Below are positions 1-64,000 of a stretch of 64,000 nt of DNA, piece after piece. The stretch is from Candidatus Acidiferrales bacterium (GTDB taxonomy: Bacteria; Acidobacteriota; Terriglobia; Acidiferrales; UBA7541). The notes under the pieces were generated by a model, which saw only the letters and a program-made list of their open reading frames with translations, searched no databases and had not been told where the DNA came from. Within the stretch, counting starts at the first letter, position 1, and the number at the start of each line of letters is the position of its first letter. The position numbers were made by a program, and so were the translations under genes. The stretch spans positions 29,060 to 93,059 of the forward strand of contig DATBXX010000008.1 in NCBI GenBank assembly GCA_036514055.1. The letters run 5' to 3'.

Positions 1-1
1 C

Positions 2-1237
2 GGCGGGAAAGTCGCGATTGTCTCCGACTTTCAGTTCGAACCCAAGACGACTCCATTTGCGGGCTACTTTACGATGCTGATTGATGAAAGTGCGACGACT
101 GGAATCTGGACAATCGATTCGCGAATCGACGGCCAGACCGCCGGCAGCTTTTCGTTCCAAATTGTCGCCGGAGCGGGCACGACGCCAGTGCCCACCGCGC
201 GCATTCCGCTCAACGCCACCGACATTTATCATGAGGCGCAAGCCGCTACCGCCTTTGTCGAGAAGTTGGACTCCGACGGAAAGGAGTTCGGCCGCGGCAC
301 CGGATTTTCGCTGGGATCGGGCCGGGTGCTGACCACGTTCGGGAACATCGACGGCGCAACCGAACTGCGCCTGGTCTTTGGCAGCGGGCCGCCGGTGGCC
401 ACACGCCAGATCATCGCCTGGAACCGCTTGCAGGATTGGGCCGTAGTGAAAGTCGACGCGCCAGGAATTCCGGCCCTCAAGCTTGCCCAAGAGAAATCCT
501 GGGTTGTCGGACAGCACGTATATTCGCTGGGAACTTCTCCCGCTGGCGGCCGAACCATCACCGATGGCGGCATCGTCGGCGACACCACCCAACCGGGGGC
601 AGGCGAACGATTGACTCTCTCGTTCACCTTCAATCCCGTGTCAGTCGGAGGACCGGTGCTCAATGACTTTGGAGACGTCATCGGAATGCTGGGCGGTCTC
701 TTGCTTCCCGGCCCCGGAGATTCTCCCTCAAGCGCAGTGCCCCCTTCGGGAGCCGTAGAATCTGTAGCCGTTGCCGCCGCGCTTGCGGTGCCCACCGACT
801 TGGTTAGAATTCCACGGCCGGATGAGCCTTCCTCGACCTTGGCAGACATTGCGGCCAAGGGACTTTTTATGCCTCCGCTTAAGGCACTCGATCAGGTGGG
901 CTATGGCACGCTCGCGCTCGCTCTCGATAGCAGGGGCCCGCAGGCATGGCCAAGGGACACTCGGAATCGTTTTTCGCACAGCGACGGAAAGATGTTGGTC
1001 TTCATCAACTGGATGCCGAAAGCGAAGTTCAAAGGCGTCGCGACGCTGCGATTTTATGACGTGAACAACAAGGAGCTGGCTCAGAGTCAGCCCTCGAACG
1101 TCAACATACGCCCGGGACAATTTACGAGCACTTCCTGGACGGTACCCCTGGTCTCTTTTCCGGCCGGAACCTATCGGGCTGACGTTTACCTTGGAGACGC
1201 TCCCGCCTGGCGGGAGTTTTTCCGCGTGATTCCCTAG
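2..1237 (+). CDS. Trypsin-fold (S1C/HtrA-like) domain protein, probably catalytically inactive; 5' end lies outside the window
   Basis: The frame is open from nt 2 with no stop before the first ATG at 74. Motifs GTGFSLGSGRVLTT, DWAVVKV and SVGGPVLNDFGDVIGML follow the S1C protease layout. The His position (LTNAH becomes LTTFG) and the Ser position (GNSGGP becomes VSVGGP) are substituted. Confidence 0.7.
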   Translation, partial: GGKVAIVSDFQFEPKTTPFAGYFTMLIDESATTGIWTIDSRIDGQTAGSFSFQIVAGAGTTPVPTARIPLNATDIYHEAQAATAFVEKLDSDGKEFGRGTGFSLGSGRVLTTFGNIDGATELRLVFGSGPPVATRQIIAWNRLQDWAVVKVDAPGIPALKLAQEKSWVVGQHVYSLGTSPAGGRTITDGGIVGDTTQPGAGERLTLSFTFNPVSVGGPVLNDFGDVIGMLGGLLLPGPGDSPSSAVPPSGAVESVAVAAALAVPTDLVRIPRPDEPSSTLADIAAKGLFMPPLKALDQVGYGTLALALDSRGPQAWPRDTRNRFSHSDGKMLVFINWMPKAKFKGVATLRFYDVNNKELAQSQPSNVNIRPGQFTSTSWTVPLVSFPAGTYRADVYLGDAPAWREFFRVIP

Positions 1238-1434
1238 GGCGGCGGAAGCAGAGTCCGCAGCCTAAGGTGACGAAGGTCTACGCTCCGTTGCAATACGGTC
1301 ACAATGAGTGACGGTCCAGGTCTTGGGACGTTGGATTGCTAGCGTTCGCAAGGCGCGAGTCGAAGCGCGTCATCGGCGGTGAGGGCGCAGGAATCATTTG
1401 AAATCCATACTCCTGTATGCCAGCCTAAACCGTC

Positions 1435-2403
1435 ATGTCAGGAACATCGCGACTGACTCGCATCGTATTAATTGCCATTTCCGCAATGGGGGCAACGCCC
1501 ACCGCCTGGGGATGGGGATGCAAAGGACACGAAATCGTCGCCCTGGTTGCCGAGGCGCATCTCACTGCCCGCGCACGCGCCATGGCGTTCAAAATACTCG
1601 CCGACGGTCCGATCAATCCGGCGCTTGCGCGCTACTGCAAGGAGCAGGGCTTGGACCCCTTTGTCGACTCATCCACCTGGGCCGATGACGAACGCAGCGT
1701 CCTGCCGGAAACAGGCCCGTGGCACTTCATTGACATCCCGCGTGGCGCACCCGAAAGCAGCGTCAGCGATTACTGTCCGCCTGCAACAGGCTGCGTCACC
1801 AGCGCACTGACTAAGCAGCTTGCGATTCTGCGCGATTCGGGCGCGACGGCCGAAGCCCGTGCCGATGCTTTGAGATTCGTAATCCATTTCGTCGGCGATA
1901 TCCACCAGCCACTGCACGACACAACGAATAACGATCGTGGAGGCAACTGCGTACCCGTCGCGTTCTTCGATCGCGCGCCCCAGGAAACCAATCCCACGCA
2001 GGAAAGCTATACACCGAACCTCCATGAAGTCTGGGATTCGGAAATCATCAGACGGTTCCTGGATTCCCAGACGCCCGAGCAGGCTGCAAGCCAACTCGAA
2101 GCAACGTTCCGCGCCCAAATCCCTTCGTGGCAATCCCAGCCTCCCAACTTCACATCCTGGGCCTGGGAAAGCCATCAACTGGCCGAGGCCATCGTGTATG
2201 GCCGGTTGCCGACCAAAATCGCGATCGAGGCACCGCGCCCGGTCGCACGTTGCACCGACGACGATCACATCTCGACCCGTATGCTCGCACTCGATGAAAA
2301 ACTTGGCGCGGAATATCAGGATGCCGCGGATCCGGTTGTGCGCGAGCAGCTGGTGAAAGCCGGAATCCGCCTGGCGGCGCTACTGAACTCGATCTGGCCC
2401 TGA
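1435..2403 (+). CDS. S1/P1 nuclease family protein (secreted)
   Basis: Signal peptide followed by WGWGCKGHEIVA, HFIDIP and HFVGDIHQPLHD, the metal-ligand motifs of the S1/P1 nuclease family. Confidence 0.85.
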   Translation: MSGTSRLTRIVLIAISAMGATPTAWGWGCKGHEIVALVAEAHLTARARAMAFKILADGPINPALARYCKEQGLDPFVDSSTWADDERSVLPETGPWHFIDIPRGAPESSVSDYCPPATGCVTSALTKQLAILRDSGATAEARADALRFVIHFVGDIHQPLHDTTNNDRGGNCVPVAFFDRAPQETNPTQESYTPNLHEVWDSEIIRRFLDSQTPEQAASQLEATFRAQIPSWQSQPPNFTSWAWESHQLAEAIVYGRLPTKIAIEAPRPVARCTDDDHISTRMLALDEKLGAEYQDAADPVVREQLVKAGIRLAALLNSIWP

Positions 2404-2529
2404 ACGCCGCTTCCAAGGCCCGCTCCTGCGGGCGGCAGACCTTGATTCGCAACGCGTCTCCCTATCCCCTCTCCAAAATTCGAGTCAGTAAGGTAAACTA
2501 GTGAACATTCCGAGGGGGATCTCGAAGCC

Positions 2530-3642
2530 ATGCTGCGTGTAGGACTGATCGGTTGGCGAGGAATGGTCGGTAGCGTGCTCCTGCAAAGAATGCGGGATGA
2601 AGGCGACTTCGCCGGCATTGAACCCCATTTTTTCTCCACCTCGAATGTGGGAGGGACAGCTCCACGGGAAGCCGATGGTGCTCCGCTCCTTGATGCATCG
2701 AATCTGACCGAACTCGCCTCCTGCGAAGCTTTGGTCAGTTGCCAGGGCGGCGAATACACAGCGGAAGTGTACGCGCCTTTGCGAACTCGCGGATGGAAGG
2801 GCTACTGGATTGACGCAGCCTCCACACTCCGCATGAGCGACGATGCCGTGATCGTTCTTGATCCGGTCAACGCCGACGTGATTCACAATGGCCTAGAGCG
2901 CGGCTTGCGCACTTTCGCCGGCGGCAATTGCACGGTCAGTTTAATGCTGATGGCGGTGAGCGGACTCCTCAAAGCCGGGCACGTCGAGTGGATGACGAGC
3001 ATGACGTATCAGGCTGCGTCGGGCGCCGGAGCAGCGAAAATGCTCGAATTGGTGAAGCAGATGGAGCACCTGACTGACCCGACTCGCAAAACACCGTCTG
3101 AAAATGCCCTCGAAGTGGATCGCATGGTTATCCAAGCGCAGCGGGCCGGCGGATTGCCGGTAGCTGAATTTGGCGTACCCCTGGCAGGCAGCTTGATCCC
3201 CTGGATCGATAAAGACATGCCCGGCGGCCAAACCAAGGAAGAGTGGAAGGGGCTCGCCGAGACCAACAAGATCCTGGGCCTGGATCCGCCGGTGCCCGTG
3301 GACGGAATTTGTGTGCGCGTGGGAACCATGCGCTGCCACAGCCAGGCGCTGTGTATCAAGCTGAGGAGGGATATTCCGCTGGGTGAAATCGAACAGATTC
3401 TGGCCGGGGCAAATCCCTGGGTCCGAGTCATTCCAAACAACAAGGAATCAACCCTGCGCTGCCTCACTCCCACGGCCGTTTCCGGAACACTCAACGTCCC
3501 CATCGGCCGCCTGCACAAACTCAACCTTGGAGGGGAATTTCTAGGAGCGTTCACTGTCGGCGACCAACTGCTCTGGGGCGCAGCCGAACCCCTCCGCCGC
3601 ATGCTCGGCATTCTCCGCGAACACCTCGGCGCGGGTGTATAA
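2530..3642 (+). CDS. asd: Aspartate-semialdehyde dehydrogenase
   Basis: N-terminus MLRVGLIGWRGMVGSVLLQRMRDEGDF matches the E. coli-type Asd. Length is 370 aa. Confidence 0.9.
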   Translation: MLRVGLIGWRGMVGSVLLQRMRDEGDFAGIEPHFFSTSNVGGTAPREADGAPLLDASNLTELASCEALVSCQGGEYTAEVYAPLRTRGWKGYWIDAASTLRMSDDAVIVLDPVNADVIHNGLERGLRTFAGGNCTVSLMLMAVSGLLKAGHVEWMTSMTYQAASGAGAAKMLELVKQMEHLTDPTRKTPSENALEVDRMVIQAQRAGGLPVAEFGVPLAGSLIPWIDKDMPGGQTKEEWKGLAETNKILGLDPPVPVDGICVRVGTMRCHSQALCIKLRRDIPLGEIEQILAGANPWVRVIPNNKESTLRCLTPTAVSGTLNVPIGRLHKLNLGGEFLGAFTVGDQLLWGAAEPLRRMLGILREHLGAGV

Positions 3643-3705
3643 TCCCGCGGCCGTCGGATGAAACGAATCGGCCTCTGCAACCGTATTAGCACCCAGGAGG
3701 ACTAC

Positions 3706-4683
3706 ATGCACCGGAAAATTCTTGCGATTTCATTTGCAGTTGCGGTGGCCGCGCTGCCCAGTTTCGCGCAGAGCTCGAGTTTGAATGGCACCTGGAAACT
3801 GAACAACGCCAAGAGCTCCTTCGGCCAATTCCCGCCGCCCGCAAGCGAGACCGATACCATCGGGGTAAGCGGCACAGACTTCAAGCAGCAAGTGACCAGC
3901 GCCGGTGCGCAAGGCAGTCAGACCTATACGCGCTCCTGCACAGTCGACGGTAAGGAAGTAACCCTCTCTCCCGACGATCCGCGCGGCCACCTGGGCGCAA
4001 TTACGCTGTCGAAGATTCAGTGCGCCTGGCAAGGCACTTCAGTCGTTTTCACCGAGACCGCAAACCTTCGTGGCACCGAGCTGACTGATCGACTGACGTT
4101 TTCGGCTTCCCACGACGGCAAGACCATGACCATGGATTCGCACATCACCTCGGCGACAATCAACGGCGACAGGAAGCTCGTCTACGACAAACAGGACGGG
4201 TCGGCGGCGATGAATGATCCAGGGGCGATGGCCGCAACGCCCGGCGCCGCTTCGATGATTCACACTGGTGGTTCTCAGCCGAACCTCACCGGCACATGGA
4301 AATTGGATATACCCAAGAGCAATTTCGGCCAGATCCCCCCACCCACAAGCCAAACCGATACGATTGACGATAGCGAGCCTGCGGTCAAAATCGTAGAGGA
4401 CCAGAAAGGCGGCATGATGGGCGACATGAACCTCACCTCCACACTCAGCACCGACGGAAAGGAGACCACCTCCCCGGGCATGGGAGGCGCCCCGACAACG
4501 AGCACCGCGCATTGGGACGGCGTCGCGCTGGTCGTTGACTCAAAGCTCAGCTTCCAGGGTACCGACGTCAAGGTTAAGGATACCTACACCCTGAGCAGCG
4601 ACGGGAAAACGCTCACCGAAGTCACTCACGTTGAATCGGGAATGGGGAATTTCGATTCGACCAGCGTGTACGACAAGCAGTAG
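3706..4683 (+). CDS. Secreted protein with two tandem copies of a roughly 150-aa GTWKL-type (lipocalin-like) module
   Basis: Start moved to MHRKILAISFAVAVAALPSFAQ, a signal peptide. The two halves are parallel: LNGTWKLNNAKSSFGQFPPPASETDTI...VYDKQ and LTGTWKLDIPKSNFGQIPPPTSQTDTI...VYDKQ. Confidence 0.75.
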   Translation: MHRKILAISFAVAVAALPSFAQSSSLNGTWKLNNAKSSFGQFPPPASETDTIGVSGTDFKQQVTSAGAQGSQTYTRSCTVDGKEVTLSPDDPRGHLGAITLSKIQCAWQGTSVVFTETANLRGTELTDRLTFSASHDGKTMTMDSHITSATINGDRKLVYDKQDGSAAMNDPGAMAATPGAASMIHTGGSQPNLTGTWKLDIPKSNFGQIPPPTSQTDTIDDSEPAVKIVEDQKGGMMGDMNLTSTLSTDGKETTSPGMGGAPTTSTAHWDGVALVVDSKLSFQGTDVKVKDTYTLSSDGKTLTEVTHVESGMGNFDSTSVYDKQ

Positions 4684-4706
4684 CTCGAAATCCGCGCCAG
4701 ATGCGG

Positions 4707-5654
4707 CTAGGTGAGATACGCCGAACGATCCCCGAGCGGGAGAGCGGCCCGGGTGGTGGCGTGGAACAGGCACCGCACGGTGTCAAGAAAAGCGAACACC
4801 GCTCTGGAGTCTTCGTTCTTGCGCCACATCAGGTGTACGTCTGCCGTGGCGCCGGGTTCGTCGAGCGGGACCACAGCCACTTCGCTGCCGGGAGCCGGAC
4901 GGCAAGCAATTTCATCCGGGATAATCAGAATCCCCTTGCGGCAAGCGAGCAGCATGGCCTGGACGCCATTGTGGGGCGCCGGCTCCGGCGGGACATAGAT
5001 AATATTTGGAGTCACTCCGGCTGCGGCATACATCTCGAGCGTTTTGTCGTGAAGACCGGTGGCCAGCACAGGATCGAAAAGCAAGAGCGGTTCCTCTGCT
5101 AAATCCTTCAAGCGCAGGCTTTTTCGTTTCGACAGCGGATTCGATTTGCTGATGTGAACCGCAAGCTTTTCCTCGAACAGGAATTCAGAAGCCAGCTGGC
5201 CGGAGTCACCAAAGGGGCGCAGGAACCCGATGTCGACTTCGCCATCGGACAAGGCCTTGTACTGGGCCCTTGAGAATACGTCCCGGCACTGGACTTCGAC
5301 GGCCGGAAACTTCTTCGCGTGCTCAATAAGCACACGGCTCACGCGTTCTCCCAATCCGGGACCGATTCCGATTCTAACCAACCCGACCGAGCCGCACTTC
5401 GCCATGCGAACCGAATCCGAGACGCGCGCCGTCTGGGCGACTAAAGCCTTGGCTTCTTGCAGGAGCAGGCGCCCGGCATCTGTGAGCACTACGTGGCGAC
5501 GATCGCGCACAAACAGGCGCACTTCGAACTCTTCCTCCAGTTGACGGATCTGGCGGCTCAACGGAGGGACGGTGACGTGCAACTGCTGCGCAGCCTTTGA
5601 GAAGCTGAGATGTTCTGCCACCGCGATAAAGTACCTAAGCTGACGAAGCTCCAT
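4707..5654 (-). CDS. LysR-family transcriptional regulator
   Basis: MELRQLRYFIAVAEHLSFSKAAQQLHVTVPPLSRQIRQLEEE is the canonical LysR winged-HTH N-terminus. Start taken at the MELRQL methionine. The gene is divergent from the TBDR-like gene. Confidence 0.9.
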   Translation of the reverse strand: MELRQLRYFIAVAEHLSFSKAAQQLHVTVPPLSRQIRQLEEEFEVRLFVRDRRHVVLTDAGRLLLQEAKALVAQTARVSDSVRMAKCGSVGLVRIGIGPGLGERVSRVLIEHAKKFPAVEVQCRDVFSRAQYKALSDGEVDIGFLRPFGDSGQLASEFLFEEKLAVHISKSNPLSKRKSLRLKDLAEEPLLLFDPVLATGLHDKTLEMYAAAGVTPNIIYVPPEPAPHNGVQAMLLACRKGILIIPDEIACRPAPGSEVAVVPLDEPGATADVHLMWRKNEDSRAVFAFLDTVRCLFHATTRAALPLGDRSAYLT

Positions 5655-5889
5655 CGGAGGTCCCCGCCCTTTGCCAATCCTTATATTCCGAATCGGTAAC
5701 AGAAGCAATCAAAATAAGAAATAGACAACCTGAACTATTAAGGTATTAGTGTCCCATGCGGTTGGGGTGGAACGATCCCGGTTGTCAACTTGGGTGATAG
5801 TCCAAATCAAGTTGCTAAAGGTGCGCTTTCACTCTGCGATATGATGTCGGTAATTCTTGCTAGCAACAAAGACTGACTTGGGGGACGTG

Positions 5890-8800
5890 ATGAACACACG
5901 ATTTACCGGACGCAAGCTTGTGAACTCGCTGCTCGTTTTCTTGGGAGTCGTGCTGCTTTGCGCGTCGGTCGCGCATGCGCAGACTTCCGCGACGGGTTCA
6001 ATCGCTGGAACTGTCACCGATCCGCAGGGCCGCGCAGTGCCCAATGCAACGGTGACGGCCACCAGTCTCGACACGAACCAGATGCGCACCTCGACGACTG
6101 GCGCCTCCGGCGATTACAAGTTTTCCCTATTGCCCGAGGGAAACTACTCGCTGAAGTTCAGCGCCGCGGGTTTTAAGACCTCGGAAGTTTCATCGGTCCC
6201 GGTGAACGTGACCGAGACATCGACCTTGAATCAGTCCCTGGAAGTCGGCGCGGTGACCCAGACCGTAACGGTTGAGAGCAGCGTCGAGACCTTGCAGACC
6301 GAGAGCTCCACGCTCGGAACCACGGTCACAGGTACCCAGATCGCAGCTCTGCCCATGGCCAACGGCAACTACACCGAGATTCTGAGCCTGTCGGCTGGGA
6401 CCAACGTCGGCGTCGACAACGCGACATCGGTCGGTAAAGGGACACAGGACATCAGCGCGAATGGTGTCAACCCGGGATCGAATAACTATCAAATGGACGG
6501 CGTGGCAGTTAACAACATCGCCAACTCCGGCAGCGCGAACGACGGCACGATCTATACCGGAATCCCGATTCCCAGTACCGACGCCATCGCCGAATTCAAG
6601 GTACAGACGTCGACCTATGACGCAAGCTACGGCCGCAACCCCGGCGCGAACGTGACCGTCAGCACCAAGGCCGGCTCCAACGACTTTCACGGCTCCGCGT
6701 TTGAGTTCTTCCGGAACTCTGTTTTGAATTCGAGCGACTACTTCTACAACCAGATTCCTGATCAGCCACACCAGATCCTGAATCAGAACCAGTTCGGAGC
6801 CACGATCGGCGGTCCGATCAAGAAAGATAAGCTTTTCTTCTTCTTCAGCTACCGCGGAACCCGCGGCAAGAACGGCGTAGCGGCCCAGGGCGAGACCGAG
6901 GGCGCGCTTCTGCCCACCTTCTTGAACCCGTACGCAGCGCTGGGTTCGCGCGGCACCTGCGCTACCCCCGCGGGGGTACCTGATCTCGGCACTATAGCCG
7001 CCGAGTGCGACGCCACTGCGCAGGCTTTTGCAACAGCTGCGGGAATTCCAAACGGGAATGTCGTGGGACTCCGGATTTTCCAGCTTACGACTGGTACTGG
7101 CGCGGGGGTGCCGAATAACTACTACATCCCTGCTCCGATCTCCGACCCGCAGTTCTGTAACGGAACCACGGGAGTGTGCAATTTCGACGTTCCAGCCATC
7201 TACCACGAGAACCAATACGTCGCCAACGGCGATTACGTGATAAACAGCAAACAAACGCTGACCACCAAGTTCTTTAACACCAGAAACCCCCAATCGTTGT
7301 TCTTGGGCCAGGCGGGCGGGGATCTGCCGGGCACGCCGGTGTCAACGCCTTGGGGCAATGACGCTGCCGTTCTGAAGCTCACTTCGCTGGTGACAAACAA
7401 TTTCGTCAATGAAGCGCGGGCGTCCTACCAGCGCAATAATGGCGGCGCAAACGTATCTGTTCCGCCGGGCGGCTGCCCCAATGCCGGCAAGCTCACGGGT
7501 CTGGAAGGATGCGGCTCGCCGGATCAACTGGGTTTGCAGCCCCTGGTTCCAGGATTTTATGAGCCGCCGACCATCATTGACATTATTGACGGCTACACTC
7601 TGTTTGGAGGCCTCCTTCCCTTTAAGGGGCCGACGAACCAACTCCAGTTGGCTGACCAGATTTCCTGGTCCCACGGCAGACACAGTATCCGCGCGGGTTA
7701 CGAGTATGAATGGACGAATTGGCCCCTGACCGATGGCGGGCTTCAGCAAGGACTCGAGCTGGTGCTTGGCGCCGGTGCGGTCCCGGGACTGAACGGGCTT
7801 GAGGCCGGAGGCTTCGGGACCGCTGGACCTACAGCAGGTCCCGGCTGGGACGTCGGATGCATATTCTGCGTGAAGGGCATCACCGGGGAACACGGGATTA
7901 CGCACTTCTACAAGCTGAACAACCAGAACGCTTATGTGCTGGACGACTTTAAGGTCAGTTCGCGACTGACGTTGAACTTCGGCATGCGCTGGGAGTTTGA
8001 CGGGTTGCTCAGCGACAGCCTCGGAAGGCTCACGCAGGTCTGGCTCAGCCAGTTGGCTCCTGCTCCCGACGTGCCAACGTCGCTCGCGCAGGCGCTCGTG
8101 GACCCGGCCGGTATCCAGGGATACGTGGTAGCAAGCAACTTCGCAGCCCACTTCGGACCGCCGCCTGTGGGCGTCCAAACCGCGACGAACAGAAACTCGA
8201 TTCAGGGGCACACCCCGTATAGCAACTTCGCTCCACGGTTCGGATTCGCCTGGCAGCCGCTCAGCGGTGGGAAGCTCGTAGTACGCGGCGGAGTCGGTAT
8301 CTTCTACAATCGCGTTGGACTGGACAGCGTAGTACACGCCTATGAACAGGGCTACCCGTACGCCGCGACGTACGACTATGGTCCGCCGAGCAGCCGGTGG
8401 GCCGCGGCCACTTTGCCGCAACCCTATCCACAGATACAACTGGCTTGCATGCCTTCGGATCCGAATTGCAATTCGGATTTCGGGCTCGGATTTGCCGCAC
8501 GCTTCGCGAATCCAACCACCGGTGCGGATTCCAGCTTGAGTACACCTTTTGATCCGAACGCCGTCCACACACCGCTAGTCCGGGAGTACAGCCTGGGCAC
8601 GCAATATGAGTTCCTTCCCGGTTGGGTGCTCGACATTGGATACGTCGGATCGAGCGGCATCAACCTCCTGGATTACAACCACAATCACAACCAGGCCATC
8701 CTGGCAACGCCGACCAACCAATTTGCGTCCCTTTGCACAGGAGTCGCCCCCGACCAGATTTGTAACACGGCCTCGAACGCGCAGTTCCGCGTGCCGTTTC

Positions 8801-9666
8801 CCGGATACCAGACCGATGGTCTGGCGGGCTCGGACGATAACGGCTACTCCAACTACAACAGCTTGCAAGTCACTGTGCGCCACCAGTTCTCGCACGGCCT
8901 CTCCATACAGGCTGCCTACACTTGGGACAAGGATCTCACTACCGTCTTTTTTGGCCCGAGTGCCAACATCAATAACGCAGCGTGCATGATTTGCCAGTAC
9001 GGCCGGGCATCGTTCGACCGGCCCCAGCGTTTCGTTGTCAACTACAGCTACGATTTGCCCTTTGGCAAGAATACCGAGGGGATCGAGAACAAGTTGATCA
9101 ACGGCTGGAATGTTTCGGGTATTACGATCGCACAAGACGGTGACCCGCTTACGTTTATCGCAGCGTCGGGCAGTACGAACGCAGCGGTGGAGACTGGCGC
9201 GGCTTTCGGCACAAGCACAACGAGTTATCTTGATGGCGTCTCGACGGCTGAGTACTGTGCCGGCGCCAACAATAAGAACGTCTTCACAACCGGCCCGATT
9301 AACTCCAGAGTGGGCTCGAACAACAACTACTTTAACCTGGCCGACTTTTGCCCGGCGGCGATCGTGCCGTTCGGGGATGCGACTGCAACAGACTACGGGA
9401 ATACCAAAGTCGGCGCGGTGCTTGGCCCGGGTCAGTTCAACTGGGATATCTCGATCCTAAAGAACACCAAGCTTACCGAGCGGGTTAACATGCAGTTCCG
9501 GTCGGATTTCTACAACGCCTTTAACCACGCGCAGTTCGCAGATCCCGGTGGCACCTCGTTTGGCACCATTGGTTTCGAGGACATCGCGTCGCCGACGACT
9601 GTACGCGTAACCCACACGAACGTGAACCCGCGCTTGATTCAATTCGGAGTGCACTTCACGTTCTAG
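5890..9666 (+). CDS. TonB-dependent receptor-like outer-membrane protein with N-terminal carboxypeptidase-regulatory-like domain
   Basis: Signal peptide MNTRFTGRKLVNSLLVFLGVVLLCASVAHAQ. CarboxypepD_reg-like segment SIAGTVTDPQGRAVPNATVTATSLDTNQ...GDYKFSLLPEGNYSLKFSAAGF. About 1,250 aa, with a C-terminal aromatic residue (..HFTF). Confidence 0.85.
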   Translation: MNTRFTGRKLVNSLLVFLGVVLLCASVAHAQTSATGSIAGTVTDPQGRAVPNATVTATSLDTNQMRTSTTGASGDYKFSLLPEGNYSLKFSAAGFKTSEVSSVPVNVTETSTLNQSLEVGAVTQTVTVESSVETLQTESSTLGTTVTGTQIAALPMANGNYTEILSLSAGTNVGVDNATSVGKGTQDISANGVNPGSNNYQMDGVAVNNIANSGSANDGTIYTGIPIPSTDAIAEFKVQTSTYDASYGRNPGANVTVSTKAGSNDFHGSAFEFFRNSVLNSSDYFYNQIPDQPHQILNQNQFGATIGGPIKKDKLFFFFSYRGTRGKNGVAAQGETEGALLPTFLNPYAALGSRGTCATPAGVPDLGTIAAECDATAQAFATAAGIPNGNVVGLRIFQLTTGTGAGVPNNYYIPAPISDPQFCNGTTGVCNFDVPAIYHENQYVANGDYVINSKQTLTTKFFNTRNPQSLFLGQAGGDLPGTPVSTPWGNDAAVLKLTSLVTNNFVNEARASYQRNNGGANVSVPPGGCPNAGKLTGLEGCGSPDQLGLQPLVPGFYEPPTIIDIIDGYTLFGGLLPFKGPTNQLQLADQISWSHGRHSIRAGYEYEWTNWPLTDGGLQQGLELVLGAGAVPGLNGLEAGGFGTAGPTAGPGWDVGCIFCVKGITGEHGITHFYKLNNQNAYVLDDFKVSSRLTLNFGMRWEFDGLLSDSLGRLTQVWLSQLAPAPDVPTSLAQALVDPAGIQGYVVASNFAAHFGPPPVGVQTATNRNSIQGHTPYSNFAPRFGFAWQPLSGGKLVVRGGVGIFYNRVGLDSVVHAYEQGYPYAATYDYGPPSSRWAAATLPQPYPQIQLACMPSDPNCNSDFGLGFAARFANPTTGADSSLSTPFDPNAVHTPLVREYSLGTQYEFLPGWVLDIGYVGSSGINLLDYNHNHNQAILATPTNQFASLCTGVAPDQICNTASNAQFRVPFPGYQTDGLAGSDDNGYSNYNSLQVTVRHQFSHGLSIQAAYTWDKDLTTVFFGPSANINNAACMICQYGRASFDRPQRFVVNYSYDLPFGKNTEGIENKLINGWNVSGITIAQDGDPLTFIAASGSTNAAVETGAAFGTSTTSYLDGVSTAEYCAGANNKNVFTTGPINSRVGSNNNYFNLADFCPAAIVPFGDATATDYGNTKVGAVLGPGQFNWDISILKNTKLTERVNMQFRSDFYNAFNHAQFADPGGTSFGTIGFEDIASPTTVRVTHTNVNPRLIQFGVHFTF

Positions 9667-10018
9667 ACCCCAAGCCGCGGCGAATGTGGCGCGGGGCACA
9701 ACGATATGTTGCGCGGGTCAGACGGGACTCGAGAAATTCGCCTGGCTCGCAGCGGCAGCGAATGTACCACCCCTAGTACCACCCCGGGAGCCCGGCGCGG
9801 AGACTTCGGTCTTCGCGCCAGGTGACCGCCTCTCCGTTCTCAATTCCGCAGAGCTGTGGGACTATCACCTGCTTCGGTTGTATTTTCGGAGACAGGATTG
9901 TCGAACGCCGTAACCGCGGCGAATCGAAACGATTACGGAGATGAACTGAATTGAATGCGCCGCGCCTTTTCGCGGTGTACACTCTGGGCCGGATCGGTCG
10001 AGCCTAAGGGGGTGGGCC

Positions 10019-11083
10019 ATGACAGTGCCGTCTCGGACGCCTTCGACGGAACAGATGAACGCGCGGAAAGCGTTCTACGATCAGATCGGTAAGCAGCATC
10101 TCGCGCCGCTGTGGGAGCGCGTAAGCGGCCTGGTCACACGCTCGCCGCAGCCGTTAGCCGTTCCGGTGCACTGGAAATACTCCTTGGTGCGCGGACACCT
10201 CCTACATGCAGGATCACTGCTTTCAGCCGAGGAAGCAGAGCGGCGCGTGCTTATTTTTGAAAACCCCGGCCTTCCCGGACAATCGCGAATCACCGGTTCC
10301 CTCTTCAGCGGATTGCAGCTGCTAATGCCCGGAGAAAAAGCTCACGCCCATCGCCATACCGCGAGCGCGCTACGCGTGTTTCTTGAAGGATCAAGCGCCT
10401 ACACGGCGGTTGACGGAGAGCGCACGAAGATGTCGCGCGGCGACTTCGTAATCACCCCGTGCTGGACTTGGCACGATCACGGAAACGACGGCGCCGACCC
10501 CGTAATCTGGCTCGACGGACTGGATGTACCGATCGTCAACCTGTTCGACACTAGCTTCGCCGAAGGAAATGAAACCAGCCAGATTCCCATAGCCCGTCCC
10601 GAGCACGATTCCGAAGCTCGCTATTCGGGAGCACTGCTTCCAGACGGCGGAAGATCTGATTCGCTGTCGTCTCCGCTGTTGAATTATCGCTACAGCCGCG
10701 CCCGGGACAGTCTGGCCCAGATGCAGCGCAACGGACCGGTTGATCCGTGCCACGGTGTCAAGCTGCGTTATGCCAACCCACTTACGGGAGGCTCCGTGAT
10801 GCCGACCATGAGTGCGGCCTTGCAGTTGATCGCCGCCGGATTTCGCACTGCTCCCTACCGGTCAACCGACAGCACCGTGTTCGTGGTGATCGAGGGCAAG
10901 GGACACAGCAAGGTGGGAGATTCGTCCTTCGACTGGACCGAGAACGACGTCTTTGTGACGCCGAGCTGGACGCTGCAGCATCATCGCGCCGAAAGCGAAG
11001 CGGTTCTGTTCAGCTTTTCCGACCGCGCGGCGCAGGAAAAACTCGGAATCTGGCGGGAGCGGCGCGACGCAAGCGCATCCTGA
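10019..11083 (+). CDS. Gentisate 1,2-dioxygenase-like bicupin dioxygenase
   Basis: FYDQIGKQHLAPLWERV, AEEAERRVLIFENPGLPGQ, GEKAHAHRHTASALRVFLEG and WTWHDHGN match the gentisate 1,2-dioxygenase family layout. Confidence 0.8.
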   Translation: MTVPSRTPSTEQMNARKAFYDQIGKQHLAPLWERVSGLVTRSPQPLAVPVHWKYSLVRGHLLHAGSLLSAEEAERRVLIFENPGLPGQSRITGSLFSGLQLLMPGEKAHAHRHTASALRVFLEGSSAYTAVDGERTKMSRGDFVITPCWTWHDHGNDGADPVIWLDGLDVPIVNLFDTSFAEGNETSQIPIARPEHDSEARYSGALLPDGGRSDSLSSPLLNYRYSRARDSLAQMQRNGPVDPCHGVKLRYANPLTGGSVMPTMSAALQLIAAGFRTAPYRSTDSTVFVVIEGKGHSKVGDSSFDWTENDVFVTPSWTLQHHRAESEAVLFSFSDRAAQEKLGIWRERRDASAS

Positions 11084-11125
11084 ATTGCTGCCGGCGACCC
11101 AGGCGCGCGCACAGAGGAAGCAGCA

Positions 11126-12421
11126 ATGATCGAAGGTTCATCCGGAACGCTGCCGATTCGAGTCAGAGTGCGGTCCAAAGCTACTGCGGCGGCACAAGTG
11201 GGAGCTGACATCTGCGTTGTCGGCGCCGGAATTTCCGGCATCTCTGCGGCCATCGAAGCGGCGCGATTGGGCCGCAGTGTTCTTCTGGTGGACGGCCTGC
11301 CAAGCCTGGGAGGCCAGGCGGTCAACTCCATTATCGGCACCTTCTGCGGGCTCTACTCCAACGGGCCGAACGCTCGCCAGCTCACGCACGGAATTGCAGA
11401 TGACATTCTGCGCGAACTTGGCGCAGACGGCGCGGCGCGCCCCATTCGCGGGCCGATGACCATTACCGTCTACTACGACGAAGTTGCGCTGAGCCGGTGG
11501 ATTGAAACCACGGTCCGCGCCGCAGGTATTCGGGTCGTTGTGGGAGCGGTGCTGCGCGAGGTGCGTTTTGAAGACCGCCGGATCAAGGAGCTTTCGCTTG
11601 CCACGCGCTACGGCGATTTGCAAGTAACGGCCACAGGATTTGTGGACGCCACCGGAGACGCGGCACTGCTGTGGCAGGCGGGCCTGCCGTGCCGTCAGCC
11701 CGATGTGCCCATCTACGGAACGCAAATCGTGGTCCTCGAGCATCTGAGGGAAGAACATAAACCGTCACCCAAGGATTACAGCGAGCGCCTGGCCGCGAAA
11801 GCCAAACAGTACGGCCTGGTGCGGCAGGACGGATTCGCGTTTTTCTTTCCCGAGCGCGGCACAGCGGTCGTCAACATGACTCACGTCGAGACGCCGCTTG
11901 ACCCGATTGGCGCGAGCGAAAAGGCTCTCGAGGGCAAAGAACAAGCCGACCGCGTCGTCCAGTTTCTCAAGAAAGAGTTTCCCGACGCATTCGGCCAAGC
12001 CCGCGTTCGCGCCTACGGACTTCCCGGAATTCGCCAGACGCGCTGGATCGTGGGGCGGCATCAGCTCACTGCCGACGAGGTGCGCTCAGGCACTCACTTT
12101 GAGGACGAAATCGCGCGGACCGCATGGCCGATTGAGCTGCACGGCCAGCCCGAGGGCTACCTCTGGGAGCCGTTCAGCGACGATCACCTGCACTATGTTC
12201 CGCTGCGCAGCCTGATTCCCGCGGATGCGGACAATGTGCTGGCGACCGGAAGATGCATCGACGGCGATGCGGCGGCGCTCTCGAGCGTTCGCGTGATGGG
12301 ACCGTGCATCGGCATGGGAGCAGCGGCGGCGCACGCGCTGGATCTCGCCGGCAGCGGTAGCGTGCAACAGGTCGACCTCGGTCTGCTCCGGCGCCGGCTG
12401 GTCCATAATCTCGAGGGTTAA
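11126..12421 (+). CDS. FAD-dependent oxidoreductase (FAD_oxidored-type)
   Basis: Dinucleotide-binding motif ICVVGAGISGISAAIEAARLGRSVLLVDGLPSLGGQ. 431 aa. Tightly packed between the dioxygenase and the MFS gene. Confidence 0.75.
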   Translation: MIEGSSGTLPIRVRVRSKATAAAQVGADICVVGAGISGISAAIEAARLGRSVLLVDGLPSLGGQAVNSIIGTFCGLYSNGPNARQLTHGIADDILRELGADGAARPIRGPMTITVYYDEVALSRWIETTVRAAGIRVVVGAVLREVRFEDRRIKELSLATRYGDLQVTATGFVDATGDAALLWQAGLPCRQPDVPIYGTQIVVLEHLREEHKPSPKDYSERLAAKAKQYGLVRQDGFAFFFPERGTAVVNMTHVETPLDPIGASEKALEGKEQADRVVQFLKKEFPDAFGQARVRAYGLPGIRQTRWIVGRHQLTADEVRSGTHFEDEIARTAWPIELHGQPEGYLWEPFSDDHLHYVPLRSLIPADADNVLATGRCIDGDAAALSSVRVMGPCIGMGAAAAHALDLAGSGSVQQVDLGLLRRRLVHNLEG

Positions 12422-12430
12422 CCAGATCTG

Positions 12431-13831
12431 ATGGCCGAACCCCGTACCACCGACCTGTCGGAGATCATCGAGCAGCAGAAGCTCACTCCGTTCATCGTCC
12501 GCCTGGTGATGCTGTCCTGGATCGTCACTTTTTTCGATGGATTCGATGTCAGCGTGTTGTCGTTCGTCGCGCCGGATTTGTCGGCGACCTTGCATATCAA
12601 CCGCCTGACCCTGGGAAACGTATTCGGCGCAGGGCAAGCCGGCATGGTGCTTGGCGGGTTTCTGTTCGGCTATCTGGGAGACCGGATCGGCCGGCGCCTG
12701 TCTATTATTCTTGCGACCGCATCGTTCGGCGCGCTGTCTTTGGCAATCGCGCTCTCGGGGGGTTATGCGACGCTGCTCGCGCTGCGATTGGTCGAAGGCG
12801 TAGCGATGGGCGGGTTGTTCCCGCTGGCATGGGCACTGAACATTGAGTACGTGCCGCGCCGTTACCGGTCAACGGTCGTGACCTTGATCATGGTCGGATA
12901 CTCCATCGGCAGCAGTTCGGCCGGCCCGATGACGATCCTGTTGACTCCTCACTACGGCTGGAGGTCACTATTCGTGGTCGGTGGATGCGTTGCTATTGTT
13001 GGCACCGCGCTGCTGCTGTTATGGCTGCCCGAATCGCTCAGGTTTCTTACGATCAATAACAAGCGCCCAGACCTGATCGCAACGTATGCTCGCGACCTTG
13101 CGCCCGGCCGGGCGATCAGCGCCGCCGATCGCTTCGTGATTTCCGATGAAGGCCGCTTACCGGGGAAAGAGTTCTCCGTATCAATGCTGTTCCGCAACGA
13201 ACTTCGCTTGATTACTCCGCTGTTGTGGCTTGCCTATACGGCGAGTTCGATGGCCGTCTTTTTTGGATCGTCCTGGGGTCCGACCATTCTGCAAATGGTG
13301 GGGTTTGGTCGATCTACTGCGGCGCTGACTGCATCCCTGAATGTGCTGGCAGGGGCGATCGGCGGGCTGCTCCTGATGCGCTTTGTAGACAGGCGTGGAG
13401 CGACCAGTATTGCGATATTCCCCGCCTTCGCCATTCCCATCCTGCTTGCTTTGGCATTCTCCGGAATTGGCGGACGGGGCTTTCTCGTATTGTACTTCTT
13501 CGGCTCCCTGTGCGTTGTCGGAGCTCACTACGGACTGATGAGCATCGCCGGCGTCTTCTACCCCAGCGCCTATCGCTCCAACGGCACGGGCTGGACCTCT
13601 TCGGTCGGCAAGATCGGATCGATCATCGGGCCGATGCTCGGAGGGGTTGCACTGTCTTCACATATGCCGGTCAAAGGGGTCTTTGCGATGCTCGCGGTTT
13701 GCCCGGTCGTGGTGGCCGCCTGCGTCTTGATGATCGGCCGCCTCCAACGACGCCTGACGCGCTTGGAAGACGCTCAGGGCTGTGCCGCCTCGGGTGCGCT
13801 GCTGTCGAGTGAGGTCCATGCGCACGAATGA
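12431..13831 (+). CDS. MFS transporter (aromatic-acid/H+ symporter-like)
   Basis: Multi-TM protein with the MFS signature G[FY]LGDRIGRR (GYLGDRIGRRLS). Starts 9 nt after the preceding gene. Confidence 0.85.
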   Translation: MAEPRTTDLSEIIEQQKLTPFIVRLVMLSWIVTFFDGFDVSVLSFVAPDLSATLHINRLTLGNVFGAGQAGMVLGGFLFGYLGDRIGRRLSIILATASFGALSLAIALSGGYATLLALRLVEGVAMGGLFPLAWALNIEYVPRRYRSTVVTLIMVGYSIGSSSAGPMTILLTPHYGWRSLFVVGGCVAIVGTALLLLWLPESLRFLTINNKRPDLIATYARDLAPGRAISAADRFVISDEGRLPGKEFSVSMLFRNELRLITPLLWLAYTASSMAVFFGSSWGPTILQMVGFGRSTAALTASLNVLAGAIGGLLLMRFVDRRGATSIAIFPAFAIPILLALAFSGIGGRGFLVLYFFGSLCVVGAHYGLMSIAGVFYPSAYRSNGTGWTSSVGKIGSIIGPMLGGVALSSHMPVKGVFAMLAVCPVVVAACVLMIGRLQRRLTRLEDAQGCAASGALLSSEVHAHE

Positions 13832-13912
13832 GCAATACCAGCTGCGCTTCTCTTCGTTGACACTCGCGGAGGCAGGCAGGTAGCATTCCTCTCGGGGGCG
13901 ATCAGGCGACTC

Positions 13913-14578
13913 ATGCAGATTTTTGATCTTGAAACTTTCCAGGCCACACCGCTCAATCGGGATCCTTATGAACATCTCGTAATTCCGGGGTTTGTCAAAG
14001 CCGAGGCTCTGGAACGAATCAACGCCGATTACCCGAAGATTGAGCATGCCGGTAGTTTCCCGCTAGACCATCTTGAATTCGGTCCCGCGTTCAAGGCTAT
14101 GATCGACGCGCTGGAAGGTGAAGAGTTCCGCAAAGCCTTCGAGGACAAATTCGAGCTCGATCTTTCGAAGCGTCCGACCACAATCACGGTTCGCGGGCGT
14201 AGCGATACGCACGACGGCAAGATTCACCACGACTCGGCCAGCAAGATCATAACCGTGCTGCTTTATGTGAATCCGGCCTGGGACGATTCCGGGGGCCGTT
14301 TGCGCGTGCTTCGCTCGCGCGACAGCATCGAGGATGTCGCCGCCGAAGCGCCCGCTGCCGGCGGCGCCCTGGTCGCGTTCCTGCGCTCCGATCATTCTTG
14401 GCACGGTCATCTCCCATTCGTCGGCGAACGCCGTGTGATTCAATTCAATTGGGTCACCGACAACGACAGCCAGCGATTCGCCATCTTTCGGCACCGCGTT
14501 TCCGCCTCCGTCAAGCAAATGCTCAGCTTCGGCAAGTCCTCCAAGGACCCTCGCCCCATTGCTCCTGAACGCATGTGA
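13913..14578 (+). CDS. 2OG-Fe(II) oxygenase superfamily protein
   Basis: HxD...H ligand pattern (KIHHDSASKI ... SDHSWHGH). The N-terminus YEHLVIPGFV is typical of proline-hydroxylase-like 2OG oxygenases. Confidence 0.65.
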   Translation: MQIFDLETFQATPLNRDPYEHLVIPGFVKAEALERINADYPKIEHAGSFPLDHLEFGPAFKAMIDALEGEEFRKAFEDKFELDLSKRPTTITVRGRSDTHDGKIHHDSASKIITVLLYVNPAWDDSGGRLRVLRSRDSIEDVAAEAPAAGGALVAFLRSDHSWHGHLPFVGERRVIQFNWVTDNDSQRFAIFRHRVSASVKQMLSFGKSSKDPRPIAPERM

Positions 14579-14979
14579 TACACCTTCGCGTAACCGAGAT
14601 TCTGGGACCCATCCTTGTAGGCATTCTGTTCGTTTTCGCCTGTTCGCTGATTCGGGAACCGAACAGACGAAACTTCATGGCCATCATGATCGCCGGTGCA
14701 GGCGCCGCCTACCTGAATGGAGGTCTCGGTAAATGGGAATTCGTCTTTACCACACTGTTGACCTACGTTGCTTATCGAGGGCTGCGTTCCTATAACTTTA
14801 TCGGCTTCGGATGGCTCCTGCATACCGGATGGGATGTCGTGCATCATCTGTACGGAAATCCGATCGTTCCTTTTATTCCAGGGTCGTCTCTGGGATGCGC
14901 AATCTGCGATCCCGTCATCGCTCTATGGTGTTTTATGGGCGCGCCTTCCGTGCACCACTTATTTCGCAAGAAGGCCTAG
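14575..14979 (+). CDS. Small integral membrane protein, unknown function
   Basis: The GTG start overlaps the upstream stop (GTGA). Four hydrophobic segments. 134 aa. Confidence 0.6.
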   Translation: MIHLRVTEILGPILVGILFVFACSLIREPNRRNFMAIMIAGAGAAYLNGGLGKWEFVFTTLLTYVAYRGLRSYNFIGFGWLLHTGWDVVHHLYGNPIVPFIPGSSLGCAICDPVIALWCFMGAPSVHHLFRKKA

Positions 14980-15020
14980 GTCGAGTCGGACCGCACGTGA
15001 ACCGGTCGTGTGAACGCAAA

Positions 15021-15051
15021 AGCGGCTGGCGCCCCTTTGGCGCCAGCCGCT
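15021..15051. terminator. Bidirectional stem-loop terminator between convergent genes
   Basis: Perfect 13-bp stem AGCGGCTGGCGCC/GGCGCCAGCCGCT with a 5-nt loop, flanked by an A-run on one side and TCT on the other. Confidence 0.6.
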
Positions 15052-15078
15052 TCTGTGAACGGGACAGTGAGGTTGCAA

Positions 15079-15486
15079 TTACCGGTGGCCTCCGCCGTGG
15101 AACCCGCCTCCACCGTGAAATCCACCGCCGCCGTGAAACGCGCCGCCACCTCGCGGCGCTACGCCGTGGAATCCGCCGCTAAATCCACGCCCAACTGGAC
15201 CGCGGAAACCAGGGCGCCCGTAGAAGCCAGGACCCGGTCCGAAGCCACGACCATAGAAGCCGTGGAACCACGGACCCGCGCCGATAAAGACGCCTCCGGA
15301 AAAGTAGCTAGGGCCATAGTATCCGTACGGGGCGCAGGCATACGGAGCGTACCCGTAGTAGCCATAGGCGCAGACCGGAGCCGGACCGGCGAAAACCGGA
15401 CCAACCCGAACCGCGACCTGTGCGTTGGCAGCACCGGCCATCACTGCGAAAAGTCCTATCAGAGCCACATACTTTAGGTATCTCAT
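15079..15486 (-). CDS. Small secreted Gly/Tyr/Phe/His-rich low-complexity protein
   Basis: Signal peptide MRYLKYVALIGLFAVMAGAANAQ, then a YGYYGYAPY.../GFYGRGFGPGPGFYGRPGF segment. The tail is GGGAFHGGGGFHGGGGFHGGGHR. A sigma-54 promoter lies about 110 nt upstream. Confidence 0.75.
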   Translation of the reverse strand: MRYLKYVALIGLFAVMAGAANAQVAVRVGPVFAGPAPVCAYGYYGYAPYACAPYGYYGPSYFSGGVFIGAGPWFHGFYGRGFGPGPGFYGRPGFRGPVGRGFSGGFHGVAPRGGGAFHGGGGFHGGGGFHGGGHR

Positions 15487-15596
15487 TGCAAAACCTCCTC
15501 GCCATTCTCGCTATCGCGTTCGATTCGACAGCTGGCATCCAACCTGTCTTGCCCGTTCTCTGCCGCATCGGTGTTGCTGACGCTCACTCGCTATAA

Positions 15597-15612
15597 GGCA
15601 AGGGACGTGCCA
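15597..15612 (-). promoter_or_regulatory. Sigma-54 (-24/-12) promoter
   Basis: The minus strand reads TGGCAC-GTCCC-TTGCC, with exact GG-N10-GC spacing and a perfect TGGCAC and TTGC. It is 111 nt upstream of the ATG at 15486. Confidence 0.75.
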
Positions 15613-16172
15613 AACCTGGTCGATCGCCGCAGGCAGCAAACTCTGTCAAATCATGAACCTACAGAAGGACACCAAAACAGAGGGCCGGGCTGTGCTCGCT
15701 AGCTGGTGGCTGGAATCAACCGAGGTGCTTGAATTCAACCATATCGGGAAAAGGCGCAGGAGGCAGGCCACTCAAGGTCGGCCTTAGCGAGTCAAACGCT
15801 CAAGCCCACCCCGGATTCAGAACCGCAGAGTAAACTTTCGCTCGTTAGGTACTCGAACTTAGAGATTTCCAGCCCGCTTGGAAAAGGTCTGCGGCCTGGG
15901 AAATAACGGCTCGCTTTCAGCAGTCCGGACAGACCGCGCGAGTCGGAATATGCCGAGAGTTTTGCAGCCGATCGAGTTATCAACTTTGTGACAGATTTAC
16001 ACGAGTTGAACGGGAAGGATGATCGCAAAAAATCTGCTCGCTCTATCTCGAGCGTGAGCACACCCAAGGCGCGGGATCGGATTTTAGCGAGGAACGCAGC
16101 CCGGGGGTCGAGTCCCTGAAATTAGCGATTTCGGGGATGAGCCCGGACAAGTCGATCTCGTAACCGAACCGG

Positions 16173-16643
16173 TCATTTTGGTCCGTAGAAGGTTTTGTAA
16201 CACTGTGAAATATCCGCATTGGCCTCGACGATGCATTCACCATACAGGCGTGCCTTGTCGTCTTCATTTAGCTCGTTGATCTTGGTGCCTAGCGCGTCTA
16301 CTTCTGCATCCAGCTTCGCCTTGGCCGCCCTGGCGTGGGCCTCCCAGCAGGCTTTGGCGGCCGCCCCATCAACCTCCGCGTATCCGCCATTCTTGGTGTA
16401 GGTCAAGCGGTCGATGCAGTCGCGTAGCTTGGCAAGCAGAGGGTCATCGGTGGGCTGAGTTGCCCACTCGCGAAGGTCATCATCATCGCTTTTAATTTTT
16501 TCCTGTTGGGCACGGGACTCACGGTAGTGCGCAAGGCCGGCGACTGACCCGACGTAGCCCAATAGGGCCAGCAGCAGCGCCGCAAGGACTGCAAAGAACG
16601 GCCAATGCCTCCGTAGTGTCAGCCTGATCGGGATAGTGTCCAT
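16173..16643 (-). CDS. Membrane-anchored hypothetical protein
   Basis: One N-terminal TM helix (WPFFAVLAALLLALLGYVGSVAGL) followed by a helical, Cys-containing domain. Confidence 0.6.
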   Translation of the reverse strand: MDTIPIRLTLRRHWPFFAVLAALLLALLGYVGSVAGLAHYRESRAQQEKIKSDDDDLREWATQPTDDPLLAKLRDCIDRLTYTKNGGYAEVDGAAAKACWEAHARAAKAKLDAEVDALGTKINELNEDDKARLYGECIVEANADISQCYKTFYGPK

Positions 16644-16661
16644 CGGCGGCAGAATAGCACG

Positions 16662-17048
16662 ATGCCGGTGCGATGTTTGGGTGGCTCAACATCGAGAACG
16701 GGAACCCGCCAAAAGATTTCAAAATGCGGGCAAATGCACGGTCCCGGGCCAGGTGCAGTTGCCGCCCAGCGTCAGCATCGAAACGTATTTTGCCATGGGC
16801 TGATGCCGGATTCGCAGGGCTTCATCTTTGTAGGCCACGAGCCCGGTTATGATTCCCGCTTCTACATCCCGGACACTCACAGCGGCACAGCGCGCCCGCT
16901 GACGCCGGAACGCCATCGCGCCGATACGCGGGTTGCCATATCGCCGGACGGCAACAGATTCGCCGCTCGGGAAATGAGCAGCCGCGCCTGGAAAACGTGC
17001 GAGGTCGACCCAGGGGCGTCTGCGTCCATTAGGCGCTCAGACCTGTAA
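16662..17048 (+). pseudogene. Fragment of a PD40/TolB-like beta-propeller protein
   Basis: MPDSQGFIFVGHEPGYDSRFYIPDTHSGTARPLTPE ... ISPDGNRFAA are PD40-repeat-like strings. Only about 100 aa are present, and there is no credible N-terminus. Confidence 0.4.
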
Positions 17049-17095
17049 CGTTGGCTGCGCGGAAATCGCCATATCTACGGGGCCCGAGTTCGTAG

Positions 17096-18457
17096 ATGGA
17101 GGCTTCGATGAACGCTTCCTTGCGCTGGGTTGCTGCTCCCGGCCCATTCATCTGCGGCCCGGCTGCTGGGCAATATTATGACCCCGGGCCTCCCGACGCT
17201 GCCACGCGGTGGCGTCCCGGCGATCCGGAAATCGTGCGCCTGGATTACGTGGAAGGCGACGTGCGCCTCCGGACAAGCGACAGCAAGAATCAAAAGGCCG
17301 CGAGGCAGTCGTGGGCACAGGCGCAAGCTGGGATCCCGATCGAAGCGCGCTTCATGCTCGTCACTGGTACCGTGCGCGCCGAAGTCGACTTTCAGAATGG
17401 CTCGGTTCTCTTCCTTGCCGACAATTCAGTGCTGGTTTTTGGCGAACTCACCGATTTGAACGGGCCGATAGACACCCAGGTCATATTGGTTACCGGCACG
17501 GCGACCATCGACGTGCAGCCCGCTCGAAGTGAGGTGTTTCGGATCCAGTCGCGCAGCCTGGACGCAATTACCGTGACCTATCCGGACAAAGCCTATCTTC
17601 GCTTAGAGAGCTTCCTGGACGGAACGAAAGTGACCCCGCAGCAGGACACTGGCGCAACCACTAACGGGAATCAGAAGACCCAAGCGCGGGCAGGGCAAAC
17701 AATGACTTACGAGAACGGTAAATTGGTCGATGACGGCGCAACGACCTCTCGTGGTCCCACTGATTGGGACAGGTGGGCGGGAGGTCGTATCGATGCCAGG
17801 CAGAGTGCGATTGCCGCAGCGCTCAAGGCATCAGGACTCTCCTCTCCGATTCCCTCGTTGGCCTATCTCGATGAAAACGGGATTTTCTTCGCCTGCCCGC
17901 CGTATGGAACGTGCTGGCAGCCCAAGGAGCAGGATCCGGAATCTCGACCTCAGAACGCACAAAATTCTGGGAGCTCCATCGAGAAAACCGACTTTTCGTC
18001 TTGCTCCGAGACGAAGGTGATCTCAGCGTTGGATCCTGGAACGAAGCAAGGGATCGAGCATTTCGAAACCACGACTCAGTATTGGGATTGGGCACTTTGC
18101 GGAAGCGGGAGATGGGTCTTCCAAAATGACCGCTACGTTCTGGTTCTGCCCGATGAAAAGCGGAAGGTCGACTGGCAGCGTCATCCATCAGTAGCCTGGG
18201 TCCGGGTGGGAAACACGACGGGATTCGTTCCCAAGGACCCGGGGGACAAAAACGGCCGGCCGCCCATCAATCTGAAGTACGGACTCTTTGTGCCCTCGAA
18301 CGGGCAGGATCAACCGGGCGAGCGAATTTCTGTGAACGCATCGGACAAAGTGACGCTCCTGGCAACCGCTCCTGAGGGATTTCGCGAGCTCGCGTCGTAT
18401 TTTCCGCCGTCGCAACCACCCAAGATCAACGCGGAGGTGCTGAGGGGCACTCCGTAA
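17096..18457 (+). CDS. Hypothetical protein with FecR-like beta-rich N-domain
   Basis: VRLDYVEGDVRLRTSD...GTVRAEVDFQNGSVLFLADNSVLVF resembles the N-domains of the 29098 and 31429 proteins. No clear signal peptide at the annotated start. Confidence 0.6.
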   Translation: MEASMNASLRWVAAPGPFICGPAAGQYYDPGPPDAATRWRPGDPEIVRLDYVEGDVRLRTSDSKNQKAARQSWAQAQAGIPIEARFMLVTGTVRAEVDFQNGSVLFLADNSVLVFGELTDLNGPIDTQVILVTGTATIDVQPARSEVFRIQSRSLDAITVTYPDKAYLRLESFLDGTKVTPQQDTGATTNGNQKTQARAGQTMTYENGKLVDDGATTSRGPTDWDRWAGGRIDARQSAIAAALKASGLSSPIPSLAYLDENGIFFACPPYGTCWQPKEQDPESRPQNAQNSGSSIEKTDFSSCSETKVISALDPGTKQGIEHFETTTQYWDWALCGSGRWVFQNDRYVLVLPDEKRKVDWQRHPSVAWVRVGNTTGFVPKDPGDKNGRPPINLKYGLFVPSNGQDQPGERISVNASDKVTLLATAPEGFRELASYFPPSQPPKINAEVLRGTP

Positions 18458-18488
18458 TTCAGCCCAATTGACAGCAAGAGAGAAGGGC

Positions 18489-18540
18489 TGATGCGCCCGC
18501 GGTGATTCGAACACCGGACCTCCTGGTACTTAACCAGAGG
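18489..18540 (-). repeat. Non-functional 3' fragment of tRNA-Arg (att-like direct repeat)
   Basis: 18492-18521 is identical to 22613-22642 (30 nt). The similarity continues, with mismatches, through the anticodon stem. The anticodon triplet reads AAG, there is no 5' half, and the terminal ACCA reads ATCA. Confidence 0.75.
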
Positions 18541-18565
18541 ATCTGTGCTTGTATCACATTGCTAA

Positions 18566-18841
18566 CTATGGTGGATAACGATAAATAGGGTGCTTCATCG
18601 TATGAAATTCCGAACCGGTCTCGACGGTGATCCACTGAACCCAGTTCTGGTAGCCATTCATAAACATCCGAACGGCGTGTTTCCCCGGCTTCAGTCTCAC
18701 CGTCGTCGGCGTGAAACCGACATCAGCATCATCTATGTTCAGGTTGGCTCCCGTTGGTTCTGACGTGAGGTAAACCGACGTTTCTGGAGAACTCGGGGAT
18801 GCGTTTTGTGGGCGGGCGTTCGACGGAGCCACTGCCGCCAA
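18566..18841 (-). CDS. PEGA domain protein (start uncertain)
   Basis: SVYLTSEPTGANLNIDDADVGFTPTTVRLKPGKHAVRMFMNGYQNW is PEGA-like. The annotated start is a TTG. The in-frame upstream sequence reads ATG-TAG followed by a signal peptide. Confidence 0.55.
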   Translation of the reverse strand: MAAVAPSNARPQNASPSSPETSVYLTSEPTGANLNIDDADVGFTPTTVRLKPGKHAVRMFMNGYQNWVQWITVETGSEFHTMKHPIYRYPP

Positions 18842-19067
18842 GACGAAGAGCGCGGCCCAAGCAAGGAATCTTAACTACATTGGTCTGTTTCGACTCATTT
18901 CTGCACCCTCGCAAAGAAGACGCTAACGGATCTATGCGCGGCAGGATAGCACGCAACGCGGAAATATCGTCATGGACCAAGTGCGCAGAGCCAAACAACT
19001 ATGAGAACAATCTGACACGGATTCCTGCGAATCATTCGGTCATTCGAGTGGACCTGGTAGCGGGAAT

Positions 19068-19097
19068 AAAAAAGGGAACCGATCAAGGTTCCCTTTT
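19068..19097 (-). terminator. Rho-independent terminator (bidirectional hairpin)
   Basis: GGGAACC-GATCAA-GGTTCCC, flanked by an A-run and a T-run. It lies about 55 nt downstream of the response-regulator stop. Confidence 0.7.
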
Positions 19098-19149
19098 GCC
19101 TGTCTGCCATCTCTGTTCCCGCCGCGTCGGCAGGTGGTTGAAGCGCAGT

Positions 19150-20118
19150 TTATCCTACGGGTTGCGGGGCCACCACATTTCGTTGCACTCTCGGGAACGC
19201 AACTTTGGTGAACCAGAACTCATTGAGGCTTTTGACCAGCCTCTCGAACTCCCCTAATTCCGCCGGTTTGGTGAGATAGCAACTCGCCATGAGTTGATAG
19301 CTTTGAGTGATGTCACTTTCCGAGTTGGATGTGGTCAGGACAACTATCGGGATTACGCTAAGTCGGGGGTCCATCTTTAGCTGGGCCAGAACTTCAAGTC
19401 CATCTAATTTGGGCATCCGCAGGTCGAGCAGGATAAGCTGCGGGCGAGGTGCGTCCAGATACTTTCCTTGGTATTTCAGAAACGCCATAGCCTCAAGCCC
19501 ATCAGTCACCACATGAAGGTGCACAGTCTTATTGATCCCAGACAAAACTTCCCGCATCAAACGGGCGTCACCTTCATTGTCATCCACTAGCAGTATATCC
19601 ATGGACCTTGCTGAGAAATCTGGCACAGCTTCGTTCGCTTCTGTCCGCCATTTGAATGGAGGTAGTAAATCGATGGCTGCCGTCCCCTTCTCGTCATAGC
19701 GAGGCAACTCAACCTTTGTCAGCCAGAAGTCATTGATGGTCGTCATCAGCGTCTCATAGTCGTCCAAGTTCACGGGCTTGACGAGAAAGCAGTTCGCCTG
19801 TAGCCCGTAGCTATTTGCAACATCCAGCCCTTCTTTTGATGTACTCAGGATAAAAATAGGCGTCGTTCTCAGGCTCGGATCGGCCTTAATCTGGGCCAGA
19901 ACTTCGCGGCCGTCCATTTTGGGAAGGTTGAGATCCAGCAAGATAAAATCCGGGCGGGGAGCATCAGAGAACGCTCCGTGATGCCTCAAAAACGCCATAG
20001 CCTCCGAGCCGTCGTTTGCGACGTGCAGTTGAACCGACGGATTAACCTTGCGGAATGCTTCCTGTGTCAGCCGAACGTCGCCGGGATTATCTTCGACCAG
20101 AAGAACGTGTATGGCCAC
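19150..20118 (-). CDS. Tandem-receiver (REC-REC) response regulator with no output domain
   Basis: Two Rcp1/CheY-like receiver domains: VLLVEDNPGDVRL...FILLDLNLPKMDGREVL...FLVKP and ILLVDDNEGDARL...LILLDLRMPKLDGLEVL...YLTKP. GTG start with GGAGAA 8 nt upstream. Confidence 0.85.
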   Translation of the reverse strand: MAIHVLLVEDNPGDVRLTQEAFRKVNPSVQLHVANDGSEAMAFLRHHGAFSDAPRPDFILLDLNLPKMDGREVLAQIKADPSLRTTPIFILSTSKEGLDVANSYGLQANCFLVKPVNLDDYETLMTTINDFWLTKVELPRYDEKGTAAIDLLPPFKWRTEANEAVPDFSARSMDILLVDDNEGDARLMREVLSGINKTVHLHVVTDGLEAMAFLKYQGKYLDAPRPQLILLDLRMPKLDGLEVLAQLKMDPRLSVIPIVVLTTSNSESDITQSYQLMASCYLTKPAELGEFERLVKSLNEFWFTKVAFPRVQRNVVAPQPVG

Positions 20119-20387
20119 CTTATATTCTCCAGCTGACCTTATAGGAGGGTCGGCGGTGACACCGTTTCGGAAGGGACCTCCAGTGTGACGCGCTCACCAG
20201 CAAATTCAAGCATGGCATATGAAATTCATATGAACTGGTTAACATCAACAGGGTTCAATGCGTTGCGTAGATCAGCGAGCCCGCTGTTGGCGAGATTACT
20301 GTAGTTAGGTTCGCCGTCCTTGACTTGCCCGCCCCACCGGTCACAATCAAGGCACTTAATTTGGTCTAGGCCCTCTTGGGAGGACAT

Positions 20388-20627
20388 ATGTCCATTCATA
20401 TCCTCAGTGAACTGATCGGATTCCAAGTTCACCGCGAAATCGGATCCGGTCCGATCTTTCAGCTAAACGAACTAGAATCGCTTCAGGACAAGGCGGAGTT
20501 GCGCGGGCTCTGTGGCAAAGACTTTGAAAAAGTCCTCTATGCTGTTAGGGCACTGCGTCTGGAGCTAGAGAAAGCCAAAACTGTAATCGCTGAGTCGAAA
20601 CTTGAGATTCTGTTTCTTGAAAAATAG
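20388..20627 (+). CDS. Small coiled-coil hypothetical protein (79 aa)
   Basis: ATG preceded by GGGAGG (20378-20383). The C-terminal half is heptad-like (LRLELEKAKTVIAESKLEILFLEK). Confidence 0.5.
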   Translation: MSIHILSELIGFQVHREIGSGPIFQLNELESLQDKAELRGLCGKDFEKVLYAVRALRLELEKAKTVIAESKLEILFLEK

Positions 20628-21095
20628 AAACCCGGTTATCACGGATGCGATGGTGGAGGCAAACTTAGTCCGGATAGCCACGCCCAGGAAATTACTGGCA
20701 TCGTGGCTGGAGAACTGCGCCGAGCCAACGTTGCGTACTTTATAAATCACTTCCAGGGCTTCGCCCCTCCCGCCGCTTGGCCCGCCATTCTCGTTTCCAT
20801 CGCAGAACAGATTTCCAGTGCTCGAATCTTGAGGCTTCTCGCAGTTTATAAACACGACCTTGGGAGTCTTGTGCATACCATTAGTCGATTTTGGCGAAAT
20901 CCAAACCATCTTGCTCCCAGTTGCTTGTTACGAACTGTCCTTCTCCGATCTCGGCGCGTAGCTGTGGCTGGCTCTCCATTCCGGACAAACTCTTGTGTGG
21001 CTGAAGACAAAACGCACCGAAGGACCTGATCGTCACAGGACGATGGCCGGAGTTGGTAATCGCAATCACCGTTAGGCTCCGCCAGGTAAGTGAAC

Positions 21096-21530
21096 ATGAA
21101 TGACAGACAACTGACGTTTCTCGGTATAGAGAAGAGATCGCTGACAAGATTTCCCGAACTATCAGCACGAGTTGAGCAGACATTCGGGTCTTATTACGAT
21201 TTGAAAGCGGAGATTCCGGGAGCCTACCCAATCTTCGAGGGTGTCCTCAAGAAATTAATCTTAGAGCTTCTCAAAACAGAGAAAGCTGACCCACTCTTGC
21301 CGAAACTTTTCGCATTTGTGGAAGAAATGGCGAAGTCGCCTGACTGGGATGTGACCGACCTATTAGGTATCGCGATTCTCGAACCACTAGTCTTTGAGCG
21401 CGAAAGCATTCGGCGGGCTCGGAGATACATGGGAGTAAAAACTAGGACTTCAGCTATCGGAACGGCGCAAGCCAGGGGCTGGGAGGAAAAGCTTCCCGGC
21501 GAAGCGGCGAGCGGAGAAAACGGACACTGA
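21096..21530 (+). CDS. Hypothetical cytoplasmic alpha-helical protein
   Basis: Protein-like composition within an AT-rich block. The layout PGAYPIFEGVLKKLILELLK...LFAFVEEMAKSPDWDVTDLLGIAILEPL reminds me of orphan immunity-type proteins. This is an unverified recollection. Confidence 0.55.
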   Translation: MNDRQLTFLGIEKRSLTRFPELSARVEQTFGSYYDLKAEIPGAYPIFEGVLKKLILELLKTEKADPLLPKLFAFVEEMAKSPDWDVTDLLGIAILEPLVFERESIRRARRYMGVKTRTSAIGTAQARGWEEKLPGEAASGENGH

Positions 21531-21571
21531 GAACAGGGCTCAACGCTGCGCGAGCGAAAAGGGGAAACGAA

Positions 21572-22006
21572 ATGGACATCTATTGCGTGATACTCAGGTC
21601 GCAACCGAATAAGATTATAAAAATGCATAACGTGAATCTTGAAATGGTGTCTGACCCGTTGGAACCTCAAGGGCGCGGGCTGCTGATCTTTACCACCGCC
21701 AACGGAAAAGAAGCGGGATGCTTCGAAGGAAGAGACGTTTCCGGATATTGGCGCGACGATTACGCGACTGTGGAGGTTCCAAAGCCGAATAAACGGTCTA
21801 CAAGAGGACTCCTTGCGGCAGCATTGATAAGTTTTCCAGTCTTATTTCTACTCGATTGGACTGGGATATACGGCAGGCACTTCCCTAAGAGTTGGGAGGA
21901 AGCGGTAATAGAGATTGGCATCAACCTAGGATGGACAATAATTCTCACACTCACATATTATTTTGTGATGATGCGTCCGTTCGCGCCCCCCAAACAACAG
22001 ATCTGA
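21572..22006 (+). CDS. Hypothetical membrane protein (two C-terminal TM helices)
   Basis: GGGGA Shine-Dalgarno about 7 nt upstream of the ATG. TM segments LLAAALISFPVLFLLDW and INLGWTIILTLTYYFVMM. Confidence 0.55.
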   Translation: MDIYCVILRSQPNKIIKMHNVNLEMVSDPLEPQGRGLLIFTTANGKEAGCFEGRDVSGYWRDDYATVEVPKPNKRSTRGLLAAALISFPVLFLLDWTGIYGRHFPKSWEEAVIEIGINLGWTIILTLTYYFVMMRPFAPPKQQI

Positions 22007-22609
22007 TCGCCTTCGGGAACCAAATGCGCGGGCTGGTTTACCCGCTGACATACGGTGGCGACGGCAAGCCAAGAGTTAGCGCGTTCTCGATTCAACTCCG
22101 GGAAGCCAGAGCGGAGTGGCGTAGGCGAAACCCGAAGGAACCTACCAGGTGGACGCGAAGCGTCACCGAGTATTCTATCTAAACCGACTTGATCCCACGA
22201 ACGTACAACCAACCCCAGCCACTGCACTGGTCGCACTGCGCCAACTCTTTCCTTCCGGTGGCCGCGCAACTCGGGCACTCCGTCCAATCCCCGTCAGTCA
22301 TTGCGCTTTGATAGGTTCCGCTTCACGTTTTTCCCGTGGCGAGATGGCGGCCACACCTGTGGCCGATCCTAGTCTCGGAACGGTACGGAGTTGTGCAGTT
22401 ATTGCAGACGGCCACTGGTATAGGTTCTTTGTCCATCGCTGGCCTAGTCTAGCTGTTCGTGCGGCATCGGCGACACCGAACGCTGCTGTCAGCCGAAATA
22501 GTCTAATTCCCCACCAGAGGATCCCATACGATCAACATACGATATAAACAGGGCCGTCACCCTCGCGGCTCTGCGGATCTCAGAATACTCAATATTTATA
22601 GGGTAAATA

Positions 22610-22686
22610 TGGTGCGCCCGCGGTGATTCGAACACCGGACCTTCTGGTTCGTAGCCAGACGCTCTATCCAGCTGAGCTACGGGCGC
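22610..22686 (-). tRNA. tRNA-Arg (anticodon ACG)
   Basis: The reverse complement reads GCGCCCGTAGCTCAGCTGGATAGAGCGTCTGGCTACGAACCAGAAGGTCCGGTGTTCGAATCACCGCGGGCGCACCA. It is 77 nt, folds as a cloverleaf, has an encoded CCA end, and is close to E. coli tRNA-Arg(ACG). Confidence 0.95.
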
Positions 22687-22889
22687 ACTCGGAGCGCACA
22701 GTTTATGGCTTTTGGATCAACCTTGGCAACGGCCAATTGAGGGGCTTGACTTCGATCGCGGCCGATTTGGCCATCATTTAAGCTTGACTTGCCGGACTGA
22801 CAGATCGCCGGCCAGGGACGATCACTTCGCGCCTGGTCGAACCAGCAACGTGCGGGGAGTGGCCGACGGTCGGTGACAGGCCCTTGCGA

Positions 22890-24335
22890 TTACCGCGTGG
22901 GTACCTTGATGGGAGAACCGGGATAATAGACAATTACATACAAATCGTTCGCCAAGAGATTGGTTCCTTCGAATCCGTTTCCAAAAGAAAAATTCCACTC
23001 AAACCCATCGGCGGGCCCCGCAGTCTGGCAAGGCGATATGGCGGTTTCCGCTTCGCATGCCCAGTAAAGATAAGGCTGAATATCGTGGAAGGGACCGACC
23101 TTGACAGCTGGGACTGCGACCACGGATTCGCCTCGGCTGAGCCCAAATCGTCTGTAGAACAACTCCCCCATCGGGCTTGCCGTACAGTCGTAGCCGGTCA
23201 TCCCTTTCGCACCGATGCTACAGGAAGGATCGGGCAGCACAGTCTCGGGCAACTGCCAGTTCGTTTGAGCGAGGTACCCGCGGCCTTGATCGGCTTTGTT
23301 CATGGCGGCAACCCACTGCACCGCCGTCGCGTGCTCCATCGATCCATCCGGGTTGATATCTGCAACACCGAATGTTTGCTCGGCCGCAAGATTGGCGTCC
23401 GCGAGCCAAGTGATATTCACAATCGGGTCATAGACGGTTTGTCCGCCGGGGTTGATTTCCAGTCCTGTGCCGCTAGCCGGCGGCGTGCCGGGCAGCTTGC
23501 CTTTGATCATCGCTAGAGCATAGAGATGGTTCAAGGGTACGTTGGCCCCCTGAAACCCGGTGTTAAAGGAAAAGCTCACAAATCCCTGCTTCGGATCAGC
23601 GGCCGCAGATCCTGACCAATACAAATAGGGTTGGAAATTCTTGAATGATCCTACGGTATTGGCGGGGATGGGGACCGCAGTGTCCGGCTCGCGAAGACCC
23701 AACGAACCGTAATACAAAGATCCCAGAGCACTGCCCGAACAGTGGAACCCGAACGATTCGCCGTGCCGTCCCGTATGCGCGCAGCTGCTGTCTTCGGCCG
23801 GCGCGGTCGGAAGCTGCCAGTTATTGTGACCGAGGTAGCCGACCCCGTGGTCCAGCATGTTCATGGCATCGACCCATCGGAGCGCCGTCGCATAATCCAT
23901 CGAGCCATCCTTGTTGATGTTTGAAATTCCGAATGTTTGCGTACCAGCCAGATTGGCGTCGGCGAGCCAGGTGACGCTCAGATTGGGATCGTAGACCGTT
24001 TGACCGTCCGCAGCAGGAACCAACGCTGCGTTCGCTTGCGCCGCGGCGGGGGCTGAGTTGTTCGCCGCTCGACAAGCGTTCACCAGTTGCGGGCTTATGA
24101 CCGGCAAGGGTCTCGTTGCTGCCTTAGGCCGCGGTGTCCCTTGCACGATCGGGTTGAAACAGTCCAGAAGGAGCCCGTCGCGAGCCCCGCCGCCTAGAAC
24201 GAAGCCGGCATTCTCGCATGCCTTTCGGATCTGCTCACACGACGCGCGATCGGCTCGGACCGGTCTGGTGGTGCAGACCAGGTATAGCCCAAGGATGATC
24301 GAAACGTGAATGAAAGCAGATCGGCCGAACTGCAC
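22890..24335 (-). CDS. Secreted protein with two DUF1566 (Lcl C-terminal-like) domains
   Basis: Two repeated modules: GQTVYDP..[VI]TWLADANLA..QTFG...DGSM....A..WV.AMN......GYL...NWQLP. Start moved to the GTG at 24335, which gives the signal peptide MQFGRSAFIHVSIILGLYLVCTTRPVRA. Confidence 0.75.
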   Translation of the reverse strand: MQFGRSAFIHVSIILGLYLVCTTRPVRADRASCEQIRKACENAGFVLGGGARDGLLLDCFNPIVQGTPRPKAATRPLPVISPQLVNACRAANNSAPAAAQANAALVPAADGQTVYDPNLSVTWLADANLAGTQTFGISNINKDGSMDYATALRWVDAMNMLDHGVGYLGHNNWQLPTAPAEDSSCAHTGRHGESFGFHCSGSALGSLYYGSLGLREPDTAVPIPANTVGSFKNFQPYLYWSGSAAADPKQGFVSFSFNTGFQGANVPLNHLYALAMIKGKLPGTPPASGTGLEINPGGQTVYDPIVNITWLADANLAAEQTFGVADINPDGSMEHATAVQWVAAMNKADQGRGYLAQTNWQLPETVLPDPSCSIGAKGMTGYDCTASPMGELFYRRFGLSRGESVVAVPAVKVGPFHDIQPYLYWACEAETAISPCQTAGPADGFEWNFSFGNGFEGTNLLANDLYVIVYYPGSPIKVPTR

Positions 24336-25222
24336 GGAACTCTCCCGAGCTCGCAGGCACCGGCAAGGACGATACCTTAATTCTCGCAACTTTCAACTGA
24401 ACATTCTCCCGAATGAGCTAACAGCTGCACGCTGCGCGAGCACTCACAGGCTGTGCCCAATTTCTCGCCGATCGCGACCTTACTGATGGTCCCTTCGTTA
24501 TCGAGCTGCTGGAATGTCCTGCTGAGTTCATTGCGGAGTTAAAAGCGGGTCGACGAACTCTGGGTCGTGCCCACGAATGTTCGAGGCGCGAGCTGCGGAT
24601 CAGGCTAGCGATTCGCCAGCCCGCCCGATTGACCAGCGGAGACGGAAGCAGAGGCCTGGGGTGCACGCGGAGCCGCGGCTACAGCGATTGCATAAAGAAA
24701 AACCACCGTGGCTAAGGTCAGAAAAACTTTCCTCATATCGCACCCCAAGCATCAAGGCAGCTCGAACTCCGACAACAAGCACGATTCGTTCCATACCATC
24801 CGGCTTTATGTCGTTTCAGGTCAGCGATTTCGAATACGCCCTCCCCATCCGCCCTTGCATAAATTTCCGGCGATTGAAGAATTTGCTCTGCCACCCACTG
24901 CAGCTTCCAAAATGAAGTCTGAACATATCCGTAATCGAGCAGCCCCGGCATCCCTGATTTTCTGTAATTTAATACGAAGGATCCCTTAAGGGCGACTGTG
25001 GCAAACTTGACCGAGTCAAGCGCCTCCGGTAGTATCGTTTTAATGGATCGATACGCGCGTGCGGTACTTCATAGGACGGCTTGTTGTCCGGGCAGAGCTG
25101 CGACGGGAGCTTGATCCGAATCGTCTAATCACCATCGAATTTTCGGATTTTAGGAGCCCGCTCGCCGGCGCGAAGCCTGCTGGGCGGGATTTTTGTTTGC
25201 GCTTTCTCTGTACAGGGGATCC

Positions 25223-26041
25223 ATGGACAACGATCTGGTGACGACGCGATCAGCTCCAGGTAGGGTGTATCTGGTCGGCGCCGGACCCGGCGATCCCGAG
25301 CTGCTGACCGTAAAGGCACAGCGCCTGCTTGCGCACGCCGATGTGATTCTGCACGACGACCTCGTACCGGCAGAAATCCTCGCACTTGCCGGACCCCAAG
25401 CCAATATTGTCAGCGTCGGTAAGCGCTATGGCGCGCATGGAGCAACCCAGTCGGAAATCAACGCGCGCATGATTGAATCCGTTCGCCTAGGCCTCGAAGT
25501 GGTTCGCCTTAAAGGCGGCGACCCTGGCATCTTCGGGCGCCTGGCAGAGGAAATTGACGCGCTTGAGGCTGCTGGCGTGCCCTTTGAAGTCGTTCCGGGA
25601 ATCACCGCCGGTATTGCCGCCGCCGCGTCTCTGGGGGTCTCTCTCACCGATCGGCGGAAAGCAACGCGGATTGTGGTGATCACCAACCACCAAGCGCGCG
25701 CGAAACCCGGCGCCGCGAGCACCGATTGGCGGGGCCTGATTCGTGACGATTCAACGTTGCTGATCTACATGCCCGGCCGCGATTTCTCCAGTTTGCGCGA
25801 TGAACTTCTCGCGGCGGGCTGTGCGACCGATATGCCTGCTGCGATTGTGTCGCGAGCCAGCGTGCCGGGTCAGCGGCATCGGTTCACGATTGTCGGTGAG
25901 CTCGACAAGCTTCCACGGATGGATTCTCCCGCCGTTCTCCTGATTGGTGCATCGCTTGGTCGCGCCCATCGGCGCGCGAAAGCTGGCGACAGCGCCGTAC
26001 TTGGCCTTGATGAGGCGGAATTGATCCTCTCCTCGCTCTGA
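25223..26041 (+). CDS. cobA: Uroporphyrinogen-III C-methyltransferase
   Basis: VYLVGAGPGDPELLTVKAQRLLAHADVILHDDLV and GGDPGIFGR are tetrapyrrole methylase motifs. AGGGGA Shine-Dalgarno before the ATG at 25223. Confidence 0.85.
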   Translation: MDNDLVTTRSAPGRVYLVGAGPGDPELLTVKAQRLLAHADVILHDDLVPAEILALAGPQANIVSVGKRYGAHGATQSEINARMIESVRLGLEVVRLKGGDPGIFGRLAEEIDALEAAGVPFEVVPGITAGIAAAASLGVSLTDRRKATRIVVITNHQARAKPGAASTDWRGLIRDDSTLLIYMPGRDFSSLRDELLAAGCATDMPAAIVSRASVPGQRHRFTIVGELDKLPRMDSPAVLLIGASLGRAHRRAKAGDSAVLGLDEAELILSSL

Positions 26042-26091
26042 CGTTTGGATTTCCGCGAAACGAAAAACCCACGCTTCGTGCTAGATTCGAC

Positions 26092-27411
26092 ATGAATTCG
26101 CCGTGGATCGCCGTTCGTCGGAGGCCTTCTGCCGAGATGCTTGACCGCAAACGATCGGCTGTGGACTGGATCGACGCCGTATGGCTGCTGTTCATCGCTG
26201 GATTGGCGTTTCTGCCCCCCATCAATGAGGTCCACAAACAGCTGATTTTGATTGCCTTCGCCTTGTTTCAGCTTTTCGAAGGCAAGCTGGTCGCGCGCCT
26301 TCCCCACGAGGGGCCGACCATCAGCGTGGGAATCAAGATCGTTCTTGCGACTCTGCTGCTGGACCACACCGGCGAGATGGGAATCAACAGCCCTTATTAT
26401 CCGATTTACTATTTGCCGGTAATCACGGCGGCCATCTACTACGGTCCCATCGGCACGCTGCTATGGAGTTCGGTTGCGTCGCTTGCCTACTGTTCGTTCC
26501 TGATCTCCGCACTGGAGGAGTACGAGTTGACGCCGGAGGCGGAAGGCTTGCTGGCGCTCCGTATTCTTTTCTTCTTCCTCGTCGCAATTCTGGTGAACCG
26601 CTTCGTGGTGGAAAATCGCCGCCAGGTCGCGCGATACCAGGCACTTTCGCAGACACTGGAGGAGACCAATCGCCAGCTGCAACGCGCCGAAGCCGACGCC
26701 CGCCGCTCCGAACGACTCGCTGCACTTGGCCAGATGTCGGCCGGCTTGGCTCACGAAATCCGCAATCCCCTGGGCGTAATCAAGGGTTCGGCCGAAATGC
26801 TCGTGCAGAAATTAAAGGACGCCAAGCCACTTGAAAGCGAGCTTGCCGGCTACATTTTCTCTGAAGTCAATCGCCTGAATGCTCTGGTAGCGCGATTCCT
26901 GGATTTCGCGCGCCCGTCAAACCTTGAATTGCGCCCGCTTCAGATCGCAAACGTTCTGGACCGCGCGCTTGACTCGGTGCAAGCACAGTCGCCGGAGTCA
27001 AAGGTCCGCATCGAGCGTCACTACGCCCCAGGGTTACCGAATATCCAGGTGGACGAACAGCTGTGCGAAAGCGTCTTCGTGAATCTAATTCACAACGCCT
27101 ACCAGGCGATGGAGGCCGCCCATGCGGCTGGGGAGACCCGCGAACGTGTCCTGCGACTGGGGATCGCGCCGGAATCTTCCAGTGGCAGGGCCGGCCTCGT
27201 CATCACCGTGGAAGATACCGGCCCGGGTGTTCCCGCCGAATTGAGGGAGCAGATCTTCAATCCATTCTATACCTCGAAAAAAGACGGTGTCGGCCTGGGA
27301 CTGGCAATCGTCGCTAAAATCGTGGACGGCCATCGCGGCTGGATAAAGCTTGACGACCACTCTCCACACGGCGCCCGTTTTCGCGTATTTCTCCCGAGCT
27401 CGCCGGCATGA
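26092..27411 (+). CDS. Sensor histidine kinase with a membrane-embedded (multi-TM) input region
   Basis: About 180 aa of TM helices, then a coiled coil, the H-box GLAHEIRNPLG, and HATPase motifs (NLIHNAYQA, DTGPGV, GVGLGLAIV). Confidence 0.9.
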   Translation: MNSPWIAVRRRPSAEMLDRKRSAVDWIDAVWLLFIAGLAFLPPINEVHKQLILIAFALFQLFEGKLVARLPHEGPTISVGIKIVLATLLLDHTGEMGINSPYYPIYYLPVITAAIYYGPIGTLLWSSVASLAYCSFLISALEEYELTPEAEGLLALRILFFFLVAILVNRFVVENRRQVARYQALSQTLEETNRQLQRAEADARRSERLAALGQMSAGLAHEIRNPLGVIKGSAEMLVQKLKDAKPLESELAGYIFSEVNRLNALVARFLDFARPSNLELRPLQIANVLDRALDSVQAQSPESKVRIERHYAPGLPNIQVDEQLCESVFVNLIHNAYQAMEAAHAAGETRERVLRLGIAPESSSGRAGLVITVEDTGPGVPAELREQIFNPFYTSKKDGVGLGLAIVAKIVDGHRGWIKLDDHSPHGARFRVFLPSSPA

Positions 27412-27472
27412 ACAAACCCAACATAAATCGCGAAACCGCGCCGCTTCGTCCGGCATAGAATAGACCGCCCGT

Positions 27473-28852
27473 ATGAAACAGGAAAAACCCTCGATCCTCA
27501 TCGTCGAAGACGAGCCGAAAATGCGGCGCGTACTTGAACTCCAGCTCGCCGACGAAGGATTTCACGCCCGCACGGCGGGCGACGCCGAAACGGGGCTGCA
27601 ACTCCTCGGCAAAGAACCGTTCGATGTCATCGTCACCGACTTCAAGCTCCCGGGCATGAGCGGCCTTGAATTCCTTCAGGCTGTCAAACGCGTGAACGCG
27701 GATCTGCCCGTCGTGATCATGACCGCCTACGGCACCGTTGAAACCGCGGTCGACGCCATGAAGGCGGGGGCGAGTGACTACGTGCTCAAACCGTTCTCGC
27801 TTGCCGAACTCGTTCTGGTAATCCGCAAGGAACTCGCCAGTCACCAACTGCGGCAGGAGAATCGTGACCTGCGCGAAGCTCTTGGCAAGCGTTACGAATA
27901 CAAGAACATCATCGCGCGTAGCGACAAAATGCAGGCCGTTCTCGCGCTCGTGGAGCGCGTCGCACCAACCAACTCAACCGTTCTCATCGGCGGCGAAAGC
28001 GGAGTCGGTAAGGATCTTGTCGCGCGCGCAATCCACGAACATTCGCAGCGTGCCGCAGGGCCGTTCGTTAAGATCAACAGCACCGCGATTCCGGAAACAC
28101 TGCTTGAAAGCGAGCTCTTCGGCTACGAAAAGGGGGCGTTTTCCGGCGCCACGGCGAGCAAGCCCGGTAAGTTTGAGCTTGCCGACAAGGGCACGCTCTT
28201 CCTGGACGAGATCGGCGACGTCCCCGGGGCGATTCAAGTGAAGCTGCTGCGAGTTCTGCAGGATCGCGAGTTCGAGCGTCTGGGCAGCACAAGAACCCTC
28301 AAAGTGGATGTCCGCCTGGTGGCGGCCACCAACCGCGATCTGCGCGCCGCGCTGGAAGAGGGCACGTTTCGCGAGGATCTCTATTACCGCCTGAACGTGG
28401 TCGCAATTGATATCCCGCCTTTGCGCGAGCACAAGGAAGATATCCCGGCGCTGGCCGACTTTTTCCTGGATAAGAGCGCACGCGAGTCCGGCAAAGCGCT
28501 CCAGGGCATTACGCCGCAGGCAATGAAGCTCCTGATGGATTATCACTGGCCCGGCAACGTGCGGGAACTTCAAAATGTTCTGGAACGTGCCGTCACCCTC
28601 TCCTCGGGTGCCATGCTCGATGTTCACGACATTCATATCGACAATGCACCTCGGCGGGCGTCCGCCGATTCCGCTGCAGCCCTGCCGCATGGGATGACCC
28701 TGGAGCAATGGGAAGAGGAAATGCTCCGCGAGGCGCTCCGGCGGGCCAACGGCAACAAGAGTCAGGCCGCTCGTGCTCTCGGCCTTTCGCGCAATGCGCT
28801 GCGCTACCGCCTCTCGAAAATGGGCGTCTCCGATCCCCCTGACAAGGAATAG
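27473..28852 (+). CDS. Sigma-54-dependent response regulator (NtrC family enhancer-binding protein)
   Basis: REC domain (ILIVEDEP...DVIVTDFKLPGMSG). AAA+ domain with GESGVGKD and the sigma-54 contact loop GAFSGA. C-terminal Fis-type HTH (SQAARALGLSRNALRYRL). Confidence 0.92.
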   Translation: MKQEKPSILIVEDEPKMRRVLELQLADEGFHARTAGDAETGLQLLGKEPFDVIVTDFKLPGMSGLEFLQAVKRVNADLPVVIMTAYGTVETAVDAMKAGASDYVLKPFSLAELVLVIRKELASHQLRQENRDLREALGKRYEYKNIIARSDKMQAVLALVERVAPTNSTVLIGGESGVGKDLVARAIHEHSQRAAGPFVKINSTAIPETLLESELFGYEKGAFSGATASKPGKFELADKGTLFLDEIGDVPGAIQVKLLRVLQDREFERLGSTRTLKVDVRLVAATNRDLRAALEEGTFREDLYYRLNVVAIDIPPLREHKEDIPALADFFLDKSARESGKALQGITPQAMKLLMDYHWPGNVRELQNVLERAVTLSSGAMLDVHDIHIDNAPRRASADSAAALPHGMTLEQWEEEMLREALRRANGNKSQAARALGLSRNALRYRLSKMGVSDPPDKE

Positions 28853-28893
28853 CTCCAGAGGGCATCTAGCCGCCGGTTTTTAGCCCCTGTATC

Positions 28894-28910
28894 GGTGGTT
28901 GAAAACCACC
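28894..28910 (+). promoter_or_regulatory. Candidate enhancer (UAS) palindrome
   Basis: Perfect 7-3-7 inverted repeat GGTGGTT-GAA-AACCACC, 120-137 nt upstream of the -24 element. No T-run follows it, so it is unlikely to be a terminator. Confidence 0.45.
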
Positions 28911-29029
28911 ACCCCCGCGCCAAATCCACCAGTAGCGGCCCGGGGTGCCCGAGTCCCAACTCCCGCCGAGATCCATGTAACTCGATGTTTTTATTGGTGT
29001 TATGCTTCACTCCAAGTGGCCCCGAACTT

Positions 29030-29045
29030 TGGCACTGTCCCTGCA
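29030..29045 (+). promoter_or_regulatory. Sigma-54 (-24/-12) promoter
   Basis: TGGCAC-TGTCC-CTGCA with exact GG-N10-GC spacing. It is 53 nt upstream of the ATG at 29098 and immediately downstream of the sigma-54 activator gene. Confidence 0.75.
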
Positions 29046-29097
29046 TTACACGGGTGGAGTTCAAAGTTCCCGGCCATCGTTTGCAGGGGGAGAAAAG

Positions 29098-31158
29098 ATG
29101 AAAAGGTACCTCGCGAGTTTGGCGGTGCTGAGTCTTCTGACTCTAAGCTTGCCGACGAGAAACGCCGAAGGTCAGGCGCCGCCCCCTCCGCCTGCGGGCT
29201 CTTCGGCTGAGCAAACAGATCCGGCCTCGGCTGACGCCCAGGCGCCGGGCGTCGCGCGCGTCAGCTACATCCACGGAGACGTTTCCTCTCAGCGTGGCGA
29301 CAATAGCGAGTGGGTAGCGGTGACGCAGAATTCCCCCGTTTCCCAAGGTGATCGCGTTGCGACCGGACCGAATTCGCGTGCGGAACTTCAATTGGATTAT
29401 GCCGACGTTTTGCGTTTGTCTGGCGGCGCCACGGTCAACATCACGAGTTTGTCGCGAGGCGCGATTCAGGTCCAGGTAGGTCAGGGACTGGTCACCTACG
29501 TCGTGCTCAAAGGCAGCGAAGCAAATGCGGAGATCGACACGCCAAATTCCTCGGTGTACCCGCAGGGTCCCGGCGAGTATCGCATTGCAGTTAACTCCGA
29601 CTCGGAAACTCAAATTACGGTCCGTCAAGGCTCGGCCGACATCGCGACTCCGCAAGGCAGCACCCACGTGGACCAGGGTCAAATGAGCACGATCGAGGGA
29701 ACCGATAGCCCGCAGTATAAGACCGAAACTGCGGCTGGCCGGGATGAGTGGGATATCTGGAACGACGAGCGTGATCACCGCATCAGCAGTGCCTCAAGCT
29801 GGGGCAAAACTGACCGGTACTACACGGGCTCGGAAGATCTCGATACCTATGGCACCTGGAGCGAAGTGCCGGACTACGGGCCTGTCTGGATTCCTTCAGG
29901 AACAGGCCCGGACTGGGCTCCCTACCGGGAAGGCCGCTGGGTTTATGAGCCCTATTATGGCTGGACATGGGTCTCCTCCGAGCCTTGGGGCTGGGCTCCG
30001 TATCACTACGGCCGTTGGTTCGTCTATGGGAACAGCTGGGCGTGGTGGCCAGGACCGGTTGCCGGTTACCCGGGTTACTACCCGATCTGGTCGCCTGCCT
30101 ATGTCTCCTTCTTCGGTTTTGGCGGGGTTGGATTCGGAGTTGGCTTCGGCTTTGGATTCGGCCGTTTTGGCTGGCTGCCCTGTGGGCCCGGCGACTGGTT
30201 CCATCCCTGGTATGGCGGTTTTGGTGGCCGCTTCAACTCAGTCGGCGTCGCGAATTTCAACAATTCTCACAACGGATTCGCGCCACTGGGTGGGAACCGA
30301 GCGCGTCAGTTCTCAAACGTGCACGCGGCCATGTCGAGCGATCGAGTTCGCGGAGGTGTCTCCTCGATGGCTGGAGGCGAATTCGGACGCGGCGTGGTCG
30401 CCTCTCATCAGGCAACGATGAGTGCGGATTCGTTCCGCGAGGGCAACATGATGACCGGAAAGATGCCCGTCGCGCCGTCGCGGGAAAGCTTCAGCCCGTC
30501 GGGTCGCGCGGCCAGTCAGTCAGCGATTCGAAGTGCAAGCACAGGTTCGCAGCACTTCTTTAGCGGTGGCTCGAGGATGAACAACACTGCCGCGGGTTCC
30601 CGTTCGTTTGGAAATCCGAACGAGGCCCGAGGGCAATCCGGGTTCGCCGGCAACGGCGGTTCGGCCGCGCAATCCGGTCATCAGGGATGGCAGCATTTCT
30701 CAGCACCGCCATCCGGCTCTACGAACCATTCAGGCCAAGGTTTCGGCGCAAACGGCTCCGGAACCCTGAGCAACTCCTCGCGTGGATCGTCTGCATCAGG
30801 CGAAGCAGCGGGGGGAAACCAGGCTGAGAATCACAGTTCTTGGCAACATTTTACCCCGCCTGCGTCGTCGTCACGAGGGGGCTCCTCAAACTCATACAAT
30901 TCATACTCTCGGCCTCCTCTTAATATGAGGCAGCCCATCGTGACGCCGCGTGGCGGATCCAGTACCTACGGTTCTCGTTCAAACGGATCGAATCCGTACG
31001 GATCGAGCAGCCCAAGAGGTGTGTACAATGCTCCGCGACCGACGTACAGCGCCCCGCGCAGCAGCGGAAGCAGTAACAGCCCCCATAGCAGCGGCGGTGG
31101 TAGTCATTCCGGCGGCGGCCACTCCGGTGGCGGCGGCCATGGCGGCGGACACCACTAA
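29098..31158 (+). CDS. Secreted FecR-like / Trp-Tyr-Gly-rich protein with a Ser/Gly/His low-complexity tail
   Basis: GGGGGAG Shine-Dalgarno. Signal peptide MKRYLASLAVLSLLTLSLP. Core YGWTWVSSEPWGWAPYHYGRWFVYGNSWAWWPGP, GFG repeats, and the tail ...GGGSHSGGGHSGGGGHGGGHH. Confidence 0.8.
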   Translation: MKRYLASLAVLSLLTLSLPTRNAEGQAPPPPPAGSSAEQTDPASADAQAPGVARVSYIHGDVSSQRGDNSEWVAVTQNSPVSQGDRVATGPNSRAELQLDYADVLRLSGGATVNITSLSRGAIQVQVGQGLVTYVVLKGSEANAEIDTPNSSVYPQGPGEYRIAVNSDSETQITVRQGSADIATPQGSTHVDQGQMSTIEGTDSPQYKTETAAGRDEWDIWNDERDHRISSASSWGKTDRYYTGSEDLDTYGTWSEVPDYGPVWIPSGTGPDWAPYREGRWVYEPYYGWTWVSSEPWGWAPYHYGRWFVYGNSWAWWPGPVAGYPGYYPIWSPAYVSFFGFGGVGFGVGFGFGFGRFGWLPCGPGDWFHPWYGGFGGRFNSVGVANFNNSHNGFAPLGGNRARQFSNVHAAMSSDRVRGGVSSMAGGEFGRGVVASHQATMSADSFREGNMMTGKMPVAPSRESFSPSGRAASQSAIRSASTGSQHFFSGGSRMNNTAAGSRSFGNPNEARGQSGFAGNGGSAAQSGHQGWQHFSAPPSGSTNHSGQGFGANGSGTLSNSSRGSSASGEAAGGNQAENHSSWQHFTPPASSSRGGSSNSYNSYSRPPLNMRQPIVTPRGGSSTYGSRSNGSNPYGSSSPRGVYNAPRPTYSAPRSSGSSNSPHSSGGGSHSGGGHSGGGGHGGGHH

Positions 31159-31428
31159 GAAAACCCTCAGCCACATACCCTGGCAAGCACGGCCCAGCAG
31201 GATCGGGTCGGTTGACGTACCCGGCCCGGCTCGACGGGAAATTTCTGTGAATTCGAGCGGCTGGAACCGGCAAGAACAAATTCGGTCGGCGAGGGTTTCA
31301 TGAATGGGAGCATACGAGATTATGTCAAACTTACGCGTTGTAACATGGCTCGCGTGGCTGATGGTCTGGCAACGGCTCACGCGCTTGGTTATGGTGTCCA
31401 GGTTTCGGGGCACGACAGGAGAGACTAC

Positions 31429-33303
31429 ATGATCATCCGCAAGATCAAGACGATCCGCTCGGTTTTCGCGCTCCTGCTTTTCGCTGCTGGGCTCGTTGCA
31501 TTATTCCCGGCGTTCGCCTCCGCGCAGGACGACCCGCCAGGCCGCGTTGCCCGTCTGAACTTTATGCAGGGCTCGGTTTCCTACCAGGTTGCCGGTGACC
31601 AGGATTGGGTGCAGGCCGATCCAAATCGCCCGCTGACGGCCGGTGACAATCTCTGGGCCGACAATAATTCCCGAGGCGAAGTCCACATTGGTAGTACGGC
31701 CATTCGGATGTCGAGCAATACAGGAATTTCGTTCCTGACGCTGGACGACCGTACGGTCCAGCTGCAGCTTGCGCAGGGCGCGATTGAAGTACACGTTCGC
31801 AATGTCTCGCCAGGCGATGCGTTTGAAATCGACACGCCGAACCTAGCGTTCACGATTGACCGGGGAGGCGAATATCGCATCCAGACCGATCCGGACGCAG
31901 GATCGACCGTCATCATCGTACGCGAAGGCCAGGGCGAAGTGAGCGGCGGAGGAGATTCCTGGAACCTGCCTGAAGGTCAGCAGTACACCTTTAATGGCAC
32001 CGACCAGATTTCCTATGACGCTTCCCCGGTGCCAGGATTTGACGAATTCGAAGACTGGTGCCAATCGCGCGATCAGCGCGAAAATGCTTCCCAATCGGCG
32101 AGATATGTCTCCCGGGATATCGATGGATACTACGATCTGGACCAATACGGCGACTGGCGCACAGATCCGGATTACGGCGCGGTGTGGGTTCCCCGCGGAG
32201 TGGTGGCGGGATGGGCTCCCTATCAGGCCGGCCACTGGGTGTACGTTGCGCCGTGGGGCTGGACCTGGGTGGACGCCGAACCATGGGGCTTTGCGCCGTT
32301 CCATTACGGCCGCTGGGCTTTCGTCGGCGGTTATTGGGGATGGGTCCCTGGGCCCGTCGTTGTCCGGCCGGTATACGCTCCGGCGCTGGTGGGATTCGTG
32401 GGAGGCGGCGGGTTCGGCGTCGGTGTTGCATTCGGCGGAGGATTTTCCGGCGTAGCATGGTTCCCGCTCGGTCCGCGTGACGTGTTCGTCCCCGGCTATC
32501 GCGCCAGCGCGCGGTACGTGCAGAACATCAACGTCACCAATTCGCGCGTCGTCAACGTGACGCAAGTCACGACCGTTTACAACAACGTGTATATCAATCA
32601 CAACACGACGGTGGTCAACAATTACACCTACGCGCACAATGAAACTGCAGTGACCGCCGTTTCGCGAGAAACGTTTGTGAACGCGCGGCCTGTTGCCGGC
32701 GCGACCGTTCGTGTGTCGGCTCAACAGATTCAGAGTGCACGCGCGGTCGAGACTTCGCCCATCGCGCCGACGCGATCGAGCTACGTCTCATCGACCGCAC
32801 ACGTTTCAGTCAATCGGCCCGCGGTTCCGTTCGCGCAGCGAGCCGTAGTTGCGCGGCTAAATCCGGCGGTTTCGCGCCCCGTGGTTCAGCCCGCGGCCAA
32901 GAGCAACGGCCAATTCGGTCACGACCAAGGTAACCCGCAATACAATTCGCGGGGCAACAACAACGCCAACAACAGCCAGCAGCCTGTGCGCTCAACCACT
33001 CCGGCGCAAAACCAGCCGGCGTCGCGCGACGGTTTCAGACCGTTCCAGCCTCCCGCTGCTGGGGCGACCGGCACCGCCAGCAGCACGAACAGCAACAAGA
33101 CCGAGAACAATACGACGCAAGGCGATCAGCGGCAGCCGATGCGATTTACTCCGCCGGTGAAAGCAAAGGATGAGAATTACGACGTCCATCCCCCACTGAA
33201 CCAAAGACCAGCGGCTGCGCAGAACACCGAAGCGCCGAAGCAGGAAACCAAGCCGGCGAAAGAACCCAAGAAAGAAGAGGACAAAAAGAAGGATAACAAG
33301 TAG
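31429..33303 (+). CDS. Paralog of the 29098 protein (secreted FecR-like / Trp-Tyr-Gly-rich) with a Lys/Glu-rich tail
   Basis: AGGAGA Shine-Dalgarno. Signal peptide MIIRKIKTIRSVFALLLFAAGLVALFPAFASA. Core WGWTWVDAEPWGFAPFHYGRWAFVGGYWGWVPGP. Tail KQETKPAKEPKKEEDKKKDNK. Confidence 0.8.
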   Translation: MIIRKIKTIRSVFALLLFAAGLVALFPAFASAQDDPPGRVARLNFMQGSVSYQVAGDQDWVQADPNRPLTAGDNLWADNNSRGEVHIGSTAIRMSSNTGISFLTLDDRTVQLQLAQGAIEVHVRNVSPGDAFEIDTPNLAFTIDRGGEYRIQTDPDAGSTVIIVREGQGEVSGGGDSWNLPEGQQYTFNGTDQISYDASPVPGFDEFEDWCQSRDQRENASQSARYVSRDIDGYYDLDQYGDWRTDPDYGAVWVPRGVVAGWAPYQAGHWVYVAPWGWTWVDAEPWGFAPFHYGRWAFVGGYWGWVPGPVVVRPVYAPALVGFVGGGGFGVGVAFGGGFSGVAWFPLGPRDVFVPGYRASARYVQNINVTNSRVVNVTQVTTVYNNVYINHNTTVVNNYTYAHNETAVTAVSRETFVNARPVAGATVRVSAQQIQSARAVETSPIAPTRSSYVSSTAHVSVNRPAVPFAQRAVVARLNPAVSRPVVQPAAKSNGQFGHDQGNPQYNSRGNNNANNSQQPVRSTTPAQNQPASRDGFRPFQPPAAGATGTASSTNSNKTENNTTQGDQRQPMRFTPPVKAKDENYDVHPPLNQRPAAAQNTEAPKQETKPAKEPKKEEDKKKDNK

Positions 33304-33336
33304 TTCGCCACAACCTGTCTTTCAAGCTGATTCGCG

Positions 33337-33369
33337 GCGGCCCCGAGCGATTGGGGCCGCTTCTTTCTT
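33337..33369 (+). terminator. Rho-independent terminator
   Basis: GCGGCCCC-GAGCGATT-GGGGCCGC followed by TTCTTTCTT, 34 nt after the stop at 33303. Confidence 0.7.
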
Positions 33370-33395
33370 GGGCCTTGAAAGCCAGGGCTTCAGAT

Positions 33396-35705
33396 CTAAG
33401 GCGATGCGGTGTCCGGTCCAACGGGTGCGGCGGGCGGCGCCGCTGCGGGGTTGGGGGACGCCGGGGGTTGCTCGAGCGCGAGGTAGGCCCGGCCAAAGGC
33501 GGATTGCTGGGTGCCGGCCGCAATCGCCACAGCCTGTACCGTGTAGTGTCCGGAAGGCAATTTTGCGAGCGGCAGGCTTATGCGGTACGACGCGGTGCGG
33601 GTTGTGGGGTCGACGGCAGTCGGCGCAAGCAGCGGCGTGGCGTTCACCTGCACGCCGCCGCGGAAGAACACCAGGCCGGCGCGAAGCGTGCTGGGATCAA
33701 GCGGTTCGGATTTATCGGTTTTTTCCGGATAGTAGGCCTGGAAGAAAACATAGAGCGTCTGCTGCTGGGTAAAAAAGCGGGTGACACTGGGAACGATTTT
33801 TTCGCCCTGCATCTCGAGCGGTGAGGTGGCAATCTGCGCGCGCATTCCCTGCCCCCGCGTCTGGACCTCCGATGACTTCGCTACGGGAACCAGCTGGCTT
33901 GAAAGCAGAACCGAGCTCAGGGTCATGCGTTCGGCCGGGCGCTGGAGCACGGTGAACGCCTGCTCGAACGTGCCGATTTTCCCGGATTCATTTTCGCGCG
34001 CGATGAACTTCATCCGATACGAGCCTGGTGCAAGCACTACGCCTCCCTGATAGACCAGGTTGCTGCGGTTGACTTGCTGAAACCTCTCCTCATCGAGATG
34101 CACGGTGATCGTATCGCGCAGCTGGGCGACGCTTTTCCCGGATGGTTGGGCAAGGACTTCGGCGGCAAAATCGAAGGCAGCCTCGTGACGGCCATGCTTC
34201 TTGGCCCAATCCAGAGCGCTGGACGACAGCTTCGCTGCGATGGGGACGTACACCTGCTGATCGTTCAATCGGAACATCGCGGTTTCAACCGCGATCGGAA
34301 GATCAACTTCCGGGCTTTCCGAACGCATGGCGTCGGCAAGCTGATGATCGCGATCCTCTTTTTCCAGGTGTTGAAAATCTCGCGGGGCGTAATAGCCGTT
34401 GCGGTAGCGGATGTGTGCTCCCGGTGCGTTAACCTTTAGGCGAATGGCGTGCCAGCGTCCGTCGCGTTTTACGTCTGACGGGAGATCGTACCCGACTAGA
34501 TAGTACCCGCTGTTGTCCTGCTGAATTTTCGGAAAGGCGTCGCTCAGGTCCCCGAGATCAAAGAAAGCCTTGCCGCCGGTGTCGACCGAAAGTGTGGCGA
34601 GCGTGTCACGCGAGTCCTCGCGCTGATCAGTCTGGTGGTACACCGACGCGCCGCTGAACATCGAGGTGCCGGTTGCCGCATTGACGGTGACATCGCCGCC
34701 CGGGGGACTTGCGAACATGCCGCGGGCATCGATCGAGTAGATGGATACGTCGGCTCGATTGGCGGCGTCGGTGACGGCTCGCAACTCGGCGCGATTTTCT
34801 TCCCCAGTCTGGGTGATCCCGCCGGTGAATTCAACTAGCGCCTTTCTTCCCGGGATGCCCGCCAGGACATTCGCGAGGCCTTCAACAGCCGCAAGCTTTT
34901 GATCCGTGTTAAACACGTCAAATTCGGTCTCGTCCGGCGTGTAGGCAGCACCGGTGTACTCCTGGACGTCGTATTCCCCATTTTGCGCGGCGGCGTAAAG
35001 TGGATTGGAAATCTGAGAGGCGGCACCTGGAACCAATTGCGCAATGGCCTTGTCCAGTGTCGAGCGGTCGTTCGTGAAATTCGCAAGCACCGCAAGGCGC
35101 GTGCTGAACACCACAACGGAAACCAGATCGGCGGGCGTCATCTGCTGCTTCAGAAATTTCTGCGCCGCTGTATGGGCCCGAAGGATGTCGTCGGTCTCCA
35201 TCGAGGTCATATCGAAAAACAGTACGATCATGCGGCGGTCGCGAACCGTGTCGGTGACGGCTTCGGCGGCGCCCGGACCATCATTGTCTACCGGGACGAC
35301 AATCGGCGTGGCGTTCTGTTCGGTCGCGGTCTCGACTTTTTCGATATCCGAGTAGGAAAAACTGGATATCTTCTGCTGCTTGCCGTCGTCAGTAACGACA
35401 AACTGATCCGCCCGCAGCCCCTTGATCGGCTTCCCGGAGCCGTCGGTGACGGCCACGTCGATACGAACGACGTTTGATTGAGCACGTAGGACGAACGTCG
35501 GATTCGCCTGCGGAGGCTGCTGCGCCGGTGCGGGCGGAGGCTGCTGCTGCGCCACAACGGAAATCGCTGCGAAGCTCACTCCCAGGGCAAGAACCGTCAC
35601 GAGCGAGCCGTGAGCGGGGTCGCCGCGAAAAGTGCGTCGGCCCGAACGATCGCCGGCTGCCTTCTTCTGTTCGCAGTCAGGACCGGATCTTCGCATCACA
35701 AACAT
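33396..35705 (-). CDS. VWA domain protein (acidobacterial VWFA-related type) with a long C-terminal extension
   Basis: Start taken at MFVMRRSG. After the signal region, VVRIDVAVTDGSGKPIKGLRADQFVVTDDGKQQKISSF matches the TIGR03436-type N-module. The VWA MIDAS-like segment is MIVLFFDMTSM. Confidence 0.8.
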   Translation of the reverse strand: MFVMRRSGPDCEQKKAAGDRSGRRTFRGDPAHGSLVTVLALGVSFAAISVVAQQQPPPAPAQQPPQANPTFVLRAQSNVVRIDVAVTDGSGKPIKGLRADQFVVTDDGKQQKISSFSYSDIEKVETATEQNATPIVVPVDNDGPGAAEAVTDTVRDRRMIVLFFDMTSMETDDILRAHTAAQKFLKQQMTPADLVSVVVFSTRLAVLANFTNDRSTLDKAIAQLVPGAASQISNPLYAAAQNGEYDVQEYTGAAYTPDETEFDVFNTDQKLAAVEGLANVLAGIPGRKALVEFTGGITQTGEENRAELRAVTDAANRADVSIYSIDARGMFASPPGGDVTVNAATGTSMFSGASVYHQTDQREDSRDTLATLSVDTGGKAFFDLGDLSDAFPKIQQDNSGYYLVGYDLPSDVKRDGRWHAIRLKVNAPGAHIRYRNGYYAPRDFQHLEKEDRDHQLADAMRSESPEVDLPIAVETAMFRLNDQQVYVPIAAKLSSSALDWAKKHGRHEAAFDFAAEVLAQPSGKSVAQLRDTITVHLDEERFQQVNRSNLVYQGGVVLAPGSYRMKFIARENESGKIGTFEQAFTVLQRPAERMTLSSVLLSSQLVPVAKSSEVQTRGQGMRAQIATSPLEMQGEKIVPSVTRFFTQQQTLYVFFQAYYPEKTDKSEPLDPSTLRAGLVFFRGGVQVNATPLLAPTAVDPTTRTASYRISLPLAKLPSGHYTVQAVAIAAGTQQSAFGRAYLALEQPPASPNPAAAPPAAPVGPDTASP

Positions 35706-35802
35706 GTTAGTCCTCGCAGGGACGCGCGCAAGCACGTAGTTTGTGCAAAGACTCTTGCGCAATTCTCGCAACAACCGGTCCAGGGCATCACGTAACTCAT
35801 CG

Positions 35803-38800
35803 CTAGAAGTTAAACCGAGCCTGCACGACCATAGTGCGCATCGCTCCGGCACTCGATACGCGGCCGAACAGCGAGAAGCCGGATCCGGTTCCGTTTCCCG
35901 TGCCGCAGACGATGCCGGACGCATTGCCGGTTCCGGATCCAGTTCCCGCCGCGCCGAAACAAGGCAGCGTGGTTCCGATGCCCGTATACGAGGGCGTGTT
36001 CGTAAGATTCGTGATCTGCCAACTCAGGTTCAGATTATGGCGGCGGTCCGGACCGAATCGAATCGTCTTCGCCAGAGACGCATTCCAATTAAACTGGCAA
36101 GGCCCCTCCACAGCACCGCGAGGCTCATCGCCGTAGGCCAAATTCCCATTTGCGTCGGTCGGCAGTGTGAACACGCCTGCTTTGAAGAACGCCGCCGGAG
36201 AGCCGCCGCACAGCCCTTTGTTCGGATCGCCTGTCAGGTCGGGACGCAGAGAGAAATTCGCGCCAGTGCCGTTGTCGGACGCAACGCCGCCCAGCAGGAC
36301 AGTGAATGGCGTGCCAGTCTGCCAGGTGAAAATATTCTGAACCCGCCAATCGCCGAAGACGTGCTCCTTCCAGCCGTGATTGGCCCAGCGGCTTCTCTGG
36401 CCAAAGGGGAGTTCCCACGTCGATACTGCGCGGAACTGGTCACGAATGTCGAAGGTGGACAGGCCGTACTCGCCATGGAGATTGCCGTCCTGCTGCTCGA
36501 CCGTACCGGTTCCGCCACCGATCGAACTGGAATCATCGAGCGATTTCCCATAGGTGTAGATTGCCTGCAACAAGACTCCGTGGGTGAAACGATGAACCAA
36601 GCGAACCTGTAGAGCGTTGTAAATGGAATTCGCGCCCGACTGATCGTACGTGAAACCCGTAGCATTCGGGTCAATACGATTCGCTTGAATCTCGTCGGAA
36701 GGAGTGCCGAGCGGGGCGCGGTTGGGCGCACGCAGGACGTCGAGATCGGTACCTTTGGTGCCTGTGTAGGTGAGATCTAGAATCCAACTGGGCGACAATG
36801 TGGTTTCCGTGCCGAGACTCCAGATCTGCGCGTAACCGTTCTTGTAGTTCGGATCGACCGACTCGGTATTCGGAATGAAGCCGCTGCTTACCGTAGACGA
36901 CGGAAAACCATTCTGCAGGGTGAGCGGCGCGGTCGAGGTGGTGGTCAAGGTCTGAACGGTTGAAACCGGCGACTGATACGCCAGTTCGCGCGCGAGCGTG
37001 TTGTATATTGCCTCGTTGTAGAAGATCGAATAGCCGCCACGGACAACGGTCTTGGGCTTGACGAACTTCGGCTGCCAGGCAAAACCGATCCGGGGCTCCA
37101 GGTTTGCGTAGTTGCCGTGAACCAGGGCACGGGGAAGACCGGGAGCCGCCAGACCGACCTGCCCGTGCGCGACGGCGACCACATCGGCGAGATTTGTAAT
37201 ATCGAGATTCACTACATTATCGTCGAGTTCAATCGGCGGCGTGACCGCTTCGTAACGCAGACCGTACTGAAAGGTGAAAGTCTTGCTGACCCGCCAATCG
37301 TCTTGCGCGAATGCTGCAACGCCCCAACTGCGCAGGTAGAGGTTCGGATCTCCGAATTGCGCCGTCGTGTTGAACGGAAGGTCGACAAGGAAATCGGCGA
37401 AATCGTTTCCCGTAGCGATGCCAGTAAAAACAAAGCCGCCCCGCGGATTCGGATTGGAATCCGTGTTGAGTTGAATGCGGCGAATTTCGCCGCCGAACGT
37501 CATCGTGTGTTTCACATGCGTCCAGGTAAGCGTGTCGGATAGTCGCAGCGTCTGATTGCGGACCCGGGATGGGATCGGATCGCTCAAACCCGAAAAGTTT
37601 GTGAAATTGATGAGCGGGATTCCGAAATCGATCGGCGAAACGGACACGCCCGTGATCCCCAGGTTCGCGGCAATGTCCGTACCGAACGAATTGTCGCTGA
37701 GCAACTGGATGCGGCTGCGACTCCAATTCAGGTGAAGGTTCTCGACCAGACGCGGCGACCAATTGTGAGACAGGCCGAGGTCCACGCTCTGGTTGCGCGT
37801 GGACTGATGCCCCCCGATGCCGACAAAATTGCTGAGCGTATTGATGCGCTGGGAACTGAAGTTGTAGCCCCCATTGAGATTAAACTTCGCGTTGATGGTG
37901 TGCAGGATGTGCGTGCTGACAATGTCACTATTGAGCGGCGTAGTGGATTGCAACAGATAGTTCTGACCGGTGACGCTCGGCAGGTTCGGCAGGGGCACAA
38001 AGGCAAGCAGGCCCTGGACCGCCTTGTTCGTCTCAAATTCGCTAGTTGGAATCTGCTGGCAGCCCGGGGGCCCAGACGGAAACGGAACGGTCGTGAACGG
38101 CTCAAAGATTGCGGCGGTCCCACAGAACAGTCCACCGCGCTCGGCAAGCGTCGGCACGGTCGAGAACGAGTTAACCGGATTCTTGGCGGTTTCGTGTTGG
38201 TAGTTCACAAAAAAGTAGGTCTTGTCGCTGCCGTTGTAGATGTGCGGAATTTTCAGCGGGCCGCCGACACTGCCGCCTGCGCGCTCGTCGTAGCTGCCAA
38301 TCTGGGGATACTTCGCGCCGGTGATCGAGTATGGTTTCGCATCCAGCGCCGAGTTCGTGTAACGCTCAAACAGCGTAAATCGCACGCGGTTCACCGTCTG
38401 TCTCAGTAATCTGCCGCCCTGCGCCCCATTGGGTCCGCCTCCACGACCTCCGCCGAAGCCACCGCCACCGAACAGGGCGCCCCCCTGCTGCCCAAAACCA
38501 CCGCCTGGGCCACCACCGGCCCCCCCGGGGCCGCCTGCGCCGCCAAAGCCTGCAAAGCTCGGCCCTCCGAAACCGGCCATGCCGCCTGAACCCTGCCCTT
38601 GGCCGGCAAATCCGCCCGGACCGCCGGACGCCAGGCCCTGGCCGACCGTACCTTGCAATAGGAACGAATCCGAGGACGAACCTGAGCCGGAGGAAAGTCC
38701 CATGGCTGGCTGTGGGCCTCCTCCGGTGGCTTCTTCGCCCTGCCCAGCCGCTGCCTCACCGGTTAAATCGGTTTGCTGGAAGCCGCCGTCACGAACCGCA

Positions 38801-39381
38801 TTCAGCAAGCCTGGCGGGAGCTGCTGTCCTCGCCCGCCTCTGCCGCGTGTGCCGGGCGCCGAGCCCTGACCCGGGGCTTGGTTCGCATGCCTGGCGGGCG
38901 GTGCCGAGGGTCCTGAAGGCGCGGCGAGTTCGGCGAGCGTGCCGACCCTAAGCACAAACTGCAGTGGCGGAGGTGTGGGGCCGCCGCCAAGCTCGATGTT
39001 TAATGATGCAGACACGAATCCGAGCTGAGAGGCCTCGACCGTGTAGTGCCCGGGTGGAAGGGCCGGAAATTCAAACTTCCCGGACTCGTCGGTCCAACTG
39101 ACAAACGATTTCCGTGTGTCGGTATTAACCAGGCGCAGCGTGGCTCCCGGCACCGGAGCGCCGTCGGCGGTATGCACAACTCCGGATGCCACTGCGGTTG
39201 CAGTGCCGGTGGTCGCCGGTGCCTGGCCAGCGGCCGGCGGAGCGGGCTCCTGCACGGGCGTCTGCGTCGGGCTCTGCTGCGCCAGGCTAAATGACGGCAC
39301 GGGACCCGCCAGGACCACGGCGAACAGGCACAGAGCCTTCGCGCGGGCAGCCCGCGGATAGATTGGCCTATGCAACACCAT
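35803..39381 (-). CDS. TonB-dependent receptor-like protein with a CarboxypepD_reg domain and a roughly 200-aa Gly-rich linker
   Basis: Signal peptide. GVVHTADGAPVPGATLRLVNTDTRKSF...GKFEFPALPPGHYTVEASQLGF. Low-complexity stretch GGPGGFAGQGQGSGGMAGFGGPSFAGFGGAGGPGGAGGGPGGGFGQQGG.... C-terminal ..QARFNF. Confidence 0.85.
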   Translation of the reverse strand: MVLHRPIYPRAARAKALCLFAVVLAGPVPSFSLAQQSPTQTPVQEPAPPAAGQAPATTGTATAVASGVVHTADGAPVPGATLRLVNTDTRKSFVSWTDESGKFEFPALPPGHYTVEASQLGFVSASLNIELGGGPTPPPLQFVLRVGTLAELAAPSGPSAPPARHANQAPGQGSAPGTRGRGGRGQQLPPGLLNAVRDGGFQQTDLTGEAAAGQGEEATGGGPQPAMGLSSGSGSSSDSFLLQGTVGQGLASGGPGGFAGQGQGSGGMAGFGGPSFAGFGGAGGPGGAGGGPGGGFGQQGGALFGGGGFGGGRGGGPNGAQGGRLLRQTVNRVRFTLFERYTNSALDAKPYSITGAKYPQIGSYDERAGGSVGGPLKIPHIYNGSDKTYFFVNYQHETAKNPVNSFSTVPTLAERGGLFCGTAAIFEPFTTVPFPSGPPGCQQIPTSEFETNKAVQGLLAFVPLPNLPSVTGQNYLLQSTTPLNSDIVSTHILHTINAKFNLNGGYNFSSQRINTLSNFVGIGGHQSTRNQSVDLGLSHNWSPRLVENLHLNWSRSRIQLLSDNSFGTDIAANLGITGVSVSPIDFGIPLINFTNFSGLSDPIPSRVRNQTLRLSDTLTWTHVKHTMTFGGEIRRIQLNTDSNPNPRGGFVFTGIATGNDFADFLVDLPFNTTAQFGDPNLYLRSWGVAAFAQDDWRVSKTFTFQYGLRYEAVTPPIELDDNVVNLDITNLADVVAVAHGQVGLAAPGLPRALVHGNYANLEPRIGFAWQPKFVKPKTVVRGGYSIFYNEAIYNTLARELAYQSPVSTVQTLTTTSTAPLTLQNGFPSSTVSSGFIPNTESVDPNYKNGYAQIWSLGTETTLSPSWILDLTYTGTKGTDLDVLRAPNRAPLGTPSDEIQANRIDPNATGFTYDQSGANSIYNALQVRLVHRFTHGVLLQAIYTYGKSLDDSSSIGGGTGTVEQQDGNLHGEYGLSTFDIRDQFRAVSTWELPFGQRSRWANHGWKEHVFGDWRVQNIFTWQTGTPFTVLLGGVASDNGTGANFSLRPDLTGDPNKGLCGGSPAAFFKAGVFTLPTDANGNLAYGDEPRGAVEGPCQFNWNASLAKTIRFGPDRRHNLNLSWQITNLTNTPSYTGIGTTLPCFGAAGTGSGTGNASGIVCGTGNGTGSGFSLFGRVSSAGAMRTMVVQARFNF

Positions 39382-39449
39382 TCCCTCAGCTTACGGAATT
39401 CGCGCGTGACTGCAATAAATCTCTTCCGCGGTGTCGCACGGCAACGGGT

Positions 39450-40274
39450 CTACCCACCCGACTGGGCAGGGTCGTAGACGAGTCGGAAGGTGACCGGATT
39501 TTTGAAGCGCGGATTATCAATTTTCGTGGTCACGTAAAGTTGCTTGCTATCGGGAGACAATTCATAGGTTCGCGTGGTGCTGCCTTGGCGTCGGCCCGGC
39601 GTCACAGCGACCAGCTGCGTGCCCTGCCACTGCGCGACAGGCGGCGTGCTGGAGCTGTCGGCGCTTGAACCGTTTGAATCACTCGATGTTGGGCTCGTCT
39701 GCGAACTTGCGGACGGGCCAGGTGAATTCGGTTTCGACGAATCTTCTGATGTATACATCGCCAGCACTTCGCCTGATTCTCCGGTAACCTTCGCCGACGT
39801 TGCCGTCTGTTCAATCGTGAGCTGCGAAAGGTTGTTCGCCTGGTTGCCGGAGCCGTTCTGTCCGCGCCTGCCGCCTCCGCCGGTGCCTCCCATGCCACCG
39901 CGTTGTCCTCCCCAACCGCCACCGCCGCCCACGCCTCCGCCCATACCGCCACGGCCCCCGTTGCTGTTGGCGTTGGAATTCCCAGCCTGTTGCATGGCGG
40001 CGCGAGGGTCGTCGCTTTCATCCTTGTTCAAAGTCCAAGTGCCGGAGAGGTTGGGCTTGCCACCGATCAGCGCGCTGGCGGCAGATCGGGACGAAGCCGG
40101 AGGTTGATCAGAAGGCGTAGCCGCCGGCAAAGGACCCGCGCCTGCGGTCTGCGCGCCGGCACGCGTCGCAGGAAGCAACAGCGCAGCCGCGGCGAAAGCG
40201 GCGAGAATGAACCACCACAAAAATAACTCGGAGAGGCTCTGGTTTTTCCTGTCGTCGAGCGCTGTTGTCGTCAT
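39450..40274 (-). CDS. Secreted hypothetical protein with a GTW module and a Gly/Arg-rich insert
   Basis: TM/signal segment LFLWWFILAAFAAAALLLPA, then LSGTWTLNKDESDDP (similar to the 3706 protein), then GGRGGMGGGVGGGGGWGGQRGGMGGTGGGGRRG. It lies 68 nt upstream of the TBDR-like gene. Confidence 0.7.
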   Translation of the reverse strand: MTTTALDDRKNQSLSELFLWWFILAAFAAAALLLPATRAGAQTAGAGPLPAATPSDQPPASSRSAASALIGGKPNLSGTWTLNKDESDDPRAAMQQAGNSNANSNGGRGGMGGGVGGGGGWGGQRGGMGGTGGGGRRGQNGSGNQANNLSQLTIEQTATSAKVTGESGEVLAMYTSEDSSKPNSPGPSASSQTSPTSSDSNGSSADSSSTPPVAQWQGTQLVAVTPGRRQGSTTRTYELSPDSKQLYVTTKIDNPRFKNPVTFRLVYDPAQSGG

Positions 40275-40606
40275 CGTTTACCTCCTGCGCAGCGAGCCTG
40301 CCAGATTCGGTGCGGGGGTGTCTCACGCACGGACTCATGGACATCGCCGCACACTGATGATTCCTTTCAGGGCACGCGATAGTTCCAAAAGCTAAGGGAA
40401 GGCTTTTGAGTCCGTCGCGTCCTCTTGTATGATGCCATTCAGCATGCTTCTTTTCACACGACGACCGTGCGACACACGTCCGCGTCACCCGCGGGGCTAA
40501 CCCCGACGCGCCCCCGCGTGCGGGAACGCGAATAACAGCGCACTGGAATCCGGAAATCTTCCCAACGAAGCAGCCCGAATCAACGCAGGAAAGGCGAGGG
40601 GGTTAA

Positions 40607-41443
40607 ATGGCACACACTGGGAACCGAATGCGATTGGCTGTGCTGGGTGCAGGAAAAATGGGTGGCATTCTGATCGAGGCGTTTGTGAAGCAGGGTCTGG
40701 TTTCACCCGAGAATATCTTCGCGACCGTGCAGCACCCCGCGGCCGAGAGCAAAAGCGGAGCAAAACTGCCCGTTTCGGTAAGCAACAACAACCGCGCCGC
40801 CGTGAAACGGGCGGACGTCGTTTTTCTATGTGTGAAGCCGCAGACCGTGGGCCAGGTCGTGGACGAAATACGGGGTGAGTTGAACGACAAGAAGTTGCTG
40901 ATTTCGATTGCGGCTTCGGTGTCGGCCGAATACATCGAGCGCCGGCTGCGGGGGAAAGTTCCCGTGATTCGAGCAATGCCCAACACTCCGTCAGTGGTTG
41001 GGGCCGGCATTACTGCAATTGCAGCCGGGAAATTCGCCGGACCAAAAGATGTGGAGACGGCGCGGAGACTTTTTGATGCCGTGGGCAAGACCGTAGCCGT
41101 CGACGAAAAGCACATGGATGCGGTTACGGGGCTGTCCGCAAGCGGGCCGGCATTTATTTACATCATTCTGGAATCCCTGGCCGAAGGAGGCGTAAAGGTG
41201 GGGCTTTCGCGGGAACTCGCGACCCTTCTCGCGGCGCAGATGACCTTGGGAGCGGCGAAAATGGTGATCGAGACCGGGCATCATCCCGCGCTGCTGAAAG
41301 ACACGGTGACGACCCCGGCGGGCTGCACGATTGACGGTATCCTCGAACTTGAGGAGGGCGGTCTGCGCGTCACCCTGATTAAGGCCGTCGTCAAGGCGGC
41401 CGAGCGCGCCAAGGAATTGCTGGTCACCGACGAAAGCAGGTAG
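40607..41443 (+). CDS. proC: Pyrroline-5-carboxylate reductase
   Basis: RLAVLGAGKMGGILIEAF (NADP-binding), RAMPNTP, and SASGPAFIYIILESLAEGGVKVGL. GAGGGGG Shine-Dalgarno upstream. Confidence 0.9.
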   Translation: MAHTGNRMRLAVLGAGKMGGILIEAFVKQGLVSPENIFATVQHPAAESKSGAKLPVSVSNNNRAAVKRADVVFLCVKPQTVGQVVDEIRGELNDKKLLISIAASVSAEYIERRLRGKVPVIRAMPNTPSVVGAGITAIAAGKFAGPKDVETARRLFDAVGKTVAVDEKHMDAVTGLSASGPAFIYIILESLAEGGVKVGLSRELATLLAAQMTLGAAKMVIETGHHPALLKDTVTTPAGCTIDGILELEEGGLRVTLIKAVVKAAERAKELLVTDESR

Positions 41444-41457
41444 CGGCCAGGGACGCG

Positions 41458-41664
41458 CTACTTCATCAAGAGTACGTTCACCGCTTTGACGACCACTTCG
41501 ACTTTGTCGCCCTTCTTGACGCGAAGTTCCTTCAGCGATTCCAGCGTCATCACCGAGGCCATGCGCGCGGATGCGGGAATAACGACCTTCACCAGACACA
41601 TCACGCCGCCCTTCTTGATCTCCGTCACTTTGCCAACGATTCGATTGCGTGCTCCTACTTTCAT
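41458..41664 (-). CDS. TOBE/Mop-type molybdate-binding domain protein
   Basis: NRIVGKVTEIKKGGVMCLVKVVI...DKVEVVVKAVNVLL matches the Mop/TOBE fold. Start set at the ATG preceded by AGGGAG. Confidence 0.75.
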   Translation of the reverse strand: MKVGARNRIVGKVTEIKKGGVMCLVKVVIPASARMASVMTLESLKELRVKKGDKVEVVVKAVNVLLMK

Positions 41665-41908
41665 GTTTTGCTCCCTGGACAACCGATCCTGCCTTTTCCA
41701 GTATCTGCGCGGTCTCGACAGATTGCTATCACCGAGTGGCTTTCATCCTCCGCTGCGATCAAAAGACGGGGCTTCCCGGGCTCAAGCCAGTTAGCGACAC
41801 CTCGAAACGCTCGCGTTCGCTTTGCGTCCGCATGGCCCACCGCGTTTCTCCGCACAGGGCGAAAACGGTTGCTTTGCGCCCAGCGGTCGATGCGGCTAGG
41901 ATAGAGAG

Positions 41909-42718
41909 ATGGAGATTGATCGCAAGGATTTTCTGGACAGCTTGGGAGGCGCCGAGGGCGTCAAGCGAATGGACTCTGAAGCGCGCGCCGACGCGCTCGA
42001 GCACCGGATGATGGCTGAACTGAACGACGCCCTGAATGGGAAGAAATACCCGACCGCGGCGGAAGTCGAGGCGCAGATCGAGACGCGCCCGTACCGTGCA
42101 GGAGCCGGTTTCTTGATCGTTCCGCGTTCCGGCGGCAACGTAAAAAGGCTTCCGCCAATGCCCGCCAATCCCTCCCTGCAGGACTACTTCCGGCTGCGTT
42201 TTGCTGACACCGCCAATCATGTTTTGCAGAGCGCCAACCTGGCGATGAAGAACGGCATGTCGGAAGAGATCATCCTTGCGTGCCTGCTCCACGATGTAGT
42301 GCAGGAAATCATGCGGACCGACCATGGGTGGTGGGGAGCGCAACTGTTCGAGCCCTACGTCTCAGAGAAGGTGGCCTTTGCGATTCGTTATCACCAGGCA
42401 TTGCGATACTATGCGGATCCTTCCGTGGGTTACGAATACCCTGATCTTTATCGCGAGTTATTCGGTTCCGATTATGTGCCGCCGCCCTATATCGAAGCGA
42501 CCTACCAGATGGTTCGCAAGCACCGGTGGTACATGGAGCCGCGCATGGTCGCCGTGAACGATTTGTACGCGTTCGATCCAAAAGTGGTCGTGACCATCGA
42601 GCCGTTCCTGGACATTCTCGGGCGCCATTTCAAACAGCCCAAGGAAGGTCTGGGAAACGATGGTAGTCCCGTCGCTCACATGTGGCGCACCATCGCCAGA
42701 CCAGACCAGCCGCTATAG
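41909..42718 (+). CDS. HD-domain-like metal-dependent protein (function uncertain)
   Basis: ILACLLHDVVQEI and IRYHQALRYY suggest His/Asp metal-ligand motifs of the HD/MIOX-like fold. Confidence 0.5.
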   Translation: MEIDRKDFLDSLGGAEGVKRMDSEARADALEHRMMAELNDALNGKKYPTAAEVEAQIETRPYRAGAGFLIVPRSGGNVKRLPPMPANPSLQDYFRLRFADTANHVLQSANLAMKNGMSEEIILACLLHDVVQEIMRTDHGWWGAQLFEPYVSEKVAFAIRYHQALRYYADPSVGYEYPDLYRELFGSDYVPPPYIEATYQMVRKHRWYMEPRMVAVNDLYAFDPKVVVTIEPFLDILGRHFKQPKEGLGNDGSPVAHMWRTIARPDQPL

Positions 42719-43124
42719 CTGAGTCCTCGAAGGATTTTGGCTCAGGAACGATTCCTCGAGGATTTACCGGAGCCGCAAAAGGTACATCCCGCCTGTGTGA
42801 CGTACCACCGGAGCTCGCCTGCGTCCTCGGCCTGCTACAAGCAGGCCTGATGAGACAGATACTGTCGGAACACCCCTGTTCTTGAAAGGTTTTTCAAGCC
42901 GTTCCCTGGTTCGGCATTCGCTTTTTCCCTCGCGCCTCATGCAAAACAAAACGATGAAAATCGGATTGAAACAAACTGAATGGGGTCGATAGATTTAATG
43001 AATTTGACGATACCATCCGGGCCCTGTACTTTGAGCGCAGTTCGAACCAACACTGTTGTTTTCTGTTTTACGAGACTAGGGCCGGGCAATTGAATAATCC
43101 CAAATCACAGGACCGCCAAAAACC

Positions 43125-44165
43125 ATGACAAAATACAAACTGGAATACATCTGGCTCGACGGCAAAACGCCGGTTCCTGAACTGCGCGGCAAAACTCAAA
43201 TAAAGACTTTCGACCAGCCGCCTGCCCTTGCCGATCTGCCCCTGTGGGGGTTTGACGGCAGCTCCACCATGCAGGCCGAGGGTAAAAGCTCTGACTGCGT
43301 GCTGAAGCCGGTGGCTCTATATCCGGATGCAAGCCGCAAGGATGCCTACATCGTTCTGAGCGAGGTCTTGCACGCCGATGGCACTCCGCACCCAAGCAAT
43401 GCACGCGCTACGATCGAGAACGACCCGGACTTGTGGGTTGGTTTCGAGCAGGAATACTTCCTGTACAAAGACGGGCGCTCTTTGGGCTTCCCGAAAGAAG
43501 GTCATCCCAGTACTCCGCAGGGCCCCTATTACTGCGGTGTTGGCTACAAGTATATGGGCAATGTGGCCCGGCAGATCGTCGAAGAACACCTGGAACTCTG
43601 CCTCGCCGCCGGGATCAATCATGAAGGCATCAACGCGGAAGTCGCCAAGGGTCAGTGGGAATTCCAGATCTTCGCCAAGGGCTCTGCCAAAGCGGCAGAT
43701 GACATGTGGACGGCTCGCTATTTGATGATGCGTCTGTGCGAAAAATACGAAGTGGACGTCGTGTTGTACTGCAAACCCATCAAGGGTGACTGGAACGGAT
43801 CTGGCATGCACACCAACTTCTCGACCAAGTATCTGCGCGATGTGGGTGGTAAGGAATACTTCGAAGAACTCATGAAGGCGTTCCAGGACAACGTCGCCGC
43901 GCACATCGCGGTGTATGGCCCGGACAACCACCTGCGTTTGACAGGCCTGCACGAAACGCAAGCCATCGACAAATTCAGCTATGGTCTGTCTGATCGTGGT
44001 GCTTCGATTCGCCTGCCTATTAACTTCATCAAGAACGGTTACAGAGGCTATCTGGAGGACCGCCGCCCGAACTCCGAAGGTGATCCCTACCAGATCGTCT
44101 CCCGTATTCTGAAGACGATTAATAGCGTCCCGAAACCTGAGGTGTCCAAGTCGGCTGTCGCCTAG
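43125..44165 (+). CDS. glnII: Glutamine synthetase type II
   Basis: MTKYKLEYIWLDG...LPLWGFDGSST, FEQEYFL, and NGSGMHTNFS. A length of 346 aa is typical of GSII. Confidence 0.85.
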   Translation: MTKYKLEYIWLDGKTPVPELRGKTQIKTFDQPPALADLPLWGFDGSSTMQAEGKSSDCVLKPVALYPDASRKDAYIVLSEVLHADGTPHPSNARATIENDPDLWVGFEQEYFLYKDGRSLGFPKEGHPSTPQGPYYCGVGYKYMGNVARQIVEEHLELCLAAGINHEGINAEVAKGQWEFQIFAKGSAKAADDMWTARYLMMRLCEKYEVDVVLYCKPIKGDWNGSGMHTNFSTKYLRDVGGKEYFEELMKAFQDNVAAHIAVYGPDNHLRLTGLHETQAIDKFSYGLSDRGASIRLPINFIKNGYRGYLEDRRPNSEGDPYQIVSRILKTINSVPKPEVSKSAVA

Positions 44166-44178
44166 CCGAGTGATGAGA

Positions 44179-44210
44179 GCGGCGGCCTGGTTTTCTGTGC
44201 CAGGCGCCGC
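44179..44210 (+). terminator. Putative terminator after the GSII gene
   Basis: GCGGCGGCCTGG-TTTTCTGTG-CCAGGCGCCGC (one bulge) followed by ATCTTCT. Confidence 0.45.
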
Positions 44211-44584
44211 ATCTTCTCCGCGATCTGTGCCGCTGTCTCCACGCAACATATTCTCCCGGTTCGACCCTTGGTCGCGCATCTTCAGGCTGAGACTCTCGTT
44301 GTAACGGTTTATCCAACCCGCGCCCGATTCAAGCCCAGATGTTCCAGCCCGGCCATTCCAGCTGAATGCGGAAACCCGGAGACGGTTTTGCGTTCCGCGA
44401 CGCCAAAAGGAGCTCGCGAACTCTCACAATTTTTTATGGCACTGGCACGCCACTGTGCTACATCTCCGGAAGGACCCGAATTGACAGCGCACTGATAACA
44501 GGTGATTTGAGTCAGCACTCGACCGATCCCGTTCGCGGTAATCGTCCAAATGGGTCCAGTTCTAAGGGTATAATCCTGCCGCAA

Positions 44585-46222
44585 ATGACACTGACCTCTG
44601 GCAATCGACTGGGGCCTTACGAAATCCTGGGTCCGCTCGGTGTGGGCGGGATGGGTGAGGTGTACCGGGCAAGAGATGCAAAGCTCGGACGCAATGTCGC
44701 ACTGAAGGTCCTGCCGGCGGCGTTCGCGCGTGATGGCGAGCGCATGGCGCGATTCGAGCGCGAGGCGAAAGTACTGGCGTCGCTGAATCATCCCAACATC
44801 GCTTCCATTTATGGCCTTGAGGATTCCGGCGCAACACACGCGTTGGTCATGGAGCTGGTCGAAGGCTTGACGCTTGCCGACCGCCTCAGGTCAGGCCCGA
44901 TCCCAATCGACGACGCGTTGCTCATCGCCAGGCAGATTTGCGAAGCGCTGGAGTACGCACACGAGCGGGGGATCGTGCATCGGGACCTAAAGCCCGCCAA
45001 TGTGAAGTTGACCAAAGACGACGCGGTAAAGGTTCTCGACTTTGGTCTGGCAAAGGCAGCCGAGGGGGATGCCGCCTCCGTCGACATCGCTACCTCACCG
45101 ACCATCGGCCAAATGGCCACGCAGGCAGGTGTCTTGCTGGGAACGCCGGCTTATATGGCCCCGGAACAGGCCCGGGGCAAGGTGGTGGACCGTCGGGCGG
45201 ACATCTGGGCGTTCGGATGTTTCCTATACGAAATGATCACGGGAAAGATGGCGTTTCGAGGCGAAACCGTGACCGACACGCTGGCAGCAGTAATTCGCTC
45301 CGAACCCGACTGGTCGGTGCTGCCGTCGACGACACCAATCCGGATTCGCGTTCTCCTGCAACGCTGCTTACTCAAGGACCCCAAGCGGCGGTTGCGCGAC
45401 ATCGGCGAAGCACGTATTGCGATCGACGAAGTTCTTGACGGCGCGCCGGATTCATCGTCTCTAGTGGGCGAAAACCCGTCTTCTTCGGCGGAGCTGCTGC
45501 GCTCCAAAATCTCCCCGCCGCACGCGCCGGATCGCAAGCGAAAAAACAACGCTGCAATATGGGTTGGCGTCGCTGTAGCGGGTCTGTTGTCGCTGGGAGG
45601 CGGATATTGGGCTCATACCGTCAGCGAACGCAATGACGCGGAGCGCACTTCTGCGATCCCCGCCCCGGTATTGCCGACGCCGGAGCCTGAAAAACCAAGC
45701 GTTGAAAAGTCCGGCGCTCAGCCGCCCGCAAAGACACCGCACCAGATTCGTCCAGCCGTGGAGCCCGGGGTCGTGAAAGCCGCGACGCCCCGCCCGGCCG
45801 CCCGGGTCGGGCCTGCACCGTCGGCTGCTAAAATTGCTGCGCTTCCATCTCCTGCCCCGCCGCCAGCTGCTGTCAGCGCGGGCTCGTACGATGGGACATA
45901 CTCCGGGCCGGTTTGTTATGGCAAAACCCCGAACGAACCGGAGCGATGCTACAGCGCCGAGGGCACGATTCGTGGCGACAAAATCACCGGCCAGTGGGCG
46001 ATCGCCGGCGACAAAGGTATCACCATGTTTATGACCGGTGACATTGCAGCGTCGGGGGACGTCCAAATCGAGATGCACAGCCAGAAGGCCGACGGCGCCC
46101 CGGTGAGTTCGATCGATCTCACAGGCACGGTTCACGACGGGCAGATCGACGCAAGCGGCCGCTTCAAGCGGGGACGCAAAGCAACGCTAAACTGGCATAA
46201 GAATTCCCGAGCCTCCGATTGA
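44585..46222 (+). CDS. Ser/Thr protein kinase with a single TM helix and an extracytoplasmic C-terminal domain
   Basis: Start at MTLTSGNRLGPYEILGPLGVGGMGEVYRARD. Kinase motifs HRDLKPANV, DFGLAK and APE. TM helix AAIWVGVAVAGLLSLGGGYWA. Confidence 0.9.
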   Translation: MTLTSGNRLGPYEILGPLGVGGMGEVYRARDAKLGRNVALKVLPAAFARDGERMARFEREAKVLASLNHPNIASIYGLEDSGATHALVMELVEGLTLADRLRSGPIPIDDALLIARQICEALEYAHERGIVHRDLKPANVKLTKDDAVKVLDFGLAKAAEGDAASVDIATSPTIGQMATQAGVLLGTPAYMAPEQARGKVVDRRADIWAFGCFLYEMITGKMAFRGETVTDTLAAVIRSEPDWSVLPSTTPIRIRVLLQRCLLKDPKRRLRDIGEARIAIDEVLDGAPDSSSLVGENPSSSAELLRSKISPPHAPDRKRKNNAAIWVGVAVAGLLSLGGGYWAHTVSERNDAERTSAIPAPVLPTPEPEKPSVEKSGAQPPAKTPHQIRPAVEPGVVKAATPRPAARVGPAPSAAKIAALPSPAPPPAAVSAGSYDGTYSGPVCYGKTPNEPERCYSAEGTIRGDKITGQWAIAGDKGITMFMTGDIAASGDVQIEMHSQKADGAPVSSIDLTGTVHDGQIDASGRFKRGRKATLNWHKNSRASD

Positions 46223-46393
46223 AAGCGAGTTGCCCCAATCATTTTCACTGCCAGGAAATCCTCGGACTTGCATTTTTGAGGAAATGACCGCGCATTCTCA
46301 CGCCGCCTGAACCCCGCGTCATGCACAAGGAAGTGATTCTGCGAATGCGGGGCTAGGTGACGCTTAGGAAAGCACCGGCCGGACGAGGGGGCA

Positions 46394-47497
46394 TCATGCC
46401 CACAGGACGCGCCAGCCGAGGTTCAAAATCGCAGAGGCCCCGAGCGCGTCCGGTGTGGAACCACCGGTGTGGGCGGAGATCATTTTTGCAAACAGACCTG
46501 GCCGGGCAGCAAACAGCCGCAGCACCTTGCGCCGCAGCGCGGCGTTGGAGTTCATCCATAGCAGAAGCTGCGTCATTCGCACAGCGGCGCGTGAAATAGA
46601 GCGATGGCCGGATTCGTACCGGGCGAGGTCGCCTCGGGCGAGCGACTCGGCGAGGCAGATGGCCTGCTGAAAAGCGAGACTCAGCCCCTGCCCGGAGACA
46701 GCATCTACCGTACCGCTTGAATCTCCCACCAGCGCCACGGTTCGGCGGACGACCGCGCGCGCCCTGCTGAAAGACGTCACCGCTCCGGCTTCCGATGAAA
46801 GCGGCTGAGTGCCCGAAAGACGCGCGGCAACGGCTGGAAAGTGATCAAAGACCCGATCCATTCGAAGCTGCGGATCGTCCACGAAGAGCGAAACACAGAT
46901 TTCCCCCGAGCCCGTCGGCGTGACGATCATTTGCGACCTCTGGCCCCAATGAACCTCGACGAAACTGGTCCAGGGTGCGATCGCATAGTGCCGGCGGAAA
47001 CCGAGGCGAGTTCGAACCGGGAGGCTCGGGCCCAGGCTTGCGAACTCGCGGACACTGGAATGCTGGCCATCGGCACCGATGAGCCATTTACAGGGAATAA
47101 AAACGCCGTCTACGCAGGCTCCTTGAAAATCTAGCGCCGAGACCCGCGCGCCCCACAGCAGGGAGACTCCGACCTGTGTTGCCCGATCGATCAGGAGCTG
47201 GTGCAGCGTGGTACGGCGCAGGCCCATGCCCCGTCCCTCGGGAATTTCAGCGCTCACTGTAGAAGCTTCGTCTGAGAACCGAAAGCCATCGAAGGGGAAA
47301 CCCAGGCTGGAATCGATGGCAACGCCGAGACGGCCGAGCGCCGAGACCGCCTCGGGAAGCAAACCCTCGCCGCAAGGTTTGTTGATCGGGGGCCGTCTGG
47401 TATCAACGACTGTGACGCGAAGATTTTTCAGGCTTGCTGCAATCGCCGCAGCCAGTCCTGCCGGGCCTCCGCCGACAACCAGGACATCAGGCTGCAA
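46394..47497 (-). CDS. FAD-dependent oxidoreductase/monooxygenase (geranylgeranyl-reductase-like)
   Basis: DVLVVGGGPAGLAAAIAASL and GDSSGTVDAVSGQGL motifs. Starts 21 nt after the type III PKS stop. Confidence 0.8.
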   Translation of the reverse strand: MQPDVLVVGGGPAGLAAAIAASLKNLRVTVVDTRRPPINKPCGEGLLPEAVSALGRLGVAIDSSLGFPFDGFRFSDEASTVSAEIPEGRGMGLRRTTLHQLLIDRATQVGVSLLWGARVSALDFQGACVDGVFIPCKWLIGADGQHSSVREFASLGPSLPVRTRLGFRRHYAIAPWTSFVEVHWGQRSQMIVTPTGSGEICVSLFVDDPQLRMDRVFDHFPAVAARLSGTQPLSSEAGAVTSFSRARAVVRRTVALVGDSSGTVDAVSGQGLSLAFQQAICLAESLARGDLARYESGHRSISRAAVRMTQLLLWMNSNAALRRKVLRLFAARPGLFAKMISAHTGGSTPDALGASAILNLGWRVLWA

Positions 47498-47518
47498 AAT
47501 GAGCTCCTACGAAGGCGC

Positions 47519-48571
47519 CTACCAGCGCAACAGCAGAAGCTCCGAGCAAAATCCGGGTCCCATCGCAGCCATGATGCTGAGCGCCCCAGGTTCCGGACGG
47601 CGATGGCGATACACATCCTCGAGAACGAGCAGGACCGAGGTGGAGGAGATATTGCCGACTTTGCGCAGGCATTTCCACGACGCTTCCAGATCCTTTTCCG
47701 TGAGGTCCAGCGCCGTAGCAGTGGCCTCAAGCACCTTCGGGCCCCCCGTGTGCATGACCCAGCTGTGGACATCGCTCCGGCGGTAACCCTGCTCCGCCAG
47801 AAACTCGTCGACGTCCTTACCCAGATGTTTCACCACCGTATCGGGGACTTCCGGTGACAGTACGATGTGAAAACCCTTTTCAGAGATGTCCCATCCCATC
47901 ACGCGTTCGGTATTGGGGTAGAAGACCGACTTGGTCGCCAAAATCTCCGGTCCGTCCGACTCCACCTCGTCTCCCACCACGACGGCCGCCGCAGCGCCGT
48001 CCCCGAACAGCATCGCCGAGATCAAATGCGCCATTGAAATGTCGTCACGCTGCAGCGTCAAGGAACACAGCTCAATGGACAACAGCGCGGCCGCTTGGTC
48101 GGGATAAGCGCGAACATAGTCCGCGGCCCGGGAAACCCCGGCCGCGCCGGCGACGCAGCCAAGCCCAAAGATCGGGATGCGTTTGATATTCGAGGAAAGA
48201 CCCATGCGATTGATGAGGCGCGCATCAAGCGAAGGCGCGGCAATGCCGGTGACCGAGGTAACGAATATGGCCCCCAGATCCCGCGGCTCAATTCCGGCCG
48301 CCACAAGCGCATGGCACAATGCCTTTTCGCCGAGCTCGAGGCCGACTTCAATCCAGACATTGTTCGCCTCTCCCCAGGTCTGCATGCTGTTGTGGTAAAA
48401 ATCCAATGGCCGCACCGTGAATCGGCCATCCACCTTCATGCTTTCATCCAGGCGGTCGAGAATGCCGGGCTGCACCAACCGGTCTTTCCAATAGCTCTTG
48501 AGCGCACCTACGAGAACTTCCTGCTTGTGGTAGTACTTGGGAAACGCGCTTGCGACTCCGGCAATCCTCAT
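47519..48571 (-). CDS. Type III polyketide synthase (chalcone/stilbene synthase family)
   Basis: Cys-His-Asn triad contexts FGLGCVAGAAG, VMHTGGPKVL and VGNISSTSVL. Start set at MRIAGVASAFP, preceded by GAGGAG. Confidence 0.88.
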   Translation of the reverse strand: MRIAGVASAFPKYYHKQEVLVGALKSYWKDRLVQPGILDRLDESMKVDGRFTVRPLDFYHNSMQTWGEANNVWIEVGLELGEKALCHALVAAGIEPRDLGAIFVTSVTGIAAPSLDARLINRMGLSSNIKRIPIFGLGCVAGAAGVSRAADYVRAYPDQAAALLSIELCSLTLQRDDISMAHLISAMLFGDGAAAAVVVGDEVESDGPEILATKSVFYPNTERVMGWDISEKGFHIVLSPEVPDTVVKHLGKDVDEFLAEQGYRRSDVHSWVMHTGGPKVLEATATALDLTEKDLEASWKCLRKVGNISSTSVLLVLEDVYRHRRPEPGALSIMAAMGPGFCSELLLLRW

Positions 48572-48826
48572 AAATGCTGCTCCTCGGGCATCCGCCCGTG
48601 CGGAGGGCATCAAACTCAACAACGCAAACCGGGACCATTTTCATCCCGATCGATTGAATTTGGCCCCGTATTTAAATCTGACGAACCCTCGCAACCCTGG
48701 AACACCCTGTTCAAGCCAGCCGGCAACAAAAGCACCGTTCACCCCAGCTCAACAGTCTGCTACATCCACAACCATCTCCATCGGCCGAGCGATGCCGCCG
48801 AACAGAGCTCACGTCTAATCCCGATG

Positions 48827-50632
48827 TCAGACACCGGGTCGTGAATCCACTTCTTGCGGGATGCGGGAGAGGCCACGGTAAAGGAATAGCGCGCAACCCA
48901 GGGAACTGACAAGAAGAAGAACTCCAAATCCCCCGGAAAGCAAGCAAATCTTTCCTACCCCGAACACGGCGCAATATACCATGGCACAGCCCACAATCCA
49001 GTCGAGTAAATTGCGACCTAGGTCACGAATCGGCACTACGGTCGGGGCAAGCTTGGCTATGGGTCCCCAGCCCAAGGCGTCTGGCCGAACCCGCCGGTAG
49101 AATTGCAGGAGCGTGTCGATTGGCTCGGCTGGAGTCATGAGGGTCACGGCAATCCATGCCACGGTCGTGAGCAGCGTGGTGACAAGGGTCTGCTTTGCAA
49201 ATACGGCTGCCTCGGACCCATGAAACGGCGCGGACCAGCGGATTGCGACCGATACCACCAGTGCCGTGGCCATTGCAGCAATCTCACTCCACGCATTAAC
49301 CCGCCACCAGTACCAGCGCAGCAAATAGACGCTGCCGGTTCCGGCACCCACTTCGAGCAGCACTTCCCAGCCTGAACGAATCGTCGAGAGCTCCCAGGAA
49401 ACGCAGGCAGCCAGTATCACGAGAAGGACTGTCACCCAGCGAGACACGGCGACGTAATGCTTCTCAGGCGCCGCACTCCAAACGAATCGCCGATAGAAAT
49501 CGGAAACCAGATAGGAGCTCCCCCAATTTAGATGGGTCGCAATCGTGGACATGAATGCCGCGAGAAATCCTGCGACCAGTAGCCCGCGCGCGGCGCGCGG
49601 AAGATGATCCACCGCAAGAAGGACGTAGCCCGCTTCCGGTTGCGCAAGATGAGGATAGAGCACCACAACCGCCAGTGCCGCCAGGATCCAGGGCCAGGAC
49701 CGCAGCGCGTAGTGCGCGAAATTGAACCACAGAACCGCGAGTAAGCCGTCGCGCTCGCTGCGGGCGCTCAAAATCCGCTGCGCGACGTATCCGCCTCCTC
49801 CCGGCTCCGACCCCGGATACCAGAACGCCCACCACTGCACGCCGAGGTAAACGCAGAAGGTGATAACGGGAATCGTCCAGAGCGATTCGCTCGCAAAGCC
49901 TCGAGAGAAGTCCGGTAAAAACGCAGCAATGTTCGATGAGCCGGGTCCGGCTGCGGCGTGAAGCGCACCCAATTTCGCCACCAGCGCGTGCAGTCCCCCG
50001 GCAGCGCCTACGCCGTAGTATGCCACCGCGATGACGACGCCCATTTTAAGCACGAACTGGAACAGGTCGGTCCACAGAACGCCCCAGAGACCACCGAGCG
50101 CAACATAGACTCCCGTGAACGGAATCAAGAAAAAGATGCAAACCGCGAGTGCCGCGCGGTCGCTAATGCCGAGAACGACAGAGGCAATTGTGGTCATTGC
50201 CTTGGTGACCCAACCGAGGATCACACAGTTCACCAGGAGGCCGAGATAGATCGCACGAAACCCGCGGAGAAACGCGCCGGCCTTTCCGGCGTAGCGCATC
50301 TCGGCGAATTCCACGTCCGTCAGCGGGCCGGCGCGAACCCACAACCGCGCGAACAGGAAGACGGTCATCATGCCCGCAGGCAGCATGCTCCACCAGATCC
50401 AGTTGCCGGCAATCCCGTTACGATAGACCAGGCCGGTGACCACCAGCGGCGTGTCCGCGGCGAAGGTGGTTGCAACCATGGACGTACCGATCAGCCACCA
50501 GGCGGCGCGCCGGCCGGACAGGAAGTAATCGGTGGTGCTGCCACTCGATCGGCGACGGAAATATAGACCCTGGATCAGAGTGAACAGCAGGTAGGAAGCG
50601 ATCACCACCCAATCGGTGAAGTTGAGTTTCAT
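48827..50632 (-). CDS. Sodium:solute symporter (SSS) family transporter
   Basis: 601 aa, about 13 TM helices. N-terminus DYFLSGRRAAWWLIGTSMVATTFAADTPL is typical of SSS transporters. Confidence 0.85.
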   Translation of the reverse strand: MKLNFTDWVVIASYLLFTLIQGLYFRRRSSGSTTDYFLSGRRAAWWLIGTSMVATTFAADTPLVVTGLVYRNGIAGNWIWWSMLPAGMMTVFLFARLWVRAGPLTDVEFAEMRYAGKAGAFLRGFRAIYLGLLVNCVILGWVTKAMTTIASVVLGISDRAALAVCIFFLIPFTGVYVALGGLWGVLWTDLFQFVLKMGVVIAVAYYGVGAAGGLHALVAKLGALHAAAGPGSSNIAAFLPDFSRGFASESLWTIPVITFCVYLGVQWWAFWYPGSEPGGGGYVAQRILSARSERDGLLAVLWFNFAHYALRSWPWILAALAVVVLYPHLAQPEAGYVLLAVDHLPRAARGLLVAGFLAAFMSTIATHLNWGSSYLVSDFYRRFVWSAAPEKHYVAVSRWVTVLLVILAACVSWELSTIRSGWEVLLEVGAGTGSVYLLRWYWWRVNAWSEIAAMATALVVSVAIRWSAPFHGSEAAVFAKQTLVTTLLTTVAWIAVTLMTPAEPIDTLLQFYRRVRPDALGWGPIAKLAPTVVPIRDLGRNLLDWIVGCAMVYCAVFGVGKICLLSGGFGVLLLVSSLGCALFLYRGLSRIPQEVDSRPGV

Positions 50633-50821
50633 ATCCGCGCAGGCTGCGGCATATTCTGGTCGAGGATGCCTGGTGAGTCAAAGAGAATGGTGAGAGCAAG
50701 GCCCCCGATTCCGAAAAAGAAAAACCCCGGATCTGAGGGGGATCAGACCCGGGGGTCGGGGGCACTGAGGGGAACAGCTGGGCCGACAAACTTGTCTCGG
50801 GCGGGCACTGCCCGAGCCGGG

Positions 50822-51010
50822 CTAGTAGTTCAGATGCCTGAGGAACATTGTGGTCCGAAACACGATCTGCATGGCGAGCACGATCAGCGTGTCACGAACC
50901 GCGGCAACTCTGTGCCGCATCGATATTCGCTTGAACCCCGCGGCGCGGGTCATTGCGGCGGCTGTGCCGCCACGGTCCATATTCCAATCGTTGCCGGTCG
51001 TGTAGCTCAC
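50822..51010 (-). CDS. Small hypothetical protein with a C-terminal hydrophobic helix
   Basis: 62-aa ORF 9 nt downstream of the 51020 ORF. A hairpin (50795-50815) follows it. Confidence 0.35.
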   Translation of the reverse strand: MSYTTGNDWNMDRGGTAAAMTRAAGFKRISMRHRVAAVRDTLIVLAMQIVFRTTMFLRHLNY

Positions 51011-51019
51011 TGGGTTCCT

Positions 51020-51295
51020 CTAGTTGAGAACGTAAACCGGGTTGTCATGCTCAACGCCAACTACCATGGTCTTGAAAATGTCCACATCCCAGCTATCCGC
51101 AATGCGCAAACGAACGACTTGGGAGGTCTCAGACAGCAACCGCCCACGGAGCGGTACACGCAAGTTCCCTGCTACAACCCGAAGAATCACCGGCTGCCCC
51201 ATCCAGACTTCGTAGCCACCTTCCATTTTTGTCCCCCTCCTCAGATTCACTTCCGCGAACAACTCCATTTTCGAGCGATGGAACACCCTGACCAA
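51020..51295 (-). CDS. Small hypothetical protein
   Basis: 91-aa ORF (or 82 aa from MELFAE). Beta-rich, protein-like composition. Confidence 0.4.
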   Translation of the reverse strand: MVRVFHRSKMELFAEVNLRRGTKMEGGYEVWMGQPVILRVVAGNLRVPLRGRLLSETSQVVRLRIADSWDVDIFKTMVVGVEHDNPVYVLN

Positions 51296-51428
51296 TGGTA
51301 CAGGGGTCTAAGTTTGGTAGGATTGAAGTACTATGACCTTGCGGCCTTCCGGGCCCGGAGGCAAAACTGCTCATTTGGGTCTGTAAATACTGGACTTAGC
51401 GTTTGGTGCCAGAAGGAACTCTAGGCGG

Positions 51429-52103
51429 ATGATCGAACTTTTCAGACATGTTCTTGCGCAGATCTACGATGTGCGCGGGCTCATCGAATGGGGCGGGACG
51501 CTGTTGGTGTGCGTGGTCGTGTTTGTCGAGACCGGAATGTTTGTGGGGTTTTTCCTGCCTGGCGATTCCCTGCTGGTAACGGCGGGGGTGTTTGCTGGCG
51601 CCGGGCACATGAAACTGGCGTCCCTGCTCTCGCTGGTAACCCTGTGCTCGATCGCCGGTGACCAGCTGGGCTACTTGATCGGCTGGAAAGCGGGTGAAAA
51701 CCTCTATCGGCGCGAAGACTCCCGATTCTTCAAGAAGCGGCACCTGGAAGCTGCTCACGAGTTCTATGAGAAGTTCGGAGGAAAGACGATCATCATTGCC
51801 AGGTTCGTTCCGATCATCCGGACCTTCTGCCCTCCGGTCGCCGGAGCGGCGAAAATGAGATATTCACGGTATCTGGCCTACGATATCGTCGGTGGCTTCC
51901 TGTGGGTATGGAGCATGGTCCTGGTGGGATACACCCTGGGACGAACAGTGCCAAACGTTGACAGGCGAATTCACTTCATCATTGCCGGCGTAATCATCGT
52001 GTCCCTGATCCCGGCGGGGTATCACGCCTGGAAGGCGCGAGCCACCGGCAGGACACCTGCCATCGTGCCAACCTCCGCCGAAAAAAATCCCGAAGAACTG
52101 TGA
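51429..52103 (+). CDS. DedA family membrane protein
   Basis: VFVETGMFVGFFLPGDSLL and ARFVPIIRTF are DedA/SNARE-associated motifs. Confidence 0.88.
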   Translation: MIELFRHVLAQIYDVRGLIEWGGTLLVCVVVFVETGMFVGFFLPGDSLLVTAGVFAGAGHMKLASLLSLVTLCSIAGDQLGYLIGWKAGENLYRREDSRFFKKRHLEAAHEFYEKFGGKTIIIARFVPIIRTFCPPVAGAAKMRYSRYLAYDIVGGFLWVWSMVLVGYTLGRTVPNVDRRIHFIIAGVIIVSLIPAGYHAWKARATGRTPAIVPTSAEKNPEEL

Positions 52104-52306
52104 CGGAAAATCCAGGGCTGCTCGCAACGAGCGAACCGCAACGCTGCTGATTCTGCTGGGAGAATACGCTGCAGGTCGAGCGCAAGAATTCAATGCGGCG
52201 AACCCAGCAGCCACAACTCGGCTCGCCTGTTGCTACACGCAAGGTTTCCGTGAGTTTCGAGGCCTGCTCCGACAAGCAGCGGATTGTCGCGATTCTGTAA
52301 ATGCAA

Positions 52307-52335
52307 GACGGGGGAGCCTGGCAGCTCCCCCCGTC
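52307..52335. terminator. Strong GC hairpin in the convergent intergenic region
   Basis: GACGGGGGAGC-CTGGCA-GCTCCCCCCGTC followed by CTGTTT. It is 200 nt past the DedA stop, so assignment to a transcript is uncertain. Confidence 0.4.
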
Positions 52336-52585
52336 CTGTTTACCCGCTAGCCGCCGCGACGCTGAAAGCACCGCCGGCGGTTCGCGCTGCAGGACCGCTG
52401 TGAAGAACCCTTGTCGACAACCACTGCGCTGTCCAGCCGTGACCGCGCCCGAAACTGGTCCCCGCTACGGCACTCATACGCCGGGGATGGGCCGCTTGCA
52501 AGCGGAAAATCCTGCGGGGGCGATCCCGCGCAAGGGCAACGGATTCCGGTCAGCAATCCGAATCAATCGAAAAGATCGGTCGGCT

Positions 52586-54910
52586 TCAGAATTGTCGAGC
52601 GATGACGGCGGTGGCGATGGGAGTTGTGTCCTGATCGAGCAGCAGCGCGGTGTTGTCGTCGATGAGATAGTAAATGAGATTGAACGTGGCGGCGGGACTC
52701 GTGGTTACCACGACAGCCGTGCCGCGCCCGTTTGCGGCCGCCGTACCGAACGAATTACCCGTCGCGGAAATCGGATCCGTCTGTGAGACCGAATTGAAGG
52801 TATTGATGTCGAGATTCCCGGCCGTGATCGCCGTGCCGCTAAAGGTGATCTGGCCGGAAAAATCGGGTTGGGCAGACCCTGCGACGTCATGGAAAACGCC
52901 TTGGCCGGTCAATCCGGTTGCGAAACTCCCCGCCCCCAGCGCGACCGAGGAAGAACACGCCGCTGCCGCAGGCACGCACTGCTGGTAGGCAGTGCCCGTC
53001 GACAGGGCATTGGCATCGATCTCCAGCATCAACGCGGTTCCTTGCGCCGTCTGATAGACCGCAAATTCGTTGGTGCTGGAATTTGCTCCGGTCGGGCAGG
53101 CACCGGTACCTGAGAACAGCTTCAGGTCTATCCGACCGGTATTCGCATCAGTGGCGTAGGAGGAACACGAGTTGATCGTCGGTCCCATATTGTAGGTGCC
53201 ACCGTCGTTTGCGTCGAAGATGCCGCCCGAAATGCCGGAGGTGCCGTTGGATGTGAAAACCCCGCCGGTCGCAAACGCCGCGAGCACTGCCGAACCCGTC
53301 ATCGAATCTCCGCCGCCGGTAAAAACGTAATTCCCGGCTGTCAGGGGTGTAGATCCTGCCGGGGCGCTGAAACTATCTCCGGCGACAAAAGCCGCGCGAT
53401 CAATTTCAATGAGATGCAAATGTGTCACGGAAGTTGACGGCCCTTCGACTGCGTAGAAGGCGTACTCCCGTGTGCCGGTCGGTCCGCTGGTGAGCGTGAT
53501 CGTCCCGCGGCCCGTGCCGGGAAACAGAGGATCAAACTCATAAGAACCGGCAAGGGATGTATTGCCGGTGGTAACTGTGCCGCCGGCGATGCCATTATCG
53601 TTCACATCCAAAATCGTGTGTGGCTCTGCGGGGTCCGGGATGTGCCCGGCACCGTCTGCCGAGAATTTGCCGGCCAATCCCAAGGGGTTGAACCCGCTGT
53701 CAGCGCCCAGCGCGCTGAAGACGTAGGAGCCCGTGATCACCGAAGCCGAGCTCGAAAGGGCGTTCACGCTCTGCTGGTCAATCGTCCCGCCGCCGGTAGC
53801 ATTGGCGTCGAAAAGGATCATCTGGGCGTGCGCGTTCGTCGTAAGCGCGAAGCGCCATACATGCGCGCCCTGACTGCTGCTGATGTTGGCCGTGCCGCGC
53901 CCGTCCGGACCCACCGAGTAAAAACCGCTGATGGGTACTTCTGTGGCGACTCCGGTGAGAAAGCTCGCCACGTCCTCGACGCCACTCAGAATCGTACCTT
54001 TTCCGTTCGTCGCGAAGCTACCCGCCGCCGCAAGATATCCCGATTGATCGTTGCCGGCGTAGGAGAAGGCGTACTGACCGGTGAGCGAGGCGTCGGAATA
54101 GACGATTGTGACTGTCGCCGATGCCGGCGCCGAAGCAGCCGGGTCGGTCGCCGTGATCGTAACGGTGGCGCCCGGCGGCGGACTCAGCGGAGCGGTATAG
54201 TTTCCCCTTGAATCAATCGATCCGTATACGCCGGGGTTCCCTGCGGGAGTCACTGTCCAAGTCGCATCGAGATCCGTCAGGCCATTCAGCAACGCTGTAA
54301 ATGGTTGAACTTGATTGGCGGCAACGGTCGGAGACGTAGGCGACACCGTGAGGCCCGTGCCTGCTCCCACTGTAACGACCGCGACATTGGATGTCACTGT
54401 CGGGGGTGCAGTGCCGTTGGAGCTCGCCGCGGGCTGCGAAGCGACTGCAGTAATACTGACCTGACCAACCTGCGTAACTCCCGTGGTCGCCGTGGTAGGC
54501 ACCTGACCCGGAGCCGTGTACACCCCGACGAGCTGGTTGTCTGCAGACGGTACGATACTGCCCACCGTTGCGAGCTCGCCGCCCGAGATACCGTTCACCT
54601 CCCAGGTGATCGTAGTCGTCGTTGAAACAGTCGAGTTGGCCAAATTGACGACCGCCGTAAACTCCGTTGTGGTGTTGAGCGGAACGGTAATCGTAGTGGG
54701 AGTAATCGCTACGGAAGTCACGGTCGACGAAGAGCCGCCACCGCAGCCCTGCAAGCTCCAAACTCCGGCGACCAGCAGGGCAACCATCGCGACCAGCCGA
54801 GTCAACCGCGACCGCTCGCGATTCTCGATGCGCACTCCAGCGGCCGCGCTTTGCCCGACCTTGCATTTCTCCACCGCGTTCACCAACTCCAACGGCTTCG
54901 GCCTGTTCAT
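52586..54910 (-). CDS. Large lipoprotein with N-terminal Ig-like (Big-type) domains and a repetitive beta-rich C-terminal region
   Basis: Start moved to MNRPKPLE. Lipobox-like LLVAGVWSLQGCGGG. Ig-like modules VTSVAITPTTITVPLNTTTEFTAVVN...TWEVNG and TVSPTSPTVAANQVQPFTALL...TWTVTP. Confidence 0.75.
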   Translation of the reverse strand: MNRPKPLELVNAVEKCKVGQSAAAGVRIENRERSRLTRLVAMVALLVAGVWSLQGCGGGSSSTVTSVAITPTTITVPLNTTTEFTAVVNLANSTVSTTTTITWEVNGISGGELATVGSIVPSADNQLVGVYTAPGQVPTTATTGVTQVGQVSITAVASQPAASSNGTAPPTVTSNVAVVTVGAGTGLTVSPTSPTVAANQVQPFTALLNGLTDLDATWTVTPAGNPGVYGSIDSRGNYTAPLSPPPGATVTITATDPAASAPASATVTIVYSDASLTGQYAFSYAGNDQSGYLAAAGSFATNGKGTILSGVEDVASFLTGVATEVPISGFYSVGPDGRGTANISSSQGAHVWRFALTTNAHAQMILFDANATGGGTIDQQSVNALSSSASVITGSYVFSALGADSGFNPLGLAGKFSADGAGHIPDPAEPHTILDVNDNGIAGGTVTTGNTSLAGSYEFDPLFPGTGRGTITLTSGPTGTREYAFYAVEGPSTSVTHLHLIEIDRAAFVAGDSFSAPAGSTPLTAGNYVFTGGGDSMTGSAVLAAFATGGVFTSNGTSGISGGIFDANDGGTYNMGPTINSCSSYATDANTGRIDLKLFSGTGACPTGANSSTNEFAVYQTAQGTALMLEIDANALSTGTAYQQCVPAAAACSSSVALGAGSFATGLTGQGVFHDVAGSAQPDFSGQITFSGTAITAGNLDINTFNSVSQTDPISATGNSFGTAAANGRGTAVVVTTSPAATFNLIYYLIDDNTALLLDQDTTPIATAVIARQF

Positions 54911-55142
54911 CGAGACGTTATCTCCGGGGATTTCCAAGGGTGCAGGGAGGTTCCATTCTAACTGGAAAAAGTTCCATTTTCTCCACGAACGGCTGGCAGA
55001 GGCAAACCGGGCCCAGGCGTCGCAACGTACCCGCAAACCCACCGCTTGAGACCCCAAACACCCGGATAGGCAGATGTAGGCGGCCGAGTTTTGGTTGTCA
55101 TGCGAAGGGATTCGCGTCTGAGGATAGCATCGCGGGAAATGG

Positions 55143-55844
55143 CTATTTGAGGAAAAGGCCTTCGCGGACCTGGTCGCGGCCGACGAAAGTCTTCGAAGAC
55201 CGGAATTCGCCGAACAAGCCGAGGATTTCGCGATTCTGAAAAACGTGGGAATGAACCGCAATAGTGGAAGCGGCAAGCAACTCCACCGTCTGGCTGTCCA
55301 CGACGCGATAGCGATGAAACCGCTCTGCGGGGCGACTGTGAAACATCGCCAGCATGGCGCCACCGGGATGAAGCACGTGTGAGAGTCGTGCCATCAGGCG
55401 AGGCGCGACCTCCGGATCGAAATAGTCCAGCAGGTCCCAAGCCAGCACTCCGTGAAAGCTGCGTTCCGGATATTGCAGTGCGTTTTCTAGAAATTTGTCG
55501 GCGAGCACGGAAGGGGAAATTCGCAGCGCATCGGCGCCGACGGGCGCCGAGCGAAAGCCCTCTTCTTCGGCGGCCAGGAAATCCTTCCAGGTCCTCAGCA
55601 GGTCTTCGGTCGAAACCCGATAGCCCTTGTCCACAAAGAAGCTGACGGTGGATTGCCAGACGGGGCCCAGATCGAGCACGCGCCCATGGGGAACATCGCT
55701 AATCAGCCAAAGAAATTCCTTCAGGCCGTTTGAGATGCGCAGATTACCTGATGGGACAGCGGACGGAGTCGGACCGGGCCTCACAGCCGCTGCACCGGTG
55801 GCCGGACGCGTGGCTTCCGGGCGGTGTTTTGCCGACCAGTTCAT
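55143..55844 (-). CDS. Class I SAM-dependent methyltransferase-like protein
   Basis: Motif I-like GRVLDLGPV. Starts 8 nt downstream of the bactofilin stop. Confidence 0.5.
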   Translation of the reverse strand: MNWSAKHRPEATRPATGAAAVRPGPTPSAVPSGNLRISNGLKEFLWLISDVPHGRVLDLGPVWQSTVSFFVDKGYRVSTEDLLRTWKDFLAAEEEGFRSAPVGADALRISPSVLADKFLENALQYPERSFHGVLAWDLLDYFDPEVAPRLMARLSHVLHPGGAMLAMFHSRPAERFHRYRVVDSQTVELLAASTIAVHSHVFQNREILGLFGEFRSSKTFVGRDQVREGLFLK

Positions 55845-55852
55845 GGTTTGCC

Positions 55853-56431
55853 TTATTCGCCTTCTGCTGCACTGGCAGGTACAGGTTGGAGGTCGGCAGA
55901 CTCCCGTCCTTTAGCAGTCGCCGAAGACCCACGCGCCGTCGCCTTGGGTGTCGTTTCCACCTTGCCCCGCAATCTCGCGCCGTCGTCGATGCCTATGCGG
56001 GGCGTTAGGACACTGCCCGACACACGGCTGGACGCACCGAAATGCGCACTCTCGCTGGCCTTCAGGTTCCCCTCGACGTTGCCGTCGATCATGATCTCCC
56101 GGGCCTCAATGTCCGCCTGAACTCGGCCGTTGGGTCCCACCGTCACCCGCGTATTCCCCAGGCGGATCTTGCCGTGCACTTCGCCATCGATGTAAAGGTC
56201 GGAATCGCCCGACAACTCGCCGTTGATTTTCAAGCCCGAACTAATCTTGGAGGTAGCGCGAGCGACCGGCGCAGCTGCAGTCACTGCCGCAGGCGCGGAC
56301 GGAGCCGCTTGAACCTGCGAAGGCACGCGAGAAGCCGGTATCGGATCGATCGGCTGTGATGCAATCGGAGCGGATACGGGCAGATTGTCGGGCTCTGAAG
56401 ACGGCTTGCCCTCCGACGGTTTTCGCCACAT
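55853..56431 (-). CDS. Bactofilin (polymer-forming cytoskeletal protein)
   Basis: Beta-helical repeat LKINGELSGDSDLYIDGEVHGKIRLGNTRVTVGPNGRVQADIEAREIMIDGNVEGNL. Start set at MWRKPSEG, preceded by GAGGGAGG. Confidence 0.85.
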   Translation of the reverse strand: MWRKPSEGKPSSEPDNLPVSAPIASQPIDPIPASRVPSQVQAAPSAPAAVTAAAPVARATSKISSGLKINGELSGDSDLYIDGEVHGKIRLGNTRVTVGPNGRVQADIEAREIMIDGNVEGNLKASESAHFGASSRVSGSVLTPRIGIDDGARLRGKVETTPKATARGSSATAKGRESADLQPVPASAAEGE

Positions 56432-56512
56432 AAAAACCTCCCTCAAAGAATGGGGACGCTGCGGCGGGTGGCAGCAACCCTTTGCGGTGGTCAAACTATA
56501 GTACAGGCGCAA

Positions 56513-57256
56513 CTAGCTGTAAACAATCTGTGTACTGGAAACGTCCAGATCGGCAACTACCCTCGGGCCCGGCCCCAGCCTGGCGTTGTCGGATGCGTCG
56601 GCGCTATTGTGGCGCATCTCCCAGATAGCGACAACCATTCCGACCAACTCATGGGCAAAGATCTTGATTCCCGTCCTGGAAGTCCACCAGTCGTCGGGAT
56701 CGAAGTCATGGTCGCGTGCGGCCACCACACGCAGAACGGTGCCGGGCGCAAGCGATCTCTCGTAAATATATCGGGCCCGCCGCGTATGAAAGTTCGACGT
56801 CACCAGAATGATTCGCTTCCATCCATGGGAAGAAACGAGCTGGCTAATCGCAGCGGCCTCCTCCCGGGTGTCTTCGGCACGGTGCGCAAAACGAACAACG
56901 GCGGAAATGGGGACTCCCCGGTCCGTCAGATCGTGCTCCTCCAGCTCGGCAATGCTCGCGTAGGACCGGAGCCCCCGGCCACTGGCAACAATGCGGGGTG
57001 CCCAACCGGCCTTGAGAAGTTCGGCGGCCCGGGTGGCCCGGTCGCCATCATAGTTGTCATCACCCAGAACCACGATGGCATCACAGGCCACCGGAGCTTC
57101 ATCCACGATCCAGAAGCTGCCGGCCATTCGCAGCAACGGATGGCGCGCGAGATATAGAAGAAAAACAACGCCCAGGAAGAACATCAGGAACAGTAACCGA
57201 AAAAAAATTCCGCCGCGCTGCGAGACGCCGGGACGGACCGGTGGATGGTTAGCCAT
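56513..57256 (-). CDS. DUF218 (YdcF/ElyC-like) domain membrane protein
   Basis: N-terminal TM helix, then CDAIVVLGDDNYDGDRA...PRIVASG...ILVTSNFHTRRA, the YdcF-like motifs. The start overlaps the galT-like stop (TAATG). Confidence 0.75.
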   Translation of the reverse strand: MANHPPVRPGVSQRGGIFFRLLFLMFFLGVVFLLYLARHPLLRMAGSFWIVDEAPVACDAIVVLGDDNYDGDRATRAAELLKAGWAPRIVASGRGLRSYASIAELEEHDLTDRGVPISAVVRFAHRAEDTREEAAAISQLVSSHGWKRIILVTSNFHTRRARYIYERSLAPGTVLRVVAARDHDFDPDDWWTSRTGIKIFAHELVGMVVAIWEMRHNSADASDNARLGPGPRVVADLDVSSTQIVYS

Positions 57257-58236
57257 TACTTCCCGGGATCGAACTGGCGGAGTCGTTCGGCGGCCTGTTC
57301 GGGCAGAGTGCCATTGAAGTAGACCTCCTTGATGCTGTACGACTTGCTGCGAGTCTCCAGGATCGGCAGGATTTCGATGTGCCAGTGGTAGTCGCCGCCT
57401 ATGGTCGCCCAGTAATCGCTTAACTCACCTTTTGTCTGGAGGGTATTTGGAGCGGTGTGCAGAACCATGTGGTAGCTGCCACTGATCTGCAGCAGGCGGC
57501 GCAGCGTGCGACCGAGCAGAGTGGCCAGGTTGCGGCGCTTTTCCTCAGGTGAAGGAGATTCAAACTGGTGGGAATGAGTCTTCGGAATCAGCCAAGTCTC
57601 ATAGGGCACGCGGGAAGCATACGGACAAAACGCGTAATAGTCGCCGACATTGTCCACGATTCGCTTGGTCTGGCGAATTTCCTGGCGCAGGATGTCGCAG
57701 AAAACGCAACGGTCCCGCTCACGGTACCATTCCCGGGCGGAACGTAGTTCGTACAGAATGCGACGCGGCACAAATGTCGTGGCGGAAAGCTGGGAGTGCG
57801 AGTGGGGCCATTCCTCGCCGGCCGCCGGCCCCTGGTTCTTGAACACGGCCACATACTTGAACCGCGCGTCGCGCTTCAAGTCCTCGATTCGCAGCGCGTA
57901 GGCTTGCAGTACCCGTTCGATTTCCTCGTCCGACAGCTGCGTCAGGGTTCGCGAGTGTGTGGGTGTCTCGACAATGATTTCATGAGCTCCGATCGCCGCC
58001 ATGCGATCAAAGATTCCGTCCGCATTACGCGCAGGGTCGCCCTCGATTCGGTATAGAGGGCGGAAATGCGGATACGCGCGTACTTGCCAATTCCCTCGCG
58101 CAGGCAATTCCAGCAGCGCCGGGGCGTTCAGGCGATTCTCAGGACACAGCGGGCACGGCTCAGCTCGCTCCTTCTCGCGTTCCGGATGTCCGACGACTAC
58201 CCAACTGCGCGTGATGGGGTCTTTGCGTAGTTCCAT
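57256..58236 (-). CDS. galT: Galactose-1-phosphate uridylyltransferase-like (GalT/HIT superfamily) protein
   Basis: MELRKDPITRSWVVV, the CPLCPEN zinc motif, and the active-site HSHSQ (HxHxQ). Confidence 0.8.
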   Translation of the reverse strand: MELRKDPITRSWVVVGHPEREKERAEPCPLCPENRLNAPALLELPARGNWQVRAYPHFRPLYRIEGDPARNADGIFDRMAAIGAHEIIVETPTHSRTLTQLSDEEIERVLQAYALRIEDLKRDARFKYVAVFKNQGPAAGEEWPHSHSQLSATTFVPRRILYELRSAREWYRERDRCVFCDILRQEIRQTKRIVDNVGDYYAFCPYASRVPYETWLIPKTHSHQFESPSPEEKRRNLATLLGRTLRRLLQISGSYHMVLHTAPNTLQTKGELSDYWATIGGDYHWHIEILPILETRSKSYSIKEVYFNGTLPEQAAERLRQFDPGK

Positions 58237-58445
58237 CGAGTCCCTGTGCCGTTGACGAGGAGGTCATCTTATAACGAAGGGTCGCCGGACGACAAAGGCA
58301 ACTGCGGCGGTCGAAATCGTGGAACAGAAAAAAAATTGGGTTAATTCACTATCGCAGTCGATTTCTAGTTTACACTGCGCACCAACCATTTCGGTTTGCT
58401 TGGGGCGAGCATCCAACGGGGCCGCGAAATGGGCTAGGAGAGTAT

Positions 58446-59804
58446 TTGAGTACGCTTTCTGCCAGCGCTTCCACAAGCGCGAACCCTCGCACGACACTTG
58501 CCGGTGTGCGCAAGATGACCGTCGTGCCGATGATCGCAGCGACCTATTTCATGGTGGCCGGCGGCCCGTATGGTCTGGAAGACATCGTCCAGAAAACCGG
58601 ATACCGGGCCACGCTTCTGATCCTTCTGATCACTCCCCTGCTCTGGAGCATCCCGACAGCCATGATGGTCAGCGAGCTTGCCACGGCCATCCCCGAAGAC
58701 GGCGGCTTCTACATCTGGGTCCGGCGCGGCATGGGACGTTTTATGGGCTATCAGGAGACCTGGCTCACGATGGCGGGCAGCGTGTTTGAGATGGCCTTGT
58801 ACCCTAATCTGTTTGTAGCTTACATCGCCCGGTTTGCGCCCGGACTGGTCGCCGGCTACCGCGGGCTTGCGATCGGATTGGCGATGATCGCGCTATGCGC
58901 CCTATGGAATATTTTCGGGGTGCGCGCGGTGGGCGACGGCTCGGTTCTGCTGAACGTGGCGCTGCTTGCGCCGTTCGTGGTTTTGGTCGTATTCGCGATG
59001 TCGCACGGACACTCCTACGCGACAAGCGATCTACCCCTACGCCACGCCGACTTCCTGGGCGGAATTCTGATCGCCATGTGGAACTACATGGGCTGGGACA
59101 ATCTGTCAACGATCGCAGGCGAAGTCGAGGCACCCCAGCGGACCTACACCCGCGCCATGCTGGGCGCGATGGTGCTCGTCGTTGCAGGGTACTTGCTGCC
59201 GGTCGCGGCGGTGGCTCAGATCGGACTCGACCCCAACAGCTGGACCACCGGTGGGTGGGTCGATGTGGGGCGAATCGTGGGAGGTCAGGCACTGGCGCTG
59301 GCCATCACGCTTGCTGGCGTGCTTGGCGCGGTAGGATCGTTCGGCGCACTGATGATGTCGTTCACACGGCTTCCCGTGGTGATGGCTGAGGACGGCTATC
59401 TGCCGCGAATTTTCACCCGGCGCCACCCGCGCACCGGCGCGCCGTGGGTTGCCGTCATCGCCTGCGCGCTGTTCTGGGCGCTCTGCTACCCGCTGGGATT
59501 CGAGCGGAGCCTCATCCTTGATGTGCTGCTGACCGGCCTGAGTATCCTTCTGGAGTTCTGGGCGCTGGTCGCACTGCGGATCCGCGAGCCAAACCTGGTG
59601 CGGCCCTACCGTGTGCCGGGCGGAACGATCGGGGCCATTCTTATTGGTCTGCCTCCGTTCGCGCTGATCGTGACGGCACTGGTGCGCAACAGCCAGGAGT
59701 CGGTTGGCAGCACGAACGAACTGGTGGTGGGAGCATCCGTTGTGGTCCTCGGGTTCGCCATGTACTTCCTCACTCGCGCCATCCATCGCAAGAAAGCGGC
59801 GTGA
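58446..59804 (+). CDS. APC family amino acid/polyamine permease
   Basis: About 12 TM helices, with FMVAGGPYGLE near the N-terminus. TTG start preceded by AGGAGAG. Confidence 0.8.
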   Translation: MSTLSASASTSANPRTTLAGVRKMTVVPMIAATYFMVAGGPYGLEDIVQKTGYRATLLILLITPLLWSIPTAMMVSELATAIPEDGGFYIWVRRGMGRFMGYQETWLTMAGSVFEMALYPNLFVAYIARFAPGLVAGYRGLAIGLAMIALCALWNIFGVRAVGDGSVLLNVALLAPFVVLVVFAMSHGHSYATSDLPLRHADFLGGILIAMWNYMGWDNLSTIAGEVEAPQRTYTRAMLGAMVLVVAGYLLPVAAVAQIGLDPNSWTTGGWVDVGRIVGGQALALAITLAGVLGAVGSFGALMMSFTRLPVVMAEDGYLPRIFTRRHPRTGAPWVAVIACALFWALCYPLGFERSLILDVLLTGLSILLEFWALVALRIREPNLVRPYRVPGGTIGAILIGLPPFALIVTALVRNSQESVGSTNELVVGASVVVLGFAMYFLTRAIHRKKAA

Positions 59805-59901
59805 TCGTTCAAGAAATACACCACTCCGGCGCGCGGTGTCGGCTCGTGGGGTTCCGCTTGGCGAATGGGGTCCCTGAGATGGGAACCGGCGTTGCGACGC
59901 C

Positions 59902-60381
59902 ATGATATTCTGCAGTGCAATGACCGAGGTTGCCCAAGCGGATGTCGCCTATATGCGAGCGGCGATCGAGCAGGCTCAGGCTGCCGGAGCGCGAGGCGAA
60001 GTGCCCGTGGGAGCCGTGATCGTCTTTGACGACCATATTGTGGGGCTTGGGGGCAATCGCACGATCCTTGATTGCGACCCCACGGCGCACGCCGAAATTG
60101 TGGCCCTGCGCGAGGCGGCCAAGACCATCGGCAATTACCGTCTGTTGGGCACGACGCTCTATGCGACGATAGAACCGTGCGCCATGTGCGCGGGAGCCAT
60201 GGTACAAGCGCGGATCGCACGCCTGGTTTATGGCGCGGAAGACCCCAAGGGAGGGGCGGTGCATTCCTGCTTTTCGATCTTCGATCACCCGCAGATCAAT
60301 CATCGCGTGAAAGTTGTTGGGGGTTTGCTGGCCGAGGATGCTGCGGCGCTGCTTCAGAATTTTTTCGAAGCAAGACGCTAA
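59902..60381 (+). CDS. tadA: tRNA adenosine(34) deaminase
   Basis: HAEIVALREAA and PCAMCAGAM are the CDA zinc motifs. The start could instead be the ATG at 59920. Confidence 0.88.
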   Translation: MIFCSAMTEVAQADVAYMRAAIEQAQAAGARGEVPVGAVIVFDDHIVGLGGNRTILDCDPTAHAEIVALREAAKTIGNYRLLGTTLYATIEPCAMCAGAMVQARIARLVYGAEDPKGGAVHSCFSIFDHPQINHRVKVVGGLLAEDAAALLQNFFEARR

Positions 60382-60395
60382 ACCCACGCAAACTC

Positions 60396-63300
60396 CTACT
60401 TCTGGGCCGGATCGGCTGCGTCGTCCTTGGGTGGCAGCCAGTAGCTGGCCAGGACCGGTATCAGAAACAGAATGGCAAGCGGAGAGGTGATCATTCCCCC
60501 AACGACTACCCGGGCGAGCGGTTGCTGGGCCTGGACGCCGATGCCGGTCGCAACCGCCGCAGGAAGCAGACCGAGGCACGCTGCTGCGCACGCCATCACC
60601 ACCGGGCGCATCTCGGCCAGCGAAGCGAGTTCAATGGTCGCGCGCATTGAATGCGAGCCGGCCTCCTTCCGACGGATGCCGGAAACAAATACGACTCCGC
60701 CAAGCGTGCACACTCCGATCACCGAGGCGAATCCGACGGCAGCAGAGATGCTGAAGGGCGTGTGGGTCAACAACAATGACAGAATTCCTCCGAGTAGGCC
60801 GAAGGGAAGAATTGCGAGAACCAAAAGTGCATGCCGCAAAGAGTTGAACGCGGTGAATAGCAAAGCCAGAATAATCAGCAGTGTGATCGGGATGATGATG
60901 GCCAGACGCCGCTGTTCCTTCTGAAGGCTGTCATATTCACCCGCCCATTCAAGGTGGTAACCCTCCGGTAGGCGGACCTTTTGGGCGAGACGGCTCTGGA
61001 CCTCCTGTATCGTTCCCGCAAGGTCGCGTCCGCGGACGCTGAATTTGACGGGGATGTAGCGGCGTCCGTTTTCGCGAAAAATCATAAACGCTCCCTGCCG
61101 CAGCGATACGTCCGCCACCTGGCCAAGCGGCACGTTGCTACCGGTCGGGGTCGGTAGAAGAATGTCGCGAATGGCTTCGGCGGAAGTCCGGAACTGAGGC
61201 TGGTAGCGAATGACGAAATCGAAACGCCGATCGCCCTGGAGAATCTGGGTTGCCGGGATGCCCCCAATCGCGGCCTGGACCGCTGCGTTGACGTCTGCCG
61301 ACATCACGCCGTACCGGGCGCTCGCAGCGCGGTCGATCGACACGATCAGTTCAGGCTGTCCCGATTCCTGAAAGACGCCCAGGTCGGCTACTCCGGGAAC
61401 CGCTGCCATGACATCGCGAATTTCATCGGCCTTGGAGACCAGTGTGTCGATATCGTCGCCAAAAAGTTTCAGAGAATTCTCGCCTTTGACTCCTGACATC
61501 GCTTCCTCGACATTGTCCTGAATATTCTGGGAAAAATTGAAATCGATGCCGGGATATTTCTCCAGCTGCTGGTCCATCTGGCTGATGAGCTTGTTTTTGG
61601 TCAAGCCACTCGGCCAATGACCGGGCGGCTTCAGAGACACCATGAACTCGATATTATTGAAAGTGGTGACGTCGGTACCGTCGTCGGGCCGGCCCATTTG
61701 CGAGACCACTTGCGAGACGGCGGGAAAGCCGAGGAGAATTTCGCGAATCTCGTGAGCCATCTTGGCGCCGGTTTCATAGGAGGCGTCTTGCGGCAGGGTC
61801 GCGCGAACCCAAAGGTTCCCTTCCTCCAGTTTGGGCATGAACTCGCCACCGAGGAAAAGAAACGCCACGATCAAGGTCGCGACGAGTGCCGATCCCGCAA
61901 TCGCAAGGACCGTCTTCCGGTTCGACATCGTCCAGCGGATGGCCCCGGCGTAGCGCTTGCCGAGCCAGCTGACCAGATAGGTGTGGTGGCTGCGTATTTT
62001 TTCCGGGTTCATCCAGGAGGCAAGCACAGGTGCGAACAAAACCGCGAACAGGAACGCGCCGACCAGTGCGAAGCCGTAGGTTTCAGACATCGGCGCGAAA
62101 ACCTTGCCGGGAACCCCTTCCATGGTAAACAGCGGTATGAGAGCAACGATGATCACGAGCACCGAGAACGCAACCGGGCGCACGGCTTCGGCGGTCGCAT
62201 CGGCGATCAGATCAAATGTCCGGACATTGGAGTTGGCCGATTGAAAGCGGCGGAAAATATTCTCAAGGACGATCACAGCTGCGTCCACGAGAATCCCGAA
62301 ATCGATTGCGCCAATGGAAATCAGGTTCGCGGAGCGACCCGTGAAGACCATCAGCGAAAATGCGAATAACAGCGAACATGGAATCGTGAGCGCGGCAATC
62401 AGGGAAATGGGTATGTCGCCAAGAAAAACAATGAGAACCAGGGTCACCAACGTAAGGCCGACGATCACGATATCCCGCACCGTTGATGTTGTGACGCGAA
62501 TGAGATCCCGGCGGTCGTACAGGGTCTCCAGTTTTATTCCCCGCGGCAGCAGACCCCCGTTCAGCTGGCTTACTTTCACCTTGAGCTGGCGGAGCGCGGG
62601 CAGGGACTGCTCGCCGCGTTGCAGCAGGACGATGCCCTCGACGGCGTCATCGTCGTGATTGACACCCACCTGACCCAGGCGGGGCTGAGAGCCCTCGTGG
62701 ACGTCGGCGATGTCCTTCAAATAGACGGGTACGCCGTTGCGGGTCGCAATGAGAATGTTCTGCATGTCCCCAATTGATTGCACCAGGCCTACCCCGCGAA
62801 TATTTACACTCTGACTGCCCATGGTCAGATAGTTGCCGCCCGCATTGGCATTGCTAGCAGAGACGGCGGCGATCACCTGTGGGAGGGTGACATTGAGCTG
62901 CAACAGCTTGCGCGCATCGACCTCGGCGACGTATTGGCGGGTGCTCCCGCCGAAACCGGCCACGTCAACGATGCCCGAGACCTGCTTGATCTCCCGCGTG
63001 ACGAGCCAATCCTGCGTTGCCTTTAACTCGTTCAGGCTGTACGCGGGCCCCGAGAGTCGATAGCGGAAGATCTCCCCGACGGGAGATTCCGGTGAAAGCT
63101 GCGGGCTCAGGTTTGAGGGCAGCGAGACCAGCTGCAGGCGATTCAGGACTTCCTGGCGATCCCAGAAGTACTCGCTGTCGTAGTCAAAATAGAGTTTCAC
63201 GTCACTCAAGCCGAAAATCGCGGTCGAGCGAACGTATTCAAGGTGCGGGATGCCGAAAAGTACCGTTTCGATCGGTACGGTGACCTGCCGCTCCATTTCT

Positions 63301-63473
63301 TCGGCCGACCATGAGGGATTTTGGGTCAGCACCTCGACCAGCGGCGGTGATGGATCGGGATATGCCTCGATGTCGAGGCGCAAGAACATGAATATTCCAC
63401 CGGCTATCCAGGCGACCAGCAGGACGATCATCAACGGGCGATAACGGAGCAATGAAGCAATCAGGTTGCGCAT
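60396..63473 (-). CDS. RND efflux transporter permease (CzcA/CusA-like size and N-terminus)
   Basis: 1,025 aa and 12 TM helices. N-terminus LDIEAYPDPSPPLVEVLTQNPSWSAEEMERQVTVPIE. The heavy-metal (HME) subfamily call is tentative. Confidence 0.85.
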   Translation of the reverse strand: MRNLIASLLRYRPLMIVLLVAWIAGGIFMFLRLDIEAYPDPSPPLVEVLTQNPSWSAEEMERQVTVPIETVLFGIPHLEYVRSTAIFGLSDVKLYFDYDSEYFWDRQEVLNRLQLVSLPSNLSPQLSPESPVGEIFRYRLSGPAYSLNELKATQDWLVTREIKQVSGIVDVAGFGGSTRQYVAEVDARKLLQLNVTLPQVIAAVSASNANAGGNYLTMGSQSVNIRGVGLVQSIGDMQNILIATRNGVPVYLKDIADVHEGSQPRLGQVGVNHDDDAVEGIVLLQRGEQSLPALRQLKVKVSQLNGGLLPRGIKLETLYDRRDLIRVTTSTVRDIVIVGLTLVTLVLIVFLGDIPISLIAALTIPCSLLFAFSLMVFTGRSANLISIGAIDFGILVDAAVIVLENIFRRFQSANSNVRTFDLIADATAEAVRPVAFSVLVIIVALIPLFTMEGVPGKVFAPMSETYGFALVGAFLFAVLFAPVLASWMNPEKIRSHHTYLVSWLGKRYAGAIRWTMSNRKTVLAIAGSALVATLIVAFLFLGGEFMPKLEEGNLWVRATLPQDASYETGAKMAHEIREILLGFPAVSQVVSQMGRPDDGTDVTTFNNIEFMVSLKPPGHWPSGLTKNKLISQMDQQLEKYPGIDFNFSQNIQDNVEEAMSGVKGENSLKLFGDDIDTLVSKADEIRDVMAAVPGVADLGVFQESGQPELIVSIDRAASARYGVMSADVNAAVQAAIGGIPATQILQGDRRFDFVIRYQPQFRTSAEAIRDILLPTPTGSNVPLGQVADVSLRQGAFMIFRENGRRYIPVKFSVRGRDLAGTIQEVQSRLAQKVRLPEGYHLEWAGEYDSLQKEQRRLAIIIPITLLIILALLFTAFNSLRHALLVLAILPFGLLGGILSLLLTHTPFSISAAVGFASVIGVCTLGGVVFVSGIRRKEAGSHSMRATIELASLAEMRPVVMACAAACLGLLPAAVATGIGVQAQQPLARVVVGGMITSPLAILFLIPVLASYWLPPKDDAADPAQK

Positions 63474-63479
63474 CGCAGA

Positions 63480-64000
63480 TCAGCCCTGGCCTGCGGAACG
63501 CAGCAGCAGAGTACCTTCGGAAACGATCGTCTCACCTGCGTTCACTCCCGAAAGGATCTCAATTGATCCGTCCAGAGTGCGGCCGATCTTGACAGCGCGG
63601 CGATCGAAGTGCCCGTTTCCCTTGCTCACGAACACGTACGCGTCGTTCCCTTCCCGGATCACGGCCGCCGCAGGCAAAAGAATTCCTTGAGCCGAAGATC
63701 GCAAGATGCGGATCGCACCAAACATTCCCGGCTTGATACGGGCGCCGACGTTTGACAGCACCACCCGGACGTGGAGAGTGCGCGTGGCCGTATCAACAGC
63801 GCCTGAAACGACGTTCACGCTACCCGTCCAGTGCTGGTTGGGATAGGCGTTCAGAGTCACCTCGGCCTGTTCACCCAGTTTTGCAGCAGAAAGATCCTGT
63901 TCGTAGATGTCACCCAGAGCCCACACAGAGGTGATGTCCGCAATGGTTGCAAGCGGCGCCGGCGCAGAAAGTGCCTGTGAAAATTCTCCCGGCGCAGCCC
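63480..64000 (-). CDS. RND efflux periplasmic adaptor (MFP); the N-terminal part lies outside the window
   Basis: The frame is open to the window edge. The C-terminal beta-barrel/MP-domain strings are GMFGAIRI...LLPAAAVIREGNDAYVFV...FDRRAVKIG. It is 6 nt upstream of the RND gene. Confidence 0.8.
   Translation of the reverse strand, partial: AAPGEFSQALSAPAPLATIADITSVWALGDIYEQDLSAAKLGEQAEVTLNAYPNQHWTGSVNVVSGAVDTATRTLHVRVVLSNVGARIKPGMFGAIRILRSSAQGILLPAAAVIREGNDAYVFVSKGNGHFDRRAVKIGRTLDGSIEILSGVNAGETIVSEGTLLLRSAGQG

Follow-up and report, generated by a model that had tools for sequence, protein, structure and literature searches.

The 64-kb window analyzed here (the whole stretch of Acidiferrales DNA, 64,000 nucleotides) carries a small gene on the minus strand that encodes a 135-aa secreted protein. 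Upstream of this gene, an initial annotation reported an exact sigma-54 promoter and a short dyad, and proposed that the gene forms one regulon with a second locus for secreted proteins in the same window. The question is whether these short motifs make up a working control region, and which activator would act on it. In the reading favored here, to which we assign a probability of roughly 80%, the region 15741-15017 (minus strand) is a complete, monocistronic, enhancer-dependent sigma-54 unit, with the protein encoded at 27473-28852 as its likeliest activator and a Sec-exported product.

The small gene and its product

The coding sequence (15079-15486, minus strand) was characterized by signal peptide, family and composition analysis. 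The signal peptide covers residues 1-22 and ends in ANA, with Q as the next residue. The mature protein has 113 residues, with 34% Gly, 22% aromatic and no acidic residues, and a pI of 9.8. Two Cys residues are invariant, and the C-terminal tail has the form (GGGGFH)n-GGGHR. The 5' untranslated region would be about 100 nt in length (15487-15586), with the ribosome binding site GGAGG at 15498-15494. On the other side of the gene is an intrinsic terminator hairpin (15017-15055, minus strand), with a 17-bp stem running into UUUU. Its fold has an energy of -39 kcal/mol and a z-score of -4.65, and none of 200 shuffled sequences is as stable. The small gene therefore appears to be monocistronic.

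The protein has no match in Pfam or NCBIfam at E ≤0.01, and a profile search of PDB sequences finds nothing under E 0.2. An AlphaFold2 model, based on an alignment of 29 sequences, has a mean pLDDT of 48, with the signal-peptide helix as its only confident part, and the mature protein is predicted to be intrinsically disordered. The protein is one of a family, very large and so far unannotated, whose small secreted members are rich in Gly, Tyr, Phe and His and fall into more than 5,600 protein clusters. The family has members in cultured bacteria, such as Granulicella sp. dw_53 (L047) and Dyella jejuensis (L030). In the leader region, no match to an Rfam family is above threshold. A riboswitch or leader RNA was also considered and rejected, as the sub-threshold match to Prion_pknot is located in the coding repeat and is a composition effect. 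Synteny around the small gene is confined to four close relatives. None of 80 loci contains a homologue of the 156-aa upstream gene or of the FecR-like gene at 17096.

The sigma-54 promoter

The minus-strand letters at 15612-15598 are TGGCACGTCCCTTGC. The promoter (15597-15612) consists of TGGCAC (15612-15607), GTCCC (15606-15602) and TTGC (15601-15598), followed by C at 15597, with GG at -24 and GC at -12. It fits TGGCAC-N5-TTGC at all 10 specified bases, and the GG and GC are exactly 10 nt apart. The 3' end of the motif is 111 nt from the ATG at 15486, as originally described. This is the only match with zero mismatches in the 64-kb window, where 0.11 would be expected (100 shuffles). The promoter is intergenic and faces the gene, and it lies 3' of a terminator-like site (16053-16036) of the preceding gene. 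By the usual 12-nt distance, transcription would start near 15586.

The initial annotation counted two intergenic sigma-54 sites in the window, and this holds if one mismatch is allowed and the GG/GC core is kept; a third such site (34454-34440) falls within an ORF (33396-35924). The other intergenic site, at 29030-29044 on the plus strand (TGGCACTGTCCCTGC), had been described as a perfect match as well, but it carries one mismatch (CTGC).

Among 77 homologous loci of other genomes, 42 have a GG-N10-GC sigma-54 motif upstream of the small gene, with the background at 0.136 per 420 nt. The motif is 48-134 nt from the ATG in nearly all of these 42 loci. The flanks of the motif, GTT on the 5' side of TGGCA and ATT on the 3' side of TTGC, were not used in picking the sites and are conserved at 91-97%. 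The homologous small-protein loci also include 17 with an ECF-type promoter and 22 with neither type, so control by sigma-54 is not universal in this family.

The promoter match and the dyad could both have arisen by chance, with the small gene being read from an ordinary sigma-70-type promoter. An exact sigma-54 match is found in 10 of the 100 shuffled windows, and the 5+5 dyad by itself is frequent in the window. However, the motif, its flanks and the upstream element described below are conserved at fixed spacing over dozens of genomes, and no sigma-70-like site was found on the minus strand between 16200 and 15486, which makes this explanation extremely improbable. The comparison across genomes supports a functional promoter rather than a chance match. 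The gene for sigma-54 itself, rpoN, was not found within the 64-kb window.

A two-site enhancer upstream of the promoter

The upstream element is larger than the dyad initially noticed. The dyad GGTGGCTGGAATCAACC is indeed present at 15705-15721 (minus strand), as the half nearer the promoter in a two-site enhancer of about 40 bp (15741-15703), the other site of which (15741-15726) had been missed. This site 1, TGGTTGAATTCAAGCA, was recognized by an nhmmer match and in homologous loci. Its 5' end is 129 nt upstream of the T in TGGCAC, and site 2 starts at -109. The site 1 consensus, TGGyyGAAAAnCAsCA, is kept in at least 35 homologous loci, where it starts 128-137 nt before the promoter and in a few cases 107-117 nt. 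These spacing variants are about 21 nt apart, so the helical phase is kept.

Site 2, GGTTGATTCCAGCCACC, is recognized by a second pattern (class A, see below) and in homologous loci. In four of these (L001, L002, L003 and L010) it is a perfect GGTGG-N7-CCACC dyad, with the close-relative form GGTGG-ATTnCAG-CCACC. When up to one mismatch is allowed, GGTGG-N7-CCACC is found nine times in the window, compared to 2.8 expected, and several of the copies are in coding sequence. The dyad alone is therefore not discriminating, and its significance comes from being part of the larger conserved element. The dyad symmetry, the position and the conservation across genomes support the assignment of 15741-15703 as a predicted enhancer for an activator of the NtrC type.

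An A/T-rich box, TTCATGATTTGACAGAGTTT (15638-15657, minus strand), was noticed by eye between the enhancer and the promoter. A search of this region for a clear IHF consensus gave weak positional conservation in 33 non-redundant loci, with 0.5-0.9 bit at -44, -40, -30 and -29. With low confidence, this weakly conserved box may be bound by a protein that bends DNA, of the IHF/HU type.

A related enhancer next to an activator gene

A profile for the enhancer was built solely from homologous loci of other genomes, with the window excluded. It has exactly two matches in the window, at 28895-28934 on the plus strand (E 2.9e-6, 23.9 bits) and at the small gene, 15741-15703 (E 4.1e-5, 20.3 bits). The next-best match has E 0.16, and the best score over 100 shuffles is 11.0 bits. 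The proposed relationship between the elements upstream of the small gene and of the 29030 promoter is thus borne out by an independent profile.

The copy at 28895-28934 (TGGTTGAAAACCACCA-CCCCC-GCGCCAAATCCACCA) belongs to a variant referred to as class B, and the one at the small gene to class A. The two classes have GGTkGAww in common as their 5' half-site, and CAsC(C)A on the 3' side. The class B copy starts 134 nt before the 29030 promoter and 43 nt past the stop codon of the only sigma-54 activator gene in the window (27473-28852, plus strand). The predicted product is of the NtrC type, with a receiver domain, an AAA+ domain in which the sigma-54 contact loop reads GAFSGA, and an HTH_8 domain. 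A histidine kinase gene, its partner, is located at 26092-27411 (plus strand; domain match and hydropathy profile). The kinase crosses the membrane with about 4-5 segments, lacks a large periplasmic domain, and is conserved beside the activator in orthologous loci.

Downstream of the 29030 promoter, the region 29098-33303 had been treated as a single gene but contains two ORFs (29098-31158 and 31300-33303, both on the plus strand). The first encodes a secreted protein of 686 aa with FecR and DUF6600 domains (Pfam), and its tail, GGGSHSGGGHSGGGGHGGGHH, is similar to that of the small protein. An orthologue (locus L199) has a C-terminus of the form (GGGGGYH)n...GGGHR. The second, by family match, encodes another DUF6600 protein. 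Its true start is likely to be further in, at the signal peptide MIIRKIK..., and neither the enhancer profile nor the sigma-54 scan of the window detected an enhancer or promoter of its own. Orthologous loci show the same arrangement of promoter and FecR/DUF6600 gene. Kinase, activator, enhancer, sigma-54 motif and DUF6600 gene follow in this order in 8 loci with an orthologue of the activator, compared to none of 58 loci with non-orthologous activators. This genomic association makes the 27473-28852 protein the most likely candidate for binding both enhancers in the window.

The FecR/DUF6600 proteins resemble the small protein in their type of enhancer and promoter, signal peptide, Gly/aromatic stretches and (G4-7[FYS]H)n tail. 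The small protein was nevertheless rejected as a fragment or paralogue of DUF6600, as its best BLASTP match to the 29098-31158 protein (E 0.28) reflects only composition. Comparison with DUF6600 (PF20245) and FecR (PF04773) gave no Pfam match and no significant BLASTP match. The proteins thus have composition and a Gly/His tail in common, without detectable homology. As a separate observation, the (G4-7[FY]H)n repeats resemble the prion octarepeat.

The enhancer in other genomes

Genome-wide scans with the two-site patterns give more than 150 matches, compared to about 3 expected, nearly all of them in Acidobacteriota and most with a sigma-54 motif 109-139 nt downstream. The class B pattern accounts for at least 119 matches (about 2 expected). 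Among the 80 of these for which gene contexts were taken, 65 have a sigma-54 motif at this distance. The target genes in the 80 contexts include 32 for small proteins, 18 for FecR/DUF6600 proteins, 4 for proteins with (GGGGGFH)n repeats (GH-repeat), 5 for ECF sigma factors and 7 of the PilZ-TonB_C class. All 32 small-protein loci have the sigma-54 motif. The class A pattern has 37 matches (about 0.8 expected), 32 of them with a promoter. Complete Terriglobia chromosomes that contain the motif include OY969555.1 and OY968796.1.

The initial annotation had asked whether the upstream dyad exceeds its background frequency and is enriched before genes for Gly/aromatic secreted proteins; for the two-site enhancer, the matches in these scans exceed the expected number, and they lie before a limited range of gene classes. 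Its proposal of one regulon for the small gene and the FecR/DUF6600 locus is supported as well, by the presence of the enhancer in front of both gene classes within single genomes and by its association with orthologues of the activator. Across soil Acidobacteria, comparison of these loci supports the same enhancer as the mark of a co-regulated set of secreted-protein genes.

Alternatively, some other transcription factor could use the 40-bp element as its operator, or the element could be a repeat dispersed in Acidobacteria that is near these genes by coincidence. A similar two-site element is found immediately next to an ECF-type -35 box, rather than about 130 nt from a sigma-54 promoter, in five loci (L009, L020, L023, L027 and L041), and 5 of the 7 PilZ-TonB_C copies have no detectable sigma-54 motif. 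On the other hand, 65 of the 80 class B and 32 of the 37 class A matches have the sigma-54 motif in a fixed orientation and at a fixed distance, where about 0.02 motifs would be expected per site, and the spacing variants stay in helical phase. Moreover, the range of gene classes preceded by the element is narrow, and it follows the orthologues of one activator. An unrelated operator or repeat is therefore very unlikely.

The choice of activator is less firmly settled. Class A enhancers precede only small-protein genes (31 of the 37 matches, and 31 of the 33 in Acidobacteriota), whereas several gene classes have a class B enhancer, among them the class found next to the activator. Both classes coexist in single genomes, for example at L294 and L185 on CAWFSW010000003.1. 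As the small gene carries the class A variant, a paralogous activator could serve it: another, closely related protein, encoded outside the window, would bind the class A enhancer, and the 27473-28852 protein would be limited to class B sites. A related genome does contain an orphan activator with 79% identity and the same helix-turn-helix, with no kinase or DUF6600 gene close by (L081). However, the two classes have their half-sites in common, and one mixed profile detects both (E ≤4e-5). Small-protein genes carry class B enhancers in many other genomes, and the window contains no second activator. In addition, the small gene of a relative with 80% nucleotide identity (L010) is about 3 kb from the kinase gene of this two-component system. 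A separate activator for class A is thus somewhat unlikely, and the 27473-28852 protein is retained as the candidate for both sites.

A model for the control of the small gene

The elements described above are conserved, stand at fixed spacing and precede particular gene classes, and they are consistent with the following mechanism. RNA polymerase with sigma-54 would be bound as a closed complex to TGGCAC-N5-TTGC (15612-15598). The phosphorylated activator would assemble on the two adjacent sites of about 16 bp (15741-15726 and 15721-15705) and contact the polymerase through DNA looping, perhaps aided by the A/T-rich box (15657-15638). It would then open the promoter at the cost of ATP. The transcript would start at about 15586, with a leader of about 100 nt and the GGAGG ribosome binding site, encode the 135-aa pre-protein, and end at the hairpin (15055-15017).

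The likeliest activator would be the 27473-28852 protein, together with its membrane-embedded kinase (26092-27411), and it would also drive the FecR/DUF6600 genes through the region 28895-29044. The product would be exported by the Sec pathway as a cationic, disordered chain rich in Gly, Tyr, Phe, Pro and Arg, with one probable disulfide, Cys39-Cys51, and the C-terminal Gly/His repeat. Judging from composition, the protein may act in the envelope or extracellular matrix in a stress-type response, and its His-rich tail may bind metal ions or protons.

Comparison with known systems

NtrC-type enhancers such as that of glnAp2 have tandem dimer sites, which precede a sigma-54 promoter by about 100-140 bp. 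The arrangement here is similar, with two adjacent partial-dyad sites about 20 bp apart, 109-129 nt before the -24 element, in one orientation and, as judged from the spacing, in helical phase. The activator also has the same architecture of receiver, AAA+ and Fis-type HTH domains. In contrast, the binding motifs are TGGyyGAAAAnCAsCA or GGTGG-N7-CCACC instead of TGCACC-N5-GGTGCA, and the activator scores 454 bits compared to the NtrC cut-off of 558.6. The targets are genes for secreted, low-complexity proteins, not for nitrogen assimilation.

In the ZraSR-ZraP system, the sigma-54 promoters under an NtrC-type response regulator serve an adjacent operon and the gene for a small accessory protein of the periplasm (PMC4987338). 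This envelope-stress/zinc system of E. coli and Salmonella, like the one described here, is a two-component system with a sigma-54 activator of the NtrC type, and at L010 the two-component operon lies next to the small gene in divergent orientation, which is also the arrangement of zraSR and zraP. The termini of ZraP are rich in Gly and His. On the other hand, the kinase here lacks a large periplasmic sensor domain, the enhancers have another motif, and the regulon adds FecR/DUF6600, GH-repeat and ECF sigma genes. The activator was rejected as a ZraR equivalog (NCBIfam NF007689), with 410.9 bits compared to the cut-off of 760. Membership of the small protein in the ZraP/CpxP/Spy fold was rejected as well, given the absence of a Pfam or NCBIfam match and the disorder predicted by AlphaFold2.

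The PEP-CTERM/PrsK-PrsR systems of soil and sediment bacteria connect a sigma-54 two-component system to many secreted, compositionally biased proteins. The small protein differs from these in that it ends in ...GGFHGGGHR, with neither a PEP motif nor a hydrophobic C-terminal membrane anchor. The activator was rejected as a PrsR equivalog (TIGR02915), with 417.7 bits compared to the cut-off of 502.6. Literature searches found neither papers on DUF6600 nor reports of a comparable sigma-54 regulon in Acidobacteria.

Implications

The class of mechanism is classical. The enhancer motif has not been described before, nor have the regulon and the protein family. Few soil bacteria are as abundant as the Acidobacteria, and little is known about their gene regulation. 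The analysis provides a defined enhancer sequence with a spacing rule, a candidate two-component system and a list of target gene classes. The enhancer motif can be used right away for annotating the regulon in metagenome-assembled genomes. The family also offers a natural case of one set of genes that is under sigma-54 in some lineages and under ECF sigma factors in others.

A broader idea, which is speculative and unlikely as it stands, is that of a regulon across Terriglobia whose main products, exported and disordered Gly/aromatic/Arg proteins with (G4-7[FY]H)n repeats, build up a coat or condensate beyond the cytoplasm that responds to metals or pH, switched on by the membrane-embedded kinase through sigma-54 and rewired to ECF sigma factors elsewhere. 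If true, this would be a new bacterial material for envelope protection, and not a chaperone or transporter response. Proteins so far listed as hypothetical can now be tested as parts of a single response, for which envelope, metal or acid stress is the probable trigger.

Promoter and transcription unit of the small gene

The gene at 15079-15486 (minus strand) encodes a secreted Gly/aromatic/His-rich protein of 135 amino acids. The minus strand at 15612-15597 reads TGGCAC-GTCCC-TTGC-C, 111 nt upstream of the ATG at 15486. The initial annotation had reported this promoter, its spacing to the ATG and an upstream dyad; the observations are confirmed, and their interpretation is supported by the analysis below. 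The exact pattern TGGCAC-N5-TTGC has a single zero-mismatch match in the 64-kb window, at 15612-15598 (minus strand), with a mean of 0.11 in shuffled sequence. With up to one mismatch there are six matches (5.3 expected), three of which keep the GG/GC core: the small-gene site, the site at 29030 (TGGCACTGTCCCTGC) upstream of the DUF6600 gene (29098-31158, plus strand), and one within the ORF 33396-35924. As this third match lies inside an ORF, the earlier count of only two intergenic sigma-54 sites holds at this threshold. A motif with two mismatches and the core intact (TGGCAGGCTCGCTGC, 40303-40289, minus strand) ends 15 nt upstream of the start of the ORF 39450-40274; no enhancer match accompanies it, and it lacks the flanking bases typical of the small-protein-family promoters.

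For 77 homologous loci of other genomes, a 400-nt upstream stretch was scanned, with the GG/GC core required and up to two mismatches allowed. The motif was found at 42 loci, almost always 48-134 nt from the ATG, against a background of 0.136 per 420 nt. In 33 aligned, non-redundant promoters, GTT is found directly 5′ of TGGCA (T at −1 in 97%, T at −2 in 91%), and an A/T 3′ of TTGC is also conserved, neither flank having had a role in choosing these promoters. The GTT is likewise present at the small-gene promoter of the window. This comparative evidence argues strongly for a working sigma-54 promoter before the small gene.

A ribosome-binding-site sequence (GGAGG) is located 8 nt before the ATG, and the stop codon is followed by a hairpin of 17 bp that leads into UUUU (15055-15017, minus strand; −39 kcal/mol, z −4.65). 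A terminator-like site at 16053-16036 belongs to the preceding gene (16173-16643); with this site, and with a promoter and hairpin of its own, the small gene is therefore self-contained and monocistronic. No sigma-70-like site was detected on its strand between 16200 and 15486, and its leader matches no Rfam family at threshold.

In 17 homologous small-protein genes (loci L009, L016, L018, L020, L023, L025-L027, L036, L037, L041, L055-L057, L059, L075 and L076 from other genomes), the sigma-54 promoter is replaced by one of the ECF-sigma type, CAACYYTY-N12-17-GTTY (as in GCAACTTTTC...CGTTCAAAT), 45-155 nt upstream of the ATG (background 0.005 per 250 nt). The two types never occur together, and it seems that this one gene family is under one alternative sigma factor in some lineages and under another in others. 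In five of these loci (L009, L020, L023, L027 and L041), which lack a sigma-54 motif, an enhancer-like two-site element (AAGTGGTTGAATTCGGGCAGGATGGCTGAAATCAGCCACTCC) lies about 140-180 nt upstream of the ATG and precedes the ECF-type −35 box by roughly 10 nt. A sigma-54 activator should not function from such a position.

A two-site enhancer and its second copy

The reported dyad, GGTGGCTGGAATCAACC, is present at 15705-15721. The 5+5 pattern itself is not rare, with nine matches in the window at up to one mismatch (2.8 expected), several of them within coding sequence. Alignment of the upstream regions on the promoter showed a conserved element of about 40 bp. Site 1 (consensus TGGyyGAAAAnCAsCA) starts 128-137 nt before TGGCA, or 107-117 nt in a minority, about two helical turns shorter, and site 2 comes 19-21 nt after site 1. 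On the minus strand of the window, site 1 is TGGTTGAATTCAAGCA (15741-15726) and site 2, the dyad, is GGTTGATTCCAGCCACC (15721-15705). Site 2 is a perfect dyad, GGTGG-ATTnCAG-CCACC, in the nearest relatives (L001, L002, L003 and L010). BLAST similarity to the closest relatives begins only at 15614/15615, so the enhancer is a conserved island amid diverged sequence. One further locus (L008) has a second strong enhancer match (1744-1784, E 6.4e-6), which lies 1.7 kb before the small gene and lacks a sigma-54 motif at the usual spacing.

A profile built from 35 enhancers of other genomes, with the window excluded, was searched against both strands of the window. The best matches are 28895-28934 (plus strand; E 2.9e-6, 23.9 bits) and 15741-15703 (minus strand; E 4.1e-5, 20.3 bits). 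The third (E 0.0023) is the reverse reading of 15741-15703, the next has E 0.16, and the best score in 100 dinucleotide-preserving shuffles was 11.0 bits. The match at 28895-28934 (TGGTTGAAAACCACCA-CCCCC-GCGCCAAATCCACCA) starts 134 nt before the 29030 promoter and 43 nt past the stop codon of the activator gene. The proposal that both promoters share an upstream element is correct, since a window-free profile gives significant matches at both loci, which is much firmer ground than the 5+5 match.

The anatomy of the small-gene unit is the textbook enhancer-dependent sigma-54 arrangement. Tandem activator sites about 110-130 nt upstream are followed by a possible bending site, the −24/−12 promoter, the leader and the gene. 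We put the probability that the small gene is transcribed by this mechanism at roughly 80-85%.

The candidate activator

The protein encoded at 27473-28852 (plus strand) consists of receiver, AAA+ and HTH_8 domains, with GAFSGA as its sigma-54 contact loop, and is the only one of its type in the window. It scores under the NCBIfam cut-offs for AtoC, NtrC, PrsR and ZraR. Its partner kinase (26092-27411, plus strand) shows about 4-5 hydrophobic segments but lacks a large external domain. Eighty loci with related activators were divided into 22 orthologues (at least 59% identity) and 58 controls (at most 51%). In 755 kb searched, the enhancer profile matches at eight of the orthologue loci and at no locus among the 58 controls. 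In all eight, a sigma-54 motif follows 117-143 nt later and then an orthologue of the FecR/DUF6600 protein 29098-31158; in five, the activator's stop codon and the enhancer are no more than 120 nt apart.

In the relative L010 (~80% nucleotide identity), about 3 kb separate the small gene from the divergently transcribed kinase gene. The window has about 9 kb extra between the two genes (15616-24666), absent from L010, and the small gene probably once lay next to the two-component/DUF6600 cluster. The extra segment looks like an inserted island. It contains a tRNA-Arg(ACG) gene (22610-22686, minus strand) and a dip in GC to 50-52% with few long ORFs (19-22 kb). Among its proteins are a response regulator with two receiver domains (19150-20118), one protein with a PEGA domain (18566-18841), one with an Lcl_C domain (22890-24389) and one that weakly resembles FecR/DUF6600 proteins (17096-18457).

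Enhancers fall into two classes, that of the small gene in the window (class A) and that of 28895-28934 (class B). A separate regulator could act at the class A enhancers of small-protein genes, as class A is exclusive to these genes, activator-adjacent enhancers are class B, and both classes occur within one genome. Moreover, a related genome (L081) encodes at 4890-6392 an orphan activator of 79% identity, a relocated orthologue or else a paralogue, with a nearly identical C-terminal helix-turn-helix and no kinase, enhancer or DUF6600 gene adjacent. However, the half-sites are common to both classes, and class B is found before small-protein genes in many genomes. On the sequence evidence, the 27473-28852 protein is somewhat favored as the activator of the small gene, a confidence tempered by the class split and the L081 orphan.

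A regulon in Acidobacteriota

The class B pattern (TGGYYGARRANCACC-N10-SAAANNCACC) was scanned over 185,579 genomes, giving at least 119 matches, almost all in Acidobacteriota, against about 2 expected by chance. A sigma-54 motif lies 109-139 nt downstream in 65 of the 80 matches listed (chance about 0.02 per site). Among these 80, the motif accompanies all 32 loci of the small-protein family, 17 of 18 FecR/DUF6600 loci, all five ECF sigma factor loci (L180, L192, L207, L216 and L235), three of four loci for a secreted 572-aa protein starting (GGGGGFH)n (L162, L168, L198 and L208; no Pfam match) and two of seven for a PilZ + TonB_C protein (L169, L179, L184, L203, L227, L230 and L233). The matches examined outside Acidobacteriota (Phycisphaerales, Saprospiraceae, Bdellovibrionota and a Thermoplasmatales archaeon) have no promoter and resemble chance. 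Two gene classes carry the enhancer within one bin (small protein, L163; DUF6600, L174), and likewise in another (GH-repeat protein, L198; DUF6600, L240). The class A pattern, GGTTGAA-N4-AGC-N5-7-GGTGG-N4-CAGCCA, gave 37 matches (about 0.8 expected), 32 of them with a promoter and 31 of these 32 with a small-protein gene behind it.

A repeat module is common to members of the regulon. The small protein ends in GGGGFHGGGGFHGGGHR and the DUF6600 protein of the window in GGGSHSGGGHSGGGGHGGGHH; the L199 orthologue of the latter ends (GGGGGYH)n...GGGHR, and the GH-repeat protein begins with that repeat. No homology of the small protein to the DUF6600 proteins was detected beyond composition.

The small protein and its family

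In the small protein, a typical signal peptide (MRYLKYVALIGLFAVMAGAANA|Q) precedes 113 mature residues (34% Gly, 22% Phe+Tyr+Trp, 11% Pro, 6% Arg, 5% His), which include no Asp or Glu and have a pI of 9.8. The family comprises at least 5,636 protein clusters (E ≤1e-3) and at least 544 loci in species-representative genomes, with no Pfam or NCBIfam model for any member. Acidobacteriota (Acidiferrales, Terriglobales, Bryobacterales) supply the overwhelming majority of members, with a few labelled Gammaproteobacteria (e.g. Dyella) or other phyla, metagenome-bin labels being taken as given. The invariant core, PVCxYGYYxYxPYACAPYGYYGPxxFxGGVFIGAGPWFH, has two invariant cysteines and is followed by a variable Gly/Arg/aromatic stretch and a tail ending ...GGFHGGG(H/R)R. 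The AlphaFold2 model has a mean pLDDT of 48, with confidence limited to the signal-peptide helix, and no related solved structure was found. In L010 the gene (4001-4427) is divided between two frames (4001-4309 and 4053-4427), which is more probably an error of long-read assembly than the mark of a pseudogene.

The prion octarepeat PHGGGWGQ binds copper. The DNA coding for the (GGGGFH)n tail resembles that of this octarepeat, and it has a sub-threshold match (15103-15136, minus strand; 21 bits against a gathering score of 39, E 0.4) to the Rfam prion pseudoknot RF00523, with composition probably behind it.

Relation to known systems

The closest analogue is ZraSR-ZraP, where a two-component sigma-54 activator drives a small periplasmic protein under zinc/envelope stress (PMC4987338). 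The window system differs from it in every membership feature tested: the activator is below the ZraR cut-off, the small protein is without a ZraP-type domain, and the kinase is without a periplasmic sensor. The PEP-CTERM/PrsR system is alike in spirit, but the activator is also below the PrsR cut-off and the small protein has no PEP-CTERM signal. A literature search found no paper on DUF6600 or on the enhancer-defined regulon.

The mechanism is of a known kind; the small-protein family, the enhancer motif and the regulon are new descriptions. The membrane-embedded kinase, the ECF sigma factor among the targets and the 17 homologues with an ECF-type instead of a sigma-54 promoter all point to an envelope-type response. 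From its composition, we suggest that the small protein may be exported and act in the envelope or matrix as a disordered cationic chain whose His/Gly tail could bind metals or protons.

Follow-up and report, generated by a model that had tools for sequence, protein, structure and literature searches.

A probable two-component, sigma-54-dependent regulon of exported proteins conserved in soil Acidobacteria (Terriglobia)

A sensor kinase gene, a sigma-54 activator gene and two genes for secreted paralogous proteins (P1 and P2) follow one another within the 64-kb stretch of Candidatus Acidiferrales DNA analysed here (the window), and this arrangement raises the question of which genes the two regulators control and how far that control extends. 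What could be shown directly, namely domain content, conserved cis-elements, linkage of the genes and C-terminal tails in common, supports an answer that we consider very probable on comparative grounds: the locus would belong to a two-component, sigma-54-dependent regulon of exported envelope or extracellular proteins, conserved in soil Acidobacteria (Terriglobia).

The kinase (26092-27411, plus strand) contains Pfam HisKA (54.9 bits) and HATPase_c (72.8 bits) domains, that is, a DHp domain with the HEIRNPL H-box and a catalytic domain, preceded by ~190 residues of hydrophobic segments. Hydropathy analysis and inspection resolved this input region into ~6 TM segments, with the longest loop not exceeding ~12 residues, and no extracytoplasmic or periplasmic domain was found by these means or by Pfam. 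TM helices alone thus stand ahead of the H-box, as had been read from the DNA at the outset, and this is the architecture of an intramembrane-sensing histidine kinase; the TM region and its loops are strongly conserved among 38 orthologues. The adjacent gene (27473-28852, plus strand) encodes an NtrC-type response regulator, and its Pfam scores (Response_reg, 106 bits; Sigma54_activat, 241 bits; HTH_8, 50.5 bits; AAA_lid_14 also matched) bear out the earlier reading of a REC domain, an AAA+ domain and a Fis-type HTH. The protein carries GESGVGKD (Walker A) and a GAFSGA loop; among its orthologues the loop is GAFTGA in 28 and GAFSGA in 13, and both the Walker A motif and the receiver motif TD(F/L)KLPG are conserved. 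It therefore has the receiver domain with a phospho-acceptor Asp, the AAA+ domain with Walker A and a GAFTGA-type loop, and the Fis-type HTH of the NtrC class, together with an upstream activating sequence that is predicted to be its cognate site. The best NCBIfam matches of the activator were AtoC, NtrC, PrsR and ZraR, each under its equivalog cut-off. Assignment to AtoS/AtoC was rejected (205 bits against a cut-off of 646 for the kinase, where the match covers the kinase core only, and 512 against 714 for the activator). No rpoN gene was found within the 64-kb window.

Between the activator and P1 lies a sigma-54 (-24/-12) promoter, TGGCACTGTCCCTGCA (29030-29045, plus strand; TGGCAC-N5-CTGCA), with exact GG-N10-GC spacing and TGGCAC/TTGCW-like flanks, at an appropriate distance from the P1 start codon and conserved in orthologous regions; GGGGGAG and the ATG at 29098 follow it, and transcription is predicted to start at ~29055-29057. 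The bipartite enhancer (UAS; 28894-28932, plus strand) consists of site 1, GGTGGTTGAAAACCACC, the palindrome GGTGGTT-GAA-AACCACC at 28894-28910, and site 2, which ends with CCACCAG at 28926-28932, the two being spaced by about two helical turns. Promoter, palindrome, GGGGGAG and ATG, like all other features of the original prediction, were found where it had placed them. Taken alone, neither the -24/-12 match nor the palindrome exceeds what chance would give in the window, where TGGCACN5TTGCW with at most two mismatches occurs 29 times against 30.7 expected, and where a few 7-bp perfect hairpins are estimated to arise by chance per 64 kb. Their significance comes from position and conservation. 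The promoter (GG/GC exact, at most two mismatches) is present in 34 of the 38 P1 upstream regions, the background being 0.027 expected per 400 nt, and the enhancer (at most two mismatches) precedes the -24 element by 107-132 nt in 38/38. The distance between them is kept in 38 loci whose proteins range from ~46 to 93% in identity. The conserved enhancer pattern, sTGGyTGAAAACCACC plus a second CCACC ~20 nt on, reached a position-weight-matrix score of 30.6, where 20 shuffles gave 17.9 at most, and is almost absent elsewhere across 1.3 Mb of loci. For P1, phylogenetic footprinting strongly supports the proposed chain from sensor to activator to -24/-12 promoter to secreted protein, and it makes the enhancer a probable role for the palindrome in this circuit.

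The same signature occurs once more in the window. The composite pattern TGGYTGAA-N20-30-CCACCRG was found exactly twice, upstream of P1 and of an unannotated gene, S1, against 0.02 occurrences expected. S1 (15079-15486, minus strand), at least 12 kb from P1, encodes a secreted protein of 135 aa that is rich in Gly/Tyr/Phe/Pro and has two Cys and a tail, GGGGFHGGGGFHGGGHR, ending in GGGGFH repeats; it has no Pfam family match, and none of its more than 5600 homologues carries a Pfam domain. The second enhancer, TGGTTGAATTCAAGCACCTCGGTTGATTCCAGCCACCAG (15703-15741, minus strand), is followed after ~130 nt by a second promoter with the sequence features of sigma-54 dependence, TGGCACGTCCCTTGCC (15597-15612, minus strand; one mismatch), ~110 nt upstream of the S1 ATG. 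This S1 enhancer is degenerate in the window (single-site PWM scores of 12.4 and 9.2, within the shuffle range). Enhancer and promoter are conserved ahead of S1 homologues in L086, L087, L089 and L091, the last with a P1-type enhancer, and the promoter is absent ahead of those in L085 and L090. A scan of metagenomes for the signature gave 47 full sites, 24 of them before P1-type genes, 9 before S1-type genes and 5 before a third small Gly/Tyr family; the other 8 sites with an ORF lie before genes whose products are for the most part predicted to be secreted and in two cases are Gly/His-rich, and one site at a contig end has no ORF. Where the P1-type metagenome loci had enough flanking DNA, the activator was directly upstream in ~15/19; among the signature loci it was never next to S1 or S2 genes, and the S1-type sites could be served by a paralogous activator elsewhere in the genome. 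The idea of a circuit confined to 26092-33303 is thus not upheld, and the regulon, as predicted from these cis-elements, is larger than the kinase/activator/P1/P2 locus.

P1 (29098-31158, plus strand) consists of a Sec signal peptide, a FecR-like beta domain, a DUF6600 Trp/Tyr core, a GFG patch and a Ser/Gly tail ending in (GGGH)n; the N-terminus of its homologues is conserved from the ATG at 29098. P2 (31429-33303, plus strand) likewise has a signal peptide, a FecR-like fold and DUF6600, followed by a Pro/Gln/Asn tail with a Lys/Glu/Asp-rich end. The two are clear paralogues, as originally proposed (32% identity over 588 aa, E 7e-59), and the HMM search suggested at that time placed both well above the Pfam gathering threshold of 27 for DUF6600 (PF20245; 83 bits for P1 and 99.5 bits for P2), with P1 also passing Pfam FecR (26.7 bits against a cut-off of 24). 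The FecR fold of P2 was recognised from its AF2 model, in which residues 40-200 have pLDDT > 90: Foldseek matched this region to 4m0h, 4m0n and 6ovk_R, periplasmic domains of a Bacteroidales anti-sigma factor and PupR, with E values of 1e-6 to 3e-5 and an rmsd of 2.5-2.8 A over 130-143 columns. A low-confidence model of the DUF6600 fold (mean pLDDT 55) gave no structural match. The statement that this architecture has no assigned function was right, since the Pfam family carries none and DUF6600 was not mentioned in the literature searched; the architecture itself is already catalogued as DUF6600 plus FecR, and thousands of relatives bear one label or the other. The protein P3 (17096-18457) scored only 17.8 bits for DUF6600, below threshold. 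The C-termini separate the paralogues: Gly/His ends occur in 78/120 homologues of P1, 74/120 of S1 and 0/120 of P2, the proteins of the window ending with GGGHH, GGGHR and KKKDNK, respectively.

The order kinase-activator-P1 is kept in two arrangements, with P2 either after P1 or before the kinase, and metagenome contigs carry the module as well, with 73-91% identity. The expected co-location of regulators and paralogues was found in part: the two-component genes stand beside P2 in 38 of 80 species-level genome loci and are absent within 8 kb in 36 of the 80 P2-like loci, as they are from a few P1 loci.

Whether P2 shares the regulation of P1 is a separate matter, and the original version of the circuit, in which P1 and P2 form one sigma-54 operon that constitutes its whole output, now appears rather unlikely. 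The P1-P2 order in 16 genome loci and in L001-L004 agrees with it, as do the lack of a significant hairpin after P1 in the window (z 0.33), so that read-through into P2 is possible there, and the position of the strong terminator-like element, a GC hairpin with a T-rich run (33336-33361, plus strand; -29.4 kcal/mol, z -1.8), after P2 only. In many relatives, however, a GC hairpin directly follows P1, then come a conserved block and a small ORF before P2; in 28 other genomes P2 immediately precedes the kinase gene, at a distance from the sigma-54 promoter; the tails of the two proteins differ; and a second promoter of the same signature precedes S1. No sigma-54 promoter of its own was found for P2 in any gene arrangement, and the apparent matches near it fall inside its signal-peptide coding sequence. 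The claim of tandem sigma-54 outputs is thus supported for P1 and not for P2, which would best be regarded as a genetically linked paralogue rather than an established output. The small ORF (31322-31432, plus strand; 36 aa, MSNLRVVTWLAWLMVWQRL...) has a stop that overlaps the P2 start codon (ATGA), and its peptide is conserved in the window, L001, L004, L005, L009, L014 and L023 with many third-position changes, which makes it a candidate gene. A more radical objection, that the palindrome is the terminator of the activator gene, the -24/-12 match a chance occurrence and the source of P1 transcripts read-through or some ordinary promoter, can draw on a hairpin that lies 42 nt past the activator stop codon and on the lack of sigma-54 consensus enrichment in the window. 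It is extremely improbable: the palindrome is not followed by a T-run; Terriglobales-type loci keep its right half and a second CCACC but have a degenerate left arm; and in L029, L068 and L077, which have one or two genes between the activator and P1, the element stays ~125 nt from the promoter rather than at the activator 3' end, quite apart from the promoter frequency given above.

Two further alternatives concern function. P1 and P2 could be anti-sigma regulators of the FecR type that function in cell-surface signalling alongside an ECF sigma factor and a TonB-dependent transducer, which the Pfam FecR match of P1, the resemblance of the P2 N-domain to FecR/PupR (PDB 6ovk, 4m0h, 4m0n) and a nearby CarboxypepD_reg/OMP barrel gene (35803-39381) would favour. 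But both lack the cytoplasmic anti-sigma domain before a single TM helix, because only a short signal peptide, with 3-10 residues ahead of its hydrophobic segment, precedes the FecR-like domain, which is here followed by DUF6600 and a disordered tail; neither a conserved ECF sigma neighbour nor a conserved TonB-dependent transducer was found, the OMP/VWA neighbours being lost in L004 and in every Terriglobales-type locus, and we regard such a role as improbable. Still less probable is a K+/osmotic (Kdp-like) function of the two-component system with the DUF6600 genes as bystanders, despite the porin-kdpFABC genes immediately before P2-kinase-activator-P1 in 13 Acidobacteriaceae-type loci, where the kdpFABC-adjoining position is usually held by kdpDE, and despite a weak match of the kinase to DUF4118, the KdpD TM domain (22 bits, below the Pfam cut-off). 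Neither the window nor the remaining 67 genome loci contain kdp genes, kdpF/kdpA are not preceded by a sigma-54 promoter or enhancer, and the 13 kdp-linked loci are close relatives and therefore probably reflect one evolutionary event.

Returning to the sigma-54 regulon, the kinase, with membrane helices as its sole input domain, would sense a signal in or at the membrane and phosphorylate the activator, which would bind the bipartite enhancer ~125 nt upstream of the -24/-12 promoter and remodel the sigma-54 holoenzyme, switching on P1 next door, the distant S1 and, in other genomes, further small secreted Gly/aromatic-rich proteins. Of this scheme, we infer the phosphotransfer and the recognition of these sites by this particular activator, as well as where transcription starts, what the signal is and all biochemical functions. 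The products would be exported by Sec, most of them ending in Gly/His repeats, and as a best guess they may act in the envelope or a matrix in response to metals or pH; P2, in the reading that we favour, would serve the domain-less kinase as its periplasmic partner or co-sensor.

The regulatory logic is of a known and conventional kind, like that of PrsK/PrsR, PilSR and ZraSR, and the output is new. The PrsK/PrsR regulon of PEP-CTERM proteins, itself found by motif and phyletic reasoning, combines a tandem transmembrane kinase and NtrC-type activator with a common upstream motif and -24/-12 promoter in long intergenic regions before single genes, and its scattered targets are secreted, often low-complexity proteins (Haft et al. 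2006, PMC1569441), all of which resembles the present case. However, P1, P2 and S1 have no PEP-CTERM motif or hydrophobic C-terminal anchor, the enhancer sequence is not the same, and the genes seen in the neighbourhood included none for PrsT, EpsH or exopolysaccharide; identification of the activator as PrsR was rejected (TIGR02915, 417.7 bits, below the cut-off of 502.6). The gene order pilS-pilR-pilA in Myxococcus and Geobacter mirrors that of kinase, activator and P1. PilS has six TM segments without a periplasmic domain and senses its own product within the membrane (PMC6058289), and there too such a kinase and a sigma-54 activator drive the gene of an exported protein. P1, S1 and P2, in contrast, have ordinary Sec signal peptides and not a prepilin leader; pilus genes were not seen nearby, and the PilS/PilR families were not among the best NCBIfam matches. 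In the Zra system, ZraP has Gly/His/Met-rich ends. The NCBIfam models with the highest scores for the kinase and activator include ZraS and ZraR, although identity with them was rejected (177.3 bits against a cut-off of 479, and 410.9 against 760). ZraS-ZraR-ZraP is a sigma-54 two-component system for envelope/zinc stress whose small periplasmic metal-binding output feeds back on the sensor (PMC4987338). ZraS differs from the present kinase in having a periplasmic domain, and the promoters of the present circuit are not arranged divergently. The CpxP-family protein ZraP is helical; S1 and P1, in contrast, are rich in Gly and aromatic residues or in beta structure and gave no Pfam match to CpxP-like families.

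Terriglobia are among the most abundant soil bacteria, and to our knowledge almost nothing is known of their signal transduction and secreted proteins. The locus offers a complete circuit open to testing, with a sensor, an activator, promoters and an enhancer of defined sequence, and a defined set of output genes for abundant proteins that have thousands of homologues in soil and peat metagenomes, and the enhancer plus -24/-12 promoter signature lets the regulon be enumerated in any genome. It is tentatively proposed, as a possibility that we still consider doubtful, that an intramembrane-sensing kinase, perhaps with the FecR-fold P2 as co-sensor, and one activator control a dispersed Gly/aromatic-rich secreted family in a Terriglobia envelope/matrix programme, the (GGGH)n/(GGGGFH)n tails being metal-binding (Cu/Zn/Ni) or pH-switchable. 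If so, the tails could serve metal buffering or metal-crosslinked extracellular or periplasmic assembly, and several new protein families (DUF6600 with tail, S1, S2) would make up a new stress/matrix regulon in a phylum that ranks among the most abundant in soil. Metal binding by the Gly/His tails, or assembly through them, would give the circuit a bearing on soil metal tolerance, acid adaptation and matrix formation.

The sensor kinase gene (HK, 26092-27411) encodes HisKA and HATPase_c domains (Pfam) preceded by about 190 hydrophobic residues, in which a sub-threshold DUF4118 was the sole Pfam match. Hydropathy together with inspection gave about six membrane segments with a longest loop of about 12 residues, in agreement with the original prediction of a kinase lacking a periplasmic domain, and both segments and loops show strong conservation across 38 orthologues. 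The adjacent activator gene (EBP, 27473-28852) encodes REC, Sigma54_activat (241 bits), an AAA lid and HTH_8 (Pfam); with the REC, AAA+ and Fis-type HTH domains originally read, its product is predicted to be a complete NtrC-class enhancer-binding response regulator. Its loop is GAFSGA in the window, and among orthologues GAFSGA (n = 13) occurs versus GAFTGA (n = 28). The HK/EBP pair resembles AtoSC, NtrBC, PrsR and ZraSR, with every score below the NCBIfam equivalog cut-off. Pfam scans of the window, in which ORFs of at least 200 aa were taken as genes except for those overlapping longer ORFs, revealed no rpoN, kdp or second activator. The uroporphyrin-III C-methyltransferase (TP_methylase) gene (25193-26041, plus strand) ends 50 nt before HK, a position kept in L001, L004, L005, L009 and L023 (similarly in L007) as well as in L110 and L177 from metagenomes; a sulfite/nitrite reductase gene precedes the methyltransferase gene in L004. 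HK and EBP may be co-transcribed with this gene.

All of the features originally described were found in place. Matches to the sigma-54 consensus with at most two mismatches numbered 29 in the window versus 30.7 expected, and a few 7-bp hairpins are expected by chance per 64 kb (an estimate, not a computed value). That the putative promoter and palindrome ahead of the secreted-protein gene P1 (29098-31158) exceed chance does not follow from the window alone, and the case is drawn from related sequences. Upstream of P1, 34 of the 38 non-redundant regions carried a site with GG-N10-GC spacing and at most two mismatches to TGGCAC-N5-TTGCA, and the other four had three mismatches; the motif had a measured background of 6.7e-5 per nt, which gives 0.027 per 400 nt. 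The predicted upstream site of the activator, hereafter the enhancer, reads sTGGyTGAAAACCACCAc, followed about 20 nt on by a second CCACC (TGGTTGAA + CCACC at the P1 and S1 sites), and the palindrome of the original prediction is its first half. It was conserved in 38/38 P1 regions, 107–132 nt (mostly 121–132 nt) upstream of the -24 T, and its core, GAAAACCACC, was nearly missing from the remaining 1.3 Mb of the loci. A matrix trained without the window scored the window P1 enhancer at 30.6, versus a best of 17.9 in 20 shuffles.

The palindrome might instead have been the terminator of EBP, but this reading is excluded, because the enhancer stays with the promoter in L029, L068 and L077, in which EBP and P1 are separated by one or two additional genes. 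An in-frame ATG at 29002 was rejected as the P1 start, since it would overlap the promoter and the orthologues align from 29098. A short motif, GGAGTTCAAAG, lies at 29063-29073 in the predicted P1 leader (GGATTCAAAG in relatives) and is conserved in Acidiferrales-type loci about 10–20 nt past the predicted start site; an Rfam search of 24400-33600 returned nothing relevant.

The only other one-mismatch sigma-54 match with intact GG/GC in the window is located at 15597-15612 on the minus strand, with TGGTTGAATTCAAGCACCTCGGTTGATTCCAGCCACCAG about 130 nt upstream. The window contains exactly two copies of the composite TGGYTGAA-N20-30-CCACCRG, one at P1 and the other at S1, versus 0.02 expected; the single-site matrix was not significant on the S1 enhancer by itself, and significance applies to the two-site composite. 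The S1 gene (15486-15079, minus strand) encodes a secreted Gly/Tyr/Phe/Pro-rich protein of 135 aa with the end GGGGFHGGGGFHGGGHR, which matched no Pfam family in a Pfam search and has more than 5600 homologues. Both enhancer and promoter are kept at S1 homologues on unrelated contigs (L086, L087/L088, L089 and L091, the last with a P1-type enhancer), the exceptions being L085, with neither element, and L090, with the enhancer only. We infer with moderate confidence that the regulon reaches past the originally described region to S1, which the original prediction had missed.

A metagenome scan with the signature TGAAAACCACC-N105-125-TGGCA-N8-GC gave 120 matches; the additional requirement of the TGGY left flank and at most two promoter mismatches left 47. 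Downstream of these 47 sites were 24 P1-type genes, nine S1-type genes, five members of a third small secreted Gly/Tyr family (S2) with a sub-threshold PEGA match, a DUF3300 protein (Pfam) with a Gly/His tail, a Gly/His-rich secreted protein, a lipoprotein, five other or uncertain ORFs (three with secretion-signal-like N-termini) and one contig end without an ORF. Of 19 signature-anchored loci with enough flank, about 15 had EBP upstream of P1, and EBP was never near S1 or S2 genes among the signature-anchored metagenome loci. The signature-linked secreted Gly/Tyr family of 126–140 aa (L119, L159, L169, L176, L181, L124, L167, L186 and L189) joins a Gly/Tyr-rich N-half (e.g. GGYYGPGYYYGPAWYGPGWG) to a PEGA-like beta domain at the C-terminus, which at 16.6 bits falls short of the Pfam cut-off. 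Gly/His-repeat C-termini were found in 78/120 P1, 74/120 S1 and 0/120 P2 homologues, the P2 tails (n = 120) being Lys/Glu/Asp-rich.

The proposed wiring stood for P1 and has low confidence for the second paralogue, P2 (31429-33303), ahead of which no sigma-54 promoter was found in any arrangement. The candidate site TGGCATTCATGCTGCA (six loci) falls within the P2 signal-peptide coding sequence, and an in-frame ATG at 31300 was discarded as the P2 start, since the orthologues align from 31429. In many relatives, a GC hairpin directly 3' of P1 is followed by a conserved block; in the window, the post-P1 hairpin has no significance (z 0.33) and a terminator-like hairpin occurs after P2 only, so that read-through from the sigma-54 promoter into P2 may occur there. 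The conserved block contains a small ORF of 36 aa (MSNLRVVTWLAWLMVWQRLTRLVMVSRFRGTTGETT; 31322-31432, plus strand) with its own Shine-Dalgarno, whose peptide product is kept in seven loci, the changes falling mainly at third positions; its stop TGA overlaps the P2 ATG (ATGA), which suggests translational coupling with P2.

Where the order is P2-HK-EBP-P1, P2 sits 130–250 nt upstream of HK. About ten P2-HK-EBP loci (L032, L034, L037, L039, L040, L045, L047, L053, L055 and L063; about 7700-7760) have an enhancer-like motif (CTGGCTGAAAACCACC or near variants) about 100–150 nt upstream of P2, with no -24/-12 element beside it, and this motif may serve autoregulation of the P2-kinase-activator unit. 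A bipartite element, GGAAACTAAA-N-GTCTCTATCGTGTTTACA (AAACT-N14-GTGTTTA), located 60–180 nt upstream of P2 chiefly in Terriglobales-type loci (e.g. L046 7778, L049 7781) and represented by degenerate relatives in the window P1-P2 spacer, may be an ECF-like promoter or an RNA leader; it was dropped as a general P2 feature, being present in only about 27/83 loci. P2 is linked to the circuit and is at most a candidate output of it.

Thousands of relatives exist for each of P1 and P2, and those that are named belong to Candidatus Acidiferrales/Acidoferrales and other Terriglobia. The order TP_methylase-HK-EBP-P1-P2 is kept on metagenome contigs at 91% and 73% P2 identity, with a different right-hand flank. 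Among 80 species-level genome loci, the window order HK-EBP-P1-P2 occurred in eight complete and two partial cases and P2-HK-EBP-P1 in 20 complete and eight partial cases, so the HK-EBP-P1 order survives the rearrangement moving P2. The expected conservation of the neighbourhood held to this extent, but 36 loci had a P2-like gene alone and six had P1-P2 without the two-component genes. The genes beyond P2 for an Acidobacteria-type VWA protein (33396-35924, minus strand; TIGR03436, 265 bits) and a CarboxypepD_reg/OMP beta-barrel protein (35803-39381, minus strand), kept in most Acidiferrales-type loci, are probably outside the module, since they are gone in L004 and in Terriglobales-type loci.

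The proposed paralogy of P1 and P2 was borne out by 32% identity over 588 aa (E 7e-59) and by HMM searches that assigned both to Pfam DUF6600, P1 also passing the FecR threshold. When P2 residues 1-424 were modelled with AF2, residues 40-200 were confident (pLDDT about 90) and matched the periplasmic domains of a Parabacteroides anti-sigma factor (4m0h, 4m0n) and PupR (6ovk) (Foldseek, E 1e-6 to 3e-5). P1 and P2 are nevertheless predicted not to be anti-sigma factors, because their FecR-like domain is preceded by a signal peptide alone and they have no linked ECF sigma gene. The DUF6600 core was modelled as beta-hairpins (pLDDT 63-81), with disorder from the GFG patch onward; a DUF6600-only model (mean pLDDT 54.9) had no Foldseek match with E below 3, the TCP10/G-box matches of the full model (probability at most 0.08) were set aside as weak, and a PDB search with the P1/P2 sequence profile gave no match. 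The P1/P2 tails (about 30550-31000 and 32950-33200) contain short motifs near-invariant in 110 homologues of both paralogues, namely GF/W-R/Q-x-F-x-PP (WQHFSAPP, WQHFTPPA, GFRPFQPP, MRFTPP) and PPLN-x-RQP, which could be partner-binding linear motifs. The gene at 17096-18457 (plus strand) encodes a third, divergent FecR-like/DUF6600 member (hhalign probability versus the P1/P2 profile 96%, E 1e-9). It scores under the Pfam cut-offs for FecR and DUF6600 alike, lacks a recognisable signal peptide, has no sigma-54 promoter and may represent a degenerate copy.

Among described systems, the closest in logic is PrsK/PrsR, which controls a sigma-54 regulon of PEP-CTERM proteins (PMC1569441). The PilS-PilR-pilA system has, like HK here, a six-TM sensor without a periplasmic domain, the product of the system being sensed by PilS itself (PMC6058289); ZraPSR has a small periplasmic metal-binding output (PMC4987338), a feature that the circuit here may share. 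Membership tests placed the circuit in none of these three systems.

The position after kdpABC is usually occupied by kdpDE. In 13 Acidobacteriaceae-type genomes, most with P2-HK-EBP-P1, kdpABC lies directly upstream of P2 (L032, L034, L036, L039, L040, L045, L046, L047, L049, L050, L053, L055 and L063; about 1500-7700), with a BBP2 porin gene and a kdpF-like small ORF also upstream in L053 and L034. A link to Kdp was rejected, being confined to these 13 close relatives, and no sigma-54 site was found ahead of kdp. Literature searches found nothing on DUF6600 or on FecR with sigma-54 and Acidobacteria and no published description of this circuit, and a 2025 sigma-54 regulon survey leaves Acidobacteria unmentioned.

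As judged from comparative sequence evidence, the sigma-54 circuit is real, conserved and of conventional design, and its mechanism would be standard NtrC-class regulation; confidence in this is high for P1, moderate for S1 and low for P2. Function is suggested solely by the export of the proteins, by their composition and by the Gly/His tails that the outputs have in common; the outputs of the circuit would be abundant, uncharacterised secreted proteins.
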